DNA from: Patescibacteria group bacterium
Lineage (GTDB): Bacteria > Patescibacteriota > UBA1384 > UBA12157 > JAENIV01
Assembly: GCA_041666185.1 (NCBI GenBank)
Contig: JBAYHL010000001.1
Location: forward strand, 153,619-217,618
Reading direction: 5' to 3'
Length of the DNA stretch: 64,000 nucleotides
The position numbers were made by a program, and so were the translations under genes. Positions 1 to 64,000 of the stretch are shown in pieces. The notes under the pieces were generated by a model. It did not search any database, was not told the origin of the DNA, and was given only the letters and a program-made list of their open reading frames with translations. The first letter of the stretch is position 1. Every line of letters begins with the position of its first letter.

Positions 1-72
1 AACACCAATAAGCTCAATCAAAAGCACTCCTTCATCTTCAGCTTACCAAAGTTTAATCATTCTACCAAGCCC

Positions 73-1788
73 TTATCTTTTACTCCAACTAATAAGCGAC
101 TTAGTATCTAGAGTATTTATTATATCATTTTTTTCAAGCCACCCACGACGGGCAACTGCTACGCCAAAGCGAATCAAATCAAGATGATTTTTCTGGTGAG
201 AATCAGTATTAACAGCAAATTTGACTCCATAAGCTTTTGCTTCTTGACAAAGAGTGTCTTTTAAATCTAACCTATTAGGGAAGGATGATATTTCTAAGGC
301 AGTTTTTTTACTTACACAAGCTTGGAAAACTTTTTGCCAGTCAACTTCGTACGGTTCACGTTGACCAATAATTCTTCCTGACGGATGACCAATAATATCT
401 ACATGTGGATGACCAATAGCCTTAATAAGCCTTTTTGTCATTGTGTCTTTATCTTGATAAAAACTTGTATGAATTGAGGCAGTTACAACATCTAACCTTT
501 CCAACATCCAGTCTTTAATGTCCAAATCGCCATCAGCTTTAATGTTAACCTCGACTGAAGAAAGAATTTTTATTTTTGGATATTTTTTTTGAACTTTATC
601 AATTTCTTTTTGACGTTGCTCTAAACGTTTTTCATTAAGACCGTTGGCAATACCCAAACCGACCGTGTGATCAGAAACAACAATATATTTATAGCCTAAA
701 TTTTGACCAAACTTAGCAATTTCTTCAATACTCATAGTTCCGTCTGACCAATTCGAATGAACATGTAAATCACCTTTTATATCTTTTAACTCAACTAAAT
801 TCGGTAGTTTGTGTTTTAAAGCGGCTTCAATTTCTCCACGATTTTCTCGTAATTCCGGCGGGATTAAATCCATTTTTAAAAATCCATAAAAATCTGCTTC
901 AAGAGAAAACTTATGTTGTTTTTTTCCAACTTTAATTCCGTGCTCTGAAAGACTTTTGCCAACAGTTTGAGCATAAGTTCTAAGAGCAACATTGTGTTCC
1001 TTAGAGCCGGTAAAATGCTGCAAAAGTGAGCCATATTCGTTTTCTGGAACAATTTCTAAATCAATTTGCACACCACCTTCATGAATAATGGTTGATTTGG
1101 CCGCACCCTTAGTAATTACTTGACTGACGGCCGTGAGTTTAGTAAATTTATCTATCACTTTTTGCGGTTGAGTAGAGGTTGCCACAATATCGATATCACC
1201 AATTGTTTCTTTCATTCTGCGAAGTGATCCAACAAAATCGACTTTACCTGCTTCTGGCATTTTCTTTACGACTTCTACCATGCTTTCTGCGATTGGCAAC
1301 GCTTCTGTTATAAGCATTCGACCAGTTAAGCGCTCTAAAATATTGATTCCACGAAGAATATTTGCGGCGGTTTTTTCTTTAAAAATTTTTGGATCCACAC
1401 CCTTTTTAAGCTTTTTTTCTAAATCTTTAATATTTTTTGCTTTAAGTTCTTTGGCAATTTTAATAGCTACTTTCGGACCAACACCGGGAATTTGTAAAAA
1501 TTCTACTTCCGAAACTGGAACATTTTTTTTGACTTCTTCTAGATATTTCAACTTACCAGTTTTTAATAATTCTTCAATTTTTTCAGCAATCGATTCACCG
1601 ACTCCCGGAACATTATTAAGAGCTTTTAAGCCACCTTTTTTATAAACTTCTGACATTTCCTCTGCATAATTTTCGATTGTTTGAGCAACTCTTTCGTAGG
1701 CAATCACCCGAAAACGATCATTGGCATTACCAAGCTCCAAAATTTCGCCAACTTGATATAAAATTTTAGCAATTTCTTTGTTAGTCAT
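73..1788 (-). CDS. polX: DNA polymerase X family protein (Pol-beta-like nucleotidyltransferase plus C-terminal PHP phosphoesterase domain)
   Basis: N-terminal HhH/Pol-beta motifs (GVGPKVA, GSLRR...DIDIV). C-terminal PHP histidines (DLHVHSNWSDG...HPSGR). The ORF track starts at 1803, but an ATG (MTNKEIAK) at 1788 is the more plausible start. Confidence 0.85.
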   Translation of the reverse strand: MTNKEIAKILYQVGEILELGNANDRFRVIAYERVAQTIENYAEEMSEVYKKGGLKALNNVPGVGESIAEKIEELLKTGKLKYLEEVKKNVPVSEVEFLQIPGVGPKVAIKIAKELKAKNIKDLEKKLKKGVDPKIFKEKTAANILRGINILERLTGRMLITEALPIAESMVEVVKKMPEAGKVDFVGSLRRMKETIGDIDIVATSTQPQKVIDKFTKLTAVSQVITKGAAKSTIIHEGGVQIDLEIVPENEYGSLLQHFTGSKEHNVALRTYAQTVGKSLSEHGIKVGKKQHKFSLEADFYGFLKMDLIPPELRENRGEIEAALKHKLPNLVELKDIKGDLHVHSNWSDGTMSIEEIAKFGQNLGYKYIVVSDHTVGLGIANGLNEKRLEQRQKEIDKVQKKYPKIKILSSVEVNIKADGDLDIKDWMLERLDVVTASIHTSFYQDKDTMTKRLIKAIGHPHVDIIGHPSGRIIGQREPYEVDWQKVFQACVSKKTALEISSFPNRLDLKDTLCQEAKAYGVKFAVNTDSHQKNHLDLIRFGVAVARRGWLEKNDIINTLDTKSLISWSKR

Positions 1789-1824
1789 AATACTAATCCA
1801 CAACTTACAAACAACAATCTACAA

Positions 1825-2376
1825 CTAGTAGTTGTTAGTTATCTCTTTATACATTTCTATATTGTCAGAATATTTATCTTTTCGATAAAGACCATTTGGC
1901 AAATTGCCATATTCTTTAAATCCAAGCTTTTGATAGAGTTTTTTGGCAATTTCGTTATCAGAAAAAACACGCAAAATGGCAATTTTTATTCCCATTTCTT
2001 TTGATTTTTCTAAAACATATTCCAATAAAAATCTACCAAGGCCATCTCGACGAAAGTCTTCATCGACCATTAAACCAACTGTGCCAACGTGCCAATCACG
2101 CGTACCGCCACGATTAACATCTGAACTGCCGATAATTTTACCGTCAAAAACTGCTAAACAAGCAAAACTTCTACCAGCTTTCATATTTAAAATGGTATTT
2201 TTAATCCAATTTTCTTCTTCGGTATAAGTTTTTGGTTTGCCAGTTAAAGACAAAAATGTGTCTTCTTTAGTCAAACGATTAATAAATTCTAACAATTCTG
2301 AGGTCTTTTCAAGTGTTGGTAAATAAATTTCGATTTCTTTACCACTATGGCTCGTAAATTTTGAAATTGGTTTCAT
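1825..2376 (-). CDS. GNAT family N-acetyltransferase
   Basis: Acetyl-CoA binding motif region (RRDGLGRFLLEYV...). The start at 2376 forms an ATGA overlap with the ddl stop. The longer ORF-track start would overlap ddl by 55 nt. Confidence 0.75.
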   Translation of the reverse strand: MKPISKFTSHSGKEIEIYLPTLEKTSELLEFINRLTKEDTFLSLTGKPKTYTEEENWIKNTILNMKAGRSFACLAVFDGKIIGSSDVNRGGTRDWHVGTVGLMVDEDFRRDGLGRFLLEYVLEKSKEMGIKIAILRVFSDNEIAKKLYQKLGFKEYGNLPNGLYRKDKYSDNIEMYKEITNNY

Positions 2377-3311
2377 TTTTTTCCTAAAGCTAGTGTGATT
2401 AATTTTGTTAATAAATCCTTGTAACAAATACCGCTTTCTTCCATCAGTTTAGGATATACCGATGTTTTTGTAAAACCAGGGATAGTATTTATTTCATTAA
2501 GATATATTTTTCCAGAATTTTTATCTAAAAAACAATCAACCCTTGCCATTCCACAACAACCTAATGCCCTATAAGCCATTTTAGCTAAACCCTGAATTTC
2601 TTGAATCTTAATCTTTGAAATTTCAGCTGGTACTACTAATTCCATCAAACCAGATTTGTACTTGGCATTATAATTATAAAATTCTTCTTTTGGAATAATT
2701 TCACCAGGCATAGAGATAGTTAGATCTTCGTTTCCTAAAATTGAAACTTCAATTTCACGAATATTTTCTAAAACTTCTTCAATAATCACTCTGCTATCAT
2801 ATTTAAACGCTTCTTCAATCGCTTTTTTTAATTCAAATTTTTTCTTCACTTTAGTTATACCAATACTCGAACCAGTGTTAGCTGGTTTTACAAAAACTGG
2901 TAATTTAATTTCTTGCATAATTCGTGAAGGATTTTTCTGCCATTGAAAATAATTAAAAAATTTAAAAGAGGGGACTGGTAATTTAAAATTTTGAAAAATT
3001 TGTTTAGAAGCGATTTTATCAAGAGCCAAAGCAGAGGCTTCAATACCAGAACCTACATATGGCTTTTGCAAAACCTCGCAAAATCCCTGAATCGAACCAT
3101 CCTCTCCCCCAACGCCATGCAAACAAGGAAAAACAACATCAGCTGACAAAATTTTTTGTAAAGAAAATCTTCCTTTTTTAGATATTTCAACTGGGATAAT
3201 AGTAAATTTATTTTTATCTAAATTTCCTATTACCGACTTAGCTGAATCACAAGAAACTTCATGTTCAGCAGAAATTCCTCCGTATAAAATAGCTACTTTA
3301 ATTTTTTTCAT
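2373..3311 (-). CDS. ddl: D-alanine--D-alanine ligase
   Basis: Matches Ddl over the full length: MKKIKVAILYGGISAEHEVS N-terminus and an ATP-grasp C-terminal half. Confidence 0.9.
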   Translation of the reverse strand: MKKIKVAILYGGISAEHEVSCDSAKSVIGNLDKNKFTIIPVEISKKGRFSLQKILSADVVFPCLHGVGGEDGSIQGFCEVLQKPYVGSGIEASALALDKIASKQIFQNFKLPVPSFKFFNYFQWQKNPSRIMQEIKLPVFVKPANTGSSIGITKVKKKFELKKAIEEAFKYDSRVIIEEVLENIREIEVSILGNEDLTISMPGEIIPKEEFYNYNAKYKSGLMELVVPAEISKIKIQEIQGLAKMAYRALGCCGMARVDCFLDKNSGKIYLNEINTIPGFTKTSVYPKLMEESGICYKDLLTKLITLALGKK

Positions 3312-3478
3312 TATTTTTTTGCTGATTTTTTGGGAATTCTGTGCCCTGCCACGCGAGCCTTAGAAATACTAATTGCCGCTTCCTGACTCTCGGCGGCTTT
3401 TTTGGTTGGATGTGTACCTAGTACTCGACTGCTCTCTTTGGAAAGCAAGACCCATTTCTTCCCCCGTTTCTTGATCAT
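3311..3478 (-). CDS. Small basic protein (55 aa, MIKKRGKKWVLLSKESSRVLGTHPTKKAAESQEAAISISKARVAGHRIPKKSAKK), not in the ORF track
   Basis: Hand-translated from the minus strand. ATG at 3476-3478 follows an AAAGGGGA Shine-Dalgarno sequence. Its TAA stop overlaps the ddl ATG (TAATG). The region is GC-rich (~50%) against a ~33% background. There is a weak resemblance to the N-terminal half of DUF2188-type small proteins. Confidence 0.45.
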   Translation of the reverse strand: MIKKRGKKWVLLSKESSRVLGTHPTKKAAESQEAAISISKARVAGHRIPKKSAKK

Positions 3479-3496
3479 TTTAAGTCCCCTTTTACA

Positions 3497-4120
3497 TTAA
3501 TTTATTTGATAACTCGACAAAATACCATCAAAGACATGTGCCGCATATTCATCATAATCAGAATAAGCTATTTCCATTTGTAAATTATAAAAATTATCAC
3601 CTTTTAATGCTGTTACTTGATCAACTAAAGTTAATACACCGCTCATAGAATTTACATATGTCCACTGTCTTTCTCCGGCCGGGACTCCACCCAAAATCGC
3701 ATCTTCTTTCAAAATATTTTTAGCGTTTTCTGGAGCTTCCGCTTCTTTAAACAAATTTTCTTGGGCCCAATCAAGATATCCTGTTAAATCTTGTGACAAA
3801 ACATTTGCCGATCCATAAGCTCTAATTGTCATTACCGGATCACTTGTAGTCAAAGTAGCCCCATCACTGTTTTGAGACTCTTGTTTAGAAAAATTCGGAG
3901 GATATTTTAAAGAAAAACCAAATCTTGAATTTTGATAAGGCAACCAACCCTCTGTTATATAAGAACTGCCAATTGACAAAGATTCCACGGGAATAGGTGT
4001 TTTTGTCTGAGTTTTTACTTTATAAAATTTATAGATAGCAATAATTCCACCGACAATGAAAAATCCCAAAACCACAAAAATAATAATTAATATTATTTTC
4101 TGATGATTTTTTTTAGCCAT
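3497..4120 (-). CDS. Hypothetical membrane-anchored protein
   Basis: N-terminal TM helix (IILIIIFVVLGFFIVGGIIAIY) followed by a soluble domain. No recognisable family. Confidence 0.5.
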   Translation of the reverse strand: MAKKNHQKIILIIIFVVLGFFIVGGIIAIYKFYKVKTQTKTPIPVESLSIGSSYITEGWLPYQNSRFGFSLKYPPNFSKQESQNSDGATLTTSDPVMTIRAYGSANVLSQDLTGYLDWAQENLFKEAEAPENAKNILKEDAILGGVPAGERQWTYVNSMSGVLTLVDQVTALKGDNFYNLQMEIAYSDYDEYAAHVFDGILSSYQIN

Positions 4121-4162
4121 TTTTTTCTCCTTAAATATATTATACAGGAAAAACGCTTAAAA

Positions 4163-4558
4163 TTATCGATTTAGAACTGTCACGGCAATTTGAAGATAAG
4201 TTGCAAAAGAAACCCATACTAGATATGGAATTTGTAAATAAAAAACCCATTTATACCTGGACCATGTTAAAATCATTGTAATAATAATAGTTACTAAAAC
4301 AATCAAAATATCAATTGTCGCTAAAGTATAATTTTTCAGACCAAACTGAAAATAAGTATAAGTAAAATTAGCAATTAAATTAATGATAAACGGAATCGTT
4401 AGCTTCCAAGCAATTTTTCCTTTTTTGGCCTCATAAAAAATAAAGCCATAAGAAATGGCGATTAAAACATAAAGGATCGGCCAAACAATTCCAAACAAAT
4501 ACGCTGGTGGTGAAAGTGGTGGCTTTTGATAATCCAGATATTGATTGTAGGTATCCAT
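4163..4558 (-). CDS. TspO/MBR-like tryptophan-rich sensory membrane protein
   Basis: Multi-TM protein with the PPxxxFGIVWPILY motif characteristic of TspO/MBR proteins. Confidence 0.55.
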   Translation of the reverse strand: MDTYNQYLDYQKPPLSPPAYLFGIVWPILYVLIAISYGFIFYEAKKGKIAWKLTIPFIINLIANFTYTYFQFGLKNYTLATIDILIVLVTIIITMILTWSRYKWVFYLQIPYLVWVSFATYLQIAVTVLNR

Positions 4559-4571
4559 GTTTCCCTCCTTG

Positions 4572-4979
4572 TTATAATTTATAGTTTTTTAAAAAATTTT
4601 TGACTGGAAGAAATAATGGTGATGGCAAATGATTTAACTTAAACCATCCGAACTCAGTACATTTATCTAATTCGCATATTTTTGGTTTACCAGACTTTAT
4701 TTTAGCACTCATAGCAACTGTAATGTAATGATTATCACGAGAAATATCATTGGTTACACCCATTAATTGGATATCTTTGATCGCAACACCCACTTCCTCT
4801 TTCGTTTCTCTTTTAGCACACTTTTCAAAAGTTTCATTGTATTCGAGATGACCACCTGGCGGACACCATGTTCCCTCACCATGAGATCCTTTTCTTTTCA
4901 TTAACAATAATTCTTTTTTATTATTTAAAATATAGACACCTACACCAACTTTTGGTCTATCCAATTTTTCTTTTTTCAT
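4572..4979 (-). CDS. NUDIX hydrolase
   Basis: Nudix box: GGHLEYNETFEKCAKRETKEEVGV. Confidence 0.8.
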   Translation of the reverse strand: MKKEKLDRPKVGVGVYILNNKKELLLMKRKGSHGEGTWCPPGGHLEYNETFEKCAKRETKEEVGVAIKDIQLMGVTNDISRDNHYITVAMSAKIKSGKPKICELDKCTEFGWFKLNHLPSPLFLPVKNFLKNYKL

Positions 4980-4982
4980 GGT

Positions 4983-5411
4983 CTACCACGATTTGTTTAT
5001 ACTTTTTAAATATAATCTACTACACAAAGAGCCTTTTTGAGCAGCTTCTATCAAATCGTTTGCCATACCCCACTTCCATTTTGAATATTGCGTTACACCA
5101 GATACATTCTGAGGAACACTTGGAGTCCCATTTGCAATTTTCGCTTCAAATTCCTTCATGTGTAAAATATATTGACCTCGTTCAAGCTCCCCTTCACCAA
5201 CTAGACCAATAACTTCGACTTTTACTCCTAATTTATCCATGGCCGCACGAATAACAGCATCTTCAAAAATTTCGCCTTCATTAAGAGAGCCTGCTGGCAG
5301 ACCCCAAACATTTGGTAAAAGATCATCGTCTGGTGGACGCTGCACGATAAGAAATTTATCATAATTAGAGTTATAAATAACAAAAGCTACGGAATGTTTA
5401 GTTGGTTTCAT
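4983..5411 (-). CDS. NUDIX-like hydrolase
   Basis: Degenerate Nudix box (LPAGSLNEGEIFEDAVIRAAMDKLGV). Tandem with the previous NUDIX gene. Confidence 0.6.
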   Translation of the reverse strand: MKPTKHSVAFVIYNSNYDKFLIVQRPPDDDLLPNVWGLPAGSLNEGEIFEDAVIRAAMDKLGVKVEVIGLVGEGELERGQYILHMKEFEAKIANGTPSVPQNVSGVTQYSKWKWGMANDLIEAAQKGSLCSRLYLKSINKSW

Positions 5412-5447
5412 ATTTTACTCTCCCTTTCCTATGTTCCGTAACATTTT

Positions 5448-6116
5448 TTATACATTTTCTTTAAATCCGTTAAAAAATTCTTTTTGACCAGTGCCAACAA
5501 CTTTTACTTTGTCACCTTCCACTACTATTGCTTGAGTATCGTATAATGCCACAACTGGTAATTTAGTTTTTTTAACACCATATTCAATAGAATCATGATA
5601 TTTTTCCCTATTGTAATGAGCGGTAATTATAAACGGAATTAAGTTTAGAGCTTCTAAATTCTTAAGTCCAACAATATTTCTATCAGCATGCTTCCATCCC
5701 GCAGCTTCGATGGTTGGACAAACAACGTAGCTACCAGCACTTGCAGCAATATAAATTTTACCCTGATCAAGTAAGTCAGGTAAAATTTTATCTAAACCGC
5801 TTTTTCGAATAACATCTAGAAGATAGAAAGTATTACCACCATTAACAAAAATTACATCGCAATCGATAAATTTTTCTTTTATTGAATTCCTATTTTCTTT
5901 TTTTAAATCAATTTCTCTAATTTTCATCCCCATCGCTTTTAATTGGTCTGTCGATTCTTTAACGTATGATTTATTTTCTTGCGGATCAGCTGCATTTGGA
6001 ATGTGAGCAATTAGAATATCTTCTGGTTTTTTTGACAAAAAGTTTAACAGCTCATTTTTAAGCGTTTTGTCTGACAACGAGGTTCTAAAAGACGATGCTA
6101 AAAATAATTTTTTCAT
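5448..6116 (-). CDS. Peptidase S51 (dipeptidase E)-like, class I glutamine amidotransferase fold
   Basis: S51 core (IAHIPNAADPQ...DVIFVNGGNTFYLL...AASAGS). The MKKLF start at 6116 abuts the secA stop. The upstream part of the ORF-track ORF overlaps secA and is not coding. Confidence 0.7.
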   Translation of the reverse strand: MKKLFLASSFRTSLSDKTLKNELLNFLSKKPEDILIAHIPNAADPQENKSYVKESTDQLKAMGMKIREIDLKKENRNSIKEKFIDCDVIFVNGGNTFYLLDVIRKSGLDKILPDLLDQGKIYIAASAGSYVVCPTIEAAGWKHADRNIVGLKNLEALNLIPFIITAHYNREKYHDSIEYGVKKTKLPVVALYDTQAIVVEGDKVKVVGTGQKEFFNGFKENV

Positions 6117-6117
6117 A

Positions 6118-8685
6118 TTATTTCCCATGACATTTTTTATACTTTTTACCACTTCCACAAGGACAAGGATCGTTACGACCAACGTGTGGATAAGAAGATG
6201 ATGATTGTTGACTCCCTGAACCACTAGATTTTGTCCTAACTGTTACCTCAACTCCTTTATTATTTGATGATTGTGGAGCTGTTTGCTGTTCAATTGCTGG
6301 CACGCTTTGTGTCACCATAGGCTTTACTACATTTTCAAAAGTTCCGGCTGCCATTGTTTCATCTGCTCCGTGCATTTGTAAATTACGCATTGGCTCAGCA
6401 GTTATTTTTTGAACAGGGGCGGGTTGGATTTCTGCTTTAAGCAGAATTTCCACTACCTGAGAATTAATAGTTCCTAAAAGTCTTTGATATAAATGGTACG
6501 CCTCAGCTTTATATTCCACCAACGGATCGCGTTGACCATAACCACGAAGACCTATTCCTTCACGAAGTAAATCCATAGCATTTAAATGCTCGATCCACAT
6601 TGTATCAATGCTTCGCAAATAAACCATTCTTTCAATTTGACTCATGATCCGTTCGCCATGTTTGTTATATTTTTCTTGATATTTCGCCTTCGTTTCATCG
6701 TCCATTAAATTTACAACTTCATCATGGACATTTTTACCTTCCAAAATACTACGACGCAGGCCGTAAATTGCCTGACGATGTTTGTTAGCAACATCATCGT
6801 ATTCAACTAAATGTTTTCGAATATCAAAGTTATGACCTTCAACTTTTTTCTGAGCTGATTCAATTGAACGAGAAATCAAACCATGTTCAATTGGCATGTC
6901 GTCAGGTAAATTGATTCTGTCCATTACGGCTTTCATTCTTTCGCCACCAAAAACTCGCATCAAATCGTCTTCCATTGAAACGTAGAACTGTGAAGAACCT
7001 GAATCACCTTGACGACCAGCACGTCCACGAAGCTGATTGTCAATTCGACGAGCCTCATGTCTCTCAGTGCCCAAAACATGCAAACCACCAGCTTCAACAA
7101 CTTTTTTGTATTCTTTTTCATCAAATGGTGTGCCACCCAAAATAATGTCTACCCCACGACCAGCCATGTTTGTTGACACCGTTACTGCCCCAAAACGTCC
7201 TGCTTGAGCAATTATTTTTGCTTCTCTTTCGTGATGCTTAGCGTTTAAAACTTCGTGTTTGGTTCCTACACGTTTAAGCATTTTTGAAAGTTTTTCCGAT
7301 TTTTCAATAGAAATCGTTCCCACTAACACTGGTTGACCTTTTTTTGAACGCTCCTCAATATCGTGACAAACAGCCAAAAATTTAGCTTCTTCGCTTTTAT
7401 AAATCTGATCTTGCTGATCTTTACGAATCATTGGTTTGTTGGTCGGAACAATAACAACATCGAGTTTATAAATTTTGAAAAACTCTTCGGCTTCCGTTTC
7501 GGCTGTACCCGTCATGCCAGCTAATTTGCTGTAAAGACGAAATAAATTTTGAAAAGAAATTGTTGCTAGAGTGTCTGATTCACGTTGAATTTCTACACTT
7601 TCTTTAGCTTCAATTGCTTGATGTAGCCCTTCAGAATAACGACGACCAGGCATTAAACGTCCTGTAAATTCATCAACAATTATAACTTCGCCATCTTTAA
7701 CAACATAATCTTTATCTTTTTTGTATAAAGCATGGGCAATTAAAGCTTCTTCCAAATGATGAACTAATTGAATAGATTTAGCGTCATAAACATTTTCTAA
7801 GCCCAACATTTTCTCAACTCTTTTCATGCCTTCGTCAGTTAGAGTGACAGCTCTCATTTTTTCATCGATTGTAAAATCTTGAACTTCTTTTAGTTGCGGT
7901 ACAAGTAGAGCAAATTTTTTATAGAGCGCACCCGATTCTTCTGCTGGTGCGGAAATGATTAAAGGAGTGCGAGCCTCATCAATTAAAATTGAGTCGACTT
8001 CATCAACAATCGCAAAATTTAATTCTCTTTGTGCCATCTGCTCTAAACTTTGGACCATGTTATCACGTAAGTAGTCAAAACCAAATTCGTTATTAGTCCC
8101 ATAAGTAATATCTGCCGCGTAAGCCTCCTTACGAGAAACTGGTTGCAAATTAGCATATTCAATTGAAACCGGATCGACATCACGCTTGTGCGGAGTAAAA
8201 ATAAAAGACGCCTCGTGATTAATAACGGCTGTTGTTATACCTAATTTATCGCAAATTGAACCCATCCAAGCAGCGTCTCTTCGCGCCAAATAGTCGTTAA
8301 CCGTAATTAAATGAGCGCCTTTACCTTCAAGAGCATTTAAATATAGCGGAAAAACGGCTGTTAAGGTTTTTCCTTCACCAGTTTTCATTTCAGCAATTTT
8401 TCCTTGATGAAGAACAACCCCACCGATCAATTGAGTATCAAAGGCTCGTTGGTTAATTGTCCGTTTAGCGGCTTCTCTTACTACCGCAAACGCTTCCGGC
8501 AAAATATCATCTAAAGTTTCTTCTTTTACTAAACGCTGTCTAAACTCTTGAGTTTTGTTTTTAAGTTCCGTGTCGGTTAGTTTTTGTAAATCTTCCTCAA
8601 ATCCATTAATTTTTTCAATTATAGGCTTAAGCTTTTCAACCTCTCCCTCATTTGAACCAAACATTTTATTTAAAAATCCTAGCAT
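6118..8685 (-). CDS. secA: Preprotein translocase ATPase SecA
   Basis: Full-length match, including the DEAD motor and the C-terminal zinc finger ([14 protein letters not shown]). Confidence 0.97.
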
Positions 8686-8732
8686 TTATGTGCCTTTCTT
8701 GATTAGATTATATCAGTTTTAAGAGTATTAGG

Positions 8733-9095
8733 CTACTCTTCCTCAGTATTTAGTTCTTTTTCAAGCCAATATTTATTAGGAAAACGAGAACCGATCTTAA
8801 CTTGTTCTTTGTATTTTAAGATTTGATGTTCTAAACGCTCTTGGGCTAGATCAACTGAACCCATAAAATCTGACGATCGCTCACAAATAAAAATAGGGTT
8901 TTTGAGTCCTGGTAGAGAAAGGGTAATTTTAACAACTTTATCAATACCACCCTTAAGACCATTTTCATCTTCGAAAACCACTTCACACTTTGCTGGTTCT
9001 TGAACTAATGGCTCGTATTTTTTAACTTTCTCAATTACATAAGATTTAAGCTCAGAAGGAATTTTGATTTTTTGACCCCTAACAATAATTTTCAT
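8733..9095 (-). CDS. hpf: Ribosome hibernation promoting factor / RaiA family
   Basis: Size and the MKI.I.G..I.I...L..YV..K..K pattern of the short HPF family. Confidence 0.7.
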   Translation of the reverse strand: MKIIVRGQKIKIPSELKSYVIEKVKKYEPLVQEPAKCEVVFEDENGLKGGIDKVVKITLSLPGLKNPIFICERSSDFMGSVDLAQERLEHQILKYKEQVKIGSRFPNKYWLEKELNTEEE

Positions 9096-10315
9096 TATAC
9101 CTCTTTTGTATTTGTTATTTTGTCAAAGCCACAATATTTTTGTAAAGCTTCTGGAATCTTAATCGAACCATCTTCTTGCTGATTATTTTCCAAAATTGCA
9201 ATTAACATTCGGCCAATTGCCACTGCTGTACCATTTAGAGTATGAGCAAATTCAGTTTTATCACCATCTTTATATTTAATTTTTAATCTTCGTGCTTGAA
9301 AATCGGTACAGTTGCTTGAAGAATGAGTTTCCCTAAAACATTCTTGACCCGGCATCCAAATTTCGACGTCAACGGTTTTTGATGATGGAAGCCCCAAATC
9401 ACCAGAACAAACTTCTACTAACCTATAAGGTAAATTTAATCCAGAAACAATTTTCTCCTCTAAAGAAATAATTAATTCATGTTCTTTCTTGGAATCTTCT
9501 TTCTTACAAAAAGAAAACATTTCTAATTTATCAAATTGATGAGCCCGCAAGATTCCTTTAACATCTTTGCCATAACTACCAGCCTCACGTCTTAAACAAG
9601 TCGAAAAACCAACAAATCTTTGTGGTAATTTTTGAATAACTTCTCCAGCAAAATAAGGTAGAATTGATTGTTCGGAAGTACCAATTACAACTAAAGAATC
9701 GTCTTTTGTATGATAAGCATCGTCATTGATAGCTTCGAAATGACCCGAACCCCACGCCATTTCCTCACGAATTAAAACTGGTGGAATGATTGGCTGAAAA
9801 CCTTCTTGCTTTACAACGTCTAAAACATATTTTATTAAAGCAAACTCGAGTTCAACGGCTTGATTTTTAAGATAATAAAAACGATTACCAGAGACTTTAA
9901 CCGCTCTTTCAACATCAATAATATCCAAAGCCTTGCCAAGCTCAAAATGATCTTTGCCAGTCTTTAGCTTTATCTCGCCCACTTCTTTTATAACTTTATT
10001 GTCATTTTCATCTTTTCCTTCTGGAACGTCATCTTGCGAAATATTTGGTAATTTAACAGCTTCAAGTTTAAAATTTTCTTCCACTTCTTGCAATTGCGGT
10101 TCCAAATCTTTAATCATCTGCTTTATTTCAATTGCCCGGTCATTTTTCCCAGTTAATTTATTTTGTTCGGACCGCAATGTTTCGATTCTTTTTAAAACAT
10201 CTTTTCTTTCTTCGTCGAGGGCTAGTAATTTTCCCAAATCAAATTCACCTTTTCTTTTCGCCAAGGCATTTTTTACTTCTTCCAAATTTTCTCTTACATA
10301 TTTTATATCAAGCAT
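9095..10315 (-). CDS. serS: Seryl-tRNA synthetase
   Basis: N-terminal coiled coil (MLDIKYVRENLEEV...) plus a class II core. The start at M20 of the track ORF gives the canonical N-terminus. Confidence 0.93.
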   Translation of the reverse strand: MLDIKYVRENLEEVKNALAKRKGEFDLGKLLALDEERKDVLKRIETLRSEQNKLTGKNDRAIEIKQMIKDLEPQLQEVEENFKLEAVKLPNISQDDVPEGKDENDNKVIKEVGEIKLKTGKDHFELGKALDIIDVERAVKVSGNRFYYLKNQAVELEFALIKYVLDVVKQEGFQPIIPPVLIREEMAWGSGHFEAINDDAYHTKDDSLVVIGTSEQSILPYFAGEVIQKLPQRFVGFSTCLRREAGSYGKDVKGILRAHQFDKLEMFSFCKKEDSKKEHELIISLEEKIVSGLNLPYRLVEVCSGDLGLPSSKTVDVEIWMPGQECFRETHSSSNCTDFQARRLKIKYKDGDKTEFAHTLNGTAVAIGRMLIAILENNQQEDGSIKIPEALQKYCGFDKITNTKEV

Positions 10316-10370
10316 TTTTTCCTCATCTTTCAAAATTATCATACCATTTTCAAGACAAAAGAAAAGAGGC

Positions 10371-10405
10371 AATTTAAAAAATAGGCCCGGGATTTGACCC
10401 GAGCC
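10371..10405 (-). terminator. Rho-independent terminator at the 3' end of the duplicated cassette
   Basis: Minus-strand transcript forms GGCUCGGG-ucaaau-CCCGGGCC (8 bp stem with one GU pair), followed by UAUUUUUU. Confidence 0.6.
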
Positions 10406-10424
10406 TAGAATTATTAGTTACTAT

Positions 10425-10730
10425 TTACCTCACATAGGAAAACCTGAACCACCAATAACGTATCTTGGTTAGCGTATCGGTTGGTAAGGGCTCATATATT
10501 TTGTCTATCTGGTCAGCTACCCTGACCAATTCTTCTTCGCTAAAAGTTTGCTTGATTATCTTTCTTCTCTCGCAATCAGAAATTGTTCCTAAACCTCTTA
10601 TTGGCCACCCAGAAACCAACGAGGGTGCCCTTTTATCAACCTTTAATTCGCGACACAGTTTTTTTGCAATCATAATACCTTGATAAAAAGTAAGTGAACT
10701 AAGCAGTCTATAGCCATAGATCGGTTTCAT
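10425..10730 (-). CDS. Hypothetical protein, cassette gene B2 (101 aa, MKPIY...KQTFSEEELVRV...)
   Basis: Paralog of the 11036-11335 product. Its ATG directly abuts the TAG stop of the upstream 84 aa gene. Confidence 0.65.
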   Translation of the reverse strand: MKPIYGYRLLSSLTFYQGIMIAKKLCRELKVDKRAPSLVSGWPIRGLGTISDCERRKIIKQTFSEEELVRVADQIDKIYEPLPTDTLTKIRYWWFRFSYVR

Positions 10731-10985
10731 CTACTTACCTTCTACCAAAAAGGTCAAATCTTCTGCCAAGCTTTCTTTTTGTTCAGGACAAAGAGAACCA
10801 ACTGATATTTCTCTGCCTTGCAAGGAAGCCTCAAATTGACAATGCTTAGTGATTGCAGCAATAACATCAATACCTTTTTTAACCTTCTTCTGCCATTCTT
10901 CAGGAGAAACAACCGGAACTTCTATCTCCTCGGTCGTTCTTTCTTCAACTGTATCCAAAGCCTTCTGTTCCTTAACTGCTTCCAT
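10731..10985 (-). CDS. Hypothetical small protein, cassette gene A2 (84 aa)
   Basis: Paralog of the 11337-11528 product, with conserved H..FE..LQG...S....C..QKESL...L.....GK. Preceded by an AAGGGAGG Shine-Dalgarno sequence. Confidence 0.65.
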   Translation of the reverse strand: MEAVKEQKALDTVEERTTEEIEVPVVSPEEWQKKVKKGIDVIAAITKHCQFEASLQGREISVGSLCPEQKESLAEDLTFLVEGK

Positions 10986-11035
10986 TTAGGTTACCTCCCT
11001 TTTTGCTGTTCATGTTTGCCCAAGTTGTCAAACTG

Positions 11036-11335
11036 CTAACAATTAAGAAGAAACTTCTTAACCCGATAGTTTAGTTTTGCAAAAAAACCTTTTGTTGGCA
11101 CAGGTTTATACATCTCCTGCATCAGATCAACGGCTCTGACAAGCTCCTCTTCCGAAAAAGTTTTCTTAATTAAATCTTCCATTTCTAAGCCATAAGGCGA
11201 AGCATGTACCATGAAAGCTAAGGGCAAAAATCTTTGTTCAACTGATAATTCGTTATACACTCGCTGAGCAGCCGAACATCCATAAATCATAATTGAGTCA
11301 GCAAGTAACCTGTTATTCGAATAAATCGGTTTCAT
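11036..11335 (-). CDS. Hypothetical protein, cassette gene B1 (99 aa, MKPIY...KKTFSEEELVRA...)
   Basis: A GGGAGG Shine-Dalgarno sequence is embedded in the end of the upstream gene. The ATG is 1 nt after the upstream TGA. Confidence 0.65.
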   Translation of the reverse strand: MKPIYSNNRLLADSIMIYGCSAAQRVYNELSVEQRFLPLAFMVHASPYGLEMEDLIKKTFSEEELVRAVDLMQEMYKPVPTKGFFAKLNYRVKKFLLNC

Positions 11336-11336
11336 C

Positions 11337-11528
11337 TCACTTACCTCCCATCACATAATCAAGATCGCTCACTAAACTCTCTTTTTGATCCAAACAAAAA
11401 GTTTTTACACTTAAAGTTTTGCCTTGAAGTTTACTTTCAAATCGAATGTGCTGGGCTATAGTCGCAATTATCTGAACCCCTAACTCAACCTTACGCTGCC
11501 GTTCTTCCCGTGAATCAACCTGTTGCAA
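11337..11528 (-). CDS. Hypothetical small protein, cassette gene A1 (63 aa)
   Basis: TTG start preceded by a strong GAGGAGG Shine-Dalgarno sequence. Paralogous to A2. Confidence 0.6.
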   Translation of the reverse strand: MQQVDSREERQRKVELGVQIIATIAQHIRFESKLQGKTLSVKTFCLDQKESLVSDLDYVMGGK

Positions 11529-11594
11529 TTTACTCCACCTCCTCAGGTTTTCTTGATTACCGTCATTATTTTAAAATAATACTCCAAAACAATT

Positions 11595-11625
11595 AAAAAA
11601 TCAAGCCCGAAAGCCTGATTTTTAC
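11595..11625. terminator. Bidirectional hairpin terminator between lysK and the cassette
   Basis: AAAAAATCAAGC-ccgaaa-GCCTGATTTTT. An A-run and a T-run flank an ~11 bp stem. Confidence 0.55.
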
Positions 11626-11648
11626 ACTTTTTTAGTAAATATGAAGAA

Positions 11649-13232
11649 TTATTCTTGAGCCTCTTCCAATCTTTCTAAAACAAACTCTTTGTCTAAACTT
11701 GCCAAAAGCCAGCCAGCTTGAGGACCAGAGTCTTTTCCTAAAAACGTTAAATATATACTAGAAAATGCATCACGAGGAACAATTTTCATTTCGTTTTTTA
11801 TATTATGGATTTCTTTATGCAAATCTTCACCAGAAAAGCCTTTTGTTTTTATAGCACCAAAGATTTTTTTCAAAAATTCCTTTTGCTGAGCAGATATTTT
11901 CTTCGCTTCTTCTGGCAACTTTTCTTGAATTGTGAATTTATAATTTTCAGGAGCGAATTTTTCCAGCCATCTTTTAGCAACAATTATTCTATTTTCAATT
12001 TCTTGTTTCTCAACTTCGGTTAACGCTTCGCCTTTTTCAAGTTTTGCATATTCAAAAACATCAACTCTGGGCATTTGAAGCATATAAGCAATCTTTGAAA
12101 ATCGAAGTAAATATTTTGGTTGACCTGCCCTGAGCATAGTCGAAGGGTCTTTCTTTTGATCAATTTCCGTATAGTGAGACGCTCGACTTAAATCTAATTT
12201 TGGATCTTCGGTTAGTGCCATCTGAGCTCTGTCAAATTCATCATAAAGTAACGGGATTGTCTCACCTTCAGGTTGAAAATCAATTGCTCGCTTAAAACGA
12301 GTGCGAACAAATAAAAATCTTAAAATATTACCTGGCAAGAAATCTGCCATATCTTTAGCTGTCACTCCCAAACCTTTCGAGGAAGACATTTTTGCCCCAC
12401 CGATTAAAATGTGTTCGTAACGGATATCGTAAGGAGGAGTTTTTTTGAAAATTTCACGATAAATTTTATCTGCAATATCACGAGAGCCACCAGCAGCAAA
12501 ATGGTCTTTGCCTTCACCTTCAATATCAGTTTTTGTAACATGCCATTTCGAAGGCCATTCCACCTTCCACGGTAATTTACCATTGCCATCAAAAGGAGAA
12601 ATTTTACCTTTATGCCCACAACCCTTAGCCCAAGAAACTAAATTTTCCTCACACGTAAACTCAACTTCTTTTCCATCCCAACCGGTTACTTTAGTAGTAC
12701 CAATCTTGCCGCACTTAGGGCAAATTACTTGAAAAGGATACCAATCATCACCTTTATTTGAACCGGAAATTTCAAGATAAATTTTTCTAATTTCTGTTGC
12801 GCTATCTAAAATAATTTTAATTGAATCGTTAAATACCCCTTCTTTGTAAAGTTTGGAGGTAAAAACTATTTTTGGTTTAATGCCAAGATAACTTAAAACC
12901 TCTTCAAATTCATCCCCATATTGCTTAGCAAAAGTTTCATGAATACCGTCAGGTGCAGGAATATTACACAAGGGTTTACCCATATATTGTAACCAACTTT
13001 CATCTAAATAGCTTGGTAAGCCGTCCATTGGATCAAAATCATCAAAACCCCATTGAAATTCAGCAATTTTACCATTTTCGACTAAGCCTCGTCTTACTAA
13101 ATCGTGAACAATTACTCCACGAAGAGAACCCACATGAGCGTGGCCAGAGGTTGTCATCCAATCCGTTACCAGATAAGAATCTTTTGGAATTTTTTTAATA
13201 ATATCTTCGACTATTTCATCTACCCAAAACAT
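11649..13232 (-). CDS. lysK: Lysyl-tRNA synthetase, class I (archaeal-type LysRS)
   Basis: HIGH-type motif (TSGHAHVGSLRG), KMSKS variant (KMSSSKG), and zinc-binding cysteines (CPKCGK). Confidence 0.85.
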   Translation of the reverse strand: MFWVDEIVEDIIKKIPKDSYLVTDWMTTSGHAHVGSLRGVIVHDLVRRGLVENGKIAEFQWGFDDFDPMDGLPSYLDESWLQYMGKPLCNIPAPDGIHETFAKQYGDEFEEVLSYLGIKPKIVFTSKLYKEGVFNDSIKIILDSATEIRKIYLEISGSNKGDDWYPFQVICPKCGKIGTTKVTGWDGKEVEFTCEENLVSWAKGCGHKGKISPFDGNGKLPWKVEWPSKWHVTKTDIEGEGKDHFAAGGSRDIADKIYREIFKKTPPYDIRYEHILIGGAKMSSSKGLGVTAKDMADFLPGNILRFLFVRTRFKRAIDFQPEGETIPLLYDEFDRAQMALTEDPKLDLSRASHYTEIDQKKDPSTMLRAGQPKYLLRFSKIAYMLQMPRVDVFEYAKLEKGEALTEVEKQEIENRIIVAKRWLEKFAPENYKFTIQEKLPEEAKKISAQQKEFLKKIFGAIKTKGFSGEDLHKEIHNIKNEMKIVPRDAFSSIYLTFLGKDSGPQAGWLLASLDKEFVLERLEEAQE

Positions 13233-13320
13233 AAGTCTCCTTAGATAGCCAAGATAATCAAGTTAATTAAGATGATCTGTTAACTTAACCATTCGATTAT
13301 CTCAGTTATCCACATTCACC

Positions 13321-13373
13321 ATATCAAAAAAACGATCCCTAATCAATCCTGAAGAAAAGAAATCGTTTTTTTT
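13321..13373 (-). terminator. greA terminator (long-loop hairpin)
   Basis: AAAAAAACGAT...ATCGTTTTTTTT, a 10-11 bp stem with a T-run on the minus transcript. Confidence 0.5.
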
Positions 13374-13386
13374 ATAATGTATTTAG

Positions 13387-13842
13387 TTATTTAACTTCGA
13401 TGATTTCACAGTTCATTTTGCCATTAGGGGTTAGAATTTCAACTTTTTCACCTTTACTTTTATCCATCAATGAATGACCGATAGGCGAGTCAACAGAAAT
13501 TCTACCACTTGCTGGATCTGATTCCGAAGCGCCAACAATTGTAAATTCTAAAGTTTCGCCATCTATTTTTAAAGTCACGGTTGTGCCAAGCTCTACTTTA
13601 TCAGTACTATTTCTGACCGTTATCTTGGCACGGCGAATCATTTCCTCTAACTCTAAAATTCTACCTTCAACAAAAGATTGCTCATTTTTAGCATCTTCGT
13701 ATTCACTGTTTTCGCTTAAATCTCCAAATTCACGAGCAGTTTTTATTCTTTCGGAAATCTGTTGCCGACGTGACTTAAGCTTTTGAAGCTCTTGTTTAAT
13801 TTTCTCGTAACCCTGGGCTGTAAGGAGAATCTGATCTTGCAT
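13387..13842 (-). CDS. greA: Transcription elongation factor GreA
   Basis: N-terminal coiled coil plus an FKBP-like C-terminal domain. Full-length match. Confidence 0.93.
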   Translation of the reverse strand: MQDQILLTAQGYEKIKQELQKLKSRRQQISERIKTAREFGDLSENSEYEDAKNEQSFVEGRILELEEMIRRAKITVRNSTDKVELGTTVTLKIDGETLEFTIVGASESDPASGRISVDSPIGHSLMDKSKGEKVEILTPNGKMNCEIIEVK

Positions 13843-13881
13843 AATATCCTTTTTTAAAATTAATTTGATATTTTCTAATCT

Positions 13882-13910
13882 ATTTTAGAATAGTTTTAAA
13901 AAACTGTCAA
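13882..13910 (-). promoter_or_regulatory. Sigma-70-like promoter for greA
   Basis: On the minus strand: TTGACA, a 17 nt spacer, then TAAAAT. Confidence 0.5.
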
Positions 13911-13938
13911 CCCTTGTGCCATCTTATGATAAATTTAG

Positions 13939-15837
13939 CTAACGACTAAAATACCAATTGAGAATATCATACACCACTGGACCGGCAGCTGCATAGCCTT
14001 CGCCTCCTTCTTCGACCAAAGTGACGATCACAATTTGAGGGTCATTATATGGAGCAAAGGCTGTCATCCAAGCATGAGTTTTCCCTTCAACACCAAATTG
14101 GGCTGTTCCTGTCTTAGCGGCTGCCGCTACCGGTAGACTGTTCAAACGTTGGGCAGAACCACCAGTAACCGCTTGACGCATGCCTTCACGAACAACTTGT
14201 AAATTAGCATCATCAATTAGTTTATCTGCTTTTACTTCTTTTTTAAAGTCTTTTACAACTTGGCCATTTTGATCAGTAATTTTAGAAACTATTTGCGGTT
14301 TTAATAGTTCGCCACCATTAACAATCGCTGATGTTGCCACTGCCATTTCTAACGGAGTGATCAAAAAGTCGCCTTGACCAATACCTAAATGATAAGTATC
14401 ACCTAAATACCACATCTCTTTTTTCGTTTTTTCTTTCCACTGCGGACTAGGAACATTACCTTTGGCTTCGCTTGGCAAATCAATACCGGTTTTGTCCTGA
14501 AAACCAAATTTGACTAAATAATCGTCAAGTTTTTCAACTCCTAAGCCTTTGATTTTATCCCAACCACCAGCAATAGAATAGAAAAAAACATTACAACTTT
14601 CAGCAATAGCTTTACGGATATCTACTAAACCATGATTTTTCCAATCAGGATATACCCAACTACCAACTTTAATTTCGCCCGGATCATTAATAGTTGTTCT
14701 TTCAGTAATTATGCCCTCTTGCAAACCAACAGCCGCAACAATTGGCTTAATAATCGAACCGGATGGATAAGTCCCAGAAATTGCTCGATTAAACATTGGT
14801 TTAGAAGGATCACTAATTAATTTCGCATATTCTTCATTAATATCCCGGGAAGTAAAAATATTATTATCGAAAGTCGGATAGCTTACCATGCCTAATATTT
14901 GACCAGTTTTTGGATTAATAGCGATGGCTGACCCACCAGGTGATTCAACAGATTTTACCTCCGCTGACAAAGTTTCCATCATTTTTTCTTCTAATTCAGC
15001 ATCGACACTCAAAGTTAAATTATTACCAGGTAGTGGGCTAGTAGAAGAAAGTTGTCTTTGTTGACGACCGTGGGAGTCAACTTCTATTTCTAACAATCCT
15101 GGATTACCCCTTAAATATTTTTCATAGAACGATTCCAGACCATCTCGACCAATTTCGTAAGAAAGCTTATAGCTAAGGTTTTCTTTCAAATCTTTTTCAG
15201 TAACTTTACTTATATAACCAATTATCGGCCCCAAACCAGCAATAGTCGAATATTCCCGAATTGGTTTTTTAGCAATTATAACTCCTGGCAAATTAATTGT
15301 TTTATATTCCAGAATCATTGCCGTGTCACGATCAATATTTTCTTTTAATATAATTGGTTCATAACTTAAAAAACCTTTTTGCGTTACTTTGTCTTTTATT
15401 TCATCTTCTGGGATTTGAGTGATCGAAGATAATTTTTGATAAATCTCTGCCCGTTCTTCTGTTTTTTTAGGAAAATCTAAAGGATAAATTTCTAAATTAA
15501 AAGAGGCTTTGTTTTGAGCTAAAATTTTTCCACCAGAATCATAAATCAAACCTCGCGGAGCACTAACTTCACGAATTCTAGTACGGTTACCTTCGGCTAA
15601 ATTTTTATTAAAACTACCTTGAGCAATTTGCAATCGTAATAATTGCGCAAGAAGTACTCCAAACGCTAAAAAACAAAAAAGATAAGGAAACCATAAAGAT
15701 TTTTTCTTTTCTTGAAAGATTTCTCCACCAGTAGCATCTTTATCAAAATGCTCATATTCTAAAATATTAGTCCGCAAATTTCTTTGTGTTTTATCACCTG
15801 GTAAATGTTGGTCATCATATAAATCAAAAATTGACAT
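13939..15837 (-). CDS. mrdA: Penicillin-binding protein 2 (elongasome transpeptidase)
   Basis: N-terminal TM. Transpeptidase motifs SIIKP (SxxK) and KTGTA. Sits immediately downstream of mreBCD. Confidence 0.88.
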   Translation of the reverse strand: MSIFDLYDDQHLPGDKTQRNLRTNILEYEHFDKDATGGEIFQEKKKSLWFPYLFCFLAFGVLLAQLLRLQIAQGSFNKNLAEGNRTRIREVSAPRGLIYDSGGKILAQNKASFNLEIYPLDFPKKTEERAEIYQKLSSITQIPEDEIKDKVTQKGFLSYEPIILKENIDRDTAMILEYKTINLPGVIIAKKPIREYSTIAGLGPIIGYISKVTEKDLKENLSYKLSYEIGRDGLESFYEKYLRGNPGLLEIEVDSHGRQQRQLSSTSPLPGNNLTLSVDAELEEKMMETLSAEVKSVESPGGSAIAINPKTGQILGMVSYPTFDNNIFTSRDINEEYAKLISDPSKPMFNRAISGTYPSGSIIKPIVAAVGLQEGIITERTTINDPGEIKVGSWVYPDWKNHGLVDIRKAIAESCNVFFYSIAGGWDKIKGLGVEKLDDYLVKFGFQDKTGIDLPSEAKGNVPSPQWKEKTKKEMWYLGDTYHLGIGQGDFLITPLEMAVATSAIVNGGELLKPQIVSKITDQNGQVVKDFKKEVKADKLIDDANLQVVREGMRQAVTGGSAQRLNSLPVAAAAKTGTAQFGVEGKTHAWMTAFAPYNDPQIVIVTLVEEGGEGYAAAGPVVYDILNWYFSR

Positions 15838-16312
15838 TTTTACTAAATTTAATTTCCTCTTTCTTTATAAATTTATCTAAAAGAAAATAAACCACTAAGC
15901 TCCATAAACTATTTATAACTCCATCTAAAATTATTTGCCAACCAGGAAGCGTATGAGTAATTAAGCAAATCACTAAATCAATAAAAATAAAAATTCCTAA
16001 AATTATAAAAGAAATTAAAATCGGATTAAGGGCTGGTGTATTTTTCAGGATAACAAAATTTAAAAAAAGTAAAATAATAATTAAAATAAAAGTATAAAAA
16101 CCAAAACGAAATGGCGATGTTAAATCCAAAAAGAATCCTCCAAGCACTGCCACAAGAAAACTATCAGATGAAAAACCTCTTAAAAGCAAAACAATACTAA
16201 CAACAAAAATTATATTAGGCACAAAAGAAAAAATAGAAAATTTACTGATCAAAGACAATTGTAAAAGCACTAAAAATAAAATAGCAAAAATTTTAATTAA
16301 ATTTTTCTTCAT
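15824..16312 (-). CDS. mreD: Rod shape-determining protein MreD
   Basis: Polytopic small membrane protein located between mreC and PBP2. Confidence 0.7.
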   Translation of the reverse strand: MKKNLIKIFAILFLVLLQLSLISKFSIFSFVPNIIFVVSIVLLLRGFSSDSFLVAVLGGFFLDLTSPFRFGFYTFILIIILLFLNFVILKNTPALNPILISFIILGIFIFIDLVICLITHTLPGWQIILDGVINSLWSLVVYFLLDKFIKKEEIKFSKNVNF

Positions 16313-17094
16313 TGCTCTACCACAAAGACAAATTCCAAAAAATAAATTTGAATAGGTGACTTAACAGTAACTTTTTGAAATATTTCTCCTTCACGAGAAA
16401 CAATATCGTCAGTGGTTCCTACCATTATTCCCATAGGAATATCACCGCCAAGACCAGAAGTGACTACTTGCTCGCCATTTTTAATAGGAACATTTAATGG
16501 CACATCCTCAATCGCAAGACCGCTCAATCCACCCCTTAATAAACCTGTGCCTCGTGAATCTTGCAAAACAACGGGCACTAATGAATTGTTATCAGTAATA
16601 AGGATCACTTCGGAAGATGTACTAGAAACCGATTTTACCGTTCCAACCAAAAAACCCTGCGAAACAACTGCCTGATTTTGTTTTATACCATCATTTGTTC
16701 CACGATCAATAGTAATTGTCCTTAAATAACCAGACATTGAACGACCAATAATATTTGATGGTATTAACTTTAAATCGCCTTTAGTATTTAAAAAACCCAT
16801 TTCTTTTTTCAAAACTTCATTTTCATGCTGAACTTCCTTTAAAATTGCTAATTGACTTTGGAGTTCTAAGTTTTCTTTAATTAATTTTTGATTTTCATTA
16901 CCCAAAGAACCTAAACTACCAATAGTTTTAAAAAACATCGTTACTTTATCAACAGAGTAGTTAGAAACAATTGAAAACGGTTTCAAAACTTGAAAAAAAA
17001 TATTTCTAGGAGTTGATAGTGCCCCTGTTGGAGCAATAAAAAATCCGATAATCAATAACACAATTGCAATAATTAAAATTCTGAATTTTTTCAT
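16309..17094 (-). CDS. mreC: Rod shape-determining protein MreC
   Basis: N-terminal TM, coiled coil (LKENLELQSQLAILKEV), and a beta-rich C-terminus. Confidence 0.85.
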   Translation of the reverse strand: MKKFRILIIAIVLLIIGFFIAPTGALSTPRNIFFQVLKPFSIVSNYSVDKVTMFFKTIGSLGSLGNENQKLIKENLELQSQLAILKEVQHENEVLKKEMGFLNTKGDLKLIPSNIIGRSMSGYLRTITIDRGTNDGIKQNQAVVSQGFLVGTVKSVSSTSSEVILITDNNSLVPVVLQDSRGTGLLRGGLSGLAIEDVPLNVPIKNGEQVVTSGLGGDIPMGIMVGTTDDIVSREGEIFQKVTVKSPIQIYFLEFVFVVEQ

Positions 17095-17100
17095 ACTTTC

Positions 17101-18150
17101 CTAACGATTAAATTGGGTTGGTAACAAAACACCTTTCAAATTTTCTAAGTCTTCCAAAACTAAACCAGTTCCTCTAACCACGGAGGTCAAAGGATCGTTG
17201 GCAATATGAACCCTTGTTTGAGTTGTCTGTTTTATTAATTGATCGAGACCTTTAAGCAGAGCACCGCCACCACACAAAACAATCCCTTTTTCCATAATAT
17301 CAGCAATTAGCTCAGGAGGTGTTTCTTCCATAGTTACACGAATTGCATCAACAATTTGAGTGACTGATTTTTTCAAAGCCCCTCTTATTTGTTCGGCGTC
17401 AACAGTAATTTCCTTTGGTAATCCAGTTACAAGATCTCTGCCACGCATTGGCATTTGAGCATTTTCCTTAAGTTCTGTTGCTGAGCCAATTGTAACTTTA
17501 ATTTCTTCCGCCGTTCTTTCGCCCAAAAGCAAATTCAACTTATCACGAGCAAAAAGAATAATATCTTGATTCATTTCATCGCCAGCAATCCGAAGACTTC
17601 TTGAAGCAACAATTCCACCCAAGGAAATCACTGCTACTTCCGTTGTTCCACCACCGATGTCTACTACCATATTACCGTTAGCTTCCTGAATTGGTAGTCG
17701 AGCACCAATAGCCGCTGCAACTGGTTCTTCGATCAAAAAAACTTGTCTGGCACCAGCATTTAAAGCTGCTTCCTCAACCGCTCGACGCTCAACTTCTGTT
17801 ACACCATAAGGAATACCGATAACTACTCGTGGGCGAGGAAATAAAGAGAACTTTTCGCGATGAACTTTATCAATAAAATATTTAAGCATTTGTTCAGTAA
17901 CTTCAAAATCTGAAACAACACCATCAACCAAAGGCCTAATAGCAACAATATGAGCGGGGGTTCTGCCAACCATTTTTCTTGCTTCATTGCCAATCGCTAA
18001 AATTTGTTTTGACTTTTGATTAATAGCTACCACCGAAGGCTCATTAATAACAATCCCTTTACCACCAACATAAACTAAAGTGTTAGCTGTTCCTAAGTCA
18101 ATCCCAATATCGTGAGAAAATAATCCCCAAAAACGATCTAAAATTTGCAT
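17101..18150 (-). CDS. mreB: Rod shape-determining actin homolog MreB
   Basis: Phosphate 1 and 2 motifs (GIDLGTANT, DIGGGTTE). Full-length match. Confidence 0.96.
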   Translation of the reverse strand: MQILDRFWGLFSHDIGIDLGTANTLVYVGGKGIVINEPSVVAINQKSKQILAIGNEARKMVGRTPAHIVAIRPLVDGVVSDFEVTEQMLKYFIDKVHREKFSLFPRPRVVIGIPYGVTEVERRAVEEAALNAGARQVFLIEEPVAAAIGARLPIQEANGNMVVDIGGGTTEVAVISLGGIVASRSLRIAGDEMNQDIILFARDKLNLLLGERTAEEIKVTIGSATELKENAQMPMRGRDLVTGLPKEITVDAEQIRGALKKSVTQIVDAIRVTMEETPPELIADIMEKGIVLCGGGALLKGLDQLIKQTTQTRVHIANDPLTSVVRGTGLVLEDLENLKGVLLPTQFNR

Positions 18151-18270
18151 ATACTTTTCATCCCTTTGTTTTTTTTGCCTAAAAAAAGGCGACCTAAATA
18201 AAAGTCCCTCTCCTTACTTGTAACTTAACTGTTTTTTCGAAAATTCACAAGCCTCTACGCGCTCCAAGTC

Positions 18271-18298
18271 TTGACTTTTCCCAGAAAACCATTATAAT
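18271..18298 (+). promoter_or_regulatory. Sigma-70 promoter for csrA
   Basis: TTGACT, a 16 nt spacer, then TATAAT. Lies about 50 nt upstream of the csrA ATG. Confidence 0.6.
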
Positions 18299-18347
18299 TT
18301 AGATGAATTTAAATGCTAATTCAACAACCGAAAAGGAGGTCGTTGAA

Positions 18348-18551
18348 ATGCTTGTCTTAGCGAGAAAAGTCGGCCAGTCCATTGTCATCGGTGAAGGTGA
18401 TAACGAGGCAGAGATACTGGTTATTGAAATTAGGGGCGACCAAATACGACTAGGGATTAATGCCCGAAGAAACATCCCAGTCCACCGCAAGGAACTACTC
18501 GAACAAATCAAGGCAGAAAAAAATGCACAATCAGCCACAACAAATGAATAA
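18348..18551 (+). CDS. csrA: Carbon storage regulator CsrA
   Basis: MLVLARKVGQSIVIGEGDN...IRLGINARRNIPVHRKE matches the CsrA consensus. An AAGGAGG Shine-Dalgarno sequence precedes it. The 15 aa N-terminal extension in the track ORF is unlikely to be translated. Confidence 0.88.
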   Translation: MLVLARKVGQSIVIGEGDNEAEILVIEIRGDQIRLGINARRNIPVHRKELLEQIKAEKNAQSATTNE

Positions 18552-18566
18552 AGTTTTTACCACCCA

Positions 18567-18593
18567 CCGAGTCTATTACGACTCGGTTTTTTT
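18567..18593 (+). terminator. Rho-independent terminator of csrA
   Basis: CCGAGTC-tattac-GACTCGG followed by TTTTTTT. Confidence 0.7.
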
Positions 18594-19503
18594 AATCCGA
18601 CTGTTTTAATCTTTCTTCGTGCTCCTGTAGAGTAGTGGAGAAAACCGCATGACCATCACTTTTATGGAAAAAGAATATGTAACCATTTTTTTCTGGATGC
18701 AAAACTGCCTCAATTGACTTTAATCCCGGATTACAAATTGGCCCAGGAGGTAAACCAAAATTTAAGTAAGTATTATAAGGAGAATCAACGTTTCTATAAT
18801 CCGACAGGGTAATTTTATTCCAACTGCCTTTTGCGTATTGGATTGTCGGATCGGCTTCCAACTTCATATTTTTTTCTAAACGATTTAAATAAACACCAGC
18901 AATCTTGGGTCTATCCTCATCAAATTTTGCTTCACGCTCAATAATTGATGCTAAAATAAGATTATCACGAGACACTTTTAGCTCAACAGTTTTTTTATTA
19001 AAATTGTCCATCAAATTTTTCCGTATTTCTTCTGCATTAGTATCGGGCAAAAATCGATAGGTGTCTGGAAATAAATATCCTTCATCAGCTGAAGCAATTT
19101 GAGTCAAAGCTCCTTTCTCAATCATTTGCTTTTCGGCTAAATATTCATCAATTTGAGTTACGCGCCAACCCTCAGGAATAGTCACAAGATCTTCAGACGT
19201 TTCACCAGATGCTAAAATTCCTAAAATCTCTTTCATACTTTTCGAAGGTGAAAGACTATAAACCCCCACTTGAATTAATTCAGCTTTTAATTTAGCATAT
19301 ACTGAAAAAATTAATGCTGATTTTACAAGTCCTTGATCTTGAAGATTCTGAGCAATTTGATTAGTACTTTGACCAGAACGAACAATGAAATCTCGAGATT
19401 CACCGCTACCTTTACGATTTACTGCCCAATAAAAACAGGTCCCTAACGACAAAACACAAGCCACAAAAACAACGGTAATAATAACAAAAATCTTTTTACA
19501 CAT
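18592..19503 (-). CDS. mltG: Endolytic murein transglycosylase MltG (YceG family)
   Basis: N-terminal TM plus the YceG-like domain. Confidence 0.85.
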   Translation of the reverse strand: MCKKIFVIITVVFVACVLSLGTCFYWAVNRKGSGESRDFIVRSGQSTNQIAQNLQDQGLVKSALIFSVYAKLKAELIQVGVYSLSPSKSMKEILGILASGETSEDLVTIPEGWRVTQIDEYLAEKQMIEKGALTQIASADEGYLFPDTYRFLPDTNAEEIRKNLMDNFNKKTVELKVSRDNLILASIIEREAKFDEDRPKIAGVYLNRLEKNMKLEADPTIQYAKGSWNKITLSDYRNVDSPYNTYLNFGLPPGPICNPGLKSIEAVLHPEKNGYIFFFHKSDGHAVFSTTLQEHEERLKQSD

Positions 19504-19904
19504 TATCCCTCATTTAAATATTGTTCTAAAATATATTTCGCCGAGAGCTTGTCAATTTCTTCTTTGTAACGTTTTTCTCTTGGATCTAATTTTTGATTCC
19601 CTAACTGTCTTTCTGCCTCTTTAGAAGTAAGAGTTTCGTCAACAAAATCAATTTCTAAATCTAGTTTTTTTGCCAGTTCAATGGCAAATTTACGAACTTT
19701 ATCCGCTTGAATGTTGCTTTTTGATTTAGGCAGCCCTACAACAATTTTTGAAACATTTTCTCCGTGACAAATTTTACCAATTTCATGTATTGCTTCTTCG
19801 AGACTGTCGTTATTAACAACGCCATAAGAAGTTATTAAACTACCTTCGGAAATCGCTACACCAATTCTCTTTTGGCCAAAATCTAAACCTAACAATTTTT
19901 TCAT
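19503..19904 (-). CDS. ruvX: Holliday junction resolvase-like nuclease RuvX/YqgF
   Basis: MKKLLGLDFGQKRIGVAIS N-terminus. Confidence 0.9.
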   Translation of the reverse strand: MKKLLGLDFGQKRIGVAISEGSLITSYGVVNNDSLEEAIHEIGKICHGENVSKIVVGLPKSKSNIQADKVRKFAIELAKKLDLEIDFVDETLTSKEAERQLGNQKLDPREKRYKEEIDKLSAKYILEQYLNEG

Positions 19905-21589
19905 TGACTCACCTCCGGCAATATTGTTGGAGAAATTCCCAAACTAGGTGTTGGACTAGTGATTGGTTCAGGCTCTAGATAGTCAAGCGAAACTTTCAAA
20001 TTACGTTTATAGTTAGGGATTCTTTTTATTGGCCACCATGATGGAAAATAAATTATTTCCGAACCGGTTATGCCATCAATACCACCTAAATAACCTTCGG
20101 CATCCAAACGGTTTTTGCCAAGCAAATTATCTTTGACTTGTTCTGTATCAATTTTAACAGAAACTTTAGCTGAGACTCTTGTGTCCAAGCTCAAAACATT
20201 TTTATCATAATTTTTTTCTTTAATTTGCGGTGAAATAGTATCATTTGGTCCTAAAGAAATCATTTTAGTTGAAGGAATTTGTTTTTCTAAAATTTGCAAA
20301 ACAAATTCATCAAAACCATTTCTCCGAAAAGCCATTTCTCTTAAACGCTCTTTTATTTTCAAAGTAAACTCTTGAGCCTCTGAATCAACTTTAGCTGTAG
20401 AATTTTCTTCAACAACATCTATTTGAATAGCACTATCTAAAACTTCTAAATCTTTTGCTTGACTGGCCATTTCTTTTTTTAACTCGTCTGTTAATTCTTT
20501 GGTTAACTTTTCTTTTGCTTTGTCATAATCCTCTTGTGAAACAACTTGAGCGACCTTCGTAAAACCTCCTGTTAAATCTTTAGCTGACTGACCGTAAATA
20601 AATTCTTGCTGGCTTGCCGCAAGACCTATAATTGTAAAACGACCAGCCTTAACATTATACTCATCACCCGCTTCTTCTGCTTCGATCTCGGCGCTAACCG
20701 TTCCAGCAACCGCTTTACCGTTCTGGACACCAGCCCCCGGAACCGTAACATTATTTTTAAAGACAAATGTTTTTGACGATGATGAAAGTTTTGTACCAGC
20801 TGGAAAATTATGATTACTATTATCCAAATTATTGTAAACCGTAATTGTTCCGTTAGCCTTACCACCTAAATTTTTCGTACCAGTAGTCGTAAACTTTTCT
20901 TCTTTTTCTTTATTTAAATCAATTAGTAGCCCTGAAAAAGTTTTACTTTCTAAGTTCGCGGATTCGATCCCGGAGACTTGAACGTCAACATTTTTTTCAA
21001 AATTTTCTGCACTAACTTTTAATTTGACATTAACTTTTGGCAAAATTAAAAAGGCACCAATTAAAATTAAAAGAAGAACAAGACTTGCCATTGGAATAAG
21101 AATTTTTTTAAGATTTCCTAAACTTGCTTCTTTTTTTATTTTTGGCGGTCGCCAAGCAGTAGTAGTTTCTGTTTTAATTTTTGGTCTGGGTCGATTATCA
21201 CTTTTTTCCTGAAAGTGATGAACGTGAACACCTTTTGGTTTTAATTCTTGAGCAGGTATTTTTGGTGTATCATCTATCTCAATCACCTCTTCTTGGTTTA
21301 TTGCTGGCGGCGCTGGCTGATATATTGGTTGCTGATTTCTAACTGACTCGAACACTTGCAACCCAACTTTTGAAGCTAGGTTTCTACCAATTTTGTCAGA
21401 AGTAATGAGAGCAATTTCTTTACCCAAATTTTTAGCTTCTTTTAAAAGCAATCTCAAATTAACAACACTTTGAAGTAAGGTTGCTTGTCTGGGTACAACT
21501 AAACCAATCTTAGCAACTTTTGATTGCTTAATTTTATCGATTACAGAGGTAATTTCTTCATCTGGTTCTAAATAAAATATTTCGTCCAT
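19901..21589 (-). CDS. Hypothetical bitopic membrane protein (562 aa), co-transcribed with ftsA
   Basis: Cytoplasmic N-terminal ~100 aa domain, a Pro-rich linker, a single TM (ILIPMASLVLLLILIGAFLILP), and a large extracytoplasmic beta-rich/coiled-coil region. No recognisable family. There is a 4 nt gap to ftsA. Confidence 0.55.
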   Translation of the reverse strand: MDEIFYLEPDEEITSVIDKIKQSKVAKIGLVVPRQATLLQSVVNLRLLLKEAKNLGKEIALITSDKIGRNLASKVGLQVFESVRNQQPIYQPAPPAINQEEVIEIDDTPKIPAQELKPKGVHVHHFQEKSDNRPRPKIKTETTTAWRPPKIKKEASLGNLKKILIPMASLVLLLILIGAFLILPKVNVKLKVSAENFEKNVDVQVSGIESANLESKTFSGLLIDLNKEKEEKFTTTGTKNLGGKANGTITVYNNLDNSNHNFPAGTKLSSSSKTFVFKNNVTVPGAGVQNGKAVAGTVSAEIEAEEAGDEYNVKAGRFTIIGLAASQQEFIYGQSAKDLTGGFTKVAQVVSQEDYDKAKEKLTKELTDELKKEMASQAKDLEVLDSAIQIDVVEENSTAKVDSEAQEFTLKIKERLREMAFRRNGFDEFVLQILEKQIPSTKMISLGPNDTISPQIKEKNYDKNVLSLDTRVSAKVSVKIDTEQVKDNLLGKNRLDAEGYLGGIDGITGSEIIYFPSWWPIKRIPNYKRNLKVSLDYLEPEPITSPTPSLGISPTILPEVSQ

Positions 21590-21592
21590 AAT

Positions 21593-22849
21593 TTACTCTC
21601 TTAAACTTGAAACAATTCGGTTTAAAACATTATCCACAACTGCTTCTTCACCAACAAGGTCAATAGCCAAATTAGCTAAACTCATTGGTGTAATATCCCA
21701 AGGATTTTTAAGTTCTTTGGTCATATCGGCGATATTTTCGACATCTGACGGTTTAATAAAATGAACTGATGGTTTACGAGAAAAAGGTAAATTTTTGTTC
21801 CACTCCGCCTTATTCAAAACCTCTTCGATATCAGGCAACATTGTTCCTCCACCACAAAGAAGAATTCTTGAAGGCAATAAATCGAGTGTTGAAAACTCCT
21901 CTAAGGTTAATTCTACACCTGAAAGCCAGACCTGACAATCAGTTTTTAAAGCATTTTTAACAAATTGCATGTCTTCTGCAGGTAATTCTTTTTTTGAATA
22001 TTTTATTTTCTTTTCCTCTGCCTCTTCAAAAGAACAACCAAAAACTTGAGCAATTCTTTTAGTAAAAGACCTGCCCCCTAAAGCAAACATTTTTGTACCC
22101 TCAACACCGCCAGAACTAACAACAGCAATGTCTGTTGTTCCACCACCAATATCAATAAAAATTGCGCTAAATTCGGCTGATTCTTTTGGCCCAACCGACC
22201 TTGCTAACGCATAAGGATCAGCAACAATTGAAAGCAAATCTAAACCTAACTCGGCAGCAATTGTCTGCAAAGCTCCCAAATGAACAATGGGGGCGAAAGC
22301 ATTAAAAACACCAACTTGAAGTTCGCGACCTTGAAAGCCTAAAGGATTAGTAACTTTGTAGCCATCGATTTTCACATCAACAATAGCGGCATTCACAAGT
22401 TTAACATCAACTTCAGCATGACCTGTCTCCCACGCCAAAATTTGGCGTGCCCTGTCGAAAGAACGTCGTTGAATACGAGAAATTATATCTTTGAGTTCTT
22501 CTAAAGTTATACCTTGCTTAGGATTGGGACGAGTGTATTTAATAGTTGTTGTATTACCTTTAACAAGTTCCCCAGCAATTCCCATGATTACTTGTGTTGG
22601 CATAATTTTTGCCATTTCCGCCGCTCTCTCAAGAGCTTTTTGACAATTTTTAACTACACCGCCAATATCAGTTACCGTTCCACCTTGCATGTCTGAGAGT
22701 CGCTGTTTTTGACGACCCGTGCCTACCACCATGCCCTTACCATCTTCAACTTTAAAAATAAGACATTTAGCAAATTCTGTACCAATATCTAAGGCAACTG
22801 CAAATCTATTTTCAATTTTTTTTGTTCCTAAGAAATCAAATAACCCCAC
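21593..22849 (-). CDS. ftsA: Cell division protein FtsA (actin-like ATPase)
   Basis: DIGT...IAGE...IDIGGGTTDIAV...GGR motifs and a C-terminal amphipathic helix. Confidence 0.8.
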   Translation of the reverse strand: MGLFDFLGTKKIENRFAVALDIGTEFAKCLIFKVEDGKGMVVGTGRQKQRLSDMQGGTVTDIGGVVKNCQKALERAAEMAKIMPTQVIMGIAGELVKGNTTTIKYTRPNPKQGITLEELKDIISRIQRRSFDRARQILAWETGHAEVDVKLVNAAIVDVKIDGYKVTNPLGFQGRELQVGVFNAFAPIVHLGALQTIAAELGLDLLSIVADPYALARSVGPKESAEFSAIFIDIGGGTTDIAVVSSGGVEGTKMFALGGRSFTKRIAQVFGCSFEEAEEKKIKYSKKELPAEDMQFVKNALKTDCQVWLSGVELTLEEFSTLDLLPSRILLCGGGTMLPDIEEVLNKAEWNKNLPFSRKPSVHFIKPSDVENIADMTKELKNPWDITPMSLANLAIDLVGEEAVVDNVLNRIVSSLRE

Positions 22850-23024
22850 CTTTAACCTCGTCTAATATAAACTTTTTGAAATAATACCTGTTTTTTGTTA
22901 TTAGTTAACGTCAATACAGCAAAAATACGGATCTCTAAATCCCTACATAAATAGTATACCGCAATTTCGGACAAGATACCAAAAACCGCCTCGCAAAAGA
23001 CAGTTTTTTTAAAAATCCTTGATT

Positions 23025-23372
23025 TTAGTTCTCCCTCTCCTCCATACTTTTTTCAAAATCTTCGGTAGGATTTGCTAAATTAAGTTCGTAAAGCCGAACA
23101 GTATCTACATATCGATCACCGGAAACAACAGCAGCTGGTTCTTCGCGTCCCATAGTTGTAATTGTTGTAAAATGATCAATTTCACCACTCACAACCTCAC
23201 CGTTTTTTTTCACAAACACTGGATCGCCAATATTATAACCTGCTAATTCAAATACCTCAGCAGAAATACGTTTTTTATTCTCGAAGTCTGATTCTAATTT
23301 CTCCTGTTTTAAGCTTGCAGCTCGCCAATCCTCTTGTGACAATACTTCACTTGGTCCTTGCTCTGGTCCCAT
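23025..23372 (-). CDS. Hypothetical acidic protein (115 aa)
   Basis: ORF only. No recognisable motifs. Confidence 0.4.
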   Translation of the reverse strand: MGPEQGPSEVLSQEDWRAASLKQEKLESDFENKKRISAEVFELAGYNIGDPVFVKKNGEVVSGEIDHFTTITTMGREEPAAVVSGDRYVDTVRLYELNLANPTEDFEKSMEEREN

Positions 23373-23419
23373 TTTGCCTCCTCAAATTTTTTAATTTCAC
23401 CATTGTCTTATACAGTATA

Positions 23420-25138
23420 TTATTCCAAAATTGCTTTAATACGACGTACGCCAGCAGAAGAAGATTCCTCTTTAATAATTTTAAAATGACCTAAAACACC
23501 TGTGGATTTTACGTGCGGCCCACCACAAAGCTCAATACTAAAATCATTTATCTTATAAACTTTAACAGTATCGCCATATTTCGATGGATCAAAAGAAATC
23601 TTGGCAATTTTTAAGGCTTCTTCTTTTGGCATTTCTTGCATCTCAACTGGCAAATCTTTTTGAATTTTTTCGTTTACCAAATTTTCGATTTTTTTAATTT
23701 GTTCGTCGGTTAGTTTTCCTGGAAAATTAAAATCAAAACGTAATCTTTCAGCAGTAATGTTTGAACCTTTTTGATAAATATCCGGCCCTAAAATTTGGCG
23801 TAGGGAAGCGAGTAATAGGTGAGTGGCGGTATGATATTTTGTCTCCATCTCTCCCCCACCTACCAGGCCACCTTTAAACATTCCAGCGGATGCAGTCCGC
23901 GAAAGTTCTTGATGTTCTTTAAAAGCTTTTTCGAAATCCTCACTGCTGACGTTAATTCCATTTTCTTTAGCCAACTCAATCGTCATTTCCCATGGAAAAC
24001 CATAAGTTTGATAAAGATCGAATGCCACTTTACCAGTTAAATTTTCTTTTTGTTTTTCAAATTCTTTAAGACCATTTAATAGTGTATTTCTGAACTTTAT
24101 TTCTTCTTTCTCTAACTCTTCTAAAATCATCTCAACATTAAATTGATATACACCTTCATAAGCCTTAAAAATTTCTTCGGCAATTTTTTCAATAAAATTT
24201 TTGGTTATGTCAACTTGAGTCGCTTTCACGATTGCTCGACGAATTAAACGACGGACAACATAGCCAGCATCTTTATTAGATGGCAAAATTCCATCGTTTA
24301 TAGCAAAAGTAGCCGCTTTAATATGATCAACAATAATACGAAATTCAACAGTAAAATCGTCATATTTTTTACCAGAGATTTTTTCCAATTCTTTAACAAG
24401 AGGCAAAAATAAATCTGTTTTATAATTTTCGTCTTTTTCTTGTAACACTGCTAACAATCTTTCGAAACCCATTCCTGTGTCTACACCTTTAGTCTCCAAA
24501 TCTTGCCAACAATCACCCTTCCACACCATTTCATTAAAAACTAAGTTCCAAACTTCTACGTTATCAATATAGAATTCTACCGTTGGACCACCAGGAGAAT
24601 TTTCCGTGCCCAGTGACCAAAAATTATCTTCGCCCTGTGGTTCTATTCTTTTTAGTCCTTGAATGTTATTTAAAATTTCTTTTGATTCAAGATCGGGACC
24701 TATCGTGATTGCAATACCTTTGTCCGCTTTATCGAAATAAGTGGCATGAATACGATCTTTTGATATCCCCAAAACTTCTGTTAAAAATTCCCAAGCAAAT
24801 TCAATTGCTCCTTTTTTAAAATATGAATTTTGTTTTGCCGGATAACCAAAACTAAAATTACCCAACATCTCTAAAAAAGTATGGTGAGTTTTGTCACCCA
24901 CTTCTTCAATATCACCAGTACGAATACATTTTTGAATCGTAACTACACAACTAGCTGGCGCTTCATTAGGAATCGCATAAAATTTCTTAAATTGCTGCAT
25001 ACCAGCGGTCGTAAATAAAACCGATGAATCATTTTCCGGAATCAAAGAAGCAGATGGGATTAATTTATGCCCACGTTCAACAAAAAACTTAATAAATTTT
25101 TCGCGTAATTGTTTTGAGTCCAAATATTTAGAATCCAT
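23420..25138 (-). CDS. alaS: Alanyl-tRNA synthetase, short form lacking the C-Ala domain
   Basis: Class II catalytic core plus an editing domain (HTATHLL, CGGPHV). At 572 aa it is far shorter than the usual ~870 aa. Confidence 0.85.
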   Translation of the reverse strand: MDSKYLDSKQLREKFIKFFVERGHKLIPSASLIPENDSSVLFTTAGMQQFKKFYAIPNEAPASCVVTIQKCIRTGDIEEVGDKTHHTFLEMLGNFSFGYPAKQNSYFKKGAIEFAWEFLTEVLGISKDRIHATYFDKADKGIAITIGPDLESKEILNNIQGLKRIEPQGEDNFWSLGTENSPGGPTVEFYIDNVEVWNLVFNEMVWKGDCWQDLETKGVDTGMGFERLLAVLQEKDENYKTDLFLPLVKELEKISGKKYDDFTVEFRIIVDHIKAATFAINDGILPSNKDAGYVVRRLIRRAIVKATQVDITKNFIEKIAEEIFKAYEGVYQFNVEMILEELEKEEIKFRNTLLNGLKEFEKQKENLTGKVAFDLYQTYGFPWEMTIELAKENGINVSSEDFEKAFKEHQELSRTASAGMFKGGLVGGGEMETKYHTATHLLLASLRQILGPDIYQKGSNITAERLRFDFNFPGKLTDEQIKKIENLVNEKIQKDLPVEMQEMPKEEALKIAKISFDPSKYGDTVKVYKINDFSIELCGGPHVKSTGVLGHFKIIKEESSSAGVRRIKAILE

Positions 25139-25143
25139 GAAAA

Positions 25144-25761
25144 TTATCTTCCTAAAATCAACTGCTTAACGAAATCGCCTAAATTAGAAAAACCAATCGA
25201 TACCGGATTTTTCTTTTCTGATTGACTTTGCGAGTACCAGGAACCATAAACTTTATCATACATAGTTTCTGTATTTTTAACTTTTTCAATAAAGAAATTT
25301 GTTTCTGCCGGTAACCCCATCTCGCCATCTTTAAATTTATCCGCTCGGCCAACACCAGCATTATAAGCCGCGCAAATTAAATCGGTGTTACCACTATATT
25401 TATCAGACAAACCTTTTAAATACCATGTGCCGTATTTAATTGAAGTATTAGGATCCGTTAAATCGCCTGTTTTTTCACCCATCTCTTCGGCAATTGAATC
25501 AGCCGTTCCAGGCATAATCTGCATTAAACCAACTGCCCCTACAGACGAAACTGATTTAGGATTGAAACGACTTTCAGTATAAATAACAGCGGCGACAAAA
25601 TTTGGCCTAAGACCTCTTTCTTCGGAGTATTTTTTAATTGCATCTTGATAATCTAAAGGATATAAAAGTTCACCCCAAACACTAGGAAAGAAAAAATAAA
25701 AAGTTGCTATTAAAACAACTGTCACGACACTGGCAATAATAAATTTTGCTAGTCTTCTCAT
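25144..25761 (-). CDS. Lytic transglycosylase (SLT domain), membrane-anchored
   Basis: SLT motif (ES.FNP...GLMQI). Confidence 0.8.
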   Translation of the reverse strand: MRRLAKFIIASVVTVVLIATFYFFFPSVWGELLYPLDYQDAIKKYSEERGLRPNFVAAVIYTESRFNPKSVSSVGAVGLMQIMPGTADSIAEEMGEKTGDLTDPNTSIKYGTWYLKGLSDKYSGNTDLICAAYNAGVGRADKFKDGEMGLPAETNFFIEKVKNTETMYDKVYGSWYSQSQSEKKNPVSIGFSNLGDFVKQLILGR

Positions 25762-25806
25762 TTACACCTCAAGATTATTGTAACAAGAAAATGTTTTTAA
25801 AACCAT

Positions 25807-25894
25807 TGGTGCCCGAGGCGAGAGTCGAACTCGCATGAAGTTTTACCCTCAATGGATTTTAAGTCCATCGTGTCTACCATTCCACCACCCGGGC
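25807..25894 (-). tRNA. tRNA-Leu (anticodon UAA), type II with long variable arm, CCA encoded
   Basis: Hand-folded: acceptor GCCCGGG/CUCGGGC, anticodon stem AUGGA/UCCAU, loop CUUAAAA. Confidence 0.85.
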
Positions 25895-25936
25895 ATATTT
25901 TAATTTTACCTCAAAACTGATTTTATCTCAAGATGT

Positions 25937-26899
25937 TTACTTCAAAATAATCTCCCACTGTGTATCATGTAATTTTAACTCGGCTTCGATTGTAAACCCA
26001 GCGGCTTTTTTATGGCCTCCGCCGCCAAAAAGTTTAGCAATTTTTCCAATATCTACATTATCTTTTTCAGTACGAAGTGAGGCTCGAATATTTCCTTCTG
26101 GTGTTTCAAAAAATAAAATCGCCGCTTTTGAATCGGGAATCGAATTCATCAAATTAACTACACCGGCTAAATCATAATAAGTTGCGCCGCAATCATCTAA
26201 ATCTTGATGGGTAATAACTGAGGAAACAATTTCTAAATCTTGATTTTTGTGAAGTCTGGAAAGTGTAACACCCCAAAGCCTCAAAGCAGCAATACTTTTA
26301 TTAAGAGCAACATTCTTAGTGATTGTTTTCAATTTTGCTCCATAAGACAAAAGTTCACCAGCAATTTCCAAAGTTTTTGGGCTAGTATTTGAATGCTTGA
26401 AACCACCTGTATCAGTATAAATTCCTGTCAAAATTGCCGTAGCAATATCACGATTGATTTTAATTGGTAATTGTTTGAGCAACCCCCAAACAATCTCGGA
26501 AGCCGAAGAAGCACTCTGGTCAACAATATTAATATTCGCAATCTTCCATAAATCATTTTTTGGATGATGATCAATATTAATAAAATTTTTAAAAGTTTGG
26601 GCAAACTTTTTTAAACGCTCTGGAAAACCAGTTCGTCTTAAATCACCACAATCAATAACAATAATTACTTCATAATCACCAAACAAAACATCTTTTTGAA
26701 TTTTATCAATTTCCGGCAAAAATAAAAAAGGCTTCGGAACTTCATTAATACAAACCATCGAAACCTTCTTACCAAGACTCTTTAAACCCATATAACAAGC
26801 AACTGTTGCCGCAAGAGTATCACCGTCTGGTTCAACATGCACCATTAACAGAAACTTCTCAAAGTTCTTAATTTTAGAGTTAAATTTATCAATTAACAT
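25937..26899 (-). CDS. nrnA: DHH/DHHA1 phosphoesterase (NrnA-like oligoribonuclease/pAp phosphatase)
   Basis: DHH motif (IDHHPKN), a GGGH motif, and DGDT near the N-terminus. Confidence 0.8.
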   Translation of the reverse strand: MLIDKFNSKIKNFEKFLLMVHVEPDGDTLAATVACYMGLKSLGKKVSMVCINEVPKPFLFLPEIDKIQKDVLFGDYEVIIVIDCGDLRRTGFPERLKKFAQTFKNFINIDHHPKNDLWKIANINIVDQSASSASEIVWGLLKQLPIKINRDIATAILTGIYTDTGGFKHSNTSPKTLEIAGELLSYGAKLKTITKNVALNKSIAALRLWGVTLSRLHKNQDLEIVSSVITHQDLDDCGATYYDLAGVVNLMNSIPDSKAAILFFETPEGNIRASLRTEKDNVDIGKIAKLFGGGGHKKAAGFTIEAELKLHDTQWEIILK

Positions 26900-26916
26900 G
26901 ATGGAAGGGACCTAAA

Positions 26917-27393
26917 TTATGCCGAAGGATTGAGAATAATAACTTTTCTCTCTTCAGAAGGCAGGTCATTAAGAATAAATTTAAACTGATCTTGCCCCTC
27001 TGCTTTCATCCCTTCCTCTTTAGTGAAACTTTCTAAATCTTTTTCGTACATTGGAATCACTACTTTTGGATCAATTTGATTAATAACCTCCAAAGCTTGC
27101 TTTGTTTCCGTAAATTCACCACCACCAATACCAATTAACAAAACATCGATACTGTTTAGTTTTTCCAATTCACTATCAGATAAAACCTTGGCTTTCTTAA
27201 TCCAACCAACCATCATTTTTTCTGAAAAAATTTCCATCGTCCCGTCAATAACTTCCATTTGCACCCCCCCAGCTTCATATTCGCCAGGGGTAGTAATTTC
27301 AAGATCACCTAACAAAATCTCTTGACCAATTTTAACAATTTTATTTCTAGTTTTAATAACAAAGTTATCTTTGCCTTGCCAGCTAATTATCAT
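26917..27393 (-). CDS. MBL-fold-like protein lacking the His metal-binding motif
   Basis: Resembles UPF0173-type beta-lactamase-fold hydrolases (MIISWQG...), but has no HxHxDH motif. Confidence 0.4.
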   Translation of the reverse strand: MIISWQGKDNFVIKTRNKIVKIGQEILLGDLEITTPGEYEAGGVQMEVIDGTMEIFSEKMMVGWIKKAKVLSDSELEKLNSIDVLLIGIGGGEFTETKQALEVINQIDPKVVIPMYEKDLESFTKEEGMKAEGQDQFKFILNDLPSEERKVIILNPSA

Positions 27394-28592
27394 TTATCTC
27401 CTTTTTTTGTTTTTGTGCTAACTGACGAACTTTTTTTAGTAGCTTTTTTAGCAGTTTTTTTTGGTTTTTCTTCTACCGCGTCTTCTTTTTTACTTTCTTT
27501 TTTTGAAACTTTTTTTTCGTCAACAGCTTTTAATGAAAGGCTTAGTTTATGCAGTTCTGGTTCAACTGACATAATTTTGAATTTATAAGACTTGCCTTCT
27601 TCAACAACTTTTCTTGGATCGGTAATTTTTTCACCCAATTCGGAAATGTGAACCAAACCATCAACTTCACCTAATTTAACAAAAGCTCCAAAAGGTGTAA
27701 TTTTAGTTACAACTGCCGAAACATTATCGCCAACCTTACAAGACGAAGCTAGTTTCAACCAAGGATCCGGTTGAAGGCGTTTGAGCGAAAGAGATAATCT
27801 ATTGTCTTCCTTAGAAATAACTTTGACAGTAATTTTTTCACCAACGTTAAACTTACTTTTCAAGTCATCAATGTGTTCCCAAGAGGCTTCCGAAATATGA
27901 ACCAAACCTTCAATCTCATCTGAATCGAAAGTAATTTTAACGAATAAACCAAAATCAACAATACCAGTTATCTCACCTTCAAAATCTTGACCAACTTCAA
28001 TACTCTTCATTTTTTCAAATTGAGCAGTATCTCCCGCGGCTTTTTCTGAAAAAATTAACTTACCAGAATTAGGTTCAAAACTTAATACTTTAACTTGCAA
28101 TGTTTGACCAACTAAAGATTTGAGGCGATTTAAAATTTCATCACGATTACCAGAAGCGACTTTAGGGTAATGAGAGGTTGCTAGTTGCGAAACCGGCAAG
28201 AAACCTTCGTAGTCACCAAATTGGCAAAGTAATCCGCCTTTATTAGCATCTAATACTTTAATTGGCAATGCTTCGCCGGACTCTAGTTTTTCATTAAGAA
28301 TTTTCGAAACTCTTTCTTTGTCGGCGCGCTTAAGTGATAAAATCACGTAGCCGTCATCATTTTCAATTGTTAAAACATAAGCGAGAATTTTGTCACCAAC
28401 CTTAAGATCACCAACTTCTGGTGAAAATTCTTGTTCTGGAATAATCCCCAAATTCAAACCACTTACATCAACAATAACTTTGTTCTTCAAAATTTGCATA
28501 ATTTTGACTTCCGTCAATTCACCATTACGAATAGGCACTAAGCTACTTCCGAGCGAGGTAGCTAAATCTTTCATACTTTCAGTTTTTTTCAT
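27390..28592 (-). CDS. rpsA: 30S ribosomal protein S1 (multi-S1 domain) with Lys-rich C-terminal tail
   Basis: Four S1-like repeats and a C-terminal KK-rich tail. Confidence 0.85.
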   Translation of the reverse strand: MKKTESMKDLATSLGSSLVPIRNGELTEVKIMQILKNKVIVDVSGLNLGIIPEQEFSPEVGDLKVGDKILAYVLTIENDDGYVILSLKRADKERVSKILNEKLESGEALPIKVLDANKGGLLCQFGDYEGFLPVSQLATSHYPKVASGNRDEILNRLKSLVGQTLQVKVLSFEPNSGKLIFSEKAAGDTAQFEKMKSIEVGQDFEGEITGIVDFGLFVKITFDSDEIEGLVHISEASWEHIDDLKSKFNVGEKITVKVISKEDNRLSLSLKRLQPDPWLKLASSCKVGDNVSAVVTKITPFGAFVKLGEVDGLVHISELGEKITDPRKVVEEGKSYKFKIMSVEPELHKLSLSLKAVDEKKVSKKESKKEDAVEEKPKKTAKKATKKSSSVSTKTKKGDK

Positions 28593-28670
28593 TTTTTCCT
28601 TTATGCCACTCCTTAAATACTTTTAATTTATAACCCTAAATTTTTCTTAGGGCAGGCCCTTCAATTATAT

Positions 28671-29084
28671 TCAGGGTAAATATTTTTCAAAATTTTTCTT
28701 TTTTTCGTATTCTTTAATTTTTTTCGGTAAAATCATAAATCGATACCAAATAATAGTTATTGCCCAAATCACCATCGCTGCCATCGATACGAAAAAGATG
28801 AACCTGCTACCAATATAAGAAATTTCTTCGTAGCGAAAAAAAAGCAAGAATAACCCTAGAAAACCAGTAAACAATGATAAATTAATAACTTTGGTGTATA
28901 AATTTTTGTAAATTTTATCTATGTTTTTAGCCTTAATAATTAAGGTAAAACCTACAAGAATAAATACAACAAAAATAATCGCTAAATATTTATACAAACC
29001 ATCTGAAGTTGGTGTTGCTTCGAAAAGATAATTCTTTTGAATTAATTTCCCAAAATCAATTTGATTAAAGAAGGCAATATTCAT
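28671..29084 (-). CDS. Hypothetical small membrane protein
   Basis: Three or four predicted TM helices. Confidence 0.45.
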   Translation of the reverse strand: MNIAFFNQIDFGKLIQKNYLFEATPTSDGLYKYLAIIFVVFILVGFTLIIKAKNIDKIYKNLYTKVINLSLFTGFLGLFLLFFRYEEISYIGSRFIFFVSMAAMVIWAITIIWYRFMILPKKIKEYEKKKNFEKYLP

Positions 29085-29125
29085 TTCGTTTGATACTCCT
29101 TAATCTAAAACTGAGTAAAACGAGG

Positions 29126-29198
29126 TGCCGGATCGCAGAATCGAACTGCGTACACGTTGATTTTCAGTCAACTGCTCTAACCAATGAGCTAATCCGGC
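29126..29198 (-). tRNA. tRNA-Phe (anticodon GAA), CCA not fully encoded
   Basis: Hand-folded: GCCGGAU acceptor, anticodon loop CUGAAAA. Confidence 0.85.
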
Positions 29199-29369
29199 TA
29201 AATTATGTTTTAAGAAATACGAAATAAGAACCAAGGTCAGACTTAAATCCTTATCTCTTATCTCATGTTTCTAATATATTTATTTTTGTTAGGAGGTTTA
29301 TATTTTTAGACAAGTTCATATTATCATAAATAAAATGATTAAGCAATAATTTCCTAGTATAATAAAGTT

Positions 29370-30407
29370 ATGAAAAAAAATTGGTTATATTTTTTAGTTT
29401 TTTTGAGTCTTGGGATTTTTATCGGAATAGAATCTTCCGTGAAACCCAGTCAAAATTCAAAAACCAACATCGCACCTACTCCCGCTATTATGCCAGCAAC
29501 AACATCTCTGACAAAAACTCAAGAAACCGAAATGACTTTTACCTTTGCTGGCGATGCTATGTTTGGTCGAGCGGTTTATAACCAATTTGGCAATGATCTC
29601 ACAAAGGCTTTTAGGAATTTAGACAAAAGTCTGTTTAATAGTGATATCAATATCTTAAATTTAGAAGGTCCAATTGTTGAAGAAAAATTTATCCCCGACA
29701 CAACACCAGATAACTTAGTTATGAAATTTCCACCATCAACTAAAGATGCCTTGGGATGGTTAAATATTAATGCCATAAGCCTTGGCAATAATCATACTTT
29801 GGACCAAGGAAACACAGCTTTAGATTTCACTAAAAAAACACTTGCCAATGCTAAAATCACATCCATTGGTGACCAACAAAATAAAAATGAAATTGTTAAA
29901 GTTTTTGAAAAAGAAGATCTTAAAATTGCTATTTTAGCTATTAATTTTTTAACAAATACACCAGACTTGGAAGAAGAAATTAAAAAACAAAAAAATGATA
30001 ATGCTTTTGTGATTATTTTTCCTCATTGGGGCAACGAATATCAATCAACTCATAACAAAACGCAGGAAAAACTTGCTCGTAATTGGATTGACGAAGGAGC
30101 CGACTTAATTATTGGTTCACACCCTCACGTCGTTCAGGATGCTGAAATTTACAAAGAAAAACCAATTTTTTATTCTCTTGGTAATTTTCTTTTTGACCAA
30201 ACTTTTTCCAAAGAAACTCAAAGAAGCCTTGTGATTAAAGGTAAAATTAAGGGTAATAAATTAACTTTAGAACTAATTCCTCTCGGAAGCTTACATCTTA
30301 GACTGTATGTTTTAGAAGATAATGAAAAAGAACAAATTATAAAAATTTTTGAAAAAACATTTAAAAATCAAATAAATAATAGTTTAATCGAACTTAATAT
30401 TAATTAG
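29370..30407 (+). CDS. CapA/PgsA family metallophosphatase (poly-gamma-glutamate capsule synthesis-like)
   Basis: TFAGDAMFGR, GNNH and YSLGNFLFDQ motifs, plus an N-terminal signal anchor. Confidence 0.8.
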   Translation: MKKNWLYFLVFLSLGIFIGIESSVKPSQNSKTNIAPTPAIMPATTSLTKTQETEMTFTFAGDAMFGRAVYNQFGNDLTKAFRNLDKSLFNSDINILNLEGPIVEEKFIPDTTPDNLVMKFPPSTKDALGWLNINAISLGNNHTLDQGNTALDFTKKTLANAKITSIGDQQNKNEIVKVFEKEDLKIAILAINFLTNTPDLEEEIKKQKNDNAFVIIFPHWGNEYQSTHNKTQEKLARNWIDEGADLIIGSHPHVVQDAEIYKEKPIFYSLGNFLFDQTFSKETQRSLVIKGKIKGNKLTLELIPLGSLHLRLYVLEDNEKEQIIKIFEKTFKNQINNSLIELNIN

Positions 30408-30954
30408 CTCTCAAAACTTTTGTTTTAATTTTTTTGATAATTAGAATGCTCAAAAATCCGTAACCGACACCAAATAAAATCCCTGCCAAGATATCGGTTG
30501 GATAGTGCATACCATTATGCATTCTAGAAAATGCCATTAAAAACAAAAATAATCCTGCAAAAATATAGACAAACCATTTTCGATAAAAATAAACGTATAA
30601 GGTTAAAAGACTGGCAGTGATTGCCATATGCCCCGAAGGAAACGAAGAGTCAACCCAAAGCTCACCAGAAGAAATAATACCATTAGGATAAGCAATATAA
30701 GGACGGTCACGAAAAATAAAGCTTGCTAAAGTCGGCTTAATCACAATATCATTTAAAACAAAATAAATAATCAGAATTAAAATTGTTCCTAAAAAAATCC
30801 ATTTACCATTTTTGCGATCCCATATTAAAGCAGTCAATGCTAATAAAAGCCAAAAAGCAATCAAAAAAGGAATCCAACTAATATAGAACGAAAAATTGTC
30901 GATAATTGTTCCTGAACCAAGATGATTAAAAAAATGGGTAATATTATAATCCAT
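30400..30954 (-). CDS. PAP2 family membrane phosphatase
   Basis: PSGH and SRMHNGMHYPTD motifs. Confidence 0.8.
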   Translation of the reverse strand: MDYNITHFFNHLGSGTIIDNFSFYISWIPFLIAFWLLLALTALIWDRKNGKWIFLGTILILIIYFVLNDIVIKPTLASFIFRDRPYIAYPNGIISSGELWVDSSFPSGHMAITASLLTLYVYFYRKWFVYIFAGLFLFLMAFSRMHNGMHYPTDILAGILFGVGYGFLSILIIKKIKTKVLRAN

Positions 30955-30996
30955 TTCGTCGTTAAAAAACTCCTCAATATAAACTTTTTAAAAAAG

Positions 30997-31068
30997 TGGG
31001 CGGTGAAGGATTCGAACCTACGACATCTTCGATGTAAACGAAGCGCTCTACCGCTGAGCTAACCGCCC
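30997..31068 (-). tRNA. tRNA-Val (anticodon UAC)
   Basis: Hand-folded: GGGCGGU acceptor, anticodon loop UUUACAU. Confidence 0.85.
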
Positions 31069-31072
31069 ATTA

Positions 31073-31156
31073 TGCCGAGAACAGGACTTGAACCTGCACG
31101 GGCTTGCGCCCACATCCACCTCAAGGATGCGCGTATACCAATTCCGCCATCTCGGC
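31073..31156 (-). tRNA. tRNA-Leu (anticodon GAG), type II
   Basis: Hand-folded: anticodon stem CAUCC/GGAUG, loop UUGAGGU, long variable arm. Confidence 0.8.
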
Positions 31157-31194
31157 TTGTACCACAATTATATGGGAAAATTCATAAAAAATCA

Positions 31195-31228
31195 ACTTAA
31201 AAAGAAAAGTCCCGGTATTATAACCGGG
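31195..31228 (-). terminator. purF terminator (copy 1 of a repeated 30 nt element)
   Basis: CCCGGT-attata-ACCGGG is a perfect 6 bp stem, followed on the minus transcript by ACUUUUCUUUUU. Confidence 0.65.
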
Positions 31229-31250
31229 ACGTAAAAGTTAGTTCAAGCGA

Positions 31251-32705
31251 TTATCCGATGGTTTCTAAGACACACCTACCTTGTTCCTGAGGAATTTCAA
31301 ATGGATATTCCCCTGTAAAACAGGCAGGACAAAAATGTTCGTCCGGAATAGCTTCTAGATATTTCTCTTTATTAATTGCCGAGATTACTCCTGGAAGCGA
31401 GAGATAACCTAAAGAATCAGCGCCAATTTCTTGAGCTATTTCTTCAATAGATTTGTGAGAAGCAATCAACTCAGAACTATATTGGGTATCAATCCCCATA
31501 AGACATCTGTGCCTATATGGCGGAGAAGTAATTCTCACGTGAACCTCTAAAGCCCCTGCTTCTCTTATCAGCCTAACTGTTTGCTTAGTCGTTGTCCCTC
31601 GAACAATTGAATCTTCCAAAACAACAACTTTTTTCTTAAGCACCTCTCTGGGAAGAACTTGAAGTTTAGCCCGAACACCAATTGTTCGCAAATGTTGATC
31701 TGGTTGGATAAAAGTCCGACCAACATAGCGGTTCTTAATAAAAACATCTCTGACTTCTAAACCAGATGCTTCCGCATAACCTTTAGCTGCTGGTGTACCA
31801 GTATCTGGCACGCCACCAACCACCCAATCATGAGGATTACCGATCTCTACTGGATGTTCACGAAAAAGTTCTTCTCCCATGTGTCTACGAGCAGTTTGCA
31901 ACAAACGATCATACAAAATACTGCCAGGACTAGCAAAGTAGATAAACTCGAAAATACAAAGTCTTTTAGAAATCTTGGGCAAAAGTTGGGAAACTTGATA
32001 TTTACCATTACTGAAAGTTACTATTTCGCCTGGTTGCAAATCAAAATCCCACTGCGCTCCCAAGGCATCTAAAGCACATGTTTCAGAGGCCAAAATAAAT
32101 TGGCCACCACCATTTAGAATACCCACACTCAAAGGTCTAATTCCCCAAGGATCACGAATGCCAATTAAGTTTCTACCAACAACAATCACTAATGAATAAG
32201 CCCCAACTATTTCACTTAAAGCTTTTTTGATAGCTTCTTGAAAGGTTGCTGACTTACGAGAATAATATGAAACTAAAAGAGCAATTAGCTCACTGTCAGA
32301 CGTCCCACGAGGAGTAATACCTAAACTTGAAAGTTTGCTTTTAAGACTCAAAGGATCAAGCAAATTACCATTGTGGGCTAAAGCGAATTCACCAAATTTA
32401 CTGTTAACTTTGATGGGCTGAAAATTTTGCTTAGTATTTCCACCGGTATTAGAATATCTTGTGTGACCAATGGCCACGAAAGCTGAGTGATCTCTGTCGC
32501 CAGTCAGCCGCCAAAGTTGATTTTCAGTAAACCGATCAACTCGACCTGCCTGACGTTCAAGTCTTATCTGTTTGCCACAAGAAGTAGCAATCCCTGCCGA
32601 TTCTTGGCCTCTGTGCTGTAAAGCCAAAATGCCAAAGTAAGTCAAACGAGCGACATTTTCGCCCGGTGCATGGATCCCAAAAACTCCGCACGACTCTTGA
32701 GGCAT
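31251..32705 (-). CDS. purF: Amidophosphoribosyltransferase PurF (propeptide-containing, Fe-S type)
   Basis: MPQES-CGVFG propeptide followed by the catalytic Cys. PRTase motif. C-terminal CPACFTGEYP cluster cysteines. Confidence 0.9.
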   Translation of the reverse strand: MPQESCGVFGIHAPGENVARLTYFGILALQHRGQESAGIATSCGKQIRLERQAGRVDRFTENQLWRLTGDRDHSAFVAIGHTRYSNTGGNTKQNFQPIKVNSKFGEFALAHNGNLLDPLSLKSKLSSLGITPRGTSDSELIALLVSYYSRKSATFQEAIKKALSEIVGAYSLVIVVGRNLIGIRDPWGIRPLSVGILNGGGQFILASETCALDALGAQWDFDLQPGEIVTFSNGKYQVSQLLPKISKRLCIFEFIYFASPGSILYDRLLQTARRHMGEELFREHPVEIGNPHDWVVGGVPDTGTPAAKGYAEASGLEVRDVFIKNRYVGRTFIQPDQHLRTIGVRAKLQVLPREVLKKKVVVLEDSIVRGTTTKQTVRLIREAGALEVHVRITSPPYRHRCLMGIDTQYSSELIASHKSIEEIAQEIGADSLGYLSLPGVISAINKEKYLEAIPDEHFCPACFTGEYPFEIPQEQGRCVLETIG

Positions 32706-32807
32706 GTCCTCTTCCTCCTTGAGATAAATTAAAAAAGGCGCCCTTTGACTAAAGTCTTAGGTGCTCCCTTGCTTAAAATACCACAAAAAACACAAATGTC
32801 AATGGCG

Positions 32808-32842
32808 CAAATATTTTAAAAGCCCCGGCATAATACCAGGGC
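32808..32842 (-). terminator. Terminator after the Cys-rich gene (copy 2 of the repeated element)
   Basis: The minus transcript forms CCCUGG-uauuau-CCGGGG (with a GU pair) followed by CUUUUAAAAUAU. It is 25/30 nt identical to the purF terminator element. Confidence 0.5.
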
Positions 32843-32855
32843 GTAAAAGTTAAAG

Positions 32856-33512
32856 TTACCACGAATGTGTTTTGCAAACATGATCAACAGCGATATCAAG
32901 CATAGTTGGTGTATATTGAGAAACTTCTAAAATTGATTTTCTTACATCTTTTGAAAGAGCCTGAAAAGCCTTTCTGGCATCAATAAAACGAGTTGATCTA
33001 ATGCAGCTAACAGAACGTGACATATTTTCAGGGTAAGCTAATCCGCAAAAACAATCTGACCACCTCTTAGCAAAAGTACTTTCGCAGTAAGATCTATCTG
33101 GTGGACAATAATGTCTAGAGGGAAACAAGTCTCTTAACATAGCTAGTAAAAAAGATCTATTAAGTTTTGTTGTCTTAAAATTTTCTAAAACACTTTCAGA
33201 AAGGACTTCCCAAACAAAACATTCTAAGTTACCACCCCAATCATAATGTTCTGGACGAACAGGAATTATGTATTTTCCGCTCAAAGACGCAATAATACTA
33301 CCAGCCATAACAAAGGCTGCCCATTCACTAAGCGTTGGACATTGACGATTGCTAATCCCGTAGCAAACAAGAGACTGCTCGCAATTATAATCAAAGTCCC
33401 AATTATTATGCCTTTGGTCAAAAGTGACCGATTCTTCAAGCCAGTCCGGTAATGGCTCACGCTTAAGTTTATCGGGCAACATAAAAAAATCCAATTTGGC
33501 AAAGCTACCCAT
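32856..33512 (-). CDS. Hypothetical cysteine-rich protein (about 218 aa from MGSFAKLDFF)
   Basis: ORF with 13 Cys, ~40% GC, and no recognisable family. The track ORF extends to 33584. Confidence 0.5.
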   Translation of the reverse strand: MGSFAKLDFFMLPDKLKREPLPDWLEESVTFDQRHNNWDFDYNCEQSLVCYGISNRQCPTLSEWAAFVMAGSIIASLSGKYIIPVRPEHYDWGGNLECFVWEVLSESVLENFKTTKLNRSFLLAMLRDLFPSRHYCPPDRSYCESTFAKRWSDCFCGLAYPENMSRSVSCIRSTRFIDARKAFQALSKDVRKSILEVSQYTPTMLDIAVDHVCKTHSW

Positions 33513-33618
33513 TACTGTCCTCCTAACCATTTTTAAAATGTACAAAAAAATCAAGTTATAAACCTGACTTCTTTCTGTGACCAAATTATATTAAATTTTA
33601 ATAATTAGCAAGAACAAA

Positions 33619-33704
33619 TGGTGGGCGGAAGAGGAGTCGAACCTCCATGATCTTGCGATCACTGACTCCTGAAGCCAGCGCGTCTACCATTCCGCCATCC
33701 GCCC
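33619..33704 (-). tRNA. tRNA-Leu (anticodon CAG), type II, CCA encoded
   Basis: Hand-folded: GGGCGGA acceptor, anticodon stem CUGGC/GUCAG, loop UUCAGGA. Confidence 0.8.
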
Positions 33705-33715
33705 AAATTATGTTA

Positions 33716-35098
33716 TTATTTCTTTACCCTTTTGGTATTTAAATACCACGTGGAAACATTTAAGAAACGATCTGATTCAAAAGAACCGACAATTTTTTCA
33801 ATACCCTTAACATTTTTGGAAATTTGATAATAGAGAATATCTTGAGAAACTTCAAAAGCCGGAATTTCTTGATCTAGGATTTGTTGAAACTGGTTGTAAT
33901 CATCCTCCCTCTTTTTGAAATCGAATTCCTGTCGCGCTTCTTCTAACAATTTATCACCTTTAGTATTTTTAAAATTAGAAAGATTTTTACCATCTTCTTT
34001 AATTTGCGATGAATGCCAAAAAGGATAAGGATCTGGATCTTCACCGTAATCTAAACCGTAAAGCAAAACATCGTAATCGCGTTTAGGAATAGTGGTTTTT
34101 TGTAAAGTAACATTATCTTTAATATCCAAATTTACTTTTATACCATTTTTGCTCCATTTATCGGCAATGCCTTTGGCAATTTCAACATTTTTTTGATTAT
34201 CAGAAGTTACAAGTCTTAACTCCAAAGCCTTACCAGGATTGGAGTTTTCTTTTAAAGCTTTTCGCACATTAATATCTTGTAAATTTTTATTCGAAAGGTT
34301 AAAGAAAACCACAAGTTGACGAGGCAATTTTATTTCTAATTTTCTAAATCCAGAAATAGTTGGCGTATCGGCAGTTAAAGCAAAACCATCAATTTCACCA
34401 CGTTTAGCAGCTTTCAATAAACTGTCCTGGTCTGGATATAATTTAATAATTATTTTATCAATATAAGGACGATTAGCGTAATAATCATCTCGGGCAGAAA
34501 GTTCGATATCATTTTTATTTTCTTTAGTGATTCGATAAGGACCGTAAGGAAAAATAGGTTCAGTTGAAGTATAAAGAAACGGACTAAAAGGTTGCTTAAA
34601 ATTAAACTGAATAGTTGCAGGATCGGGTGTAGAGATTTCAATATCAGGCCATTGATTACTGCTAGTAATTTGGTTTGCTAAATCTTCTGAATTAAATTGA
34701 GGCTTAAGATGAAAAACATAAGATTTACCGCCATCATTAATGTCCCATTTTTCTGCCATATCACCAACAATATTTTTTTGTAAATCATATTTGGTTAAAC
34801 CAGCGTTGAGTAAACGAGCCAAATGTTTATCCAAATCTTTACTTTCGCCAACAATTCCTTCACGAAAAACTCCTCCGTTCTCAGGAATAGCTTGCGTTGA
34901 AGAAATCCAACGGTTAACACCAATGATGCCGATGAATGCTAAAATTAAAATTGAGAGTCCAAGTAGAATTATTTTTTCAAATTTATTAAAAACACGGGGT
35001 AAAAATTTCAAAGATAAAGCCGTTTTTTTGAAAGGATATGATTTTATTTGGAAAATATTTTTTTTGAGCTTTAAAAATATAGATTTTAAAAATTTCAT
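33716..35098 (-). CDS. ABC transporter substrate-binding protein, family 5 (peptide/nickel type), membrane-anchored
   Basis: N-terminal TM plus SBP_bac_5-like architecture. Confidence 0.65.
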   Translation of the reverse strand: MKFLKSIFLKLKKNIFQIKSYPFKKTALSLKFLPRVFNKFEKIILLGLSILILAFIGIIGVNRWISSTQAIPENGGVFREGIVGESKDLDKHLARLLNAGLTKYDLQKNIVGDMAEKWDINDGGKSYVFHLKPQFNSEDLANQITSSNQWPDIEISTPDPATIQFNFKQPFSPFLYTSTEPIFPYGPYRITKENKNDIELSARDDYYANRPYIDKIIIKLYPDQDSLLKAAKRGEIDGFALTADTPTISGFRKLEIKLPRQLVVFFNLSNKNLQDINVRKALKENSNPGKALELRLVTSDNQKNVEIAKGIADKWSKNGIKVNLDIKDNVTLQKTTIPKRDYDVLLYGLDYGEDPDPYPFWHSSQIKEDGKNLSNFKNTKGDKLLEEARQEFDFKKREDDYNQFQQILDQEIPAFEVSQDILYYQISKNVKGIEKIVGSFESDRFLNVSTWYLNTKRVKK

Positions 35099-35116
35099 AA
35101 TGAGTGCTTAATTAAA

Positions 35117-35332
35117 TTAAACCAGAAGATTAACAATAGCCATAATTACAAAAAGAAGGGCTAATGTAATTGTTAGGTAAAACAAAAATTTTTCAATACC
35201 TCGTCTGGAACGATAAACTTCTCCAGCACCACCAAAAGCTCCGCCTAAAGACGTACCACGATGCTGTAAAAGAATAGAGACAATCAGCAAAACTGCTAGG
35301 ACGATTTGAATAATTAAAAGTGTTTTTTGCAT
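35117..35332 (-). CDS. secG: Preprotein translocase subunit SecG
   Basis: LLQHRGTSLGGAFGG motif and two TM helices. Confidence 0.8.
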   Translation of the reverse strand: MQKTLLIIQIVLAVLLIVSILLQHRGTSLGGAFGGAGEVYRSRRGIEKFLFYLTITLALLFVIMAIVNLLV

Positions 35333-35377
35333 ATTTTTTTCTCTTTACGTTTTAGCTAATTACTTAGCCAAAACTAA

Positions 35378-35452
35378 TGGAGGCCTGGGCGAGATTTGCA
35401 CTCGCGCATATCGGTTTTGCAGACCGATGCCTTACTGCTTGGCTACCAGGCC
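35378..35452 (-). tRNA. tRNA-Cys (anticodon GCA), U73 discriminator, CCA encoded
   Basis: Hand-folded: GGCCUGG acceptor, anticodon stem UCGGU/ACCGA, loop CUGCAAA. Confidence 0.7.
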
Positions 35453-35526
35453 ACCTCATTTTGCTCGGTGTAAACTTTTACTTAATACAAGTTAAAGTTT
35501 AAAAACTTGCACCGAATGAAATAAGG

Positions 35527-35601
35527 TGGAGCGGGAGACGGGAATTGAACCCGCTGCCTTCTCCTTGGCAAGGAGACGTTCTACCGATGAACTACTCCCG
35601 C
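35527..35601 (-). tRNA. tRNA-Gly (anticodon GCC), CCA encoded
   Basis: Hand-folded: GCGGGAG acceptor, anticodon stem UCUCC/GGAGA, loop UUGCCAA. Confidence 0.85.
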
Positions 35602-35715
35602 AAAACTTACTTAATAATACCAAAGAAGAATCCTCTTGTAAAGGCGATATTCCTTAAGTATAATGACCTTAAGAAAAAAAGTTTATATTTTATATTGAGG
35701 AGCGTTAGTAATTAA

Positions 35716-36057
35716 ATGAGCAAAAAAGATAAATCTAAATTTAGAAAACGAATTAAAGCGCAAATTTCAAAAGAAATATCACAAACACAACCAAACCCAG
35801 TTGCTCCACAAATCAAAAAATCTTCACAACCTCAAACTGCTGTTTTGTCTGATAAAATGTCTTCGACTACACCAGAAGCTTCTATTGCTACTAAAAATGA
35901 GGCCTTAGACTATACCAAAAAAGATCTCAAAAAATCAGCTATTATTATTGGTTCAATGATTATTTTACTTGTTGCTTTATCAATCGTTGACAACAAAACC
36001 GGCATTCTTTTAAGAGCGGGTAATCAAATCTTCAAAGTTCTCCATATCGGTAGTTAA
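35716..36057 (+). CDS. Hypothetical protein with C-terminal TM anchor
   Basis: Lys/Ser/Gln-rich N-terminus, then a TM helix (AIIIGSMIILLVALSIV). Confidence 0.4.
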   Translation: MSKKDKSKFRKRIKAQISKEISQTQPNPVAPQIKKSSQPQTAVLSDKMSSTTPEASIATKNEALDYTKKDLKKSAIIIGSMIILLVALSIVDNKTGILLRAGNQIFKVLHIGS

Positions 36058-37562
36058 TACATATTTTGTTCTTTTGGTCGATATTGTAAGGCTTCTGCAA
36101 TATGTGAAGTTTTAATATTAGGACTATTTTCTAAATCGGCAATTGTTCGAGAAACTTTCAAAACACGAGTATATTGTCGTACCGACAAATGAAATTGATT
36201 AACCGCTGAAGCTAAAAGTTTTTTTGATACTTCGTCAAGTCCGCAATATTTTTTTAATTCTCTTGCGGTCATTTCAGCATTAATTTTTTTCAATCTTTTT
36301 TGCTGAATGTTTCGTGCTTTTTCAACTCTTTTTTTAATATCCAGCGAACCTTCACCAATACTTTCGTCAGATATTTTTTCGTACTTTAGTCGAGGAACTT
36401 CAATATGAATATCGATTCTGTCAAGTAATGGCCCTGAAACTCTTTTTTGATAACGCATAATTTGTTGAGGCGTACAAATACAGGATTTAACGGTATCACC
36501 TAAATAACCACACGGACAAGGATTTTGCGCGGCAACCAGTATAAACTTAGCCGGAAACTGCAACGATCCTTGAGCACGCGATACGGTTACAATTCCATCT
36601 TCAAGTGGTTGACGTAAAGCCTCCAAAACTGATCTCGGAAATTCAGGAAACTCATCCATAAATAAAACACCGCGATGAGCTAAAGTAATTTCGCCCGGCC
36701 GTGGATAAGTCCCACCACCAACTAAAGCAACTGAGGAAGTTGTGTGATGTGGCGCCCGAAATGGACGTAAACCAACTAAAGGTTGATCGGGTGGCAAAAG
36801 TCCTGCAACTGAATAAATTTTGGTCACTTCTAAAACTTCTTCGTCGATCATTGAAGGAAGAATTGATGGCATGCTCCGCGCTAAAAGGGTTTTTCCAGCA
36901 CCAGGGCTCCCTGAAAAAATTACATTGTGACCACCAGCGGCAGCAATTTCTAAAGCCCTTTTTGCTTGTTCTTGGCCCTTGATGTAAGCAAAATCATTTT
37001 CACTTTTTTCCTGCGTCTGGATTTTAAATTTTTTGTAGTAGCGAGCCAAAGATTTTTCTTTTTTAAAATAAAAAATTAAATCTTTTAAATTAGCCACTGG
37101 CCGAATAATAATATTTTTAACAATCGCAGCTTCGTCGCGATTAATTTCCGGCAAAATAATTTCTTTAAAACTTTTTGACAGACTGCTAGCAATCGCCAAA
37201 ACACCATTAACATGACGCAAATTGCCATTAAGCGCTAGCTCACCAACAAACAAAAGATTTTGCTCTATCGGTAAAATAAGTTCCGAAGCAGCCAAAATTC
37301 CTAAAGCAATCGCCAGATCGTAAGCTGGACCTTCTTTCTTAATATCAGCCGGTGCCAAATTAACAGTAATCCGTTTCATCGGAAACTCAACACCAGAATT
37401 CCTAATCGCTGAACGAACTCGCTCTTTAGATTCCTCAATCGCTTTATCAGGTAAACCAACAATCGTAAAAGAAGGAAGTCCATTGGAAATATCAACTTCA
37501 ACCTCAACCGGATATGCATCAAGTCCGACAACTGCTGCTGAAAAAACTTTAGCTAAACCCAT
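36054..37562 (-). CDS. comM: YifB/ComM family Mg-chelatase-like AAA+ ATPase
   Basis: Lon-like N-domain, Walker A (GSPGAGKT), and a C-terminal ChlI-like domain. Confidence 0.9.
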   Translation of the reverse strand: MGLAKVFSAAVVGLDAYPVEVEVDISNGLPSFTIVGLPDKAIEESKERVRSAIRNSGVEFPMKRITVNLAPADIKKEGPAYDLAIALGILAASELILPIEQNLLFVGELALNGNLRHVNGVLAIASSLSKSFKEIILPEINRDEAAIVKNIIIRPVANLKDLIFYFKKEKSLARYYKKFKIQTQEKSENDFAYIKGQEQAKRALEIAAAGGHNVIFSGSPGAGKTLLARSMPSILPSMIDEEVLEVTKIYSVAGLLPPDQPLVGLRPFRAPHHTTSSVALVGGGTYPRPGEITLAHRGVLFMDEFPEFPRSVLEALRQPLEDGIVTVSRAQGSLQFPAKFILVAAQNPCPCGYLGDTVKSCICTPQQIMRYQKRVSGPLLDRIDIHIEVPRLKYEKISDESIGEGSLDIKKRVEKARNIQQKRLKKINAEMTARELKKYCGLDEVSKKLLASAVNQFHLSVRQYTRVLKVSRTIADLENSPNIKTSHIAEALQYRPKEQNMY

Positions 37563-37614
37563 AAATTAGTCCTTTTATTTATCATATCATAAAAAATTTA
37601 TCTACCCAGAATCT

Positions 37615-39876
37615 TTGTCGCATAAAGAGTCTATTTTTGATATATTACATAGTAAGGAGTGGATTATCAAAAAGAATTTTTCTTATTTAATTTTTCCATC
37701 AATTATTCTATTTCTTTTAATTTACATGTCAATTACTGGTGGTATTGTTGGGTTTTCCAGTTCTTTATTAATCCTCGCTACTACCATAGTTTTTATATTT
37801 TTTGGCTGGCTAATTATTAGATTCTGGGCAAAACCAAAAAGAAAAATTACTAAATTTTTTAAATTCGTTTTATTAGGACTCTTGTGCATAATAATACTTT
37901 TCAATCTTATATATGGCGGCATCTATCTTTATCGCTTCTCATCTGATCACGGAAAAATAACTTCTGATGATAAATATTTAGTAATCATGGTTGCTGATGG
38001 AGCAAGTTTGATTCAGGCTAAAGAATTATTCATGAAAGGGTTGGACGACCAATCAAGCTACTTAACAAGCATTAATAAAGCTTTTCCAAATATTTCTAAA
38101 TATTTTATTCAAAATGGCTCTTTTACTGCTAACGGTGTATCTGTTTGGCCATCATCAAGTATTCCTGCCCATACTGGCATTGTTACTGGATCTTACCCAC
38201 GGAACACGGGCGTAATGGGACAACGTCAATTTGATCCAGTCGAAAGACGTCACACATCTTATATCGGTTTGGGAATACTTCAACACCAGGCAATTTTGTC
38301 AAAAAGTATTAAAACTTTATGTGAATATTTCCCCGAAGTAAGATCTGTTGATGTGTTGCAAATTGCCAACCGCGGCTGTTCTTTATATATCCCAGGTACA
38401 CCTCATGACGAACAAGTGATAAAAAGGACCGAACAGATTGTTAACGCAACCGATTATTTAAGTAAATATTCTAAAAAAGATGAAATTCCTAAAATTATTA
38501 TTATGACTTTACCAGACATCGATCACCAAACCCATAACAGTGCTTTAAATGACGAAAAATCTATCGATTTATATTTAAAAACAGACCAATACGTAGGTAA
38601 GATTTTTGAACTTTATAAAGAAAAGGGTATTTTTGACAAAACTCTTTTCGTTTTAGCTTCTGATCACGGTATGGGAGAAGTTAAAAACCACATTACGTTA
38701 GACAATATTGTTAACGACATGCGTTTTAATACTTTTAAATCACTTAAATGGTCTGTAATCCCAGCCTGGGGTAGCTTCGAAGCAAACTTTTATGTTGGCA
38801 CAAAAGCAAAATTTGATAATAATTATAATTCAGTTTCTCTTTGGGGAGGAAATAGTGACGGTCTCTTATATATTAAGGGTCAAGAAAAAGACAATTATGG
38901 GAAAATAATTAAAGAAAGTTGGGATATTAGAACCACTGACGAGATGTTGGAAAATTATAATGTTGGAGGCACAAATATCAATGTTATCGAAAAAATAATT
39001 GAATATTCACCAGGTATCGGATTGGTTTTAACCAATCCACAAGAAAATGTTTTCAATATCTATAGCAGCCTAGGACAAGGACAAATACTTGAAAGAAAAG
39101 ATGGAGACAAAATTGAATTTCAATATTCAGTCATCAAGGGAAATGATCCATTAGGATATACTAAAAATAATATTATTAACAATTTTATCAAAAGTAAATC
39201 TTGGCTTTCTGATCAAGAATGGCTTCAACTTACTTATCTCGAACATTATCCAGATGCCCTAAGACGAATTTCTTATTCCTTTGAAAATCAAAATTCAGCT
39301 ACTATGCACCTTGTAGCAGCTGATGGCTGGGATTTCACACCCTATTACGTAGCCAAGGATGTTTTGGTCGGAAGTCATGGAAGCCTTAACAGTCAACAAT
39401 CATTAGTCCCAATCATGTTTTACGGACCAGGTATAAAAAATAGTGAAATGCCTTACGCACGGACTGTTGATATTTTACCAACAATATTAAAATACTTCGA
39501 CATCTCCACAAGTGTCGATGGCAAACCTTTACCAATATTCTCTGATAAAAATAAAAATGAACAAACTATAGATTCTGGAATATCTTCGATACTAAATCCA
39601 AATATTCAAGATGATAAGTATTTTTACGCCTTAGAAGATATTTACGCTTCTTATGATAAAAGAATAATAAAAATCAATAAACAAAGTTCAGAAAAAGAAA
39701 TTGTTACTAATAGTATTAAAGAAAGTTTGCCGGAATTAAACGAAAAAGTTAATGTAACCTTAAGGCTTGATGGTATTGAAAATAATAATTTAATTTTAAA
39801 AAAGATATATGTTGCTGAAAATAAAGAAGGAAAAACGTATTTATTCAATATTAATGAAAGAAGGTTTTCAAAATGA
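37615..39876 (+). CDS. Alkaline phosphatase superfamily membrane enzyme (type I phosphodiesterase/nucleotide pyrophosphatase-like)
   Basis: Four or five N-terminal TM helices. Metal/nucleophile motifs (VADGAS, GIVTGSYPRNTGVMG, DIDHQTH, LASDHGMG). Extra ~190 aa C-terminal domain. Confidence 0.75.
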   Translation: MSHKESIFDILHSKEWIIKKNFSYLIFPSIILFLLIYMSITGGIVGFSSSLLILATTIVFIFFGWLIIRFWAKPKRKITKFFKFVLLGLLCIIILFNLIYGGIYLYRFSSDHGKITSDDKYLVIMVADGASLIQAKELFMKGLDDQSSYLTSINKAFPNISKYFIQNGSFTANGVSVWPSSSIPAHTGIVTGSYPRNTGVMGQRQFDPVERRHTSYIGLGILQHQAILSKSIKTLCEYFPEVRSVDVLQIANRGCSLYIPGTPHDEQVIKRTEQIVNATDYLSKYSKKDEIPKIIIMTLPDIDHQTHNSALNDEKSIDLYLKTDQYVGKIFELYKEKGIFDKTLFVLASDHGMGEVKNHITLDNIVNDMRFNTFKSLKWSVIPAWGSFEANFYVGTKAKFDNNYNSVSLWGGNSDGLLYIKGQEKDNYGKIIKESWDIRTTDEMLENYNVGGTNINVIEKIIEYSPGIGLVLTNPQENVFNIYSSLGQGQILERKDGDKIEFQYSVIKGNDPLGYTKNNIINNFIKSKSWLSDQEWLQLTYLEHYPDALRRISYSFENQNSATMHLVAADGWDFTPYYVAKDVLVGSHGSLNSQQSLVPIMFYGPGIKNSEMPYARTVDILPTILKYFDISTSVDGKPLPIFSDKNKNEQTIDSGISSILNPNIQDDKYFYALEDIYASYDKRIIKINKQSSEKEIVTNSIKESLPELNEKVNVTLRLDGIENNNLILKKIYVAENKEGKTYLFNINERRFSK

Positions 39877-40982
39877 AAAAAATATTAATCGTGTCATTGA
39901 AAGCTGGGGCTGGGCATCTGAAAGCTGCTCAGGCTATTGAAAAGGCAATAAAATTGCAATGTTCTGATTTAGAGGTTAAAAATATCGATCTTTTAGACTA
40001 TGCCAGTATTCTATCAAAAGAATTTTACGGTAATTGGTATTTAGACATCGCTAACAAGGTTCCTGAATTTTACGCTTGGCTTTATAACAAACTCGATTCA
40101 TCATCAACAAGAGTTAGACTTCTTTCTGATAGAATGAATACACAAAAATTTCAAAAATTTGTCGGAGACTATAACCCAGATTTAGTCATCTGTACACACT
40201 TCGTACCAGCAAACTTACTAACTTTTTGGAGAAAACAATATCAACTAAAATTTAAAATAGTCTTGACTTTAACAGATTACGAAGCTCATAAACTTTGGGT
40301 TGATAATCAAGTTGATATGTACACAGTAGCTACAGAGTACGTTGAAGAACAGTTTGTAGAGTTTGGTGCCGATAAAAACAAAATTAAAGTAACAGGAATT
40401 CCTATTGATATTAAATTTTTAAGTAAAATTGAGAAAGAAGAAGTTAGAAAAAAATTAGGACTTGAAAATAAATTTACAATATCGATATTTGCTGGAGCAT
40501 TTGGTGTTGGATCTTTACAAGAAATATTTGCCAAAATTACTAAAATAGAAAACGATTTCCAAATAATTGCTATTGCCGGCAAAAACAAACAACTTTATAA
40601 AGAATTTCAAAATCTTGCTCAAAAATCAACTAAAAAAATTATGATCCGTGGATTTGCTGATAATATGGAAGAAATAATGGCTGCTAGCGATGTCGCTGTC
40701 TCAAAAGCAGGTGGTTTAACAGTCTCTGAGTGTTTGGCTACTAATTTACCATTAATAATCACGCACCCCTTCCCAGGTCAAGAAGAAGCAAATACCCGCT
40801 ACTTACTTAATAATCAAGCAGCATTTGTGGCTGATAAGCCAGGAGAGGTAATTAATATTTTTGAAAAAGTTTTAAAAAATCCAGTCACATTAAAACAAAT
40901 GAAACAGAATATCGAAAAAATATCCAAACCAAACGCAGCCTTAGATATTGTAAAATTAATAAAAAAATTTATAGAACCATAA
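39873..40982 (+). CDS. MGDG-synthase/UgtP-like diacylglycerol glycosyltransferase (GT28)
   Basis: N-terminal MGDG_synth-like region (KAGAGH) plus a GT28 C-terminal domain. Overlaps the upstream gene by 4 nt. Confidence 0.8.
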   Translation: MKKILIVSLKAGAGHLKAAQAIEKAIKLQCSDLEVKNIDLLDYASILSKEFYGNWYLDIANKVPEFYAWLYNKLDSSSTRVRLLSDRMNTQKFQKFVGDYNPDLVICTHFVPANLLTFWRKQYQLKFKIVLTLTDYEAHKLWVDNQVDMYTVATEYVEEQFVEFGADKNKIKVTGIPIDIKFLSKIEKEEVRKKLGLENKFTISIFAGAFGVGSLQEIFAKITKIENDFQIIAIAGKNKQLYKEFQNLAQKSTKKIMIRGFADNMEEIMAASDVAVSKAGGLTVSECLATNLPLIITHPFPGQEEANTRYLLNNQAAFVADKPGEVINIFEKVLKNPVTLKQMKQNIEKISKPNAALDIVKLIKKFIEP

Positions 40983-41007
40983 ATTTATATAATATTTTAT
41001 ATTAAAA

Positions 41008-41886
41008 TTATTTTTTCAAAAATTTTTCGATTAATTTTTCCGCCTCTTCGTACTCTCGAACCCATTTAATATCTTTATTCTTCCCAAACCAAGTCTCTTG
41101 TCGACGAATATAAGCATGCGTGTTAGTCTTTATTTTTGCAATCGCTTCTTTTAATTCTATTCTGCCTTGCAAATAATCAATAATTTCTTTATATCCAATT
41201 GTGTTAAGTGTAGATAAATCAGGGCGATATTTTTTTAGAAGTTCTCTTACTTCTTCAACTAATCCATCTTTGATCATCTGGTCAATTCGCGCGTCAACTT
41301 TCGAGTACAGTGCTTCCCGATTAGTTTCAATGCCAACAATTAAAGTTTCAAATGATGGTTTTTTCTTTTTCTGCAATTTACTAAACGGCGTTTGAGCAAG
41401 AATCGAAACCTCTAAAGCACGAATTAGGCGACGCTTATTTTTTGAATCAATTGTTTTCGCTGTCTTTGGATCAAGTTCTTGTAATTTTTGATATAATTCA
41501 CTCTCTTTTAATTTTTCTAATTTTTCTCGTAACTTTAAGCTCTCTTCTTGCAAATTAGGAATCACGTAACCATATAAAACTGCATATAAGTAAAGACCGG
41601 TGCCACCAACTAAAACTGGTAAAGATTTCATATTTAAATATTGTTCAATTAAATCATTAGCTAGACGTTGATAATCCCAAACCGTAAAATGTTGGATTGG
41701 TGAAATTATGTCAATTAAATCTTGACGAAAACTTTTATCTTTACCAGTTCCAATATCAAGACCTTTATAAATTTGCCGAGAATCAGCAGAAATTATTTTC
41801 GCATTAAATTTCTTAGCAATTTTTTTTGCCCAAACGGTTTTGCCAGAACCAGTTGGTCCAACAATAGCAATAACTTTTTTATTCAT
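41008..41886 (-). CDS. miaA: tRNA dimethylallyltransferase MiaA
   Basis: P-loop (GPTGSGKT), SADSRQIYKG, and DIGTGK motifs. Confidence 0.93.
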   Translation of the reverse strand: MNKKVIAIVGPTGSGKTVWAKKIAKKFNAKIISADSRQIYKGLDIGTGKDKSFRQDLIDIISPIQHFTVWDYQRLANDLIEQYLNMKSLPVLVGGTGLYLYAVLYGYVIPNLQEESLKLREKLEKLKESELYQKLQELDPKTAKTIDSKNKRRLIRALEVSILAQTPFSKLQKKKKPSFETLIVGIETNREALYSKVDARIDQMIKDGLVEEVRELLKKYRPDLSTLNTIGYKEIIDYLQGRIELKEAIAKIKTNTHAYIRRQETWFGKNKDIKWVREYEEAEKLIEKFLKK

Positions 41887-41887
41887 T

Positions 41888-44428
41888 TTATTTTAAAATT
41901 TTTCTTTTTATAAATTTATACGTCTCTTCAACAACTAGCAAGATTATACCAACCAAAATGATTCTTGGCCAGACAATGATTGGTAAATAACTGGTTCCAA
42001 GATAATGTTGAAAGAATCCACAATATGTCATTAACACAATCAGGATTAATGAAGAACAAACTGAAAAAATTAAATACAAATTTTTCCAAAATGGATAATA
42101 AAAGATTGAGACATTGGGGCAACGTGATAAAAATATATTAAAAGCTTGGCAAATGACCAATGTTGCTAAAGACGCCGTTGTTGCTGCTGCATAACTACCA
42201 GTTAGTTTATTTGTAAACGAAAAAGACCAAACCGCGCCAATACCCATTACTAAACCAATCAACACTAAACGCAAAAACGAATCACCGGTCAAAAGTTGGG
42301 TTTCTTTAGAACGAGGCTTTGTTTGCATAACATTCCCCTCTGCAGGTTCGGCAATAAGAGCCATTGAAGGAAGTATATCGGTACCCAAATCAACACTTAA
42401 AATCTGAATGGCAGTAATTGGCAAAGGTAACCCAAACAAGATTCCTACAACAACAGTTGAAAGTTCACCAAAATTTGAAGAAAAAATATAAAATAAAAAT
42501 TTTTTAATATTGTCAAAAATCATTCGACCCTCTTTAACTGCCTGAACAATAGTCGCAAAATTGTCATCAATTAAAATCATGTCAGCCGCTTCTCTTGAAA
42601 CATCCGTGCCAATTTTACCCATAGCAATACCGATATCAGCTCGTTTTAATGCTGGCGCATCATTAACGCCATCGCCAGTAACAGCAACAATTTCTCCCAT
42701 TTTCATTAAATTATCAACTATTCGATATTTTTGTTCTGGCAAGATTCTGGCAAAAATTGTTTTTTCACGTAAAATACTACGAAGCTCGATATCAGACATT
42801 TTCTCTAAAACAGTACCTTCTACCACTTCGTTATCAAAATTATCTTTTTTAATAATTCCTACCATTTGGCCAATAGATCTAGCCGTAACGGCATTATCAC
42901 CAGTAACCATTAAAACTTTAATACCACCTTCTTGGCATTGTTGAATTGCCTGAGCAACTTCTGGCCGCGGAGGATCAAAAATTGCTACTAATCCTAAAAA
43001 AGTTTTATTGTACGCCAACCCCAAAACTCTAAAACCTTGTAAAGCAAGTTCCTTAAACTTTTTTAAAATTTTTTCTTTTTCTTGTTCGCTTAACTGACAT
43101 TTTTTTATTATTATTTCCGGTGCTCCCTTTAAAAGTTCGAAATTTTTCTCACCATCAAAAAAATTTACACTCATAAATCTTCTTTTTGCATTAAAAGGAG
43201 TTTCCGTCACTTTGTGATATTTTTTTCTTAAATCTTCAATATCAACTTTATTTTTTGCCCAATCTAGTAACGCTATTTCCGTTTGGTCGCCAAATTCACC
43301 ATGTAAGTTGATTTGAGCATTATTACACAAAACACATACTTCGTTAATTAATCTTTCCTTTTCTCGACTATCAATTTTTAAATCTAAATCAGACCAGACT
43401 TCCCTTACTTTCATTTGACCAGTTGTGATTGTGCCTGTTTTATCAGAACAAATTATTGTTACCGAACCTAAAGTTTCCACTGAAACCAAATTTCTTACCA
43501 ATGCTTTACGATCAGCTAAATCTTTTGCGCCTAAAGACAAGGCAACCGAGATTGTTGCCGGCAATCCTTCTGGGACTAAAGCAGCCGCTACTGCTACCGA
43601 AAAAATTAAAGCATCAAGTATATCGTGACCAACAAAATATTTGTAAATAATTAGCCCGATCATTACAAACACAGCAATCAGGGCTATTTTTTTAGCCATC
43701 TTTCGTGTTTTATCTTGTAGCGGCGAAAGGGTTTTGTCGATTTCGGTTGTTTTTTTAGCAATTTGGCCAAATTCTGTTTTCATTCCAGTACCAGTAACAA
43801 CCCCTATTCCTTCGCCAGATGCAATAACTGTCCCCATAAAAAGGCAATTTTCCACTTCAATCAAAGATAAATGATCATCTAAATAATCTCTGACCATTTT
43901 ATTTTGAGGATTTGCTTCACCTGTTAGTGCTTGATCATTAGTTCTTAAATCATACGATTCGATTAAACGAATATCAGCCGGAACTTTATCACCTTCGCCA
44001 ATCATCACAATATCACCAGGCACAAGATAAGAAGAGGGAATTTGTAAATCTTGATTATCACGCTTAACTTTTACGTAAGACGGAAGAAATTCTGTTAAAG
44101 CCCGTAAAATTTTCTCGGCCTTGAATTCTTGCGTAAAACCAATCAAAGCGTTAAGCAGAACAATCATTGAAATTGCTACGCCGTTGCGAGTATCTCCTAA
44201 AACAAAAGAAAGCAAAGCCGCAAAAATAAGTAAGAGTACTAACAAATCCGCTAGTTGATCAAAAAATATTTGAAAATAGGGAAGTGGTGTTTTCCTAAGT
44301 AGAGTATTGCTACCAAATTTTAAAATTCTTTTCTGGGCCTCGAAAGCACTTAAACCAGTTTTTTCTGCTTCCAGGTTCTTCAATATCTTTTCAGCTGTCC
44401 CCTGCCAAGGCTTTAGAACCGTCTCCAC
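41888..44428 (-). CDS. P-type cation-transporting ATPase (type II, Ca2+/Mg2+-like)
   Basis: DKTGTIT phosphorylation site, TGDGVNDAPAL, and 8-10 TM helices. Confidence 0.9.
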   Translation of the reverse strand: METVLKPWQGTAEKILKNLEAEKTGLSAFEAQKRILKFGSNTLLRKTPLPYFQIFFDQLADLLVLLLIFAALLSFVLGDTRNGVAISMIVLLNALIGFTQEFKAEKILRALTEFLPSYVKVKRDNQDLQIPSSYLVPGDIVMIGEGDKVPADIRLIESYDLRTNDQALTGEANPQNKMVRDYLDDHLSLIEVENCLFMGTVIASGEGIGVVTGTGMKTEFGQIAKKTTEIDKTLSPLQDKTRKMAKKIALIAVFVMIGLIIYKYFVGHDILDALIFSVAVAAALVPEGLPATISVALSLGAKDLADRKALVRNLVSVETLGSVTIICSDKTGTITTGQMKVREVWSDLDLKIDSREKERLINEVCVLCNNAQINLHGEFGDQTEIALLDWAKNKVDIEDLRKKYHKVTETPFNAKRRFMSVNFFDGEKNFELLKGAPEIIIKKCQLSEQEKEKILKKFKELALQGFRVLGLAYNKTFLGLVAIFDPPRPEVAQAIQQCQEGGIKVLMVTGDNAVTARSIGQMVGIIKKDNFDNEVVEGTVLEKMSDIELRSILREKTIFARILPEQKYRIVDNLMKMGEIVAVTGDGVNDAPALKRADIGIAMGKIGTDVSREAADMILIDDNFATIVQAVKEGRMIFDNIKKFLFYIFSSNFGELSTVVVGILFGLPLPITAIQILSVDLGTDILPSMALIAEPAEGNVMQTKPRSKETQLLTGDSFLRLVLIGLVMGIGAVWSFSFTNKLTGSYAAATTASLATLVICQAFNIFLSRCPNVSIFYYPFWKNLYLIFSVCSSLILIVLMTYCGFFQHYLGTSYLPIIVWPRIILVGIILLVVEETYKFIKRKILK

Positions 44429-44575
44429 TCTCCTCCTTTTGAGAACCTTCGTGTTTGTTCTTGATGATTTCTTGCAAACGAAAAACTGAACGACCAGATT
44501 TTTTTTGCTCTTTTTTATATTTTTCTTTTTTCTTTAGATCTTCTTCAATTCTATCTAAATCATTTTCCATAATTT

Positions 44576-44661
44576 TGGTGCCCGGGAGAGGACTTGAACC
44601 TCCACGCCCTTTCGGACATTAGCTCCTAAAGCTAACGTGTATACCATTTCACCACCCGGGC
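44576..44661 (-). tRNA. tRNA-Leu (anticodon UAG), type II, CCA encoded
   Basis: Hand-folded: GCCCGGG acceptor, anticodon stem UUAGC/GCUAA, loop UUUAGGA. Confidence 0.8.
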
Positions 44662-45090
44662 TCATTCCCCCACTGTTATCAAATCTTTTAGCTGCTCAAA
44701 ACTTTTATCGCCTATTCCTTTAATATTTTTTAATTCTTCAATTGTCTTAAAACCACCATTTTCTTCACGATAAGAAATTATATCGGTTGCACGAGCCGGC
44801 CCAATGCTAGGTAATGAATCCAGTTTTTCAGCAGTAGCTGTGTTTATGTTAATTTTATCACTTTGATTGTCAGACGCTATAGTCACACCAGCAACCATTT
44901 GAGATTGTTGGCTTAATTGTCCGCGCAATAATTCATTTTGATTTTTAAGCTCAGCAATTTCTCGATTTTCTTGCACAACTTTCTCACCTTTAGCCTTATC
45001 CCACCAAATAATACTTATCCCACCTAAAATTAAAACTAAAAGAACTATACTAATTAGCCACCGATTACGATAAAGAAAATCGTCAAACAT
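44662..45090 (-). CDS. comEA: ComEA-like DNA-binding competence protein (tandem helix-hairpin-helix)
   Basis: N-terminal TM. C-terminal HhH pair (NINTATAEKLDSLPSIGPARATDII...GIGDKSFEQL). Confidence 0.85.
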   Translation of the reverse strand: MFDDFLYRNRWLISIVLLVLILGGISIIWWDKAKGEKVVQENREIAELKNQNELLRGQLSQQSQMVAGVTIASDNQSDKININTATAEKLDSLPSIGPARATDIISYREENGGFKTIEELKNIKGIGDKSFEQLKDLITVGE

Positions 45091-45099
45091 GATAATAAT

Positions 45100-47136
45100 T
45101 TATTCCAAATGTCTTTCCATTTCGAATTCAGCTAATTTCTCTTTTAATTTCGGATATTTTTCAATGTCTTCTGCAACAATTTTTTCCGCGGACGACCTTA
45201 CCTTCTTGATTAAAATTGTATCTGAAAGTGAGGCCATTTTCAAGTCGGGAAGACCAGATTGCCGAATACCCGCCAATTCACCTGGTCCACGCATTTGCAA
45301 ATCAATTTCTGCTAATTCAAAACCGTTATGGCACTGCTCCATTGCACTAAGACGTTTTTTAGCAATTTCTGACCAACTTTCAGAAAACAAAAAACAATAA
45401 GATTGAAATTTACTTCTACCAACCCGACCACGAAACTGATGGAGTTGAGCCAAACCAAATCTTTCTGCACTTTCAATCATCATAACTGTCGCATTAGGTA
45501 CATCAATGCCAACTTCCACCACAGCTGTTGAAACTAAAATATCTAATTTTTTATCATGAAACTTTTTCATTATTTCATCTTTTTCTTTCGACTTTAGCTT
45601 GCCATGCAAAAGACCAATTTTAAATTCTGGAAAAATATTTTCGGAAAGTTTTTTATGCTCTTCAATGACTGATTTTCTATCAGTTTCAAATAAATTTATT
45701 CTATTAGAATCTTTAGTTTCAATGATTGGACAAACAACAAAAGCTTGGTAGCCTTTTCTAATTTGGTCGTGGATAAAATCATAAGCTTTTTGACGATCTT
45801 TTGGCTCAACAACCTTTGTAATAACTTTTTTTCGCCCCGTTGGCATTTGAGAAATTATTGATAAATCCAAATCGCCGTACAGGCAAAGAGCTAAAGTTCT
45901 AGGAATAGGGGTGGCTGTCATCGAGAGAAGGTGGGGAATCAATTTGCCTTTTCGAAGGTGTGCCCGTTGTTTGACCCCAAAGCGATGCTGTTCATCAACA
46001 ATAATTAAAGCCAGATTTGGAACTTGAACGTTTTTTTGTAATAAAGCATGAGTGCCAATTACTAAGTCGTCTTTTTCTAAGTTAGCTATTTTATTAGCGG
46101 CTGTCATCAAACCGACTTTTATCTTATAAGGTACGAGTAATTTTGAAACATTTTTGTAATGTTGGTTGGCTAAAATTTCCGTCGGGGCAAGCCAAACAGA
46201 TTGATATTTATTTTTCGCGGCTACCATTGCCGCCATAGCGGCTACAACCGTTTTGCCAGAACCAACATCACCTTCAAGCAAACGATTCATTGGCCTATTT
46301 TTACCTAAATCTTTAATAATTTCCCAAGCAGATTTTCTCTGAGCATCAGTTAGCCTAAACGGCAATTTTTTAACAAAATCTTTTAATAATTTTTCATCAA
46401 AAAGTAGAGCAGTCGCTTTACTTTTTGACAGTTCTTTTTTATTAACAAGCATTCTTAAAGCAATCAGGAATAGTTCATCAAAACCAAGTCTTTTTTTAGC
46501 GGTTTCAACATCGGAAGTTTTTTTTGGAAAATGAATTTTATTAATCGCTTCACTTAAACCAACTAAATTTTCTTGTTTTAATATTTTTTCAGGTAGGTAT
46601 TCTTCAATTGATTCCACTGACACCTCGGAGGTGTCAGTGGTTAAAATAGATTTAACTAATTTTCGTAAATATTTACTCGTTACTCCTTCTGTTTCACTAT
46701 AAACTGGTAAAATAATTGGTTCTTTTTCATACTGTGAAATATTTAAAGTTTTCTTTCTATTTTTAAAATCCCAATTAACTTTACCGGAAAATAACCATTC
46801 GTCTCCGGGTTTTAAAATTTTTATTAAAAAAGGTTGGTTAAACCAAACAGCCTTGATACTGCCAGAATCATCAACCAATTCTGCCTCAATAATACTCAAC
46901 CAACGTTTGCTAGTATATGATTGTTTTATTTGAAATATTTTCGCTTTGATGATTACATTTTCACCAATTCGCAAACTCCTAATTGGGATTGGCGCAGAAA
47001 AATTGTCATAACGCCAAGGATAATAAAAAAGAAGGTCACGGACAGTTTCTATCCCTAACCTCTTTAACTTTTCGACCATCTTTGGTCCTACACCGGAAAG
47101 ATCTTGGATTGGCGATTCGAGATTAGTCATCAACAA
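45100..47136 (-). CDS. recG: ATP-dependent DNA helicase RecG
   Basis: Wedge domain, Walker A (GDVGSGKT), DEQH box, and helicase C-terminal motifs. Confidence 0.93.
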   Translation of the reverse strand: MLMTNLESPIQDLSGVGPKMVEKLKRLGIETVRDLLFYYPWRYDNFSAPIPIRSLRIGENVIIKAKIFQIKQSYTSKRWLSIIEAELVDDSGSIKAVWFNQPFLIKILKPGDEWLFSGKVNWDFKNRKKTLNISQYEKEPIILPVYSETEGVTSKYLRKLVKSILTTDTSEVSVESIEEYLPEKILKQENLVGLSEAINKIHFPKKTSDVETAKKRLGFDELFLIALRMLVNKKELSKSKATALLFDEKLLKDFVKKLPFRLTDAQRKSAWEIIKDLGKNRPMNRLLEGDVGSGKTVVAAMAAMVAAKNKYQSVWLAPTEILANQHYKNVSKLLVPYKIKVGLMTAANKIANLEKDDLVIGTHALLQKNVQVPNLALIIVDEQHRFGVKQRAHLRKGKLIPHLLSMTATPIPRTLALCLYGDLDLSIISQMPTGRKKVITKVVEPKDRQKAYDFIHDQIRKGYQAFVVCPIIETKDSNRINLFETDRKSVIEEHKKLSENIFPEFKIGLLHGKLKSKEKDEIMKKFHDKKLDILVSTAVVEVGIDVPNATVMMIESAERFGLAQLHQFRGRVGRSKFQSYCFLFSESWSEIAKKRLSAMEQCHNGFELAEIDLQMRGPGELAGIRQSGLPDLKMASLSDTILIKKVRSSAEKIVAEDIEKYPKLKEKLAEFEMERHLE

Positions 47137-48094
47137 CCTTTATGCCAATTTTATTGAAACTTTTTTTCATTTTATTGTAAACCTCTGGTATAAACTGACT
47201 ATTATCTTCTCTCCCTTTACCCTGAGAAAAACAAAAAGTAACCAAAATTCTTAAATGCAACATTGCTGTATAGAGATCGAATTTCTCTCTATTAAAATCA
47301 CCATATCCAGCCAAAAACTCTTTTTTTAAATTTTCGAAAGTAGCAATATCTCCATATCTTTTTAACATAATTTCTAATTGATTTATAAAACTGGCAACAT
47401 CATATTCCCGATCCAAAAGGCAAACTGTTCCAAAATCTAAAATAAAAATTTTATGATCAAAGAAAATTAAATTAGCCGGCTGATAATCTCCATGGCAGAT
47501 GTCATCAGATTTTTGTTGGTAGATTTTTTCTTTCAATGGCGCGACAATTTCGTTAAGAGATTTTGCTAAATTTGGATAAAATTTAAATAAAGCCCAGCCT
47601 TCAAAATCCTTATAATTCAAGAAATTACCAGCATCCCACAATTCAAAATCTGGTTTAGGTAAAGTATGAAACTTTTTTAACGCTTTAGCAGCAAAACGGA
47701 TTTTTTTATCTAAAAGGTCTTTATTTTTCAAATCAAATATCAAGGTTTCGCCCGGTAGACTCTCGTAAAAAAATAAATTATACTCCTTAAAAAAAGCCAA
47801 CGGTTTAGGGACTAAAATTTCATCATTGTTAAACCCATGATTATAGATAAAAGATAATATTTTAAATTCTTTTTCTTTTGGAAGATCTAAAGAAGCAGAA
47901 GCACGGATGTCTTTTACTTGATCACCAACTTTTATTTTGTAAAATACATTATAAGCACGATTGTTATAAGTATAAGCACGTTCTAATTCCAAAACCTCTA
48001 AAAAAGAATCTTCCCCAAAAAGATCTTTTACGTTAGTTGATAAAAATGACTGGATGTCACTTTTATTTAATAAAAATTCTAAGTCTTTATTCAT
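47123..48094 (-). CDS. APH/choline-kinase fold phosphotransferase (candidate sugar kinase)
   Basis: Brenner motif (HGDYQPANLIF) and LDFG. Eukaryotic-like kinase fold. Confidence 0.7.
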   Translation of the reverse strand: MNKDLEFLLNKSDIQSFLSTNVKDLFGEDSFLEVLELERAYTYNNRAYNVFYKIKVGDQVKDIRASASLDLPKEKEFKILSFIYNHGFNNDEILVPKPLAFFKEYNLFFYESLPGETLIFDLKNKDLLDKKIRFAAKALKKFHTLPKPDFELWDAGNFLNYKDFEGWALFKFYPNLAKSLNEIVAPLKEKIYQQKSDDICHGDYQPANLIFFDHKIFILDFGTVCLLDREYDVASFINQLEIMLKRYGDIATFENLKKEFLAGYGDFNREKFDLYTAMLHLRILVTFCFSQGKGREDNSQFIPEVYNKMKKSFNKIGIKVVDD

Positions 48095-49608
48095 TCATTT
48101 TTTTGTTCTAGTTTTTTTAAATATTCTTTATGATTTTTAATAGCTTTTTTATACAACCAAATATACTTCTTGGCTGATTTTTTCCATGAAAAATCTTTTT
48201 TCATACAATTTATTTGCATTTTACGCCAATGTTCTTTCTGATTATAATAAGTCTCAACTGCTCGACCAATTGCTTTTAGAAAATCTTTCTTTTCGTAATT
48301 TTTAAACACAAAACCAGTTTTCCCGTCTCTGACAGTGTCAGCCAACCCACCTGTTTTTCTAACAATTGGAATAGTACCAAAACGCATGGCAATAATTTGC
48401 GACAAACCACACGGCTCAAAACGCGAAGGCATTAATATCATATCCGCTCCGGCATAAATTGTTTGAGCAAAATTAGTATCAAATTTTTCGGCGGCTATTT
48501 CTTCTGGATGTTTTTTTTCTGCTTTAATAAATACTTTTTCGATATTTTTCCAACCCGAACCCAAAACAATAAATTGTCCGCCCATATCCAAAAGATCTTT
48601 TAAAACATCTTCAATTAAATCAAGACCTTTTTGTCCTGTTAGCCTAGAAACCACACATACAAGAGGCAGATCAGCCGATTGGGTTAGTCCAAGTTTTTTT
48701 TGCAAAAATAGTTTATTTTCAACTTTTTTATCCAGACTCTCAATCCAATATTTAACCGGTGTGTCTTCATTTGTTCTTGGATCAAAATCATGATAATCCA
48801 TACCATTTAGTATGCCAGTAAAGTGATCCTTATTAACTTGTAAAAGTTTTTGCAATCCTGCCCCATACTTTTTAGTTAAAATTTCCTTTGCATAAGTTAC
48901 GCTCACCGTATTAATCATGTCTGCGTTCATAATCGCTTCGGCTGTTAAATTTATTTCATTCTTTTTTAATAATTTGTTTGTTGGTCTAAAATCTTTTCTC
49001 TTAAGACCTAGCTTTTTAGCAACATTTATTTTGCCTATTGGTTGGGTAGCTAAATTATGAATAGTTTCTACTGACGAAATATCTCTTAAAAATGGGTCGT
49101 CTTTATAAATAGTTCTTATCCACTTCGACATCAACGATTCAAAACCATCATGATAATGAATAACATCGGGATGCCAATCGAAAGCCTTCAAAAGTTGGAT
49201 AGCAACTTTTGAAATAAAAACATATAAGAAATAAGGTATCTCATCATAAGTTTCACCAATATCATTTAGGACTACCCCATTAGGATAAATACTCTTTGGA
49301 CACTCAATTAAATAAACTGGTATATACGTGTCTGGCAAACAAGTTTTCCAAACAGAAATTTTTACCCATTTTTTATTATCGGGCATCTTTACTTTCATGT
49401 CCTTAATGATTAATTCTGCACAATATTTTTCAAGATCAATTGTTTCGTATTTAGCCATAACGATTCTGATATCAACAGGATATGTTTCTGCTAAAGCTTT
49501 TGGTAAATAACCAACAATGTCACCTAAGCCACCAGCCTTAGCCAAAGGAGTGAGCTCAGTTGTCACGTGAAGTATTTTTAACCTTTTTTGGTAACGTATT
49601 TTTGGCAT
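48091..49608 (-). CDS. glgA: Glycogen/starch synthase-like GT5 glycosyltransferase
   Basis: N-terminal KAGGLGDIV motif and GT-B C-terminal motifs. Confidence 0.8.
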   Translation of the reverse strand: MPKIRYQKRLKILHVTTELTPLAKAGGLGDIVGYLPKALAETYPVDIRIVMAKYETIDLEKYCAELIIKDMKVKMPDNKKWVKISVWKTCLPDTYIPVYLIECPKSIYPNGVVLNDIGETYDEIPYFLYVFISKVAIQLLKAFDWHPDVIHYHDGFESLMSKWIRTIYKDDPFLRDISSVETIHNLATQPIGKINVAKKLGLKRKDFRPTNKLLKKNEINLTAEAIMNADMINTVSVTYAKEILTKKYGAGLQKLLQVNKDHFTGILNGMDYHDFDPRTNEDTPVKYWIESLDKKVENKLFLQKKLGLTQSADLPLVCVVSRLTGQKGLDLIEDVLKDLLDMGGQFIVLGSGWKNIEKVFIKAEKKHPEEIAAEKFDTNFAQTIYAGADMILMPSRFEPCGLSQIIAMRFGTIPIVRKTGGLADTVRDGKTGFVFKNYEKKDFLKAIGRAVETYYNQKEHWRKMQINCMKKDFSWKKSAKKYIWLYKKAIKNHKEYLKKLEQKNE

Positions 49609-49621
49609 TTTCTCCTCCTTT

Positions 49622-50611
49622 TTAATATCCTGTTAAATGTTTCTTTCGCCAATTCCAATCAGTAAAAATAATCGAATCTAAACTCGAATATTTTAGATCC
49701 CACCCTAAAAGTTTTTTAGCTTTTTCGGCTGATGCTACCGATACTTCAATATCACCTTCACGTTTCTCAATGTTTTTAGTCGGAATTTCTTGACCAATAA
49801 TTATGCTTGCTTTATTAACAATTTCTTTAATAGAAAAACCTGTCTCAGATCCTAAATTAAAAATCTCGCCAGTACATTCACTTATTTTTTTTAATGCTAA
49901 AATATGAGCCTGGGTAATATCTTCAACGTGAACAAAATCACGAATTGCTGTACCATCTTTTGTATTATAATCATCCCCAAAGACTTTTAAAGTTTCTTGT
50001 TGCCCTAAGGCAACTTTCATAATATTTTCAATCAAATCCTGACTTTGAAGATGGGATTTTCCTAAAAATCCCTCCTGATCAGAACCACCAACATTAAAAT
50101 ATCTTAAAACTATATATTGTAAATTTTCAACTTTAGTTAAATATTTTTCAAAGTCTAATTTAGTTTGACCGTATGGACTCGTGGGATTGGTAGGATGATT
50201 TTCATCAATAGGAGTGTACTGGGGGCCACCATAAACAGCCGCTGATGAAGAAAAAATAAATTTACTGATTCCCGCTTCCGTCATGGCCTCAATTAAGTTA
50301 ACGCTATTAAGATAATTCTCTTGATGATATAACTCTGGATTTTTAACTGATTCGGCAGCATCGATCTTGGCAGATAAATGCATTACCACATCGATATTTT
50401 TACTTTTCAAAACTTCTGTTAGCGTTTCAATATCCGCTAAATCACCTTTAATAAACTCGAACTCACCATAATTATCTTTAATTATTTCTGCGGCTTGAAT
50501 AAAACCAGTTGATAAATTATCAAAAACCACCACTTCGTAATTTTCTTTAAGCAAATTTTTAATCAAATGACTGCCGATATAACCAGCGCCACCGGTCACA
50601 AATATCTTCAT
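49622..50611 (-). CDS. galE: UDP-glucose 4-epimerase
   Basis: GGAGYIGSH Rossmann motif and the YxxxK catalytic dyad. Confidence 0.88.
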   Translation of the reverse strand: MKIFVTGGAGYIGSHLIKNLLKENYEVVVFDNLSTGFIQAAEIIKDNYGEFEFIKGDLADIETLTEVLKSKNIDVVMHLSAKIDAAESVKNPELYHQENYLNSVNLIEAMTEAGISKFIFSSSAAVYGGPQYTPIDENHPTNPTSPYGQTKLDFEKYLTKVENLQYIVLRYFNVGGSDQEGFLGKSHLQSQDLIENIMKVALGQQETLKVFGDDYNTKDGTAIRDFVHVEDITQAHILALKKISECTGEIFNLGSETGFSIKEIVNKASIIIGQEIPTKNIEKREGDIEVSVASAEKAKKLLGWDLKYSSLDSIIFTDWNWRKKHLTGY

Positions 50612-51432
50612 TTCACTTCTTTATTAACAAACCTATCATCCTGCCAAAGTTTACGACCATCCGGGCTTAATATATTTTCCGCAATTTCTGGAAGAGCATA
50701 TTTTTTAGCATCATCAATATCAATAATAGGAATATTATTTTTTATTCTCGTCTTCATGATAAAATCGTGCATCTTATCAAAATTTTTAATACTAACGCTC
50801 CCTGGATTACGACGATAATTAACTAAAATTTCTTCAGTGTAACAAAATTTTCCACCAGCATTAAAAATCCTTAAAAACATATCGTAATCTTCAGATAAAC
50901 TAAATTCCGGATCATAACCACCAACTTCTAAACATTTTGATCGCCTAAAAGCGGTTCCTGCACCAGTCATGAAGTTAAACATCTGAAAAAGGTTAGGGTT
51001 AAAAGGTTGAAAAGTTGTTGTCCAACGCTTTTCTTCCTCGGCAATAAAATATTCTAGATTACAATAAAAAGCGTCACCTTGATTTTCGGTCATTATTTCA
51101 TAAGTCACCCGAGCACGTTGAGGCCGATTAATATCGTCTCCATCAGCAGTGAGCATGATGTCACTTTTAGCATTTTTAATGGCTAAGTTCCTAGCATGAC
51201 AAATTCCTGTCTCACCTTCAGGAAGTTCAAAATAAAATATCCTATCGTCTTTGAAAGATTTAACCACTTCTTCAATTGGTTCATCACTATGATCATTAAC
51301 AATCAATGCTTCCCAATCTGGCATGTCTTGGTCTAAAAAAGATTGAATTGTTTCTTTTAATTCGTTTGATCGATTTTTAACACCGGTAATAAAACTTACT
51401 TTAGGGGTCATTGAACAATCCTCCAATAGCAA
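50608..51432 (-). CDS. Glycosyltransferase family 2
   Basis: GT-A fold DxD (ADGDD). Confidence 0.8.
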   Translation of the reverse strand: MLLEDCSMTPKVSFITGVKNRSNELKETIQSFLDQDMPDWEALIVNDHSDEPIEEVVKSFKDDRIFYFELPEGETGICHARNLAIKNAKSDIMLTADGDDINRPQRARVTYEIMTENQGDAFYCNLEYFIAEEEKRWTTTFQPFNPNLFQMFNFMTGAGTAFRRSKCLEVGGYDPEFSLSEDYDMFLRIFNAGGKFCYTEEILVNYRRNPGSVSIKNFDKMHDFIMKTRIKNNIPIIDIDDAKKYALPEIAENILSPDGRKLWQDDRFVNKEVK

Positions 51433-51519
51433 TTAATAAATAATTTTATTATAATTTGATAGAGATATTGATTCGTTCTACTTAATTTCAATGTAACATA
51501 CAATTCGTAAAGGATAAAG

Positions 51520-52302
51520 ATGAATAAACCAAGCATTTCTATCATAATGCCAGCTAAAAATCGAGAAATTGAGATAAAAGATACGATCAACTCGATTATT
51601 AACCAAACTTTCAAAGATTGGGAATTAATTGTTATCGATGACCATAGTACCGACAAAACAGCGGAAATTATTAAAAATTATAAAAATCCAAAAATAAAAT
51701 ATTACTATCTATTAAACGGTACTGGTCCTGGTGCCGCTCGAGATTTTGGTATTAAAAAAGCTCAAGCTGAAATAATAGTCTTAGCTGACTCGGACGACAT
51801 AAACTATCCTTATCGACTTGAAAAAACTTACCAAACTTTCAAAAAAAACCCTGAGATTAATATGGTTTATAGCCCAATAGAACGCTTGGAAATTAATGGT
51901 CAAAAAACCCTCAGACCAAGCCAAGAGTTCGATCCAGAGTTACTTTGGTGTTATAACTATATTTCCCAACCAACAGTATCATTTAAAAAACAGGCTTACT
52001 TGCAAGTTGACGGCTATGACTTTGCTTTAAGAACTTCTGAAGACTATGACCTTTGGCTACAATTTTTAGAAAAAAATTGTAAATTCAAACTTATCAACGA
52101 ACCGCTTGTCTCACAAAAGATTCATGAAAAAAGCACGCTTTTGCAAACCGAACTTTTGAAACGCAAGAAAAACTTAGCCTATGTGAGAAAAAAACATTCA
52201 CTCAAAACTCCGGATTTTGAAAATGTTAAAAAATTAGTACAAAATAAAGATTTACTAGAACTCATTTCCGCACCTGGGGCAATCGATTTTTGGTTTAAGT
52301 AA
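51520..52302 (+). CDS. Glycosyltransferase family 2
   Basis: SIIMPAKN and DxD (DSDD). Divergent from the upstream GT2. Confidence 0.85.
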   Translation: MNKPSISIIMPAKNREIEIKDTINSIINQTFKDWELIVIDDHSTDKTAEIIKNYKNPKIKYYYLLNGTGPGAARDFGIKKAQAEIIVLADSDDINYPYRLEKTYQTFKKNPEINMVYSPIERLEINGQKTLRPSQEFDPELLWCYNYISQPTVSFKKQAYLQVDGYDFALRTSEDYDLWLQFLEKNCKFKLINEPLVSQKIHEKSTLLQTELLKRKKNLAYVRKKHSLKTPDFENVKKLVQNKDLLELISAPGAIDFWFK

Positions 52303-53386
52303 TTTGAGCTAAAATTTTTTCATATACTTTTTCGTATCTTTCGACCATTAATTTAGCTGAAAAATTATCTTCAACATATTTACGACAATAGTTCCTGTCA
52401 ATTTGATCTATTTTTTTGACAGCCTCTGCCATACCATTAACATCGTCTGGCTTTACCAAAAAACCAACTTTGCCATCAACAATCGCTTCCGATGTTGCCC
52501 CTATGTCAGAGCCGATAACAGGTGTTCCACAAGCCATTGATTCTAGCATTGTCATGCCAAAGGCCTCAACATGCTGAATCGGAAAGAGAAATGCTTTAGC
52601 GTTTTTATAAAGTTTCACCTTTTGTTCAAACGAAATTGGTCCAAAAGAATCAATCGGACCAATAAATTCTATTTTCTCAGATAAGTGTGGTTTGATTTCA
52701 CGATCAAAAAAGTCAGCAGATTCAACATTACCAGCAATCTTTAGTTTCATTCCTAGTTTTTCAGCAACTTTTATTGCCGTTGTCACACCTTTAGGATCGG
52801 TTTTTTTACCATCAACTTCCACAAACTCTTTAATGCGACCAAAAAATAACAAGTAATCTTCTGGTGAATCATTAAAATTAAATTCCTCAACCTCTATACC
52901 GTTATAAACAACATCTTTAAAATTAACGCTTGGTGCGCTTTCTTTTTGAAATTCAGAGACAGCCATAAAATTTACTTCTGGATGAGCTTCAAAATTTTCA
53001 ATTAATTCTGGCCACATATAAAGATGTGGTGTTACGACTATTGGTGGTTTTAAAAGTTTAGTATAGGTAATCGGTAAAACTTCTGGATAAAGATGACTGT
53101 GAATAATATCAAATTCTTCATCTCTTTTAATTAGCTCATCCATCATGCGACAAAGATAAATTATATGTTGGTAAAAAGGGTTTTCCGCTTCCTTCATTTT
53201 GTAAATTGAAGTTGGTGAAATTTTAATTAAGTCTCCAGAAACGTTCGAGTCACCTGTACCAAAAACCGTTACTTTGTGGCCTTTTTCAACAAGACCTTTG
53301 GCTAAATCATAAACAATTCTTGGTCTTGAGCCACGAGAATCAATTTCAGCCGCTCTTGTAAGTGGTGCTAATAAAGCAATTTTCAT
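52295..53386 (-). CDS. Glycosyltransferase family 4 (GT-B)
   Basis: EAFGMTMLESMACGTPVI (E-x7-E motif region). Confidence 0.85.
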   Translation of the reverse strand: MKIALLAPLTRAAEIDSRGSRPRIVYDLAKGLVEKGHKVTVFGTGDSNVSGDLIKISPTSIYKMKEAENPFYQHIIYLCRMMDELIKRDEEFDIIHSHLYPEVLPITYTKLLKPPIVVTPHLYMWPELIENFEAHPEVNFMAVSEFQKESAPSVNFKDVVYNGIEVEEFNFNDSPEDYLLFFGRIKEFVEVDGKKTDPKGVTTAIKVAEKLGMKLKIAGNVESADFFDREIKPHLSEKIEFIGPIDSFGPISFEQKVKLYKNAKAFLFPIQHVEAFGMTMLESMACGTPVIGSDIGATSEAIVDGKVGFLVKPDDVNGMAEAVKKIDQIDRNYCRKYVEDNFSAKLMVERYEKVYEKILAQIT

Positions 53387-53401
53387 TTTGCTCCTTTAAA
53401 A

Positions 53402-54625
53402 TTATTCTAACCAAGAAAGCAACTTATCCAGTTCTGCTTTTTCTTGCTGTTTTTTAATTACATGCTTAAGAGCTTGGCGATAAGAATCACGCATTGCTCC
53501 AGCCGCCTTTTCCCAAGTAAATCTTTCTTCAATTAATTTGCGACAACGCTTACCCATTGCTAACCTTAACTTATCGTTATTTATAATTTTATTAACTTTT
53601 TCAGCAATTTCTTTCGGGCTACGTGGTCTAACTAAAAAGCCTGTTTTACCATCTTTGATAACATTGGGAATTCCGCCAATCCGAGACGCAACCACGGGAG
53701 TTTTAGCCGCCATCGCTTCTAAAATAACAAAGCCTAAAGCCTCCCTTACGGTTGAGGGTACAACCACAACATCAGCCCGAGTATAAAATTCTCGCAGTTC
53801 CTTAACATAATCTTTGCCAAAATATCCCAAAAAATGAACGTTTTCAATTTTCAGTTCTTTCGCTAGCTCTTCTAATTCTTTTTGATAATCACCACCACCA
53901 AGAACATAAACTTCGGCTTGAATATTTTTAGCGGCTCGAATTAGAAATTCAATACCTTTTTCTTTATCTAATCGGCCAACAAAAATCACTAATTTTTTAT
54001 CTTTCAAATGATATTTTTTATTAACAATTGTTATTTGTCTATCAAGTGGATACAAGCCTAAATCCACACCGGGAAATACTGTTCTAGTTTTTCTTCGAAA
54101 GGTTTCCCCAAAAAGAGAATAAAATCTATTTTTAGTATCAAAACTATTTGGGAAAATTCGACTTGCTCTTGTAAGCGAATGCTTTGTTAATAATTTTAAT
54201 CTGCGATCAACCAAAGCTGTGTTTAAATCTGGTCCATGAACACTAACAACAAAAGGAATGTTATACATTATTTTTATATAATCAGCCACCCAAACCAAAA
54301 AAGAAACATGTTGAACATGAATAATGTCCGGTTTAAAATCCTCAACAGCCTTTACTGTCTCTTCCAAATACGGCAATAAATATTTCGTAAATTCCAAGCT
54401 TGTCATTTCAGAATATTTTTTTGCCATTGGGTAGTCCGGATGATTGTGAAAAACACCTGGGAATGGAGTTTTTACATTAAAAATTTTGACTTTAGATAAT
54501 TTGTGATCGTCGGGACAGACAATCGCTACCTTGTCTTTTTTAACTAATTCTTCTGCTAATTTTCTAACATAAGTGCCACTTCCCGAACCCCATAGTGGCG
54601 CTCTGTGTAATATTAATATTTTCAT
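53402..54625 (-). CDS. Glycosyltransferase family 4 (GT-B)
   Basis: EALGFVILEAMAAKTPVV. The start at MKILILH (54625) avoids overlap with the upstream gene. Confidence 0.85.
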   Translation of the reverse strand: MKILILHRAPLWGSGSGTYVRKLAEELVKKDKVAIVCPDDHKLSKVKIFNVKTPFPGVFHNHPDYPMAKKYSEMTSLEFTKYLLPYLEETVKAVEDFKPDIIHVQHVSFLVWVADYIKIMYNIPFVVSVHGPDLNTALVDRRLKLLTKHSLTRASRIFPNSFDTKNRFYSLFGETFRRKTRTVFPGVDLGLYPLDRQITIVNKKYHLKDKKLVIFVGRLDKEKGIEFLIRAAKNIQAEVYVLGGGDYQKELEELAKELKIENVHFLGYFGKDYVKELREFYTRADVVVVPSTVREALGFVILEAMAAKTPVVASRIGGIPNVIKDGKTGFLVRPRSPKEIAEKVNKIINNDKLRLAMGKRCRKLIEERFTWEKAAGAMRDSYRQALKHVIKKQQEKAELDKLLSWLE

Positions 54626-54635
54626 AGTTTTCCCT

Positions 54636-55673
54636 TTACTCTTCTTCCCAATCCTTTGGTGGCATTTTTCTTTCAATACCTTCAAGTGCTTGGCGGATTT
54701 CACCTTCGTCTGCCGCATCAATGTCCTCGATACCATGTTGCCTTAAAACTTCTTGGACATTTTCTTCAGCACTCAAAATATTTTTCAATTGTTCTGGATT
54801 CTTAATAAATTTTACATTTGGCAACCAATATTCCGGAATCTCGTCTAAACCACGGCTCCAACGTTTTTCACCCTTTTCGTAATCTAGTAAAGATGTACCT
54901 AATCTTACTTCAGCAATTTTTTGCCTCTCTTCATCTAAATCCTTCAAAACTTCTTGGCGATAAATTTGATTTTTTTCATGGCCAAAATAATTATCAGCTA
55001 TTTTTTGATAACGTTCGTCAATTACAGAAACAACTGGTTCCACACCTACACCCTTACCGCTTGCTCCCAACTTATTGGCCAATTTAACAATTCGGTCAAT
55101 ATGGAAATTGTTTGAAAGCAAAGCCGTATTTTGATATTTACCTCGATTTGCTTCTAAAAAATTAATTGTGTAAGCAAAATTTTCAATCGTATTGGTAGCC
55201 TTATCTTCTAAAAGAACATGTGGTTCGGTATTTTGCCATCGAGCTTCAATTTCGTTTGCTACTTCGTCATCACTTCTGCCTTCTTTTTTAAGATCTCTTG
55301 TCCACCAATTTTCTAGCTTATGATGAAAATAGTCTTTCATTAATTGCGCTTCGGAAGCATTGATTCCTTCTTTTTGTTTAACAGTTCCTCCAGTTAAAAT
55401 TACATCCCCAACCTGGCCATCCATAAACAATTTTGCTGCTGCCATAGTTCTTAATTTTGCTCCCAAAGGTAATCGCCAACTTTTTTCTGGCTTTCCGATT
55501 ATTTCTTTTCCCATTGCTTGTTTTTCTAAATCTTGATCAGAAACAATACCAAAACCAAAAACCACCAAAGCATCAATTGGTTTTTTAGTTTCCTGTTCAA
55601 TTGATTTTTCATATTCTAAAGCTGCTTGTTTTTCTTCTTCTGATTTAAATTGTTCTGATTCAAAATTTTCCAT
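54636..55673 (-). CDS. DUF218 (YdcF/ElyC/SanA-like) domain protein
   Basis: DALVVFGFG...ATNTIENF core with long acidic N- and C-terminal extensions. Confidence 0.65.
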   Translation of the reverse strand: MENFESEQFKSEEEKQAALEYEKSIEQETKKPIDALVVFGFGIVSDQDLEKQAMGKEIIGKPEKSWRLPLGAKLRTMAAAKLFMDGQVGDVILTGGTVKQKEGINASEAQLMKDYFHHKLENWWTRDLKKEGRSDDEVANEIEARWQNTEPHVLLEDKATNTIENFAYTINFLEANRGKYQNTALLSNNFHIDRIVKLANKLGASGKGVGVEPVVSVIDERYQKIADNYFGHEKNQIYRQEVLKDLDEERQKIAEVRLGTSLLDYEKGEKRWSRGLDEIPEYWLPNVKFIKNPEQLKNILSAEENVQEVLRQHGIEDIDAADEGEIRQALEGIERKMPPKDWEEE

Positions 55674-56651
55674 TTAAACCTTCTTTAAAAATTGAGCTGC
55701 TAATTCTGGGGAAACAACATCAATAACAATTCCTGAGCCCATCTCATAACCACCGAATTTTGAAACTCTCGGAGCAATTTCTAAATGCCAGTGGTAGTAA
55801 TCATCAAGATGATCTTTTTTAGTTGGGCTAGTATGAACCCACCAGTTAAGTGGCGGGGACTTTAATGATCCATTTAATTTCGAAAGGCATTCATAAGCTA
55901 TTCTACCCATATTTTCAAGTTCTCCTTGAGAAATATTTTCAAAAAATGGTGAATGTTTTTTAGGCAAAACCCAAATTTCGAAAGGAAATCGCGATGCAAA
56001 AAAAGTAAAAGCAATGAAATCTTCATTTTCACTAACCACACGACAATTTTGATTTTTTTCTTCTTCAATCATAGCACAAAAAACACACTTACCCTTATCA
56101 AGAAAAAACTTTTTTGAACCAGCTAATTCATCCTCAATCAAATTAGGAATAATTGAGGAAGCAAAAAACTGTGAATGTGGATGCTCAATTGAAGCCGCCG
56201 CTTCCGGTCCCAAGTTATGAATCGGCATAGCGTATTCAATCACTGGATTCTTTTTCCAAAACAAATACCTATCTTTGTAAACACCGAATAGCTCTGTCAA
56301 TGGTTCCCACCCACCTTCATAAACCTCTGTTTCGTGATCTTTAAAAATAATCACTTCATGGCCACCAACTGATTTAGTTGAAAAATAAAAATCATCACTT
56401 TCATTAATTACTTCTTCATCACCATCATTAAAAGCTGGATATTTGTTTGGAATAACGTAAATATGATCTGTTTCGGCATCCTTGATAGAAAATTGATAAG
56501 CACTTTTAGGATTGGACAAACAAAATGGACATTCTCCGTCCATATGTCTTTTAGGTGCCGACGCCATTACAAAATCTTCTGGACGTTTTGCCCGCTCAGG
56601 GGCAATGACTACCCATTTACCAGTAATAATATTTTGCCTTAATTTTGCCAT
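55674..56651 (-). CDS. galT: Galactose-1-phosphate uridylyltransferase (HIT superfamily)
   Basis: HPHSQ active site and CPFC zinc site. The MAKLRQ start follows an AGGGAGG Shine-Dalgarno sequence. Confidence 0.85.
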   Translation of the reverse strand: MAKLRQNIITGKWVVIAPERAKRPEDFVMASAPKRHMDGECPFCLSNPKSAYQFSIKDAETDHIYVIPNKYPAFNDGDEEVINESDDFYFSTKSVGGHEVIIFKDHETEVYEGGWEPLTELFGVYKDRYLFWKKNPVIEYAMPIHNLGPEAAASIEHPHSQFFASSIIPNLIEDELAGSKKFFLDKGKCVFCAMIEEEKNQNCRVVSENEDFIAFTFFASRFPFEIWVLPKKHSPFFENISQGELENMGRIAYECLSKLNGSLKSPPLNWWVHTSPTKKDHLDDYYHWHLEIAPRVSKFGGYEMGSGIVIDVVSPELAAQFLKKV

Positions 56652-56740
56652 AATTCCTCCCTGCAAAATTCCGCGACAAGCGTAAGCTTGTCTATATTTT
56701 GTCTAAGTTTTGCCATTTCGCTCCTTTTATAAAATTTGTT

Positions 56741-57259
56741 TTAAGCTTTTAAGTTATTTTCTATATATTTATGATAATGAGCCATAGCAATCGCTAAAGC
56801 ATCAGCGGCATCATCGAAACCATCTTTTTTACCAGAACTAACATTTCTAACAGGATTTAAAGCTTTTTTAACTTCTTCTAAAACTTGCTTTTTATCCGAT
56901 CTTCCGTAGCCAGTAACCGCCATCTTAACCTGTATAGGTGTATATTCAAATGTTTGAAGGGCTAATCCCTTTTTGGCACAAGCCAGCAGTATTACACCTC
57001 TAGCCTCAGATATTTTCATAACCGTTTTTTGATTATTAAACATAAACAATAATTCAATAGCAATCTGATCTGGCTGAAAGCGTTCTATTAAGTTTATTAT
57101 ATCATTAAAGATTATATTCAATCTCTCTGCGTCAGTTTTGAGTTTATCTGTTTCATTACAACCATGAGCAACCCAAGAAAACGAACCATCTTCATCAGAA
57201 ACATCAATTACGCCGTAACCACAACGAGCCGTACCCGGATCAATTCCTAAAATTCGCAA
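56741..57259 (-). CDS. ruvC: Crossover junction endodeoxyribonuclease RuvC
   Basis: MRILGIDPGTARCGYGV N-terminus, RNase H-like fold. Confidence 0.92.
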   Translation of the reverse strand: MRILGIDPGTARCGYGVIDVSDEDGSFSWVAHGCNETDKLKTDAERLNIIFNDIINLIERFQPDQIAIELLFMFNNQKTVMKISEARGVILLACAKKGLALQTFEYTPIQVKMAVTGYGRSDKKQVLEEVKKALNPVRNVSSGKKDGFDDAADALAIAMAHYHKYIENNLKA

Positions 57260-57296
57260 ATCAACCTCCTTAAATTAACAAAACTTTGAGAAAATA

Positions 57297-58034
57297 TTAA
57301 AGTTCTGCTACATGGTCTTTCGTATCGAAATTAGCATAAACTGCTGTTACATCATCTAAAGTTTCAAGTGCTTCCATTATTGATAAAATTTTTTGCGCTT
57401 CCGTTTCAGAAACTATAATTAAATTCTTTGGTTCCCAAGTTAAAGATGCTTCTTGAATATTAACAAATTCTCCCTCTAAAGCACGCTTAACTTTTTCTAG
57501 TTCTTGTGGCTGCGTATAAACTGCTAAAACATCTCCTTGCTCTTCTAAGTCTCTGGCGCCAGCATCAATAACCTTTAATTCTAAATCTTCATGATTTTGG
57601 TCAGCTAGATTAATAAGAAGCTTGCCCATTCGATCGAATTGATAAGTAATTGCTCCTGAACTAGCAAGTTTTGCTCCTGCTTTTACTAAAACATTTTTTA
57701 TTTCTGAATTAGTACGATTATGATTATCGGTAACAGCTTCGATCACGAGACCTGTGTTTGCCGGCCCAATAGCTCCATATAAAACCTCTTCAACTTTTGA
57801 ATCCCCAATCTCGCCAGCACCACGTTTAATTGCCCGTTCAATTGTTTCCTTTGGCATATTGGCTGAGCGCGCTTTTTCAACTGCCATTTTTAAAGTGAAG
57901 TTAGAGCTTGGGTCACCACCACTACGAGCGGCTAAAATTATAGCATTTGTGAGTTTCGAAAAAGCTGCTCCACGCTTAACATCGGCAGCACCTTTCTGAC
58001 GCTTTATCTGTGACCATTTACTATGTCCTGACAT
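57297..58034 (-). CDS. yebC: YebC/PmpR family DNA-binding regulatory protein
   Basis: MSGHSKWSQIKRQKG N-terminus. Full-length match. Confidence 0.93.
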   Translation of the reverse strand: MSGHSKWSQIKRQKGAADVKRGAAFSKLTNAIILAARSGGDPSSNFTLKMAVEKARSANMPKETIERAIKRGAGEIGDSKVEEVLYGAIGPANTGLVIEAVTDNHNRTNSEIKNVLVKAGAKLASSGAITYQFDRMGKLLINLADQNHEDLELKVIDAGARDLEEQGDVLAVYTQPQELEKVKRALEGEFVNIQEASLTWEPKNLIIVSETEAQKILSIMEALETLDDVTAVYANFDTKDHVAEL

Positions 58035-58139
58035 AATACCTCTTGCTCAATATAACCTTAAACGCATTTTTTTTCAACCTTAATTTGACTTTTTTGTTTT
58101 CTATCCATAATATCTAATCATCACATACTGGAGAAAAAA

Positions 58140-58745
58140 ATGTGCTACTTTAAAAAATTAATCGCGCTTTTTTCGCATTTTTCAAAAAAGAAAAAAATAC
58201 CAATTGACAGTTTTGGTAAATCTAAAGCAAACTTATATTTAACTGTTGAAACTGTACCACCTAATAAATATAGTAATTATCTCCTAACAGGATTTATGGG
58301 GGAAAGATTGTCACCCAAAGAAGGCAAAAAAATTGCCGAAGAATTCATGATCCAACACCTTATCGGTGAAAAACATGTTACCGAAAAAGGATATTTATTG
58401 GATGGTTTTTTAAAAGACCTTCCAACAATTAAAGCGTATATCATTTTTGAACCTTCAACCATCCAACAACTTCTAAATCTCTGTGAGCAGTATCGCAATT
58501 ATAAATCAGAAAAAAATATCGAACTAGCCCATGTTGCCCCAGAATTAGGCTTACCCGATCAACCATACGGATTGCCAGAAGATTCTATCTTGTGGGATAA
58601 AAAAAGACAAGCTTTTTATTTACAATGGTGTAGAAAATTATTTCATCATCAACAAAAGCTTAAAAATCCCCATTTATCAACCAAGCTATTAAACCTAGAA
58701 CTATTTCGTCAACAATTAGACGATATGGGTACCTGGAGATTCTAA
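58140..58745 (+). CDS. Hypothetical protein with degenerate adenylate-kinase-like NMP-binding motif
   Basis: GYLLDGFLKD resembles the AK GFLLDGFPR motif. The P-loop is degenerate (PIDSFGKS). Preceded by a TTGACT-N17-TAATAT promoter. Confidence 0.4.
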   Translation: MCYFKKLIALFSHFSKKKKIPIDSFGKSKANLYLTVETVPPNKYSNYLLTGFMGERLSPKEGKKIAEEFMIQHLIGEKHVTEKGYLLDGFLKDLPTIKAYIIFEPSTIQQLLNLCEQYRNYKSEKNIELAHVAPELGLPDQPYGLPEDSILWDKKRQAFYLQWCRKLFHHQQKLKNPHLSTKLLNLELFRQQLDDMGTWRF

Positions 58746-58753
58746 GTCTATCA

Positions 58754-58777
58754 AGACCGAGCTAATCGGTCTTTTTA
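58754..58777. terminator. Bidirectional terminator between convergent genes
   Basis: AGACCGA-gctaa-TCGGTCT followed by TTTTT. Confidence 0.65.
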
Positions 58778-59635
58778 ATAATTTTTAATCGAGTACCCTT
58801 TGCCGTCCGAAGAAATTTCAATTGTGCCATTTTGATCAGTTCGATAAATTCTCACACCATACTGATTTAGGATATTAATCACACTAGAAGTTGGATGACC
58901 ATAGGTATTATCTTTTCCAACTGAAATAACAGCAACCGCAGGTTGCACAACTTTCAAGAAATCTTCTGTCAAGCCATTATTACTACCATGATGAGCTACT
59001 TTTAAAATGGTCGAAAAAATATTTTGATCTAATATTTTTTGCTGAATTTCTTTTTCAGCATCACCAGTAAAAAGAACTGAAAACTCTTTGTATTCCAATC
59101 GATTTACAATTGAAGCATTATTTAGATTGTCTAAATTTTTATTTTCAATAGGGGAGAGTGGATACAAAATTTTTATTTTTACGTCACCAAAACTTTTTTC
59201 ATCACCCACTTTAACAATTTTGTCTGAGATTTTTTTATCCAAAATTTCATTTTGCCACGTGCTATAAGAACCGGAAGGGTACTCTACTCCAGTCTCCCAA
59301 ACCTCATCTACTTTATATCTTTTCAAAACTTCTACCAAACCATTAATGTGATCGGCATGCGGATGAGTAAGGATCACTAAATTAATTTCACGATCACCAA
59401 AATCCATTACTTTTCCTAAACCATCTAAAACACTATTATTGGGACCGCCATCAATTAAAATGTCTTCGCCGGATGGTGTTTTAATATACCCTGCATCACC
59501 TTGACCAACATCCAAAAAATAAACTTTCAGATTTCCTGTGGCCTGTGAATTTGAAAATAGGCCAACACTTAAAACAATAATCGCAATTACTATTAATGAA
59601 AAGATAAACTGAAGACTACGTTTTTGCTGATTCAT
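58775..59635 (-). CDS. comEC: ComEC C-terminal metallo-beta-lactamase domain protein (separate gene)
   Basis: HPHADH motif, an N-terminal TM, and an ATG at 59635 preceded by an AAAGGAG Shine-Dalgarno sequence. The ORF-track start (TTG at 59674) is probably too long. Confidence 0.8.
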   Translation of the reverse strand: MNQQKRSLQFIFSLIVIAIIVLSVGLFSNSQATGNLKVYFLDVGQGDAGYIKTPSGEDILIDGGPNNSVLDGLGKVMDFGDREINLVILTHPHADHINGLVEVLKRYKVDEVWETGVEYPSGSYSTWQNEILDKKISDKIVKVGDEKSFGDVKIKILYPLSPIENKNLDNLNNASIVNRLEYKEFSVLFTGDAEKEIQQKILDQNIFSTILKVAHHGSNNGLTEDFLKVVQPAVAVISVGKDNTYGHPTSSVINILNQYGVRIYRTDQNGTIEISSDGKGYSIKNY

Positions 59636-61166
59636 CAAATCTCCTTTGTCGGTTTTTATAAAACCATAAACCAATTAACCCATAAAATAACGCCATCCAC
59701 CACCAACCATGTAATTTTAATTCAAGACTTGCCCAAGAAATTTTCGAAAAAGTCTCTACCACCACTATTATATATTTAAGAAAAAGCCAACCAGCATACC
59801 CAACAATTTGACCAAAATTCATCCAAATAAAACCACTTATACCAATTAAAAAAACAAAAAGCATCGCCGTTGGGATAAGCCATAAAATTAGAATATTAAC
59901 AATTGGGGAAATAAGACTCACGCGACCAAAATAATAAATTAAAATCGGTAAAACCATTATTTGAGCAGCTAAAGTTTCTGTTAAAATTAATTTCAAAGTA
60001 TCTGGCAACCACTTAATGATTTTTAAATTTCTTAATACTGGCGAAAGATAAACAAGACCGATAAAAGCCAGAAAACTAAGTTGAAAAGAAATATCAAATT
60101 TTAACATGTACGGATTTAAAAGAAGCATTAAAGATGCCACTAATAAAAGTAAAATGAATAAATTAACTCTCCTTCCCTCATATTGCCCCCAAACAATTAA
60201 AGAAGCAATTAAACCCGCTCTTACAACTGAAGCTGCCGCACCAGTCATAATAACAAACATTAGGATAAGACTAACCGAACCCCAAAATTTTAGTTTTCTC
60301 GAAATTATTCCTAAAATCAAACCTAGGTAAATAATCATAATTGTCACGTTAAAACCTGAGACAGCAATAACATGAGTTGTGCCAGTTCGATTAAAATCGG
60401 ACATCAAAGAGTCTGGTATATTTCTTTTAGAACCCAAAATCAAACCAGCAGCAAAAGAAGCGTATGGTTCTGACAAAGTTTTATTTAAAATTTCCTCAAA
60501 TCTATCACGAATCTGATAGATTGTCTTTTTAAAAATGTTGCCGGAATTATTTATTTTTACAATTTCTACTGGATTGTAAATTACACCCAAAATTCCTTGA
60601 TGAAATTGGTAATCATTAGGTTCTTTTAAAATCCCTTTAATTTTAAGATTGTCGCCGTATTGATACTCTGGATAACGATTAGCAACAACTTGAATTTTAG
60701 AATTTTGATAAATAACCGTATAACGTGAATTATTGCTTAAAAAATCCGGGTGACTGACAATTTGCCCCTCGAATAATATTTCCTGACTAAATGGAAGTGT
60801 AATTTCTCTTTGCCAATTATCCCAAATGCGAAAATAGCCGAAACCAAGCAAGAAACCCAAAAACGAAATTAAAACCAACCGCCAAAAAAAATTGGTCCAA
60901 AAAACTATAAGAACAATTAGTAAACCAACAAAAATGCCAGCTAACCACCAAATATCAATTTTTACCAAATCACTTAAAAATGCTCCTATAATAAATAGTA
61001 AAAGAAAACCAATTACAAACATTGAACGACTGACAGAATTAATTTTAAATTTGTTAAAGAGTTGATTAAACATTAATTTAATTATATAATATTTTCTGAT
61101 ATGACTAAAAAAATTAAAAAAGACGAGACAAATAACAAGATTCTTGAACTTGAAAAACAAATTCAA
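59616..61166 (-). CDS. comEC: ComEC/Rec2 DNA-uptake channel, membrane (competence) domain
   Basis: Polytopic competence domain with an OB/DUF4131-like N-terminal region. The true start is probably downstream (M32 or M49), because the 5' end overlaps grpE. Confidence 0.8.
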   Translation of the reverse strand: MNLFFKFKNLVICLVFFNFFSHIRKYYIIKLMFNQLFNKFKINSVSRSMFVIGFLLLFIIGAFLSDLVKIDIWWLAGIFVGLLIVLIVFWTNFFWRLVLISFLGFLLGFGYFRIWDNWQREITLPFSQEILFEGQIVSHPDFLSNNSRYTVIYQNSKIQVVANRYPEYQYGDNLKIKGILKEPNDYQFHQGILGVIYNPVEIVKINNSGNIFKKTIYQIRDRFEEILNKTLSEPYASFAAGLILGSKRNIPDSLMSDFNRTGTTHVIAVSGFNVTIMIIYLGLILGIISRKLKFWGSVSLILMFVIMTGAAASVVRAGLIASLIVWGQYEGRRVNLFILLLLVASLMLLLNPYMLKFDISFQLSFLAFIGLVYLSPVLRNLKIIKWLPDTLKLILTETLAAQIMVLPILIYYFGRVSLISPIVNILILWLIPTAMLFVFLIGISGFIWMNFGQIVGYAGWLFLKYIIVVVETFSKISWASLELKLHGWWWMALFYGLIGLWFYKNRQRRFDESAKT

Positions 61167-61577
61167 GAATTAAAAATTGGTTGGCAAAGAACCCAGGCCG
61201 ATTTTGATAATTACCAAAAAAGAATTGAGTCTGAAAAATTAGAGAACTTAGCTTATACTAAAGCCGAGTTCATGACTAAATTAACACCAGTTTTAGATAA
61301 TTTTTATCGCGCTTTTGCGCAAATTAAAAAAGATGATCAGATAAGTAACGGTTTTAGACAAATTCAAAAACAGCTCGAAGATATTTTGAAAGAAGAAGGT
61401 TTAGAAAAAATTCCCGCAAATTCTGGTGATAAATTTGACCCTAATTTTCACGAAGCCATTTCCTATGAGGAAAATAGTCAAGTAAAAGACACTATTATAG
61501 ATACCTACGAATCCGGCTGGCAATTCGAAAATAAAGTTCTCAAACCCGCTAAAGTACGAGTTTCAAAGGGAAAGTAA
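61101..61577 (+). CDS. grpE: Nucleotide exchange factor GrpE
   Basis: Coiled coil, then the GrpE core (DNFYRA...). Full-length match. Confidence 0.88.
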   Translation: MTKKIKKDETNNKILELEKQIQELKIGWQRTQADFDNYQKRIESEKLENLAYTKAEFMTKLTPVLDNFYRAFAQIKKDDQISNGFRQIQKQLEDILKEEGLEKIPANSGDKFDPNFHEAISYEENSQVKDTIIDTYESGWQFENKVLKPAKVRVSKGK

Positions 61578-61587
61578 AATTAATCTC

Positions 61588-61616
61588 TTGACAAAATGTA
61601 AAGCAAACTTTACAAT
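61588..61616 (+). promoter_or_regulatory. Sigma-70 promoter for dnaK with overlapping inverted-repeat operator
   Basis: TTGACA, a 17 nt spacer, then TACAAT. The palindrome TGTAAAG-caaa-CTTTACA at 61597-61614 overlaps the spacer and -10 element. Confidence 0.55.
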
Positions 61617-61654
61617 TATTTTAGAGTAAAAAATATTATAGAAAGGAAATAATT

Positions 61655-63559
61655 ATGTCAAAGATTATTGGCATCGACCTTGGAACTACTAATAGTGTTG
61701 TCGCCTGTATTGAGGGCGGCAAACCAAAAGTTATACCTACGGCTGAAGGAAGCAATTTATGTCCTTCAATTGTTGCTCAAAATAAAAATGATGAAAGATT
61801 GGTTGGACAATTTGCAAAAAGGCAAGCAACTACCAATCCTGAAAATACAATTTTTTCCGTAAAACGTCTTATTGGCCGACGTTTCGAAGAGGAAGAAATT
61901 CAAAAAGATCTCAAACTTATGCCTTACAAGATTGCTAAATCTGGCGATGGAGTAAAAGTTGTTATGGTGGACAAAGAATATTCCCCTCAAGAAATTTCTG
62001 CTTTTATTCTCCAAAAATTAAAAACTGATGCAGAAAGTTATTTAGGCGAAAAAGTCACTGAAGCTGTTATCACCGTACCGGCTTATTTTAATGATTCTCA
62101 AAGGCAAGCAACTAAAGACGCTGGTAAAATTGCCGGGTTAGAAGTTAAAAGAATTATCAATGAGCCAACTGCTTCGTCACTTGCCTACGGACTTGATAAG
62201 AAAAAAGAAGGTTACGTAGCTATTTATGACTTTGGTGGAGGAACTTTCGACATTACAATTTTAGAAATCGGTGAAGGTGTTTTTGAAGTTAAATCAACCG
62301 GTGGAGACACTCATTTGGGTGGAGACGACCTTGACCACTGTATAAGCGACTGGATTTTGAAAGAATTCGAAAAGCAAGAAGGTATTGATCTTAAAAATGA
62401 CCCGTTGGCTTTACAAAGAATTAAAGAAGCTGCTGAAAAAGCTAAATGCGAACTTTCTTCGTCAGCCGAAACAGAAATTAATTTACCATTTATCACAGCT
62501 TCAAGCGCTGGTCCAAAACATTTAGTTTTAAAAATTACTCGCGCAAAGCTAGAGGATCTAACCAGAGATTTAATCGAAAGAACTGTTCCTTTATGTGAAC
62601 AAGTAATTAGCGATGCTAAAGTGGATGTTAAAGATATTACTGAAGTAATTTTAGTTGGTGGACAAACTCGCATGCCTTTGATCTACGAAACTGTTAAAAA
62701 GATATTCAGCAAAGAACCATCAAAAGGCGTTAACCCGGATGAATGCGTCGCTCTAGGTGCCGCTATTCAAGCTGGTGTTTTAGGCGGCGAAGTAAAGGAT
62801 CTTTTACTTTTAGACGTCACACCTTTGACCTTGGGTCTTGAAACCTTGGGAAGTGTTATGACACCACTAATTGAAAGAAATACAACTGTGCCAACTTCTA
62901 AATCACAAGTATTTTCAACAGCTGCTGATAACCAAACCTCTGTAGAAATTCATATTTTGCAGGGCGAAAGACCAATGGCTGCCGATAACCGCACCCTAGG
63001 TCGTTTTATGCTTGACGGTATTCCCCCAGCCCCACGAGGCGTCCCTCAGGTAGAAGTTACCTTTGATATTGATGCTAATGGTATTTTAAATGTCAAAGCT
63101 CAAGACAAAGGCACCAATAAAGAACAAAAAATCACCATTACTTCATCTTCGGGACTTTCCAAAGAAGAAATTGCCAAAATGGAGCAAGAAGCTAAAGCGC
63201 ATGAGCAGGAAGATAAAAAGAAAAAAGATTTAATCGAAGCTAAAAATATCGCTGAAAGTCTAACCTATACTGCTGAAAAAGCCTTAAAAGATGCTGGCGA
63301 CAAAGTTCCAGAAGAATTAAAGAAAGAAATTGAAGAAAAAATTGCTAATCTAAAAGAAGCAGCAAAAACTGATGAATTAGAAAAAATTCAAAAAGCAACC
63401 GAGGATTTAAATCAAGTTATTCAAAAAATCGGCGAAGCAATGTACAAAAAGCCAACTGACGATTCGAAGCAGACAACTGATAGCGATAAAAAAACTGAAG
63501 GCGAAGAGCCGAAAGAAGAAGATAAAAAATCCGAAGAACAACCAGAAGAAAACAAATAA
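61655..63559 (+). CDS. dnaK: Molecular chaperone DnaK (Hsp70)
   Basis: [18 protein letters not shown], and an acidic C-terminus. Confidence 0.98.
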
Positions 63560-63652
63560 GTTTACAGGTATCTAACGGAATGTCCAAACTCTAATGTCAG
63601 ATTTAGACATTGATTAATTGGACATTTTGTTAGATATTAAGACTTAGACATT

Positions 63653-64000
63653 ATGACTAAAGATTATTATAAAATTTTAGGTGTCTTAAAAAATGCTTCG
63701 CAAGACGAGATTAAGAAGTCTTATAGAAAATTAGCGCACCAGTATCATCCTGATAAAAATAAAGACCATGCCGATGGTGAACGCTTTAAGGAAATAAACG
63801 AAGCTTACCAAATACTTTCTGATCCCAAAAAAAGAACTCAATATGATCAGTTTGGAACAACCGATAATAGTGGTTTTGGCAGTGGTGCCAATTACCAAGA
63901 TTTTAGCGGCTTTTCCAGAGACGGTGGATTTGGTTTTAGTGGCGGTCTAGGTGATATTTTTGAAGATTTTTTCGGGGGGGTTTTCTCTCAAGTGCAAACA
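63653..64000 (+). CDS. dnaJ: Chaperone DnaJ (N-terminal J domain; partial, runs off the window)
   Basis: KDYYKILGV...HPD motif, followed by a G/F-rich region. Confidence 0.9.

Follow-up and report, generated by a model that had tools for sequence, protein, structure and literature searches.

A Patescibacteria genome carries four small minus-strand genes between lysK and serS, and these form a real operon in which one bicistronic module, termed here A-B, is present as two old tandem copies. The favored explanation, with a probability of roughly 0.55, combines an evolutionary and a mechanistic part. The first is very probable on the basis of distribution and composition: the ancestor of a small Patescibacteria clade would have acquired an A-B pair on one occasion from a GC-richer lineage, with a later duplication. 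The second is tentative and falls short of even odds; it holds that the acidic hairpin protein A and the basic helical protein B may form a non-enzymatic 1:1 complex. The window, i.e. the whole stretch of DNA that was analyzed, is 64,000 nucleotides in length, and all positions given below refer to it.

Organization of the lysK-serS locus

The upstream flank is lysK, which encodes a class I lysyl-tRNA synthetase (positions 11649-13232, minus strand; Pfam tRNA-synt_1f was matched on the identical gene in L001), and the downstream flank is serS (9095-10315, minus strand). The genes within ~10 kb on either side are csrA, mreBCD, PBP2, greA, lysK, serS, hpf and secA, together with peptidase and NUDIX genes. 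A1 (11337-11528, minus strand) has a TTG start and encodes a 63 aa family-A two-helix hairpin that is missing the ancestral acidic N-terminal extension of ~25 aa. B1 (11036-11335, minus strand) encodes a basic protein of 99 aa (pI 8.6), predicted to be all-helical, with an N-terminal MKPIY, a central TFSEEELVR and an aromatic/basic C-terminus. A2 (10731-10985, minus strand) encodes an acidic protein of 84 aa (pI 4.7) with the full N-terminal extension (EVPVVSPEEW), and B2 (10425-10730, minus strand) a basic protein of 101 aa (pI 9.7). The first-pass annotation, made from the letters of the DNA, had described the four genes as two paralogous pairs, and BLASTP and alignments bear this out. A1 shares 48% identity with A2 across 60 aa (E=2e-20), B1 and B2 are 36% identical by BLASTP (E=6e-15) and 41% identical over an 80-aa local alignment, and the A and B motifs that had been quoted are present in the alignments. 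No further copies of the cassette are found elsewhere in the window.

The two genes of each pair are translationally coupled. As had been noted earlier, B starts 0-1 nt after A stops: the ATG of B1 is 1 nt past the TGA of A1, and the ATG of B2 directly abuts the TAG of A2 (gap 0). The GGGAGG ahead of B1 also lies, as claimed, in the coding sequence for the A1 C-terminus, where the Met-Gly-Gly codons form it. A2 and B2 are in frame across the TAG, and a stop-codon read-through that fuses the two was considered and rejected, since A and B stand in a different frame relation in each of the other pairs (+1, -4 and +2 nt). The latter two values come from related genomes described below: A and B overlap by 4 nt in L028 and are 2 nt apart in L030.

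The cassette appears to have its own transcription signals. A promoter-like site (11576-11604, minus strand) consists of TTGATT, 17 nt and TATTAT; it scores 9/12 in a consensus scan and is a match to consensus only. The Shine-Dalgarno sequence of A1 as read from the sequence, GAGGAGGTGGAG (11533-11544, minus strand), is ahead of the TTG start, and AAGGAGGTG is invariant at this position in 4/4 genomes. The 50-nt spacer between B1 and A2 (10986-11035, minus strand) holds the Shine-Dalgarno sequence of A2, AAGGGAGGT, and has no hairpin, promoter or terminator by folding (z +0.46) and by promoter and terminator scans. With no structure in the spacer, a single four-gene transcript is plausible.

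Hairpin terminators had been proposed on both sides of the cassette, and a terminator scan finds both. The hairpin 3' of lysK (11596-11623, minus strand) has a 12-bp stem, a tetraloop and a T-run that overlaps the -35-like TTGATT of the cassette promoter; its predicted fold is -13.7 kcal/mol (z -5.2). The hairpin 3' of B2 (10382-10407, minus strand) has a 10-bp stem with 7 G-C pairs and a T6 tail, lies just upstream of the serS promoter region, and folds with -19.2 kcal/mol (z -5.4). In both cases 0/200 shuffles are as good. A TTG at 10372 was considered as the serS start and rejected, as the reading frame would cross the terminator; serS really begins with the ATG at 10315. The lysK-A1 intergenic region has no inverted repeat besides the terminator, and the promoter is without an operator-like palindrome. 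Rfam gave no match in the cassette and no riboswitch or leader; eight tRNAs are present elsewhere in the window.

Related genomes, empty sites and base composition

A single A-B pair is found at the identical lysK/serS site in three related Patescibacteria (L028, L030 and L034), whose LysK and SerS are 77-85% identical to those of the window (lysK is 85% identical to its L028 orthologue). The cassette is ~0.7 kb in these single-pair relatives and 1.1-1.2 kb in the window. Terminators, Shine-Dalgarno sequence and the serS promoter are conserved in all three, and this includes a hairpin homologous to the B2-side terminator, GGGCTCGGG...CCGGGCCC. The orthologous intergenic regions also keep the promoter's TTGATT together with a -10 region rich in A/T. 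Among the outgroups, L035 and L036 have a serS that overlaps the lysK stop by 4-8 nt, and L094 has lysK and serS ~50 nt apart; A and B are absent from all of these. The split of cassette-bearing from empty-site genomes has 97.3% bootstrap support, and all bootstraps (100%) recover the A copies of Patescibacteria as a single clade.

The first estimate of base composition, GC of ~40-45% against ~33%, was too generous. GC is 38.0% over 10371-11640 and 38.9% over the span of the open reading frames, compared with a window mean of 34.4%. In the window alone this is marginal (z 1.76, 95th percentile of segments of the same size). GC3 is a clearer compositional signal than total GC. It is 0.32-0.39 in the four open reading frames and 0.22-0.28 in lysK, serS, hpf, secA, greA and PBP2, so that the comparison with the host that had been suggested shows GC3 clearly raised over the flanks (0.22-0.24). 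The anomaly is much stronger in L028, L030 and L034, where GC3 is 0.40-0.53 in the cassette versus 0.22-0.31 in the flanks.

The empty outgroup junctions, the clade of carriers and the GC3 anomaly in all orthologous cassettes together argue for an autonomous foreign insert that was later duplicated. The cassette thus appears to be foreign, not recent, and vertically inherited since entry. This agrees in part with the earlier proposal of a horizontally acquired module that then duplicated: foreign origin, autonomy and later duplication stand, and recency falls with the finding of orthologues at the same site. It had also been said that syntenic orthologues of uniform GC would speak against recent acquisition. 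Synteny is found and GC is not uniform; hence only recency is lost and the foreign origin stands.

The duplication is old as well. A1 and A2, and B1 and B2, are as distant from each other as from their L028 orthologues. A rooted A tree does not resolve the timing of the duplication, and dS between the duplicates is saturated. The literal first reading, a recently acquired and recently duplicated orphan island, is therefore hard to credit. The raised GC3 and the terminator-bounded, autonomous block fit with it, but the orthologous cassette occupies the same site in genomes with LysK and SerS merely 77-85% identical, the duplicates have only 48% (A) and ~36-41% (B) identity with saturated dS, A has ~180 homologous clusters, and neither flanking direct repeats nor an integrase is present.

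Like classical genomic islands and integrated mobile elements, the cassette has an anomalous composition, an empty site that is clean in outgroups, and transcription signals of its own. On the other hand, the cassette is only 1.1-1.2 kb in length, is old and fixed in the clade, and has no integrase or transposase open reading frame, tRNA target or flanking direct repeats at the insertion site.

Values of dN/dS are 0.25-0.35 for A, 0.04-0.29 for B and 0.08-0.15 for the flanks. They are below 1 in every comparison, and both genes are under purifying selection. B is frameshifted in L034 and A is intact there. This frameshift may be an assembly error, since dN/dS of B is 0.04-0.18 in the genome pair that includes the frameshifted copy. 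One may ask whether the open reading frames are functional genes at all, or are decaying insertion remnants or chance reading frames. The TTG start of A1, its presence in the protein collection only among JGI gene calls (P0003), the L034 frameshift and the lack of family annotations could be read in this way. However, each of the four open reading frames is intact and equipped with a Shine-Dalgarno sequence, dN/dS stays well under 1 in every comparison, invariant residues are kept in three phylum-level contexts and the structural model of A is confident, which makes this reading highly improbable.

Family A

A profile built from A1 and A2 retrieves ~80 homologues with E values of 4e-10 to 4e-6, and 178 are found with broader seeds. 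Family A thus has ~180 homologous sequence clusters, which are unannotated and come mostly from Armatimonadota. The description of the cassette proteins as orphans therefore fails for A; it holds for the CPR-type B, for which only two further 50%-identity clusters are found among 1.84 billion representatives.

The family-A core is H-x2-[FY]-E-x2-L-Q-G ... C-x-[EV]-Q-[KQR] ... L-x2-D-[LM]. Seven residues (H, E, Q, C, Q, L and D) do not vary between the versions from Patescibacteria, phage and Armatimonadota, and A1 keeps all seven. The AlphaFold model of A2 has a mean pLDDT of 82.5, with ~95-97 in the core, and predicts a helical hairpin with helices at residues 28-56 and 67-82. The hairpin core is ~55 aa, and L-Q-G is conserved at the turn. 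By helical-wheel analysis, the hairpin tip (residues 45-77) is conserved on all faces, with the polar invariants beside a hydrophobic face. A metal site formed by H48, E52, C66 and D76 is speculation on the basis of the helical wheel. A proteins are ~60-85 aa in length and most are acidic; A1 (pI 7.9) and the L030 copy (pI 8.6) are exceptions.

Patescibacteria copies of A end in D-L-x-x-V-x-G-G, with the Gly-Gly 0-3 residues from the stop codon. A double-glycine leader and a Pup/UBact-like C-terminus were both considered for A and rejected, because the Gly-Gly is Patescibacteria-specific (it is absent in Armatimonadota A), is followed by nothing, and coincides with the Shine-Dalgarno sequence of B. 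There is also no C39-peptidase ABC exporter nearby.

Family B and the Armatimonadota partner

B proteins are ~100 aa in length and have in common MK-x-I-Y at the N-terminus, a helix with EE-x-x-VR in the center, and a C-terminus that is amphipathic and aromatic/basic. The structural model of B is poor (pLDDT 59.8). The gene that follows A outside Patescibacteria likewise encodes a basic protein (partner pI 8.6-10.4), and B or partner is always basic. CPR-type B has no transmembrane segment; the phage partner has strong ones.

Whether B and the Armatimonadota partner are related is less clear. With hhalign the probability is 1.2% and merely 19 columns are aligned. The CPR-type B profile scores real partners above most shuffles (p ~0-0.06 for most members), a marginal outcome that does not reach significance in the reverse direction. 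Aligned jointly, the two have four colinear motif blocks, with an overall similarity that is not statistically significant; relative to the partner, CPR-type B has a 27-aa insertion and is without the Gly-rich linker and hydrophobic tail. The B profile also matches 17 stretches of a 1455-aa repeat protein (P0084), which was set aside as an artefact of the repeats.

The pair in Armatimonadota and on a phage-like contig

Family A is followed by a basic partner gene on the same strand in 23/23 non-Patescibacteria loci, one of which is a jumbo-phage-like contig of 212 kb, as well as in all five Patescibacteria pairs. Each fetched locus has one pair, and no Armatimonadota contig among those fetched was matched twice. 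Examples in Armatimonadota are ABFD54_01095 (P0008), M1133_04305 (P0004) and ACOX3G_02525 (P0111), with downstream partners of 101-136 aa. Armatimonadota A is a true homologue, with E values of 1e-10 to 1e-19 to the window profile, and it shares the core H-x2-F-E-x2-L-Q-G...L-C-x-E-Q-K-x-S-L-x2-D-L; the order, A and then a basic helical partner, is that of the window.

In Armatimonadota, the GC of A and partner tracks the host. The A core is 78-87% identical where neighboring orthologues are 46-67% identical, and synteny is kept across neighbors that are merely 46-53% identical; these are assorted housekeeping genes. Family A is native to Armatimonadota, and there the two genes have the character of a stable and conserved chromosomal pair, not of a mobile module. 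The contrast with the window is marked: host GC, strong conservation and a single pair per fetched locus in Armatimonadota, versus foreign GC3, fast evolution and duplication in the window. Counter-examples to a non-mobile distribution are the one phage-like contig and the apparent horizontal transfer and duplication in Patescibacteria. The Armatimonadota members are all 'hypothetical protein', and hence the comparison adds no functional information.

Comparison with known systems

Toxin-antitoxin, immunity and effector-chaperone functions had been offered as speculation, and they find no support in Pfam, NCBIfam, PHROGs, PADLOC, PDB sequences or a fold search. The four annotation databases give nothing significant for the four window proteins or for the Armatimonadota, phage-like and other Patescibacteria versions. 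PDB sequence profiles of A, CPR-type B and the Armatimonadota partner give chance-level matches only, all with E >= 0.03 (ING3, eL31, Im9, the RNA polymerase beta subunit and the E3 Z-alpha domain), and a fold search with A gives scores at the non-specific level of any hairpin. It had been asked whether A-B pairs recur in mobile contexts: A and B are absent from GenBank phages and PLSDB plasmids, and the phage-like contig is the one case. A pattern scan of IMG/VR and JGI metagenome contigs reveals no B homologue, and a search of the literature on the motifs and on gene transfer between Patescibacteria and Armatimonadota found nothing relevant.

A toxin-antitoxin, addiction or abortive-infection module nevertheless deserves attention, although it is rather unlikely. 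Here B would be a basic growth inhibitor, perhaps acting at the membrane via its amphipathic C-terminus, and A would neutralize it by direct binding. The resemblance to type II systems is in the small, coupled, co-directional genes with acidic upstream and basic downstream products, an own promoter and terminator, horizontal acquisition, and tandem duplication. To this can be added the faster evolution relative to neighbors in Patescibacteria, the pair on the phage-like contig, the frameshifted B beside an intact A in L034, and an Armatimonadota locus (L004) where a HEPN/nucleotidyltransferase pair and a Bro-N gene lie no more than 3 kb away. But no version has sequence or fold kinship to a known toxin or antitoxin, or a match to a defence family in the databases named above. 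A is a plain two-helix hairpin without a DNA-binding fold, and its promoter is without an operator. B is also under strong purifying selection in the genome pair with the L034 copy, and A-B is absent from the phage and plasmid collections. The Armatimonadota distribution is stable, syntenic and not patchy or multi-copy, with the pair better conserved than the housekeeping genes that surround it.

It should be pointed out that horizontal transfer, duplication, fast evolution, the phage-like contig and the frameshifted B of L034 are also compatible with a selfish module.

Small helical hairpins that work with a partner are known from WXG100/ESAT-6-CFP-10 pairs, YscE/PscE-type secretion co-chaperones and the Rop four-helix-bundle dimer. 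Similarly, A is a short two-helix hairpin beside a presumed partner gene, with a small Gly-ending motif at the turn. A chaperone-substrate, effector-immunity or exported helical-hairpin pair, with A or B delivered outside the cell, would bear on how Patescibacteria live as episymbionts; bacteriocin-immunity pairs would be a further analogue. In addition to the adjacent, coupled genes and the helix-turn-helix hairpin with its L-Q-G, the C-terminus of Patescibacteria A resembles a double-glycine motif, and CPR-type B has a very weak match to the colicin E9 immunity protein (E ~1). The differences are that A has no sequence match to these proteins, shorter helices, no WxG and no secretion genes nearby. 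Pfam gives no match of A to WXG100 (PF06013) at E up to 10, and there are no type VII secretion genes (FtsK/SpoIIIE-type ATPase) within ~10 kb on either side. A pair of any of these kinds is very unlikely.

A model for the A-B pair

The preferred explanation, entry of the pair followed by duplication and a role as a two-protein complex, can be put in the following terms. A copy of A-B would have entered the ancestor of the small Patescibacteria clade once, at a lysK-serS junction that was ancestrally overlapping. Having its own promoter, Shine-Dalgarno sequence and two terminators, it would have been inherited vertically since then. The Patescibacteria cassette evolves three to four times faster than its neighbors, under purifying selection, and its GC appears to be drifting towards that of the host. 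In the lineage of the window, a tandem duplication probably took place long ago, after which A1 would have lost its N-terminal extension. The donor is inferred from GC and distribution, and a phage vector is equally possible.

With respect to mechanism, tight translational coupling might provide A and B in fixed proportion and favor a 1:1 complex. The conserved hairpin tip of A (residues 45-77) may dock on the conserved N-terminal helices of B. The amphipathic C-terminal helix of B, judged from the character of its sequence, could place the complex at the membrane or another surface, and in the phage-borne version this helix would be replaced by true transmembrane segments. The pair would then be an adaptor or regulator rather than a poison and antidote.

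A more far-reaching possibility, which is a long shot when its parts are taken together, is that the A-partner pair is a conserved Armatimonadota two-protein system, new to science, whose site of action is the membrane. A jumbo phage, in which the partner is membrane-anchored, and an episymbiotic Patescibacteria lineage would each have captured the pair separately, as a transferable host-interaction or takeover module, and the invariant His/Glu/Cys/Asp/Gln at the hairpin tip would be a metal- or ligand-binding site in the complex. If true, this would be a new small-protein system, and the pair might mark the path of a transfer, either from host to symbiont or by way of a phage.

Biological significance

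The results give no sign of a new kind of biology. Hypothetical gene pairs that are conserved are commonplace, and the function proposed here is a guess. What has changed is that an apparent orphan is now a defined, although uncharacterized, family pair with a clear evolutionary history, i.e. a probable cross-phylum transfer into a reduced Patescibacteria genome and a later tandem duplication. The insertion appears to have split overlapping aminoacyl-tRNA synthetase genes, and serS gained its own promoter.

Accessory genes are scarce in the streamlined genomes of Patescibacteria. A foreign pair that is kept under purifying selection in every known member of the clade, and is duplicated in one, is probably useful there. 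Its conservation in Armatimonadota and its occurrence on a jumbo-phage-like contig make it a reasonable candidate for the characterization of a new small-protein complex.

Organization of the cassette

Four small open reading frames lie on the minus strand between lysK (11649–13232), which encodes a class-I lysyl-tRNA synthetase, and serS (9095–10315); Pfam domains on the identical source-contig genes identify both flanks. The four are A1 (11337–11528; 63 aa, with a TTG start), B1 (11036–11335; 99 aa), A2 (10731–10985; 84 aa) and B2 (10425–10730; 101 aa), and they form the two paralogous pairs described in the first-pass annotation. Identity is 48% between A1 and A2 (E 2e-20); between B1 and B2, BLASTP gives 36% (E 6e-15) and an 80-aa local alignment 41%. 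The coupling noted within each pair is also seen, the B1 start being 1 nt past the A1 stop and the B2 start directly past the A2 stop, and the GGGAGG ahead of B1 corresponds to the Met-Gly-Gly codons that close A1. The hairpins at the two ends of the block resemble strong terminators both in a terminator scan and on folding: one folds at −13.7 kcal/mol (z −5.2) and the other at −19.2 kcal/mol (z −5.4), a stability reached by 0/200 shuffles. RNA folding finds no structure in the 50-nt spacer between B1 and A2, so that a single A1-B1-A2-B2 transcript is the simplest reading.

As mechanically listed, the serS reading frame begins with a TTG at 10372, extended over 10316–10372, and would read through the cassette terminator. 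The true start is the conserved MLDIKY at 10315, which has an AAGGAG-type Shine-Dalgarno sequence in relatives. A2 and B1 carry the NCBI locus tags WCV58_00955 and WCV58_00960. A1 is present in the protein collection only among JGI gene calls (entry P0003), and the 50%-identity library has B2 as an 82-aa call truncated at the N-terminus (P0082); public annotation of the cassette is therefore probably incomplete or inconsistent. Within ~19 kb (25807–44661) the minus strand also carries eight tRNA genes (4 Leu, Phe, Val, Cys, Gly), which have no relation to the cassette.

Insertion site and descent

A single A-B pair is found at the identical lysK/serS site in three further Patescibacteria assemblies (L028, GCA_023485405.1; L030; L034), and all four genomes have the extended order csrA, mreB, mreC, PBP2, greA, lysK, A, B, serS, hpf, secA. 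The four genomes align at the lysK terminator, at the AAGGAGGTG Shine-Dalgarno sequence ahead of A, at the downstream hairpin, and at the promoter and Shine-Dalgarno sequence of serS; in the carriers serS has its own conserved promoter-like region 3′ of the cassette terminator.

The next-closest relatives, recovered by a scan with the SerS of the window, are without the cassette. At their stop and start, lysK and serS overlap by 4 nt in L035 (about 4001; SerS 76% and LysK 71% identical to the window) and by 8 nt in L036 (952–959; 68% and 66%), and the distant L094 has an empty site with a lysK–serS gap of ~50 nt. On a concatenated SerS and LysK alignment, the split between the four cassette carriers and the three empty-site genomes has 97.3% bootstrap support, and support for a single clade of Patescibacteria A copies is 100%. 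A single insertion into an ancestrally overlapping lysK–serS junction explains the shared site, the empty outgroup junctions, the carrier split and the monophyly of A. Given the overlaps in L035 and L036, the insertion split a synthetase pair whose translation was probably coupled. The earlier proposal of recent acquisition is not borne out, as the orthologous pair is at the same site in the three relatives.

In L034 (958–1250; Logan SRR22387889), B is broken by a 1-nt deletion within TFSDEE/LVRVAD; A, lysK and serS are intact. Since this B is otherwise 93–98% identical in protein sequence to that of L030, it is either a pseudogene that arose very recently or an artefact of assembly. Synonymous divergence between L030 and L034 is uneven (B 0.17–0.19, lysK 3′ end 0.30, A 0.38, serS 0.74), which may reflect lineage recombination or differing mutational or selective regimes.

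The paralogues of the window are as distant from each other as from their L028 orthologues (47–51%), and LysK and SerS are 80–85% identical between these two genomes; the tandem duplication is therefore old. A rooted A tree gives 59%, 27% and 14% to the three alternative orders of A1, A2 and the L028-group split. Duplication would have occurred either within the lineage of the window, followed by fast divergence, or before the split, with copy loss in the L028 group. A2 retains the ancestral N-terminal extension (EVPVVSPEEW, compare Armatimonadota EFPLPVAEDW); A1, with the ancestral Shine-Dalgarno sequence 5′, has lost ~25 residues and uses its TTG start. dN/dS values are 0.25–0.35 for A, 0.04–0.29 for B and 0.08–0.15 for flanking genes. 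A and B are genuine genes, and selection on them is purifying but relaxed.

Families, partners and foreign origin

None of the four proteins has a significant match in Pfam, NCBIfam, PHROGs or PADLOC, and a word-indexed search with B1 finds only itself. When a B1+B2 profile is run exhaustively with HMMER against 1.84 billion representatives, only P0083 and P0085 come up as further real relatives. Another entry, P0084 (1455 aa), consists of ~17 near-identical ~72-aa repeats (...LGEISDLSEKEIIHQVKRLNPALNP...) that give 17 matches to B-profile positions 34–62; this is judged a chance match amplified by the repeats. An A1+A2 profile finds ~80 homologues of 74–100 aa, and more diverse seeds extend family A to 178 clusters, all 'hypothetical protein' without a Pfam domain and mostly from Armatimonadota metagenome-assembled genomes. 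Neither protein thus belongs to a described family, but A, with these 178 homologous clusters, is not the orphan first proposed. The family-A core is H-x2-F-E-x2-L-Q-G-x8-L-C-x-E-Q-K-x-S-L-x2-D-L, with seven residues, H48, E52, Q56, C66, Q69, L73 and D76 (A2 numbering), invariant in Patescibacteria, phage-like and Armatimonadota sequences.

Outside Patescibacteria, each of 23 loci has one A-partner pair, and in 23/23 a same-strand basic gene of 101–157 aa lies within tens of bases 3′ of A. The conserved unit is the gene pair, not a single gene. Comparison of the Patescibacteria-type B (CPR-B) with the Armatimonadota partner gives an hhalign probability of 1.2%, and an HMM test calibrated on shuffles gives a marginal signal, in one direction only. 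A joint alignment has four colinear blocks: an N-terminal MK-x-[ILM]-[YF], a basic helix ending in V-[ED]-x-R, [FL]-[SP]-E-E-x2-V-R, and a C-terminal aromatic amphipathic G-F-x2-R-[LV]-x2-W. CPR-B differs by a 27-aa insertion, and the partner by a Gly-rich linker. The two are quite probably positional orthologues, because the pair would have moved as a unit.

In Armatimonadota, A (GC 0.42–0.57 in loci of 0.49–0.59) and its partner match the host, and the A core is 78–87% identical between genomes where neighbouring orthologues are only 46–67% identical. Neighbours are assorted housekeeping genes (RNase J-like hydrolase, DinG-like helicase, ROK kinase, MetRS, CbiMQ, MurJ, rhomboid protease). 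L004 is the sole locus with mobile- or defence-like neighbours, a HEPN/nucleotidyltransferase pair and a Bro-N-domain gene 2–3.5 kb downstream (8136–9880). Synthetase-related neighbours occur in three unrelated contexts. MetRS is directly upstream of the pair in one Armatimonadota locus (L020, 1555–3474), Patescibacteria have LysRS and SerRS, and a phage-like contig has a protein with an anticodon-binding domain (L031, 684–1346). With 1/22 Armatimonadota loci, this recurrent adjacency is probably coincidence.

The GC content first given for the block (~40–45% against ~33%) was overstated; it is 38.0–38.9%, compared with a mean of 34.4% for the window (z 1.76). GC3 is clearly raised, at 0.32–0.39 in the four genes and 0.22–0.28 in six neighbours. 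The anomaly is far stronger in the relatives: GC and GC3 are 0.536 and 0.529 in L028 A, 0.456 and 0.472 in L028 B, and 0.498 and 0.526 in L030 A, with flanking genes at GC3 0.22–0.31. Amelioration is greatest in the lineage of the window. From the host-matched GC, A conservation and housekeeping neighbours in Armatimonadota, and the GC anomaly in Patescibacteria, family A is native and strongly constrained in the former and foreign in the latter. The initial guess of a foreign, autonomous, duplicated module was correct.

A phage is a possible vector of transfer into Patescibacteria. A family-A gene and partner are on the 212,668-bp IMG/VR contig IMGVR_UViG_3300037067_019009 (L031, 4920–5670; same element, L032, 4857–5583), a putative jumbo phage with a one-strand array of small unknown open reading frames. 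Neighbours in L031, all on one strand, include a PHROG-4786 protein, an HGTP_anticodon-domain protein and a TROVE/Ro60 gene. The 157-aa partner ends in two strongly hydrophobic predicted transmembrane segments. Neither A nor B was found in GenBank phages or PLSDB plasmids.

Possible function

The predicted A2 model (mean pLDDT 82.5, core 95–97) has an acidic disordered N-terminus followed by a hairpin of helices 28–56 and 67–82; fold searches give generic helical matches only. Every face of the hairpin tip (residues 45–77) is conserved, and the polar invariants H48, E52 and Q56 are on or beside the hydrophobic face, which suggests that the tip is buried in a complex and not exposed on a monomer. 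Most versions of A are acidic (pI 4.5–5.4), and B or partner is always basic (8.6–10.4). For CPR-B the model cannot be relied on (pLDDT 59.8). The protein lacks a transmembrane segment, and its C-terminal end is an aromatic/basic amphipathic stretch, e.g. FLKRVSSWWNRVVSFF in L028. A and B are predicted to form a stoichiometric complex, in view of their obligate adjacency and tight translational coupling, their complementary charges and the conservation of the A tip on all sides. A would dock onto the conserved N-terminal helices of B, and the C-terminal amphipathic helix of B may provide surface or membrane association.

A toxin-antitoxin pair would fit the horizontal transfer, duplication, fast evolution, one phage-borne copy and the frameshifted B of L034. 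It is less likely than a non-enzymatic adaptor or regulator, to which we assign a probability of roughly 0.35: in Armatimonadota the ancestral pair is conserved, keeps its synteny and is embedded between housekeeping genes, and neither a toxin or antitoxin nor an operator or DNA-binding feature can be detected. The L-Q-G turn and terminal Gly-Gly of A lend superficial support to a secretion or immunity system, but the Shine-Dalgarno sequence that overlaps the Gly-Gly accounts for it. The toxin-antitoxin, immunity and effector-chaperone analogies drawn at first are unsupported. The cassette adds a new, uncharacterised member, with a clean evolutionary history, to the broad group of bicistronic small-protein operons that are transferred horizontally.
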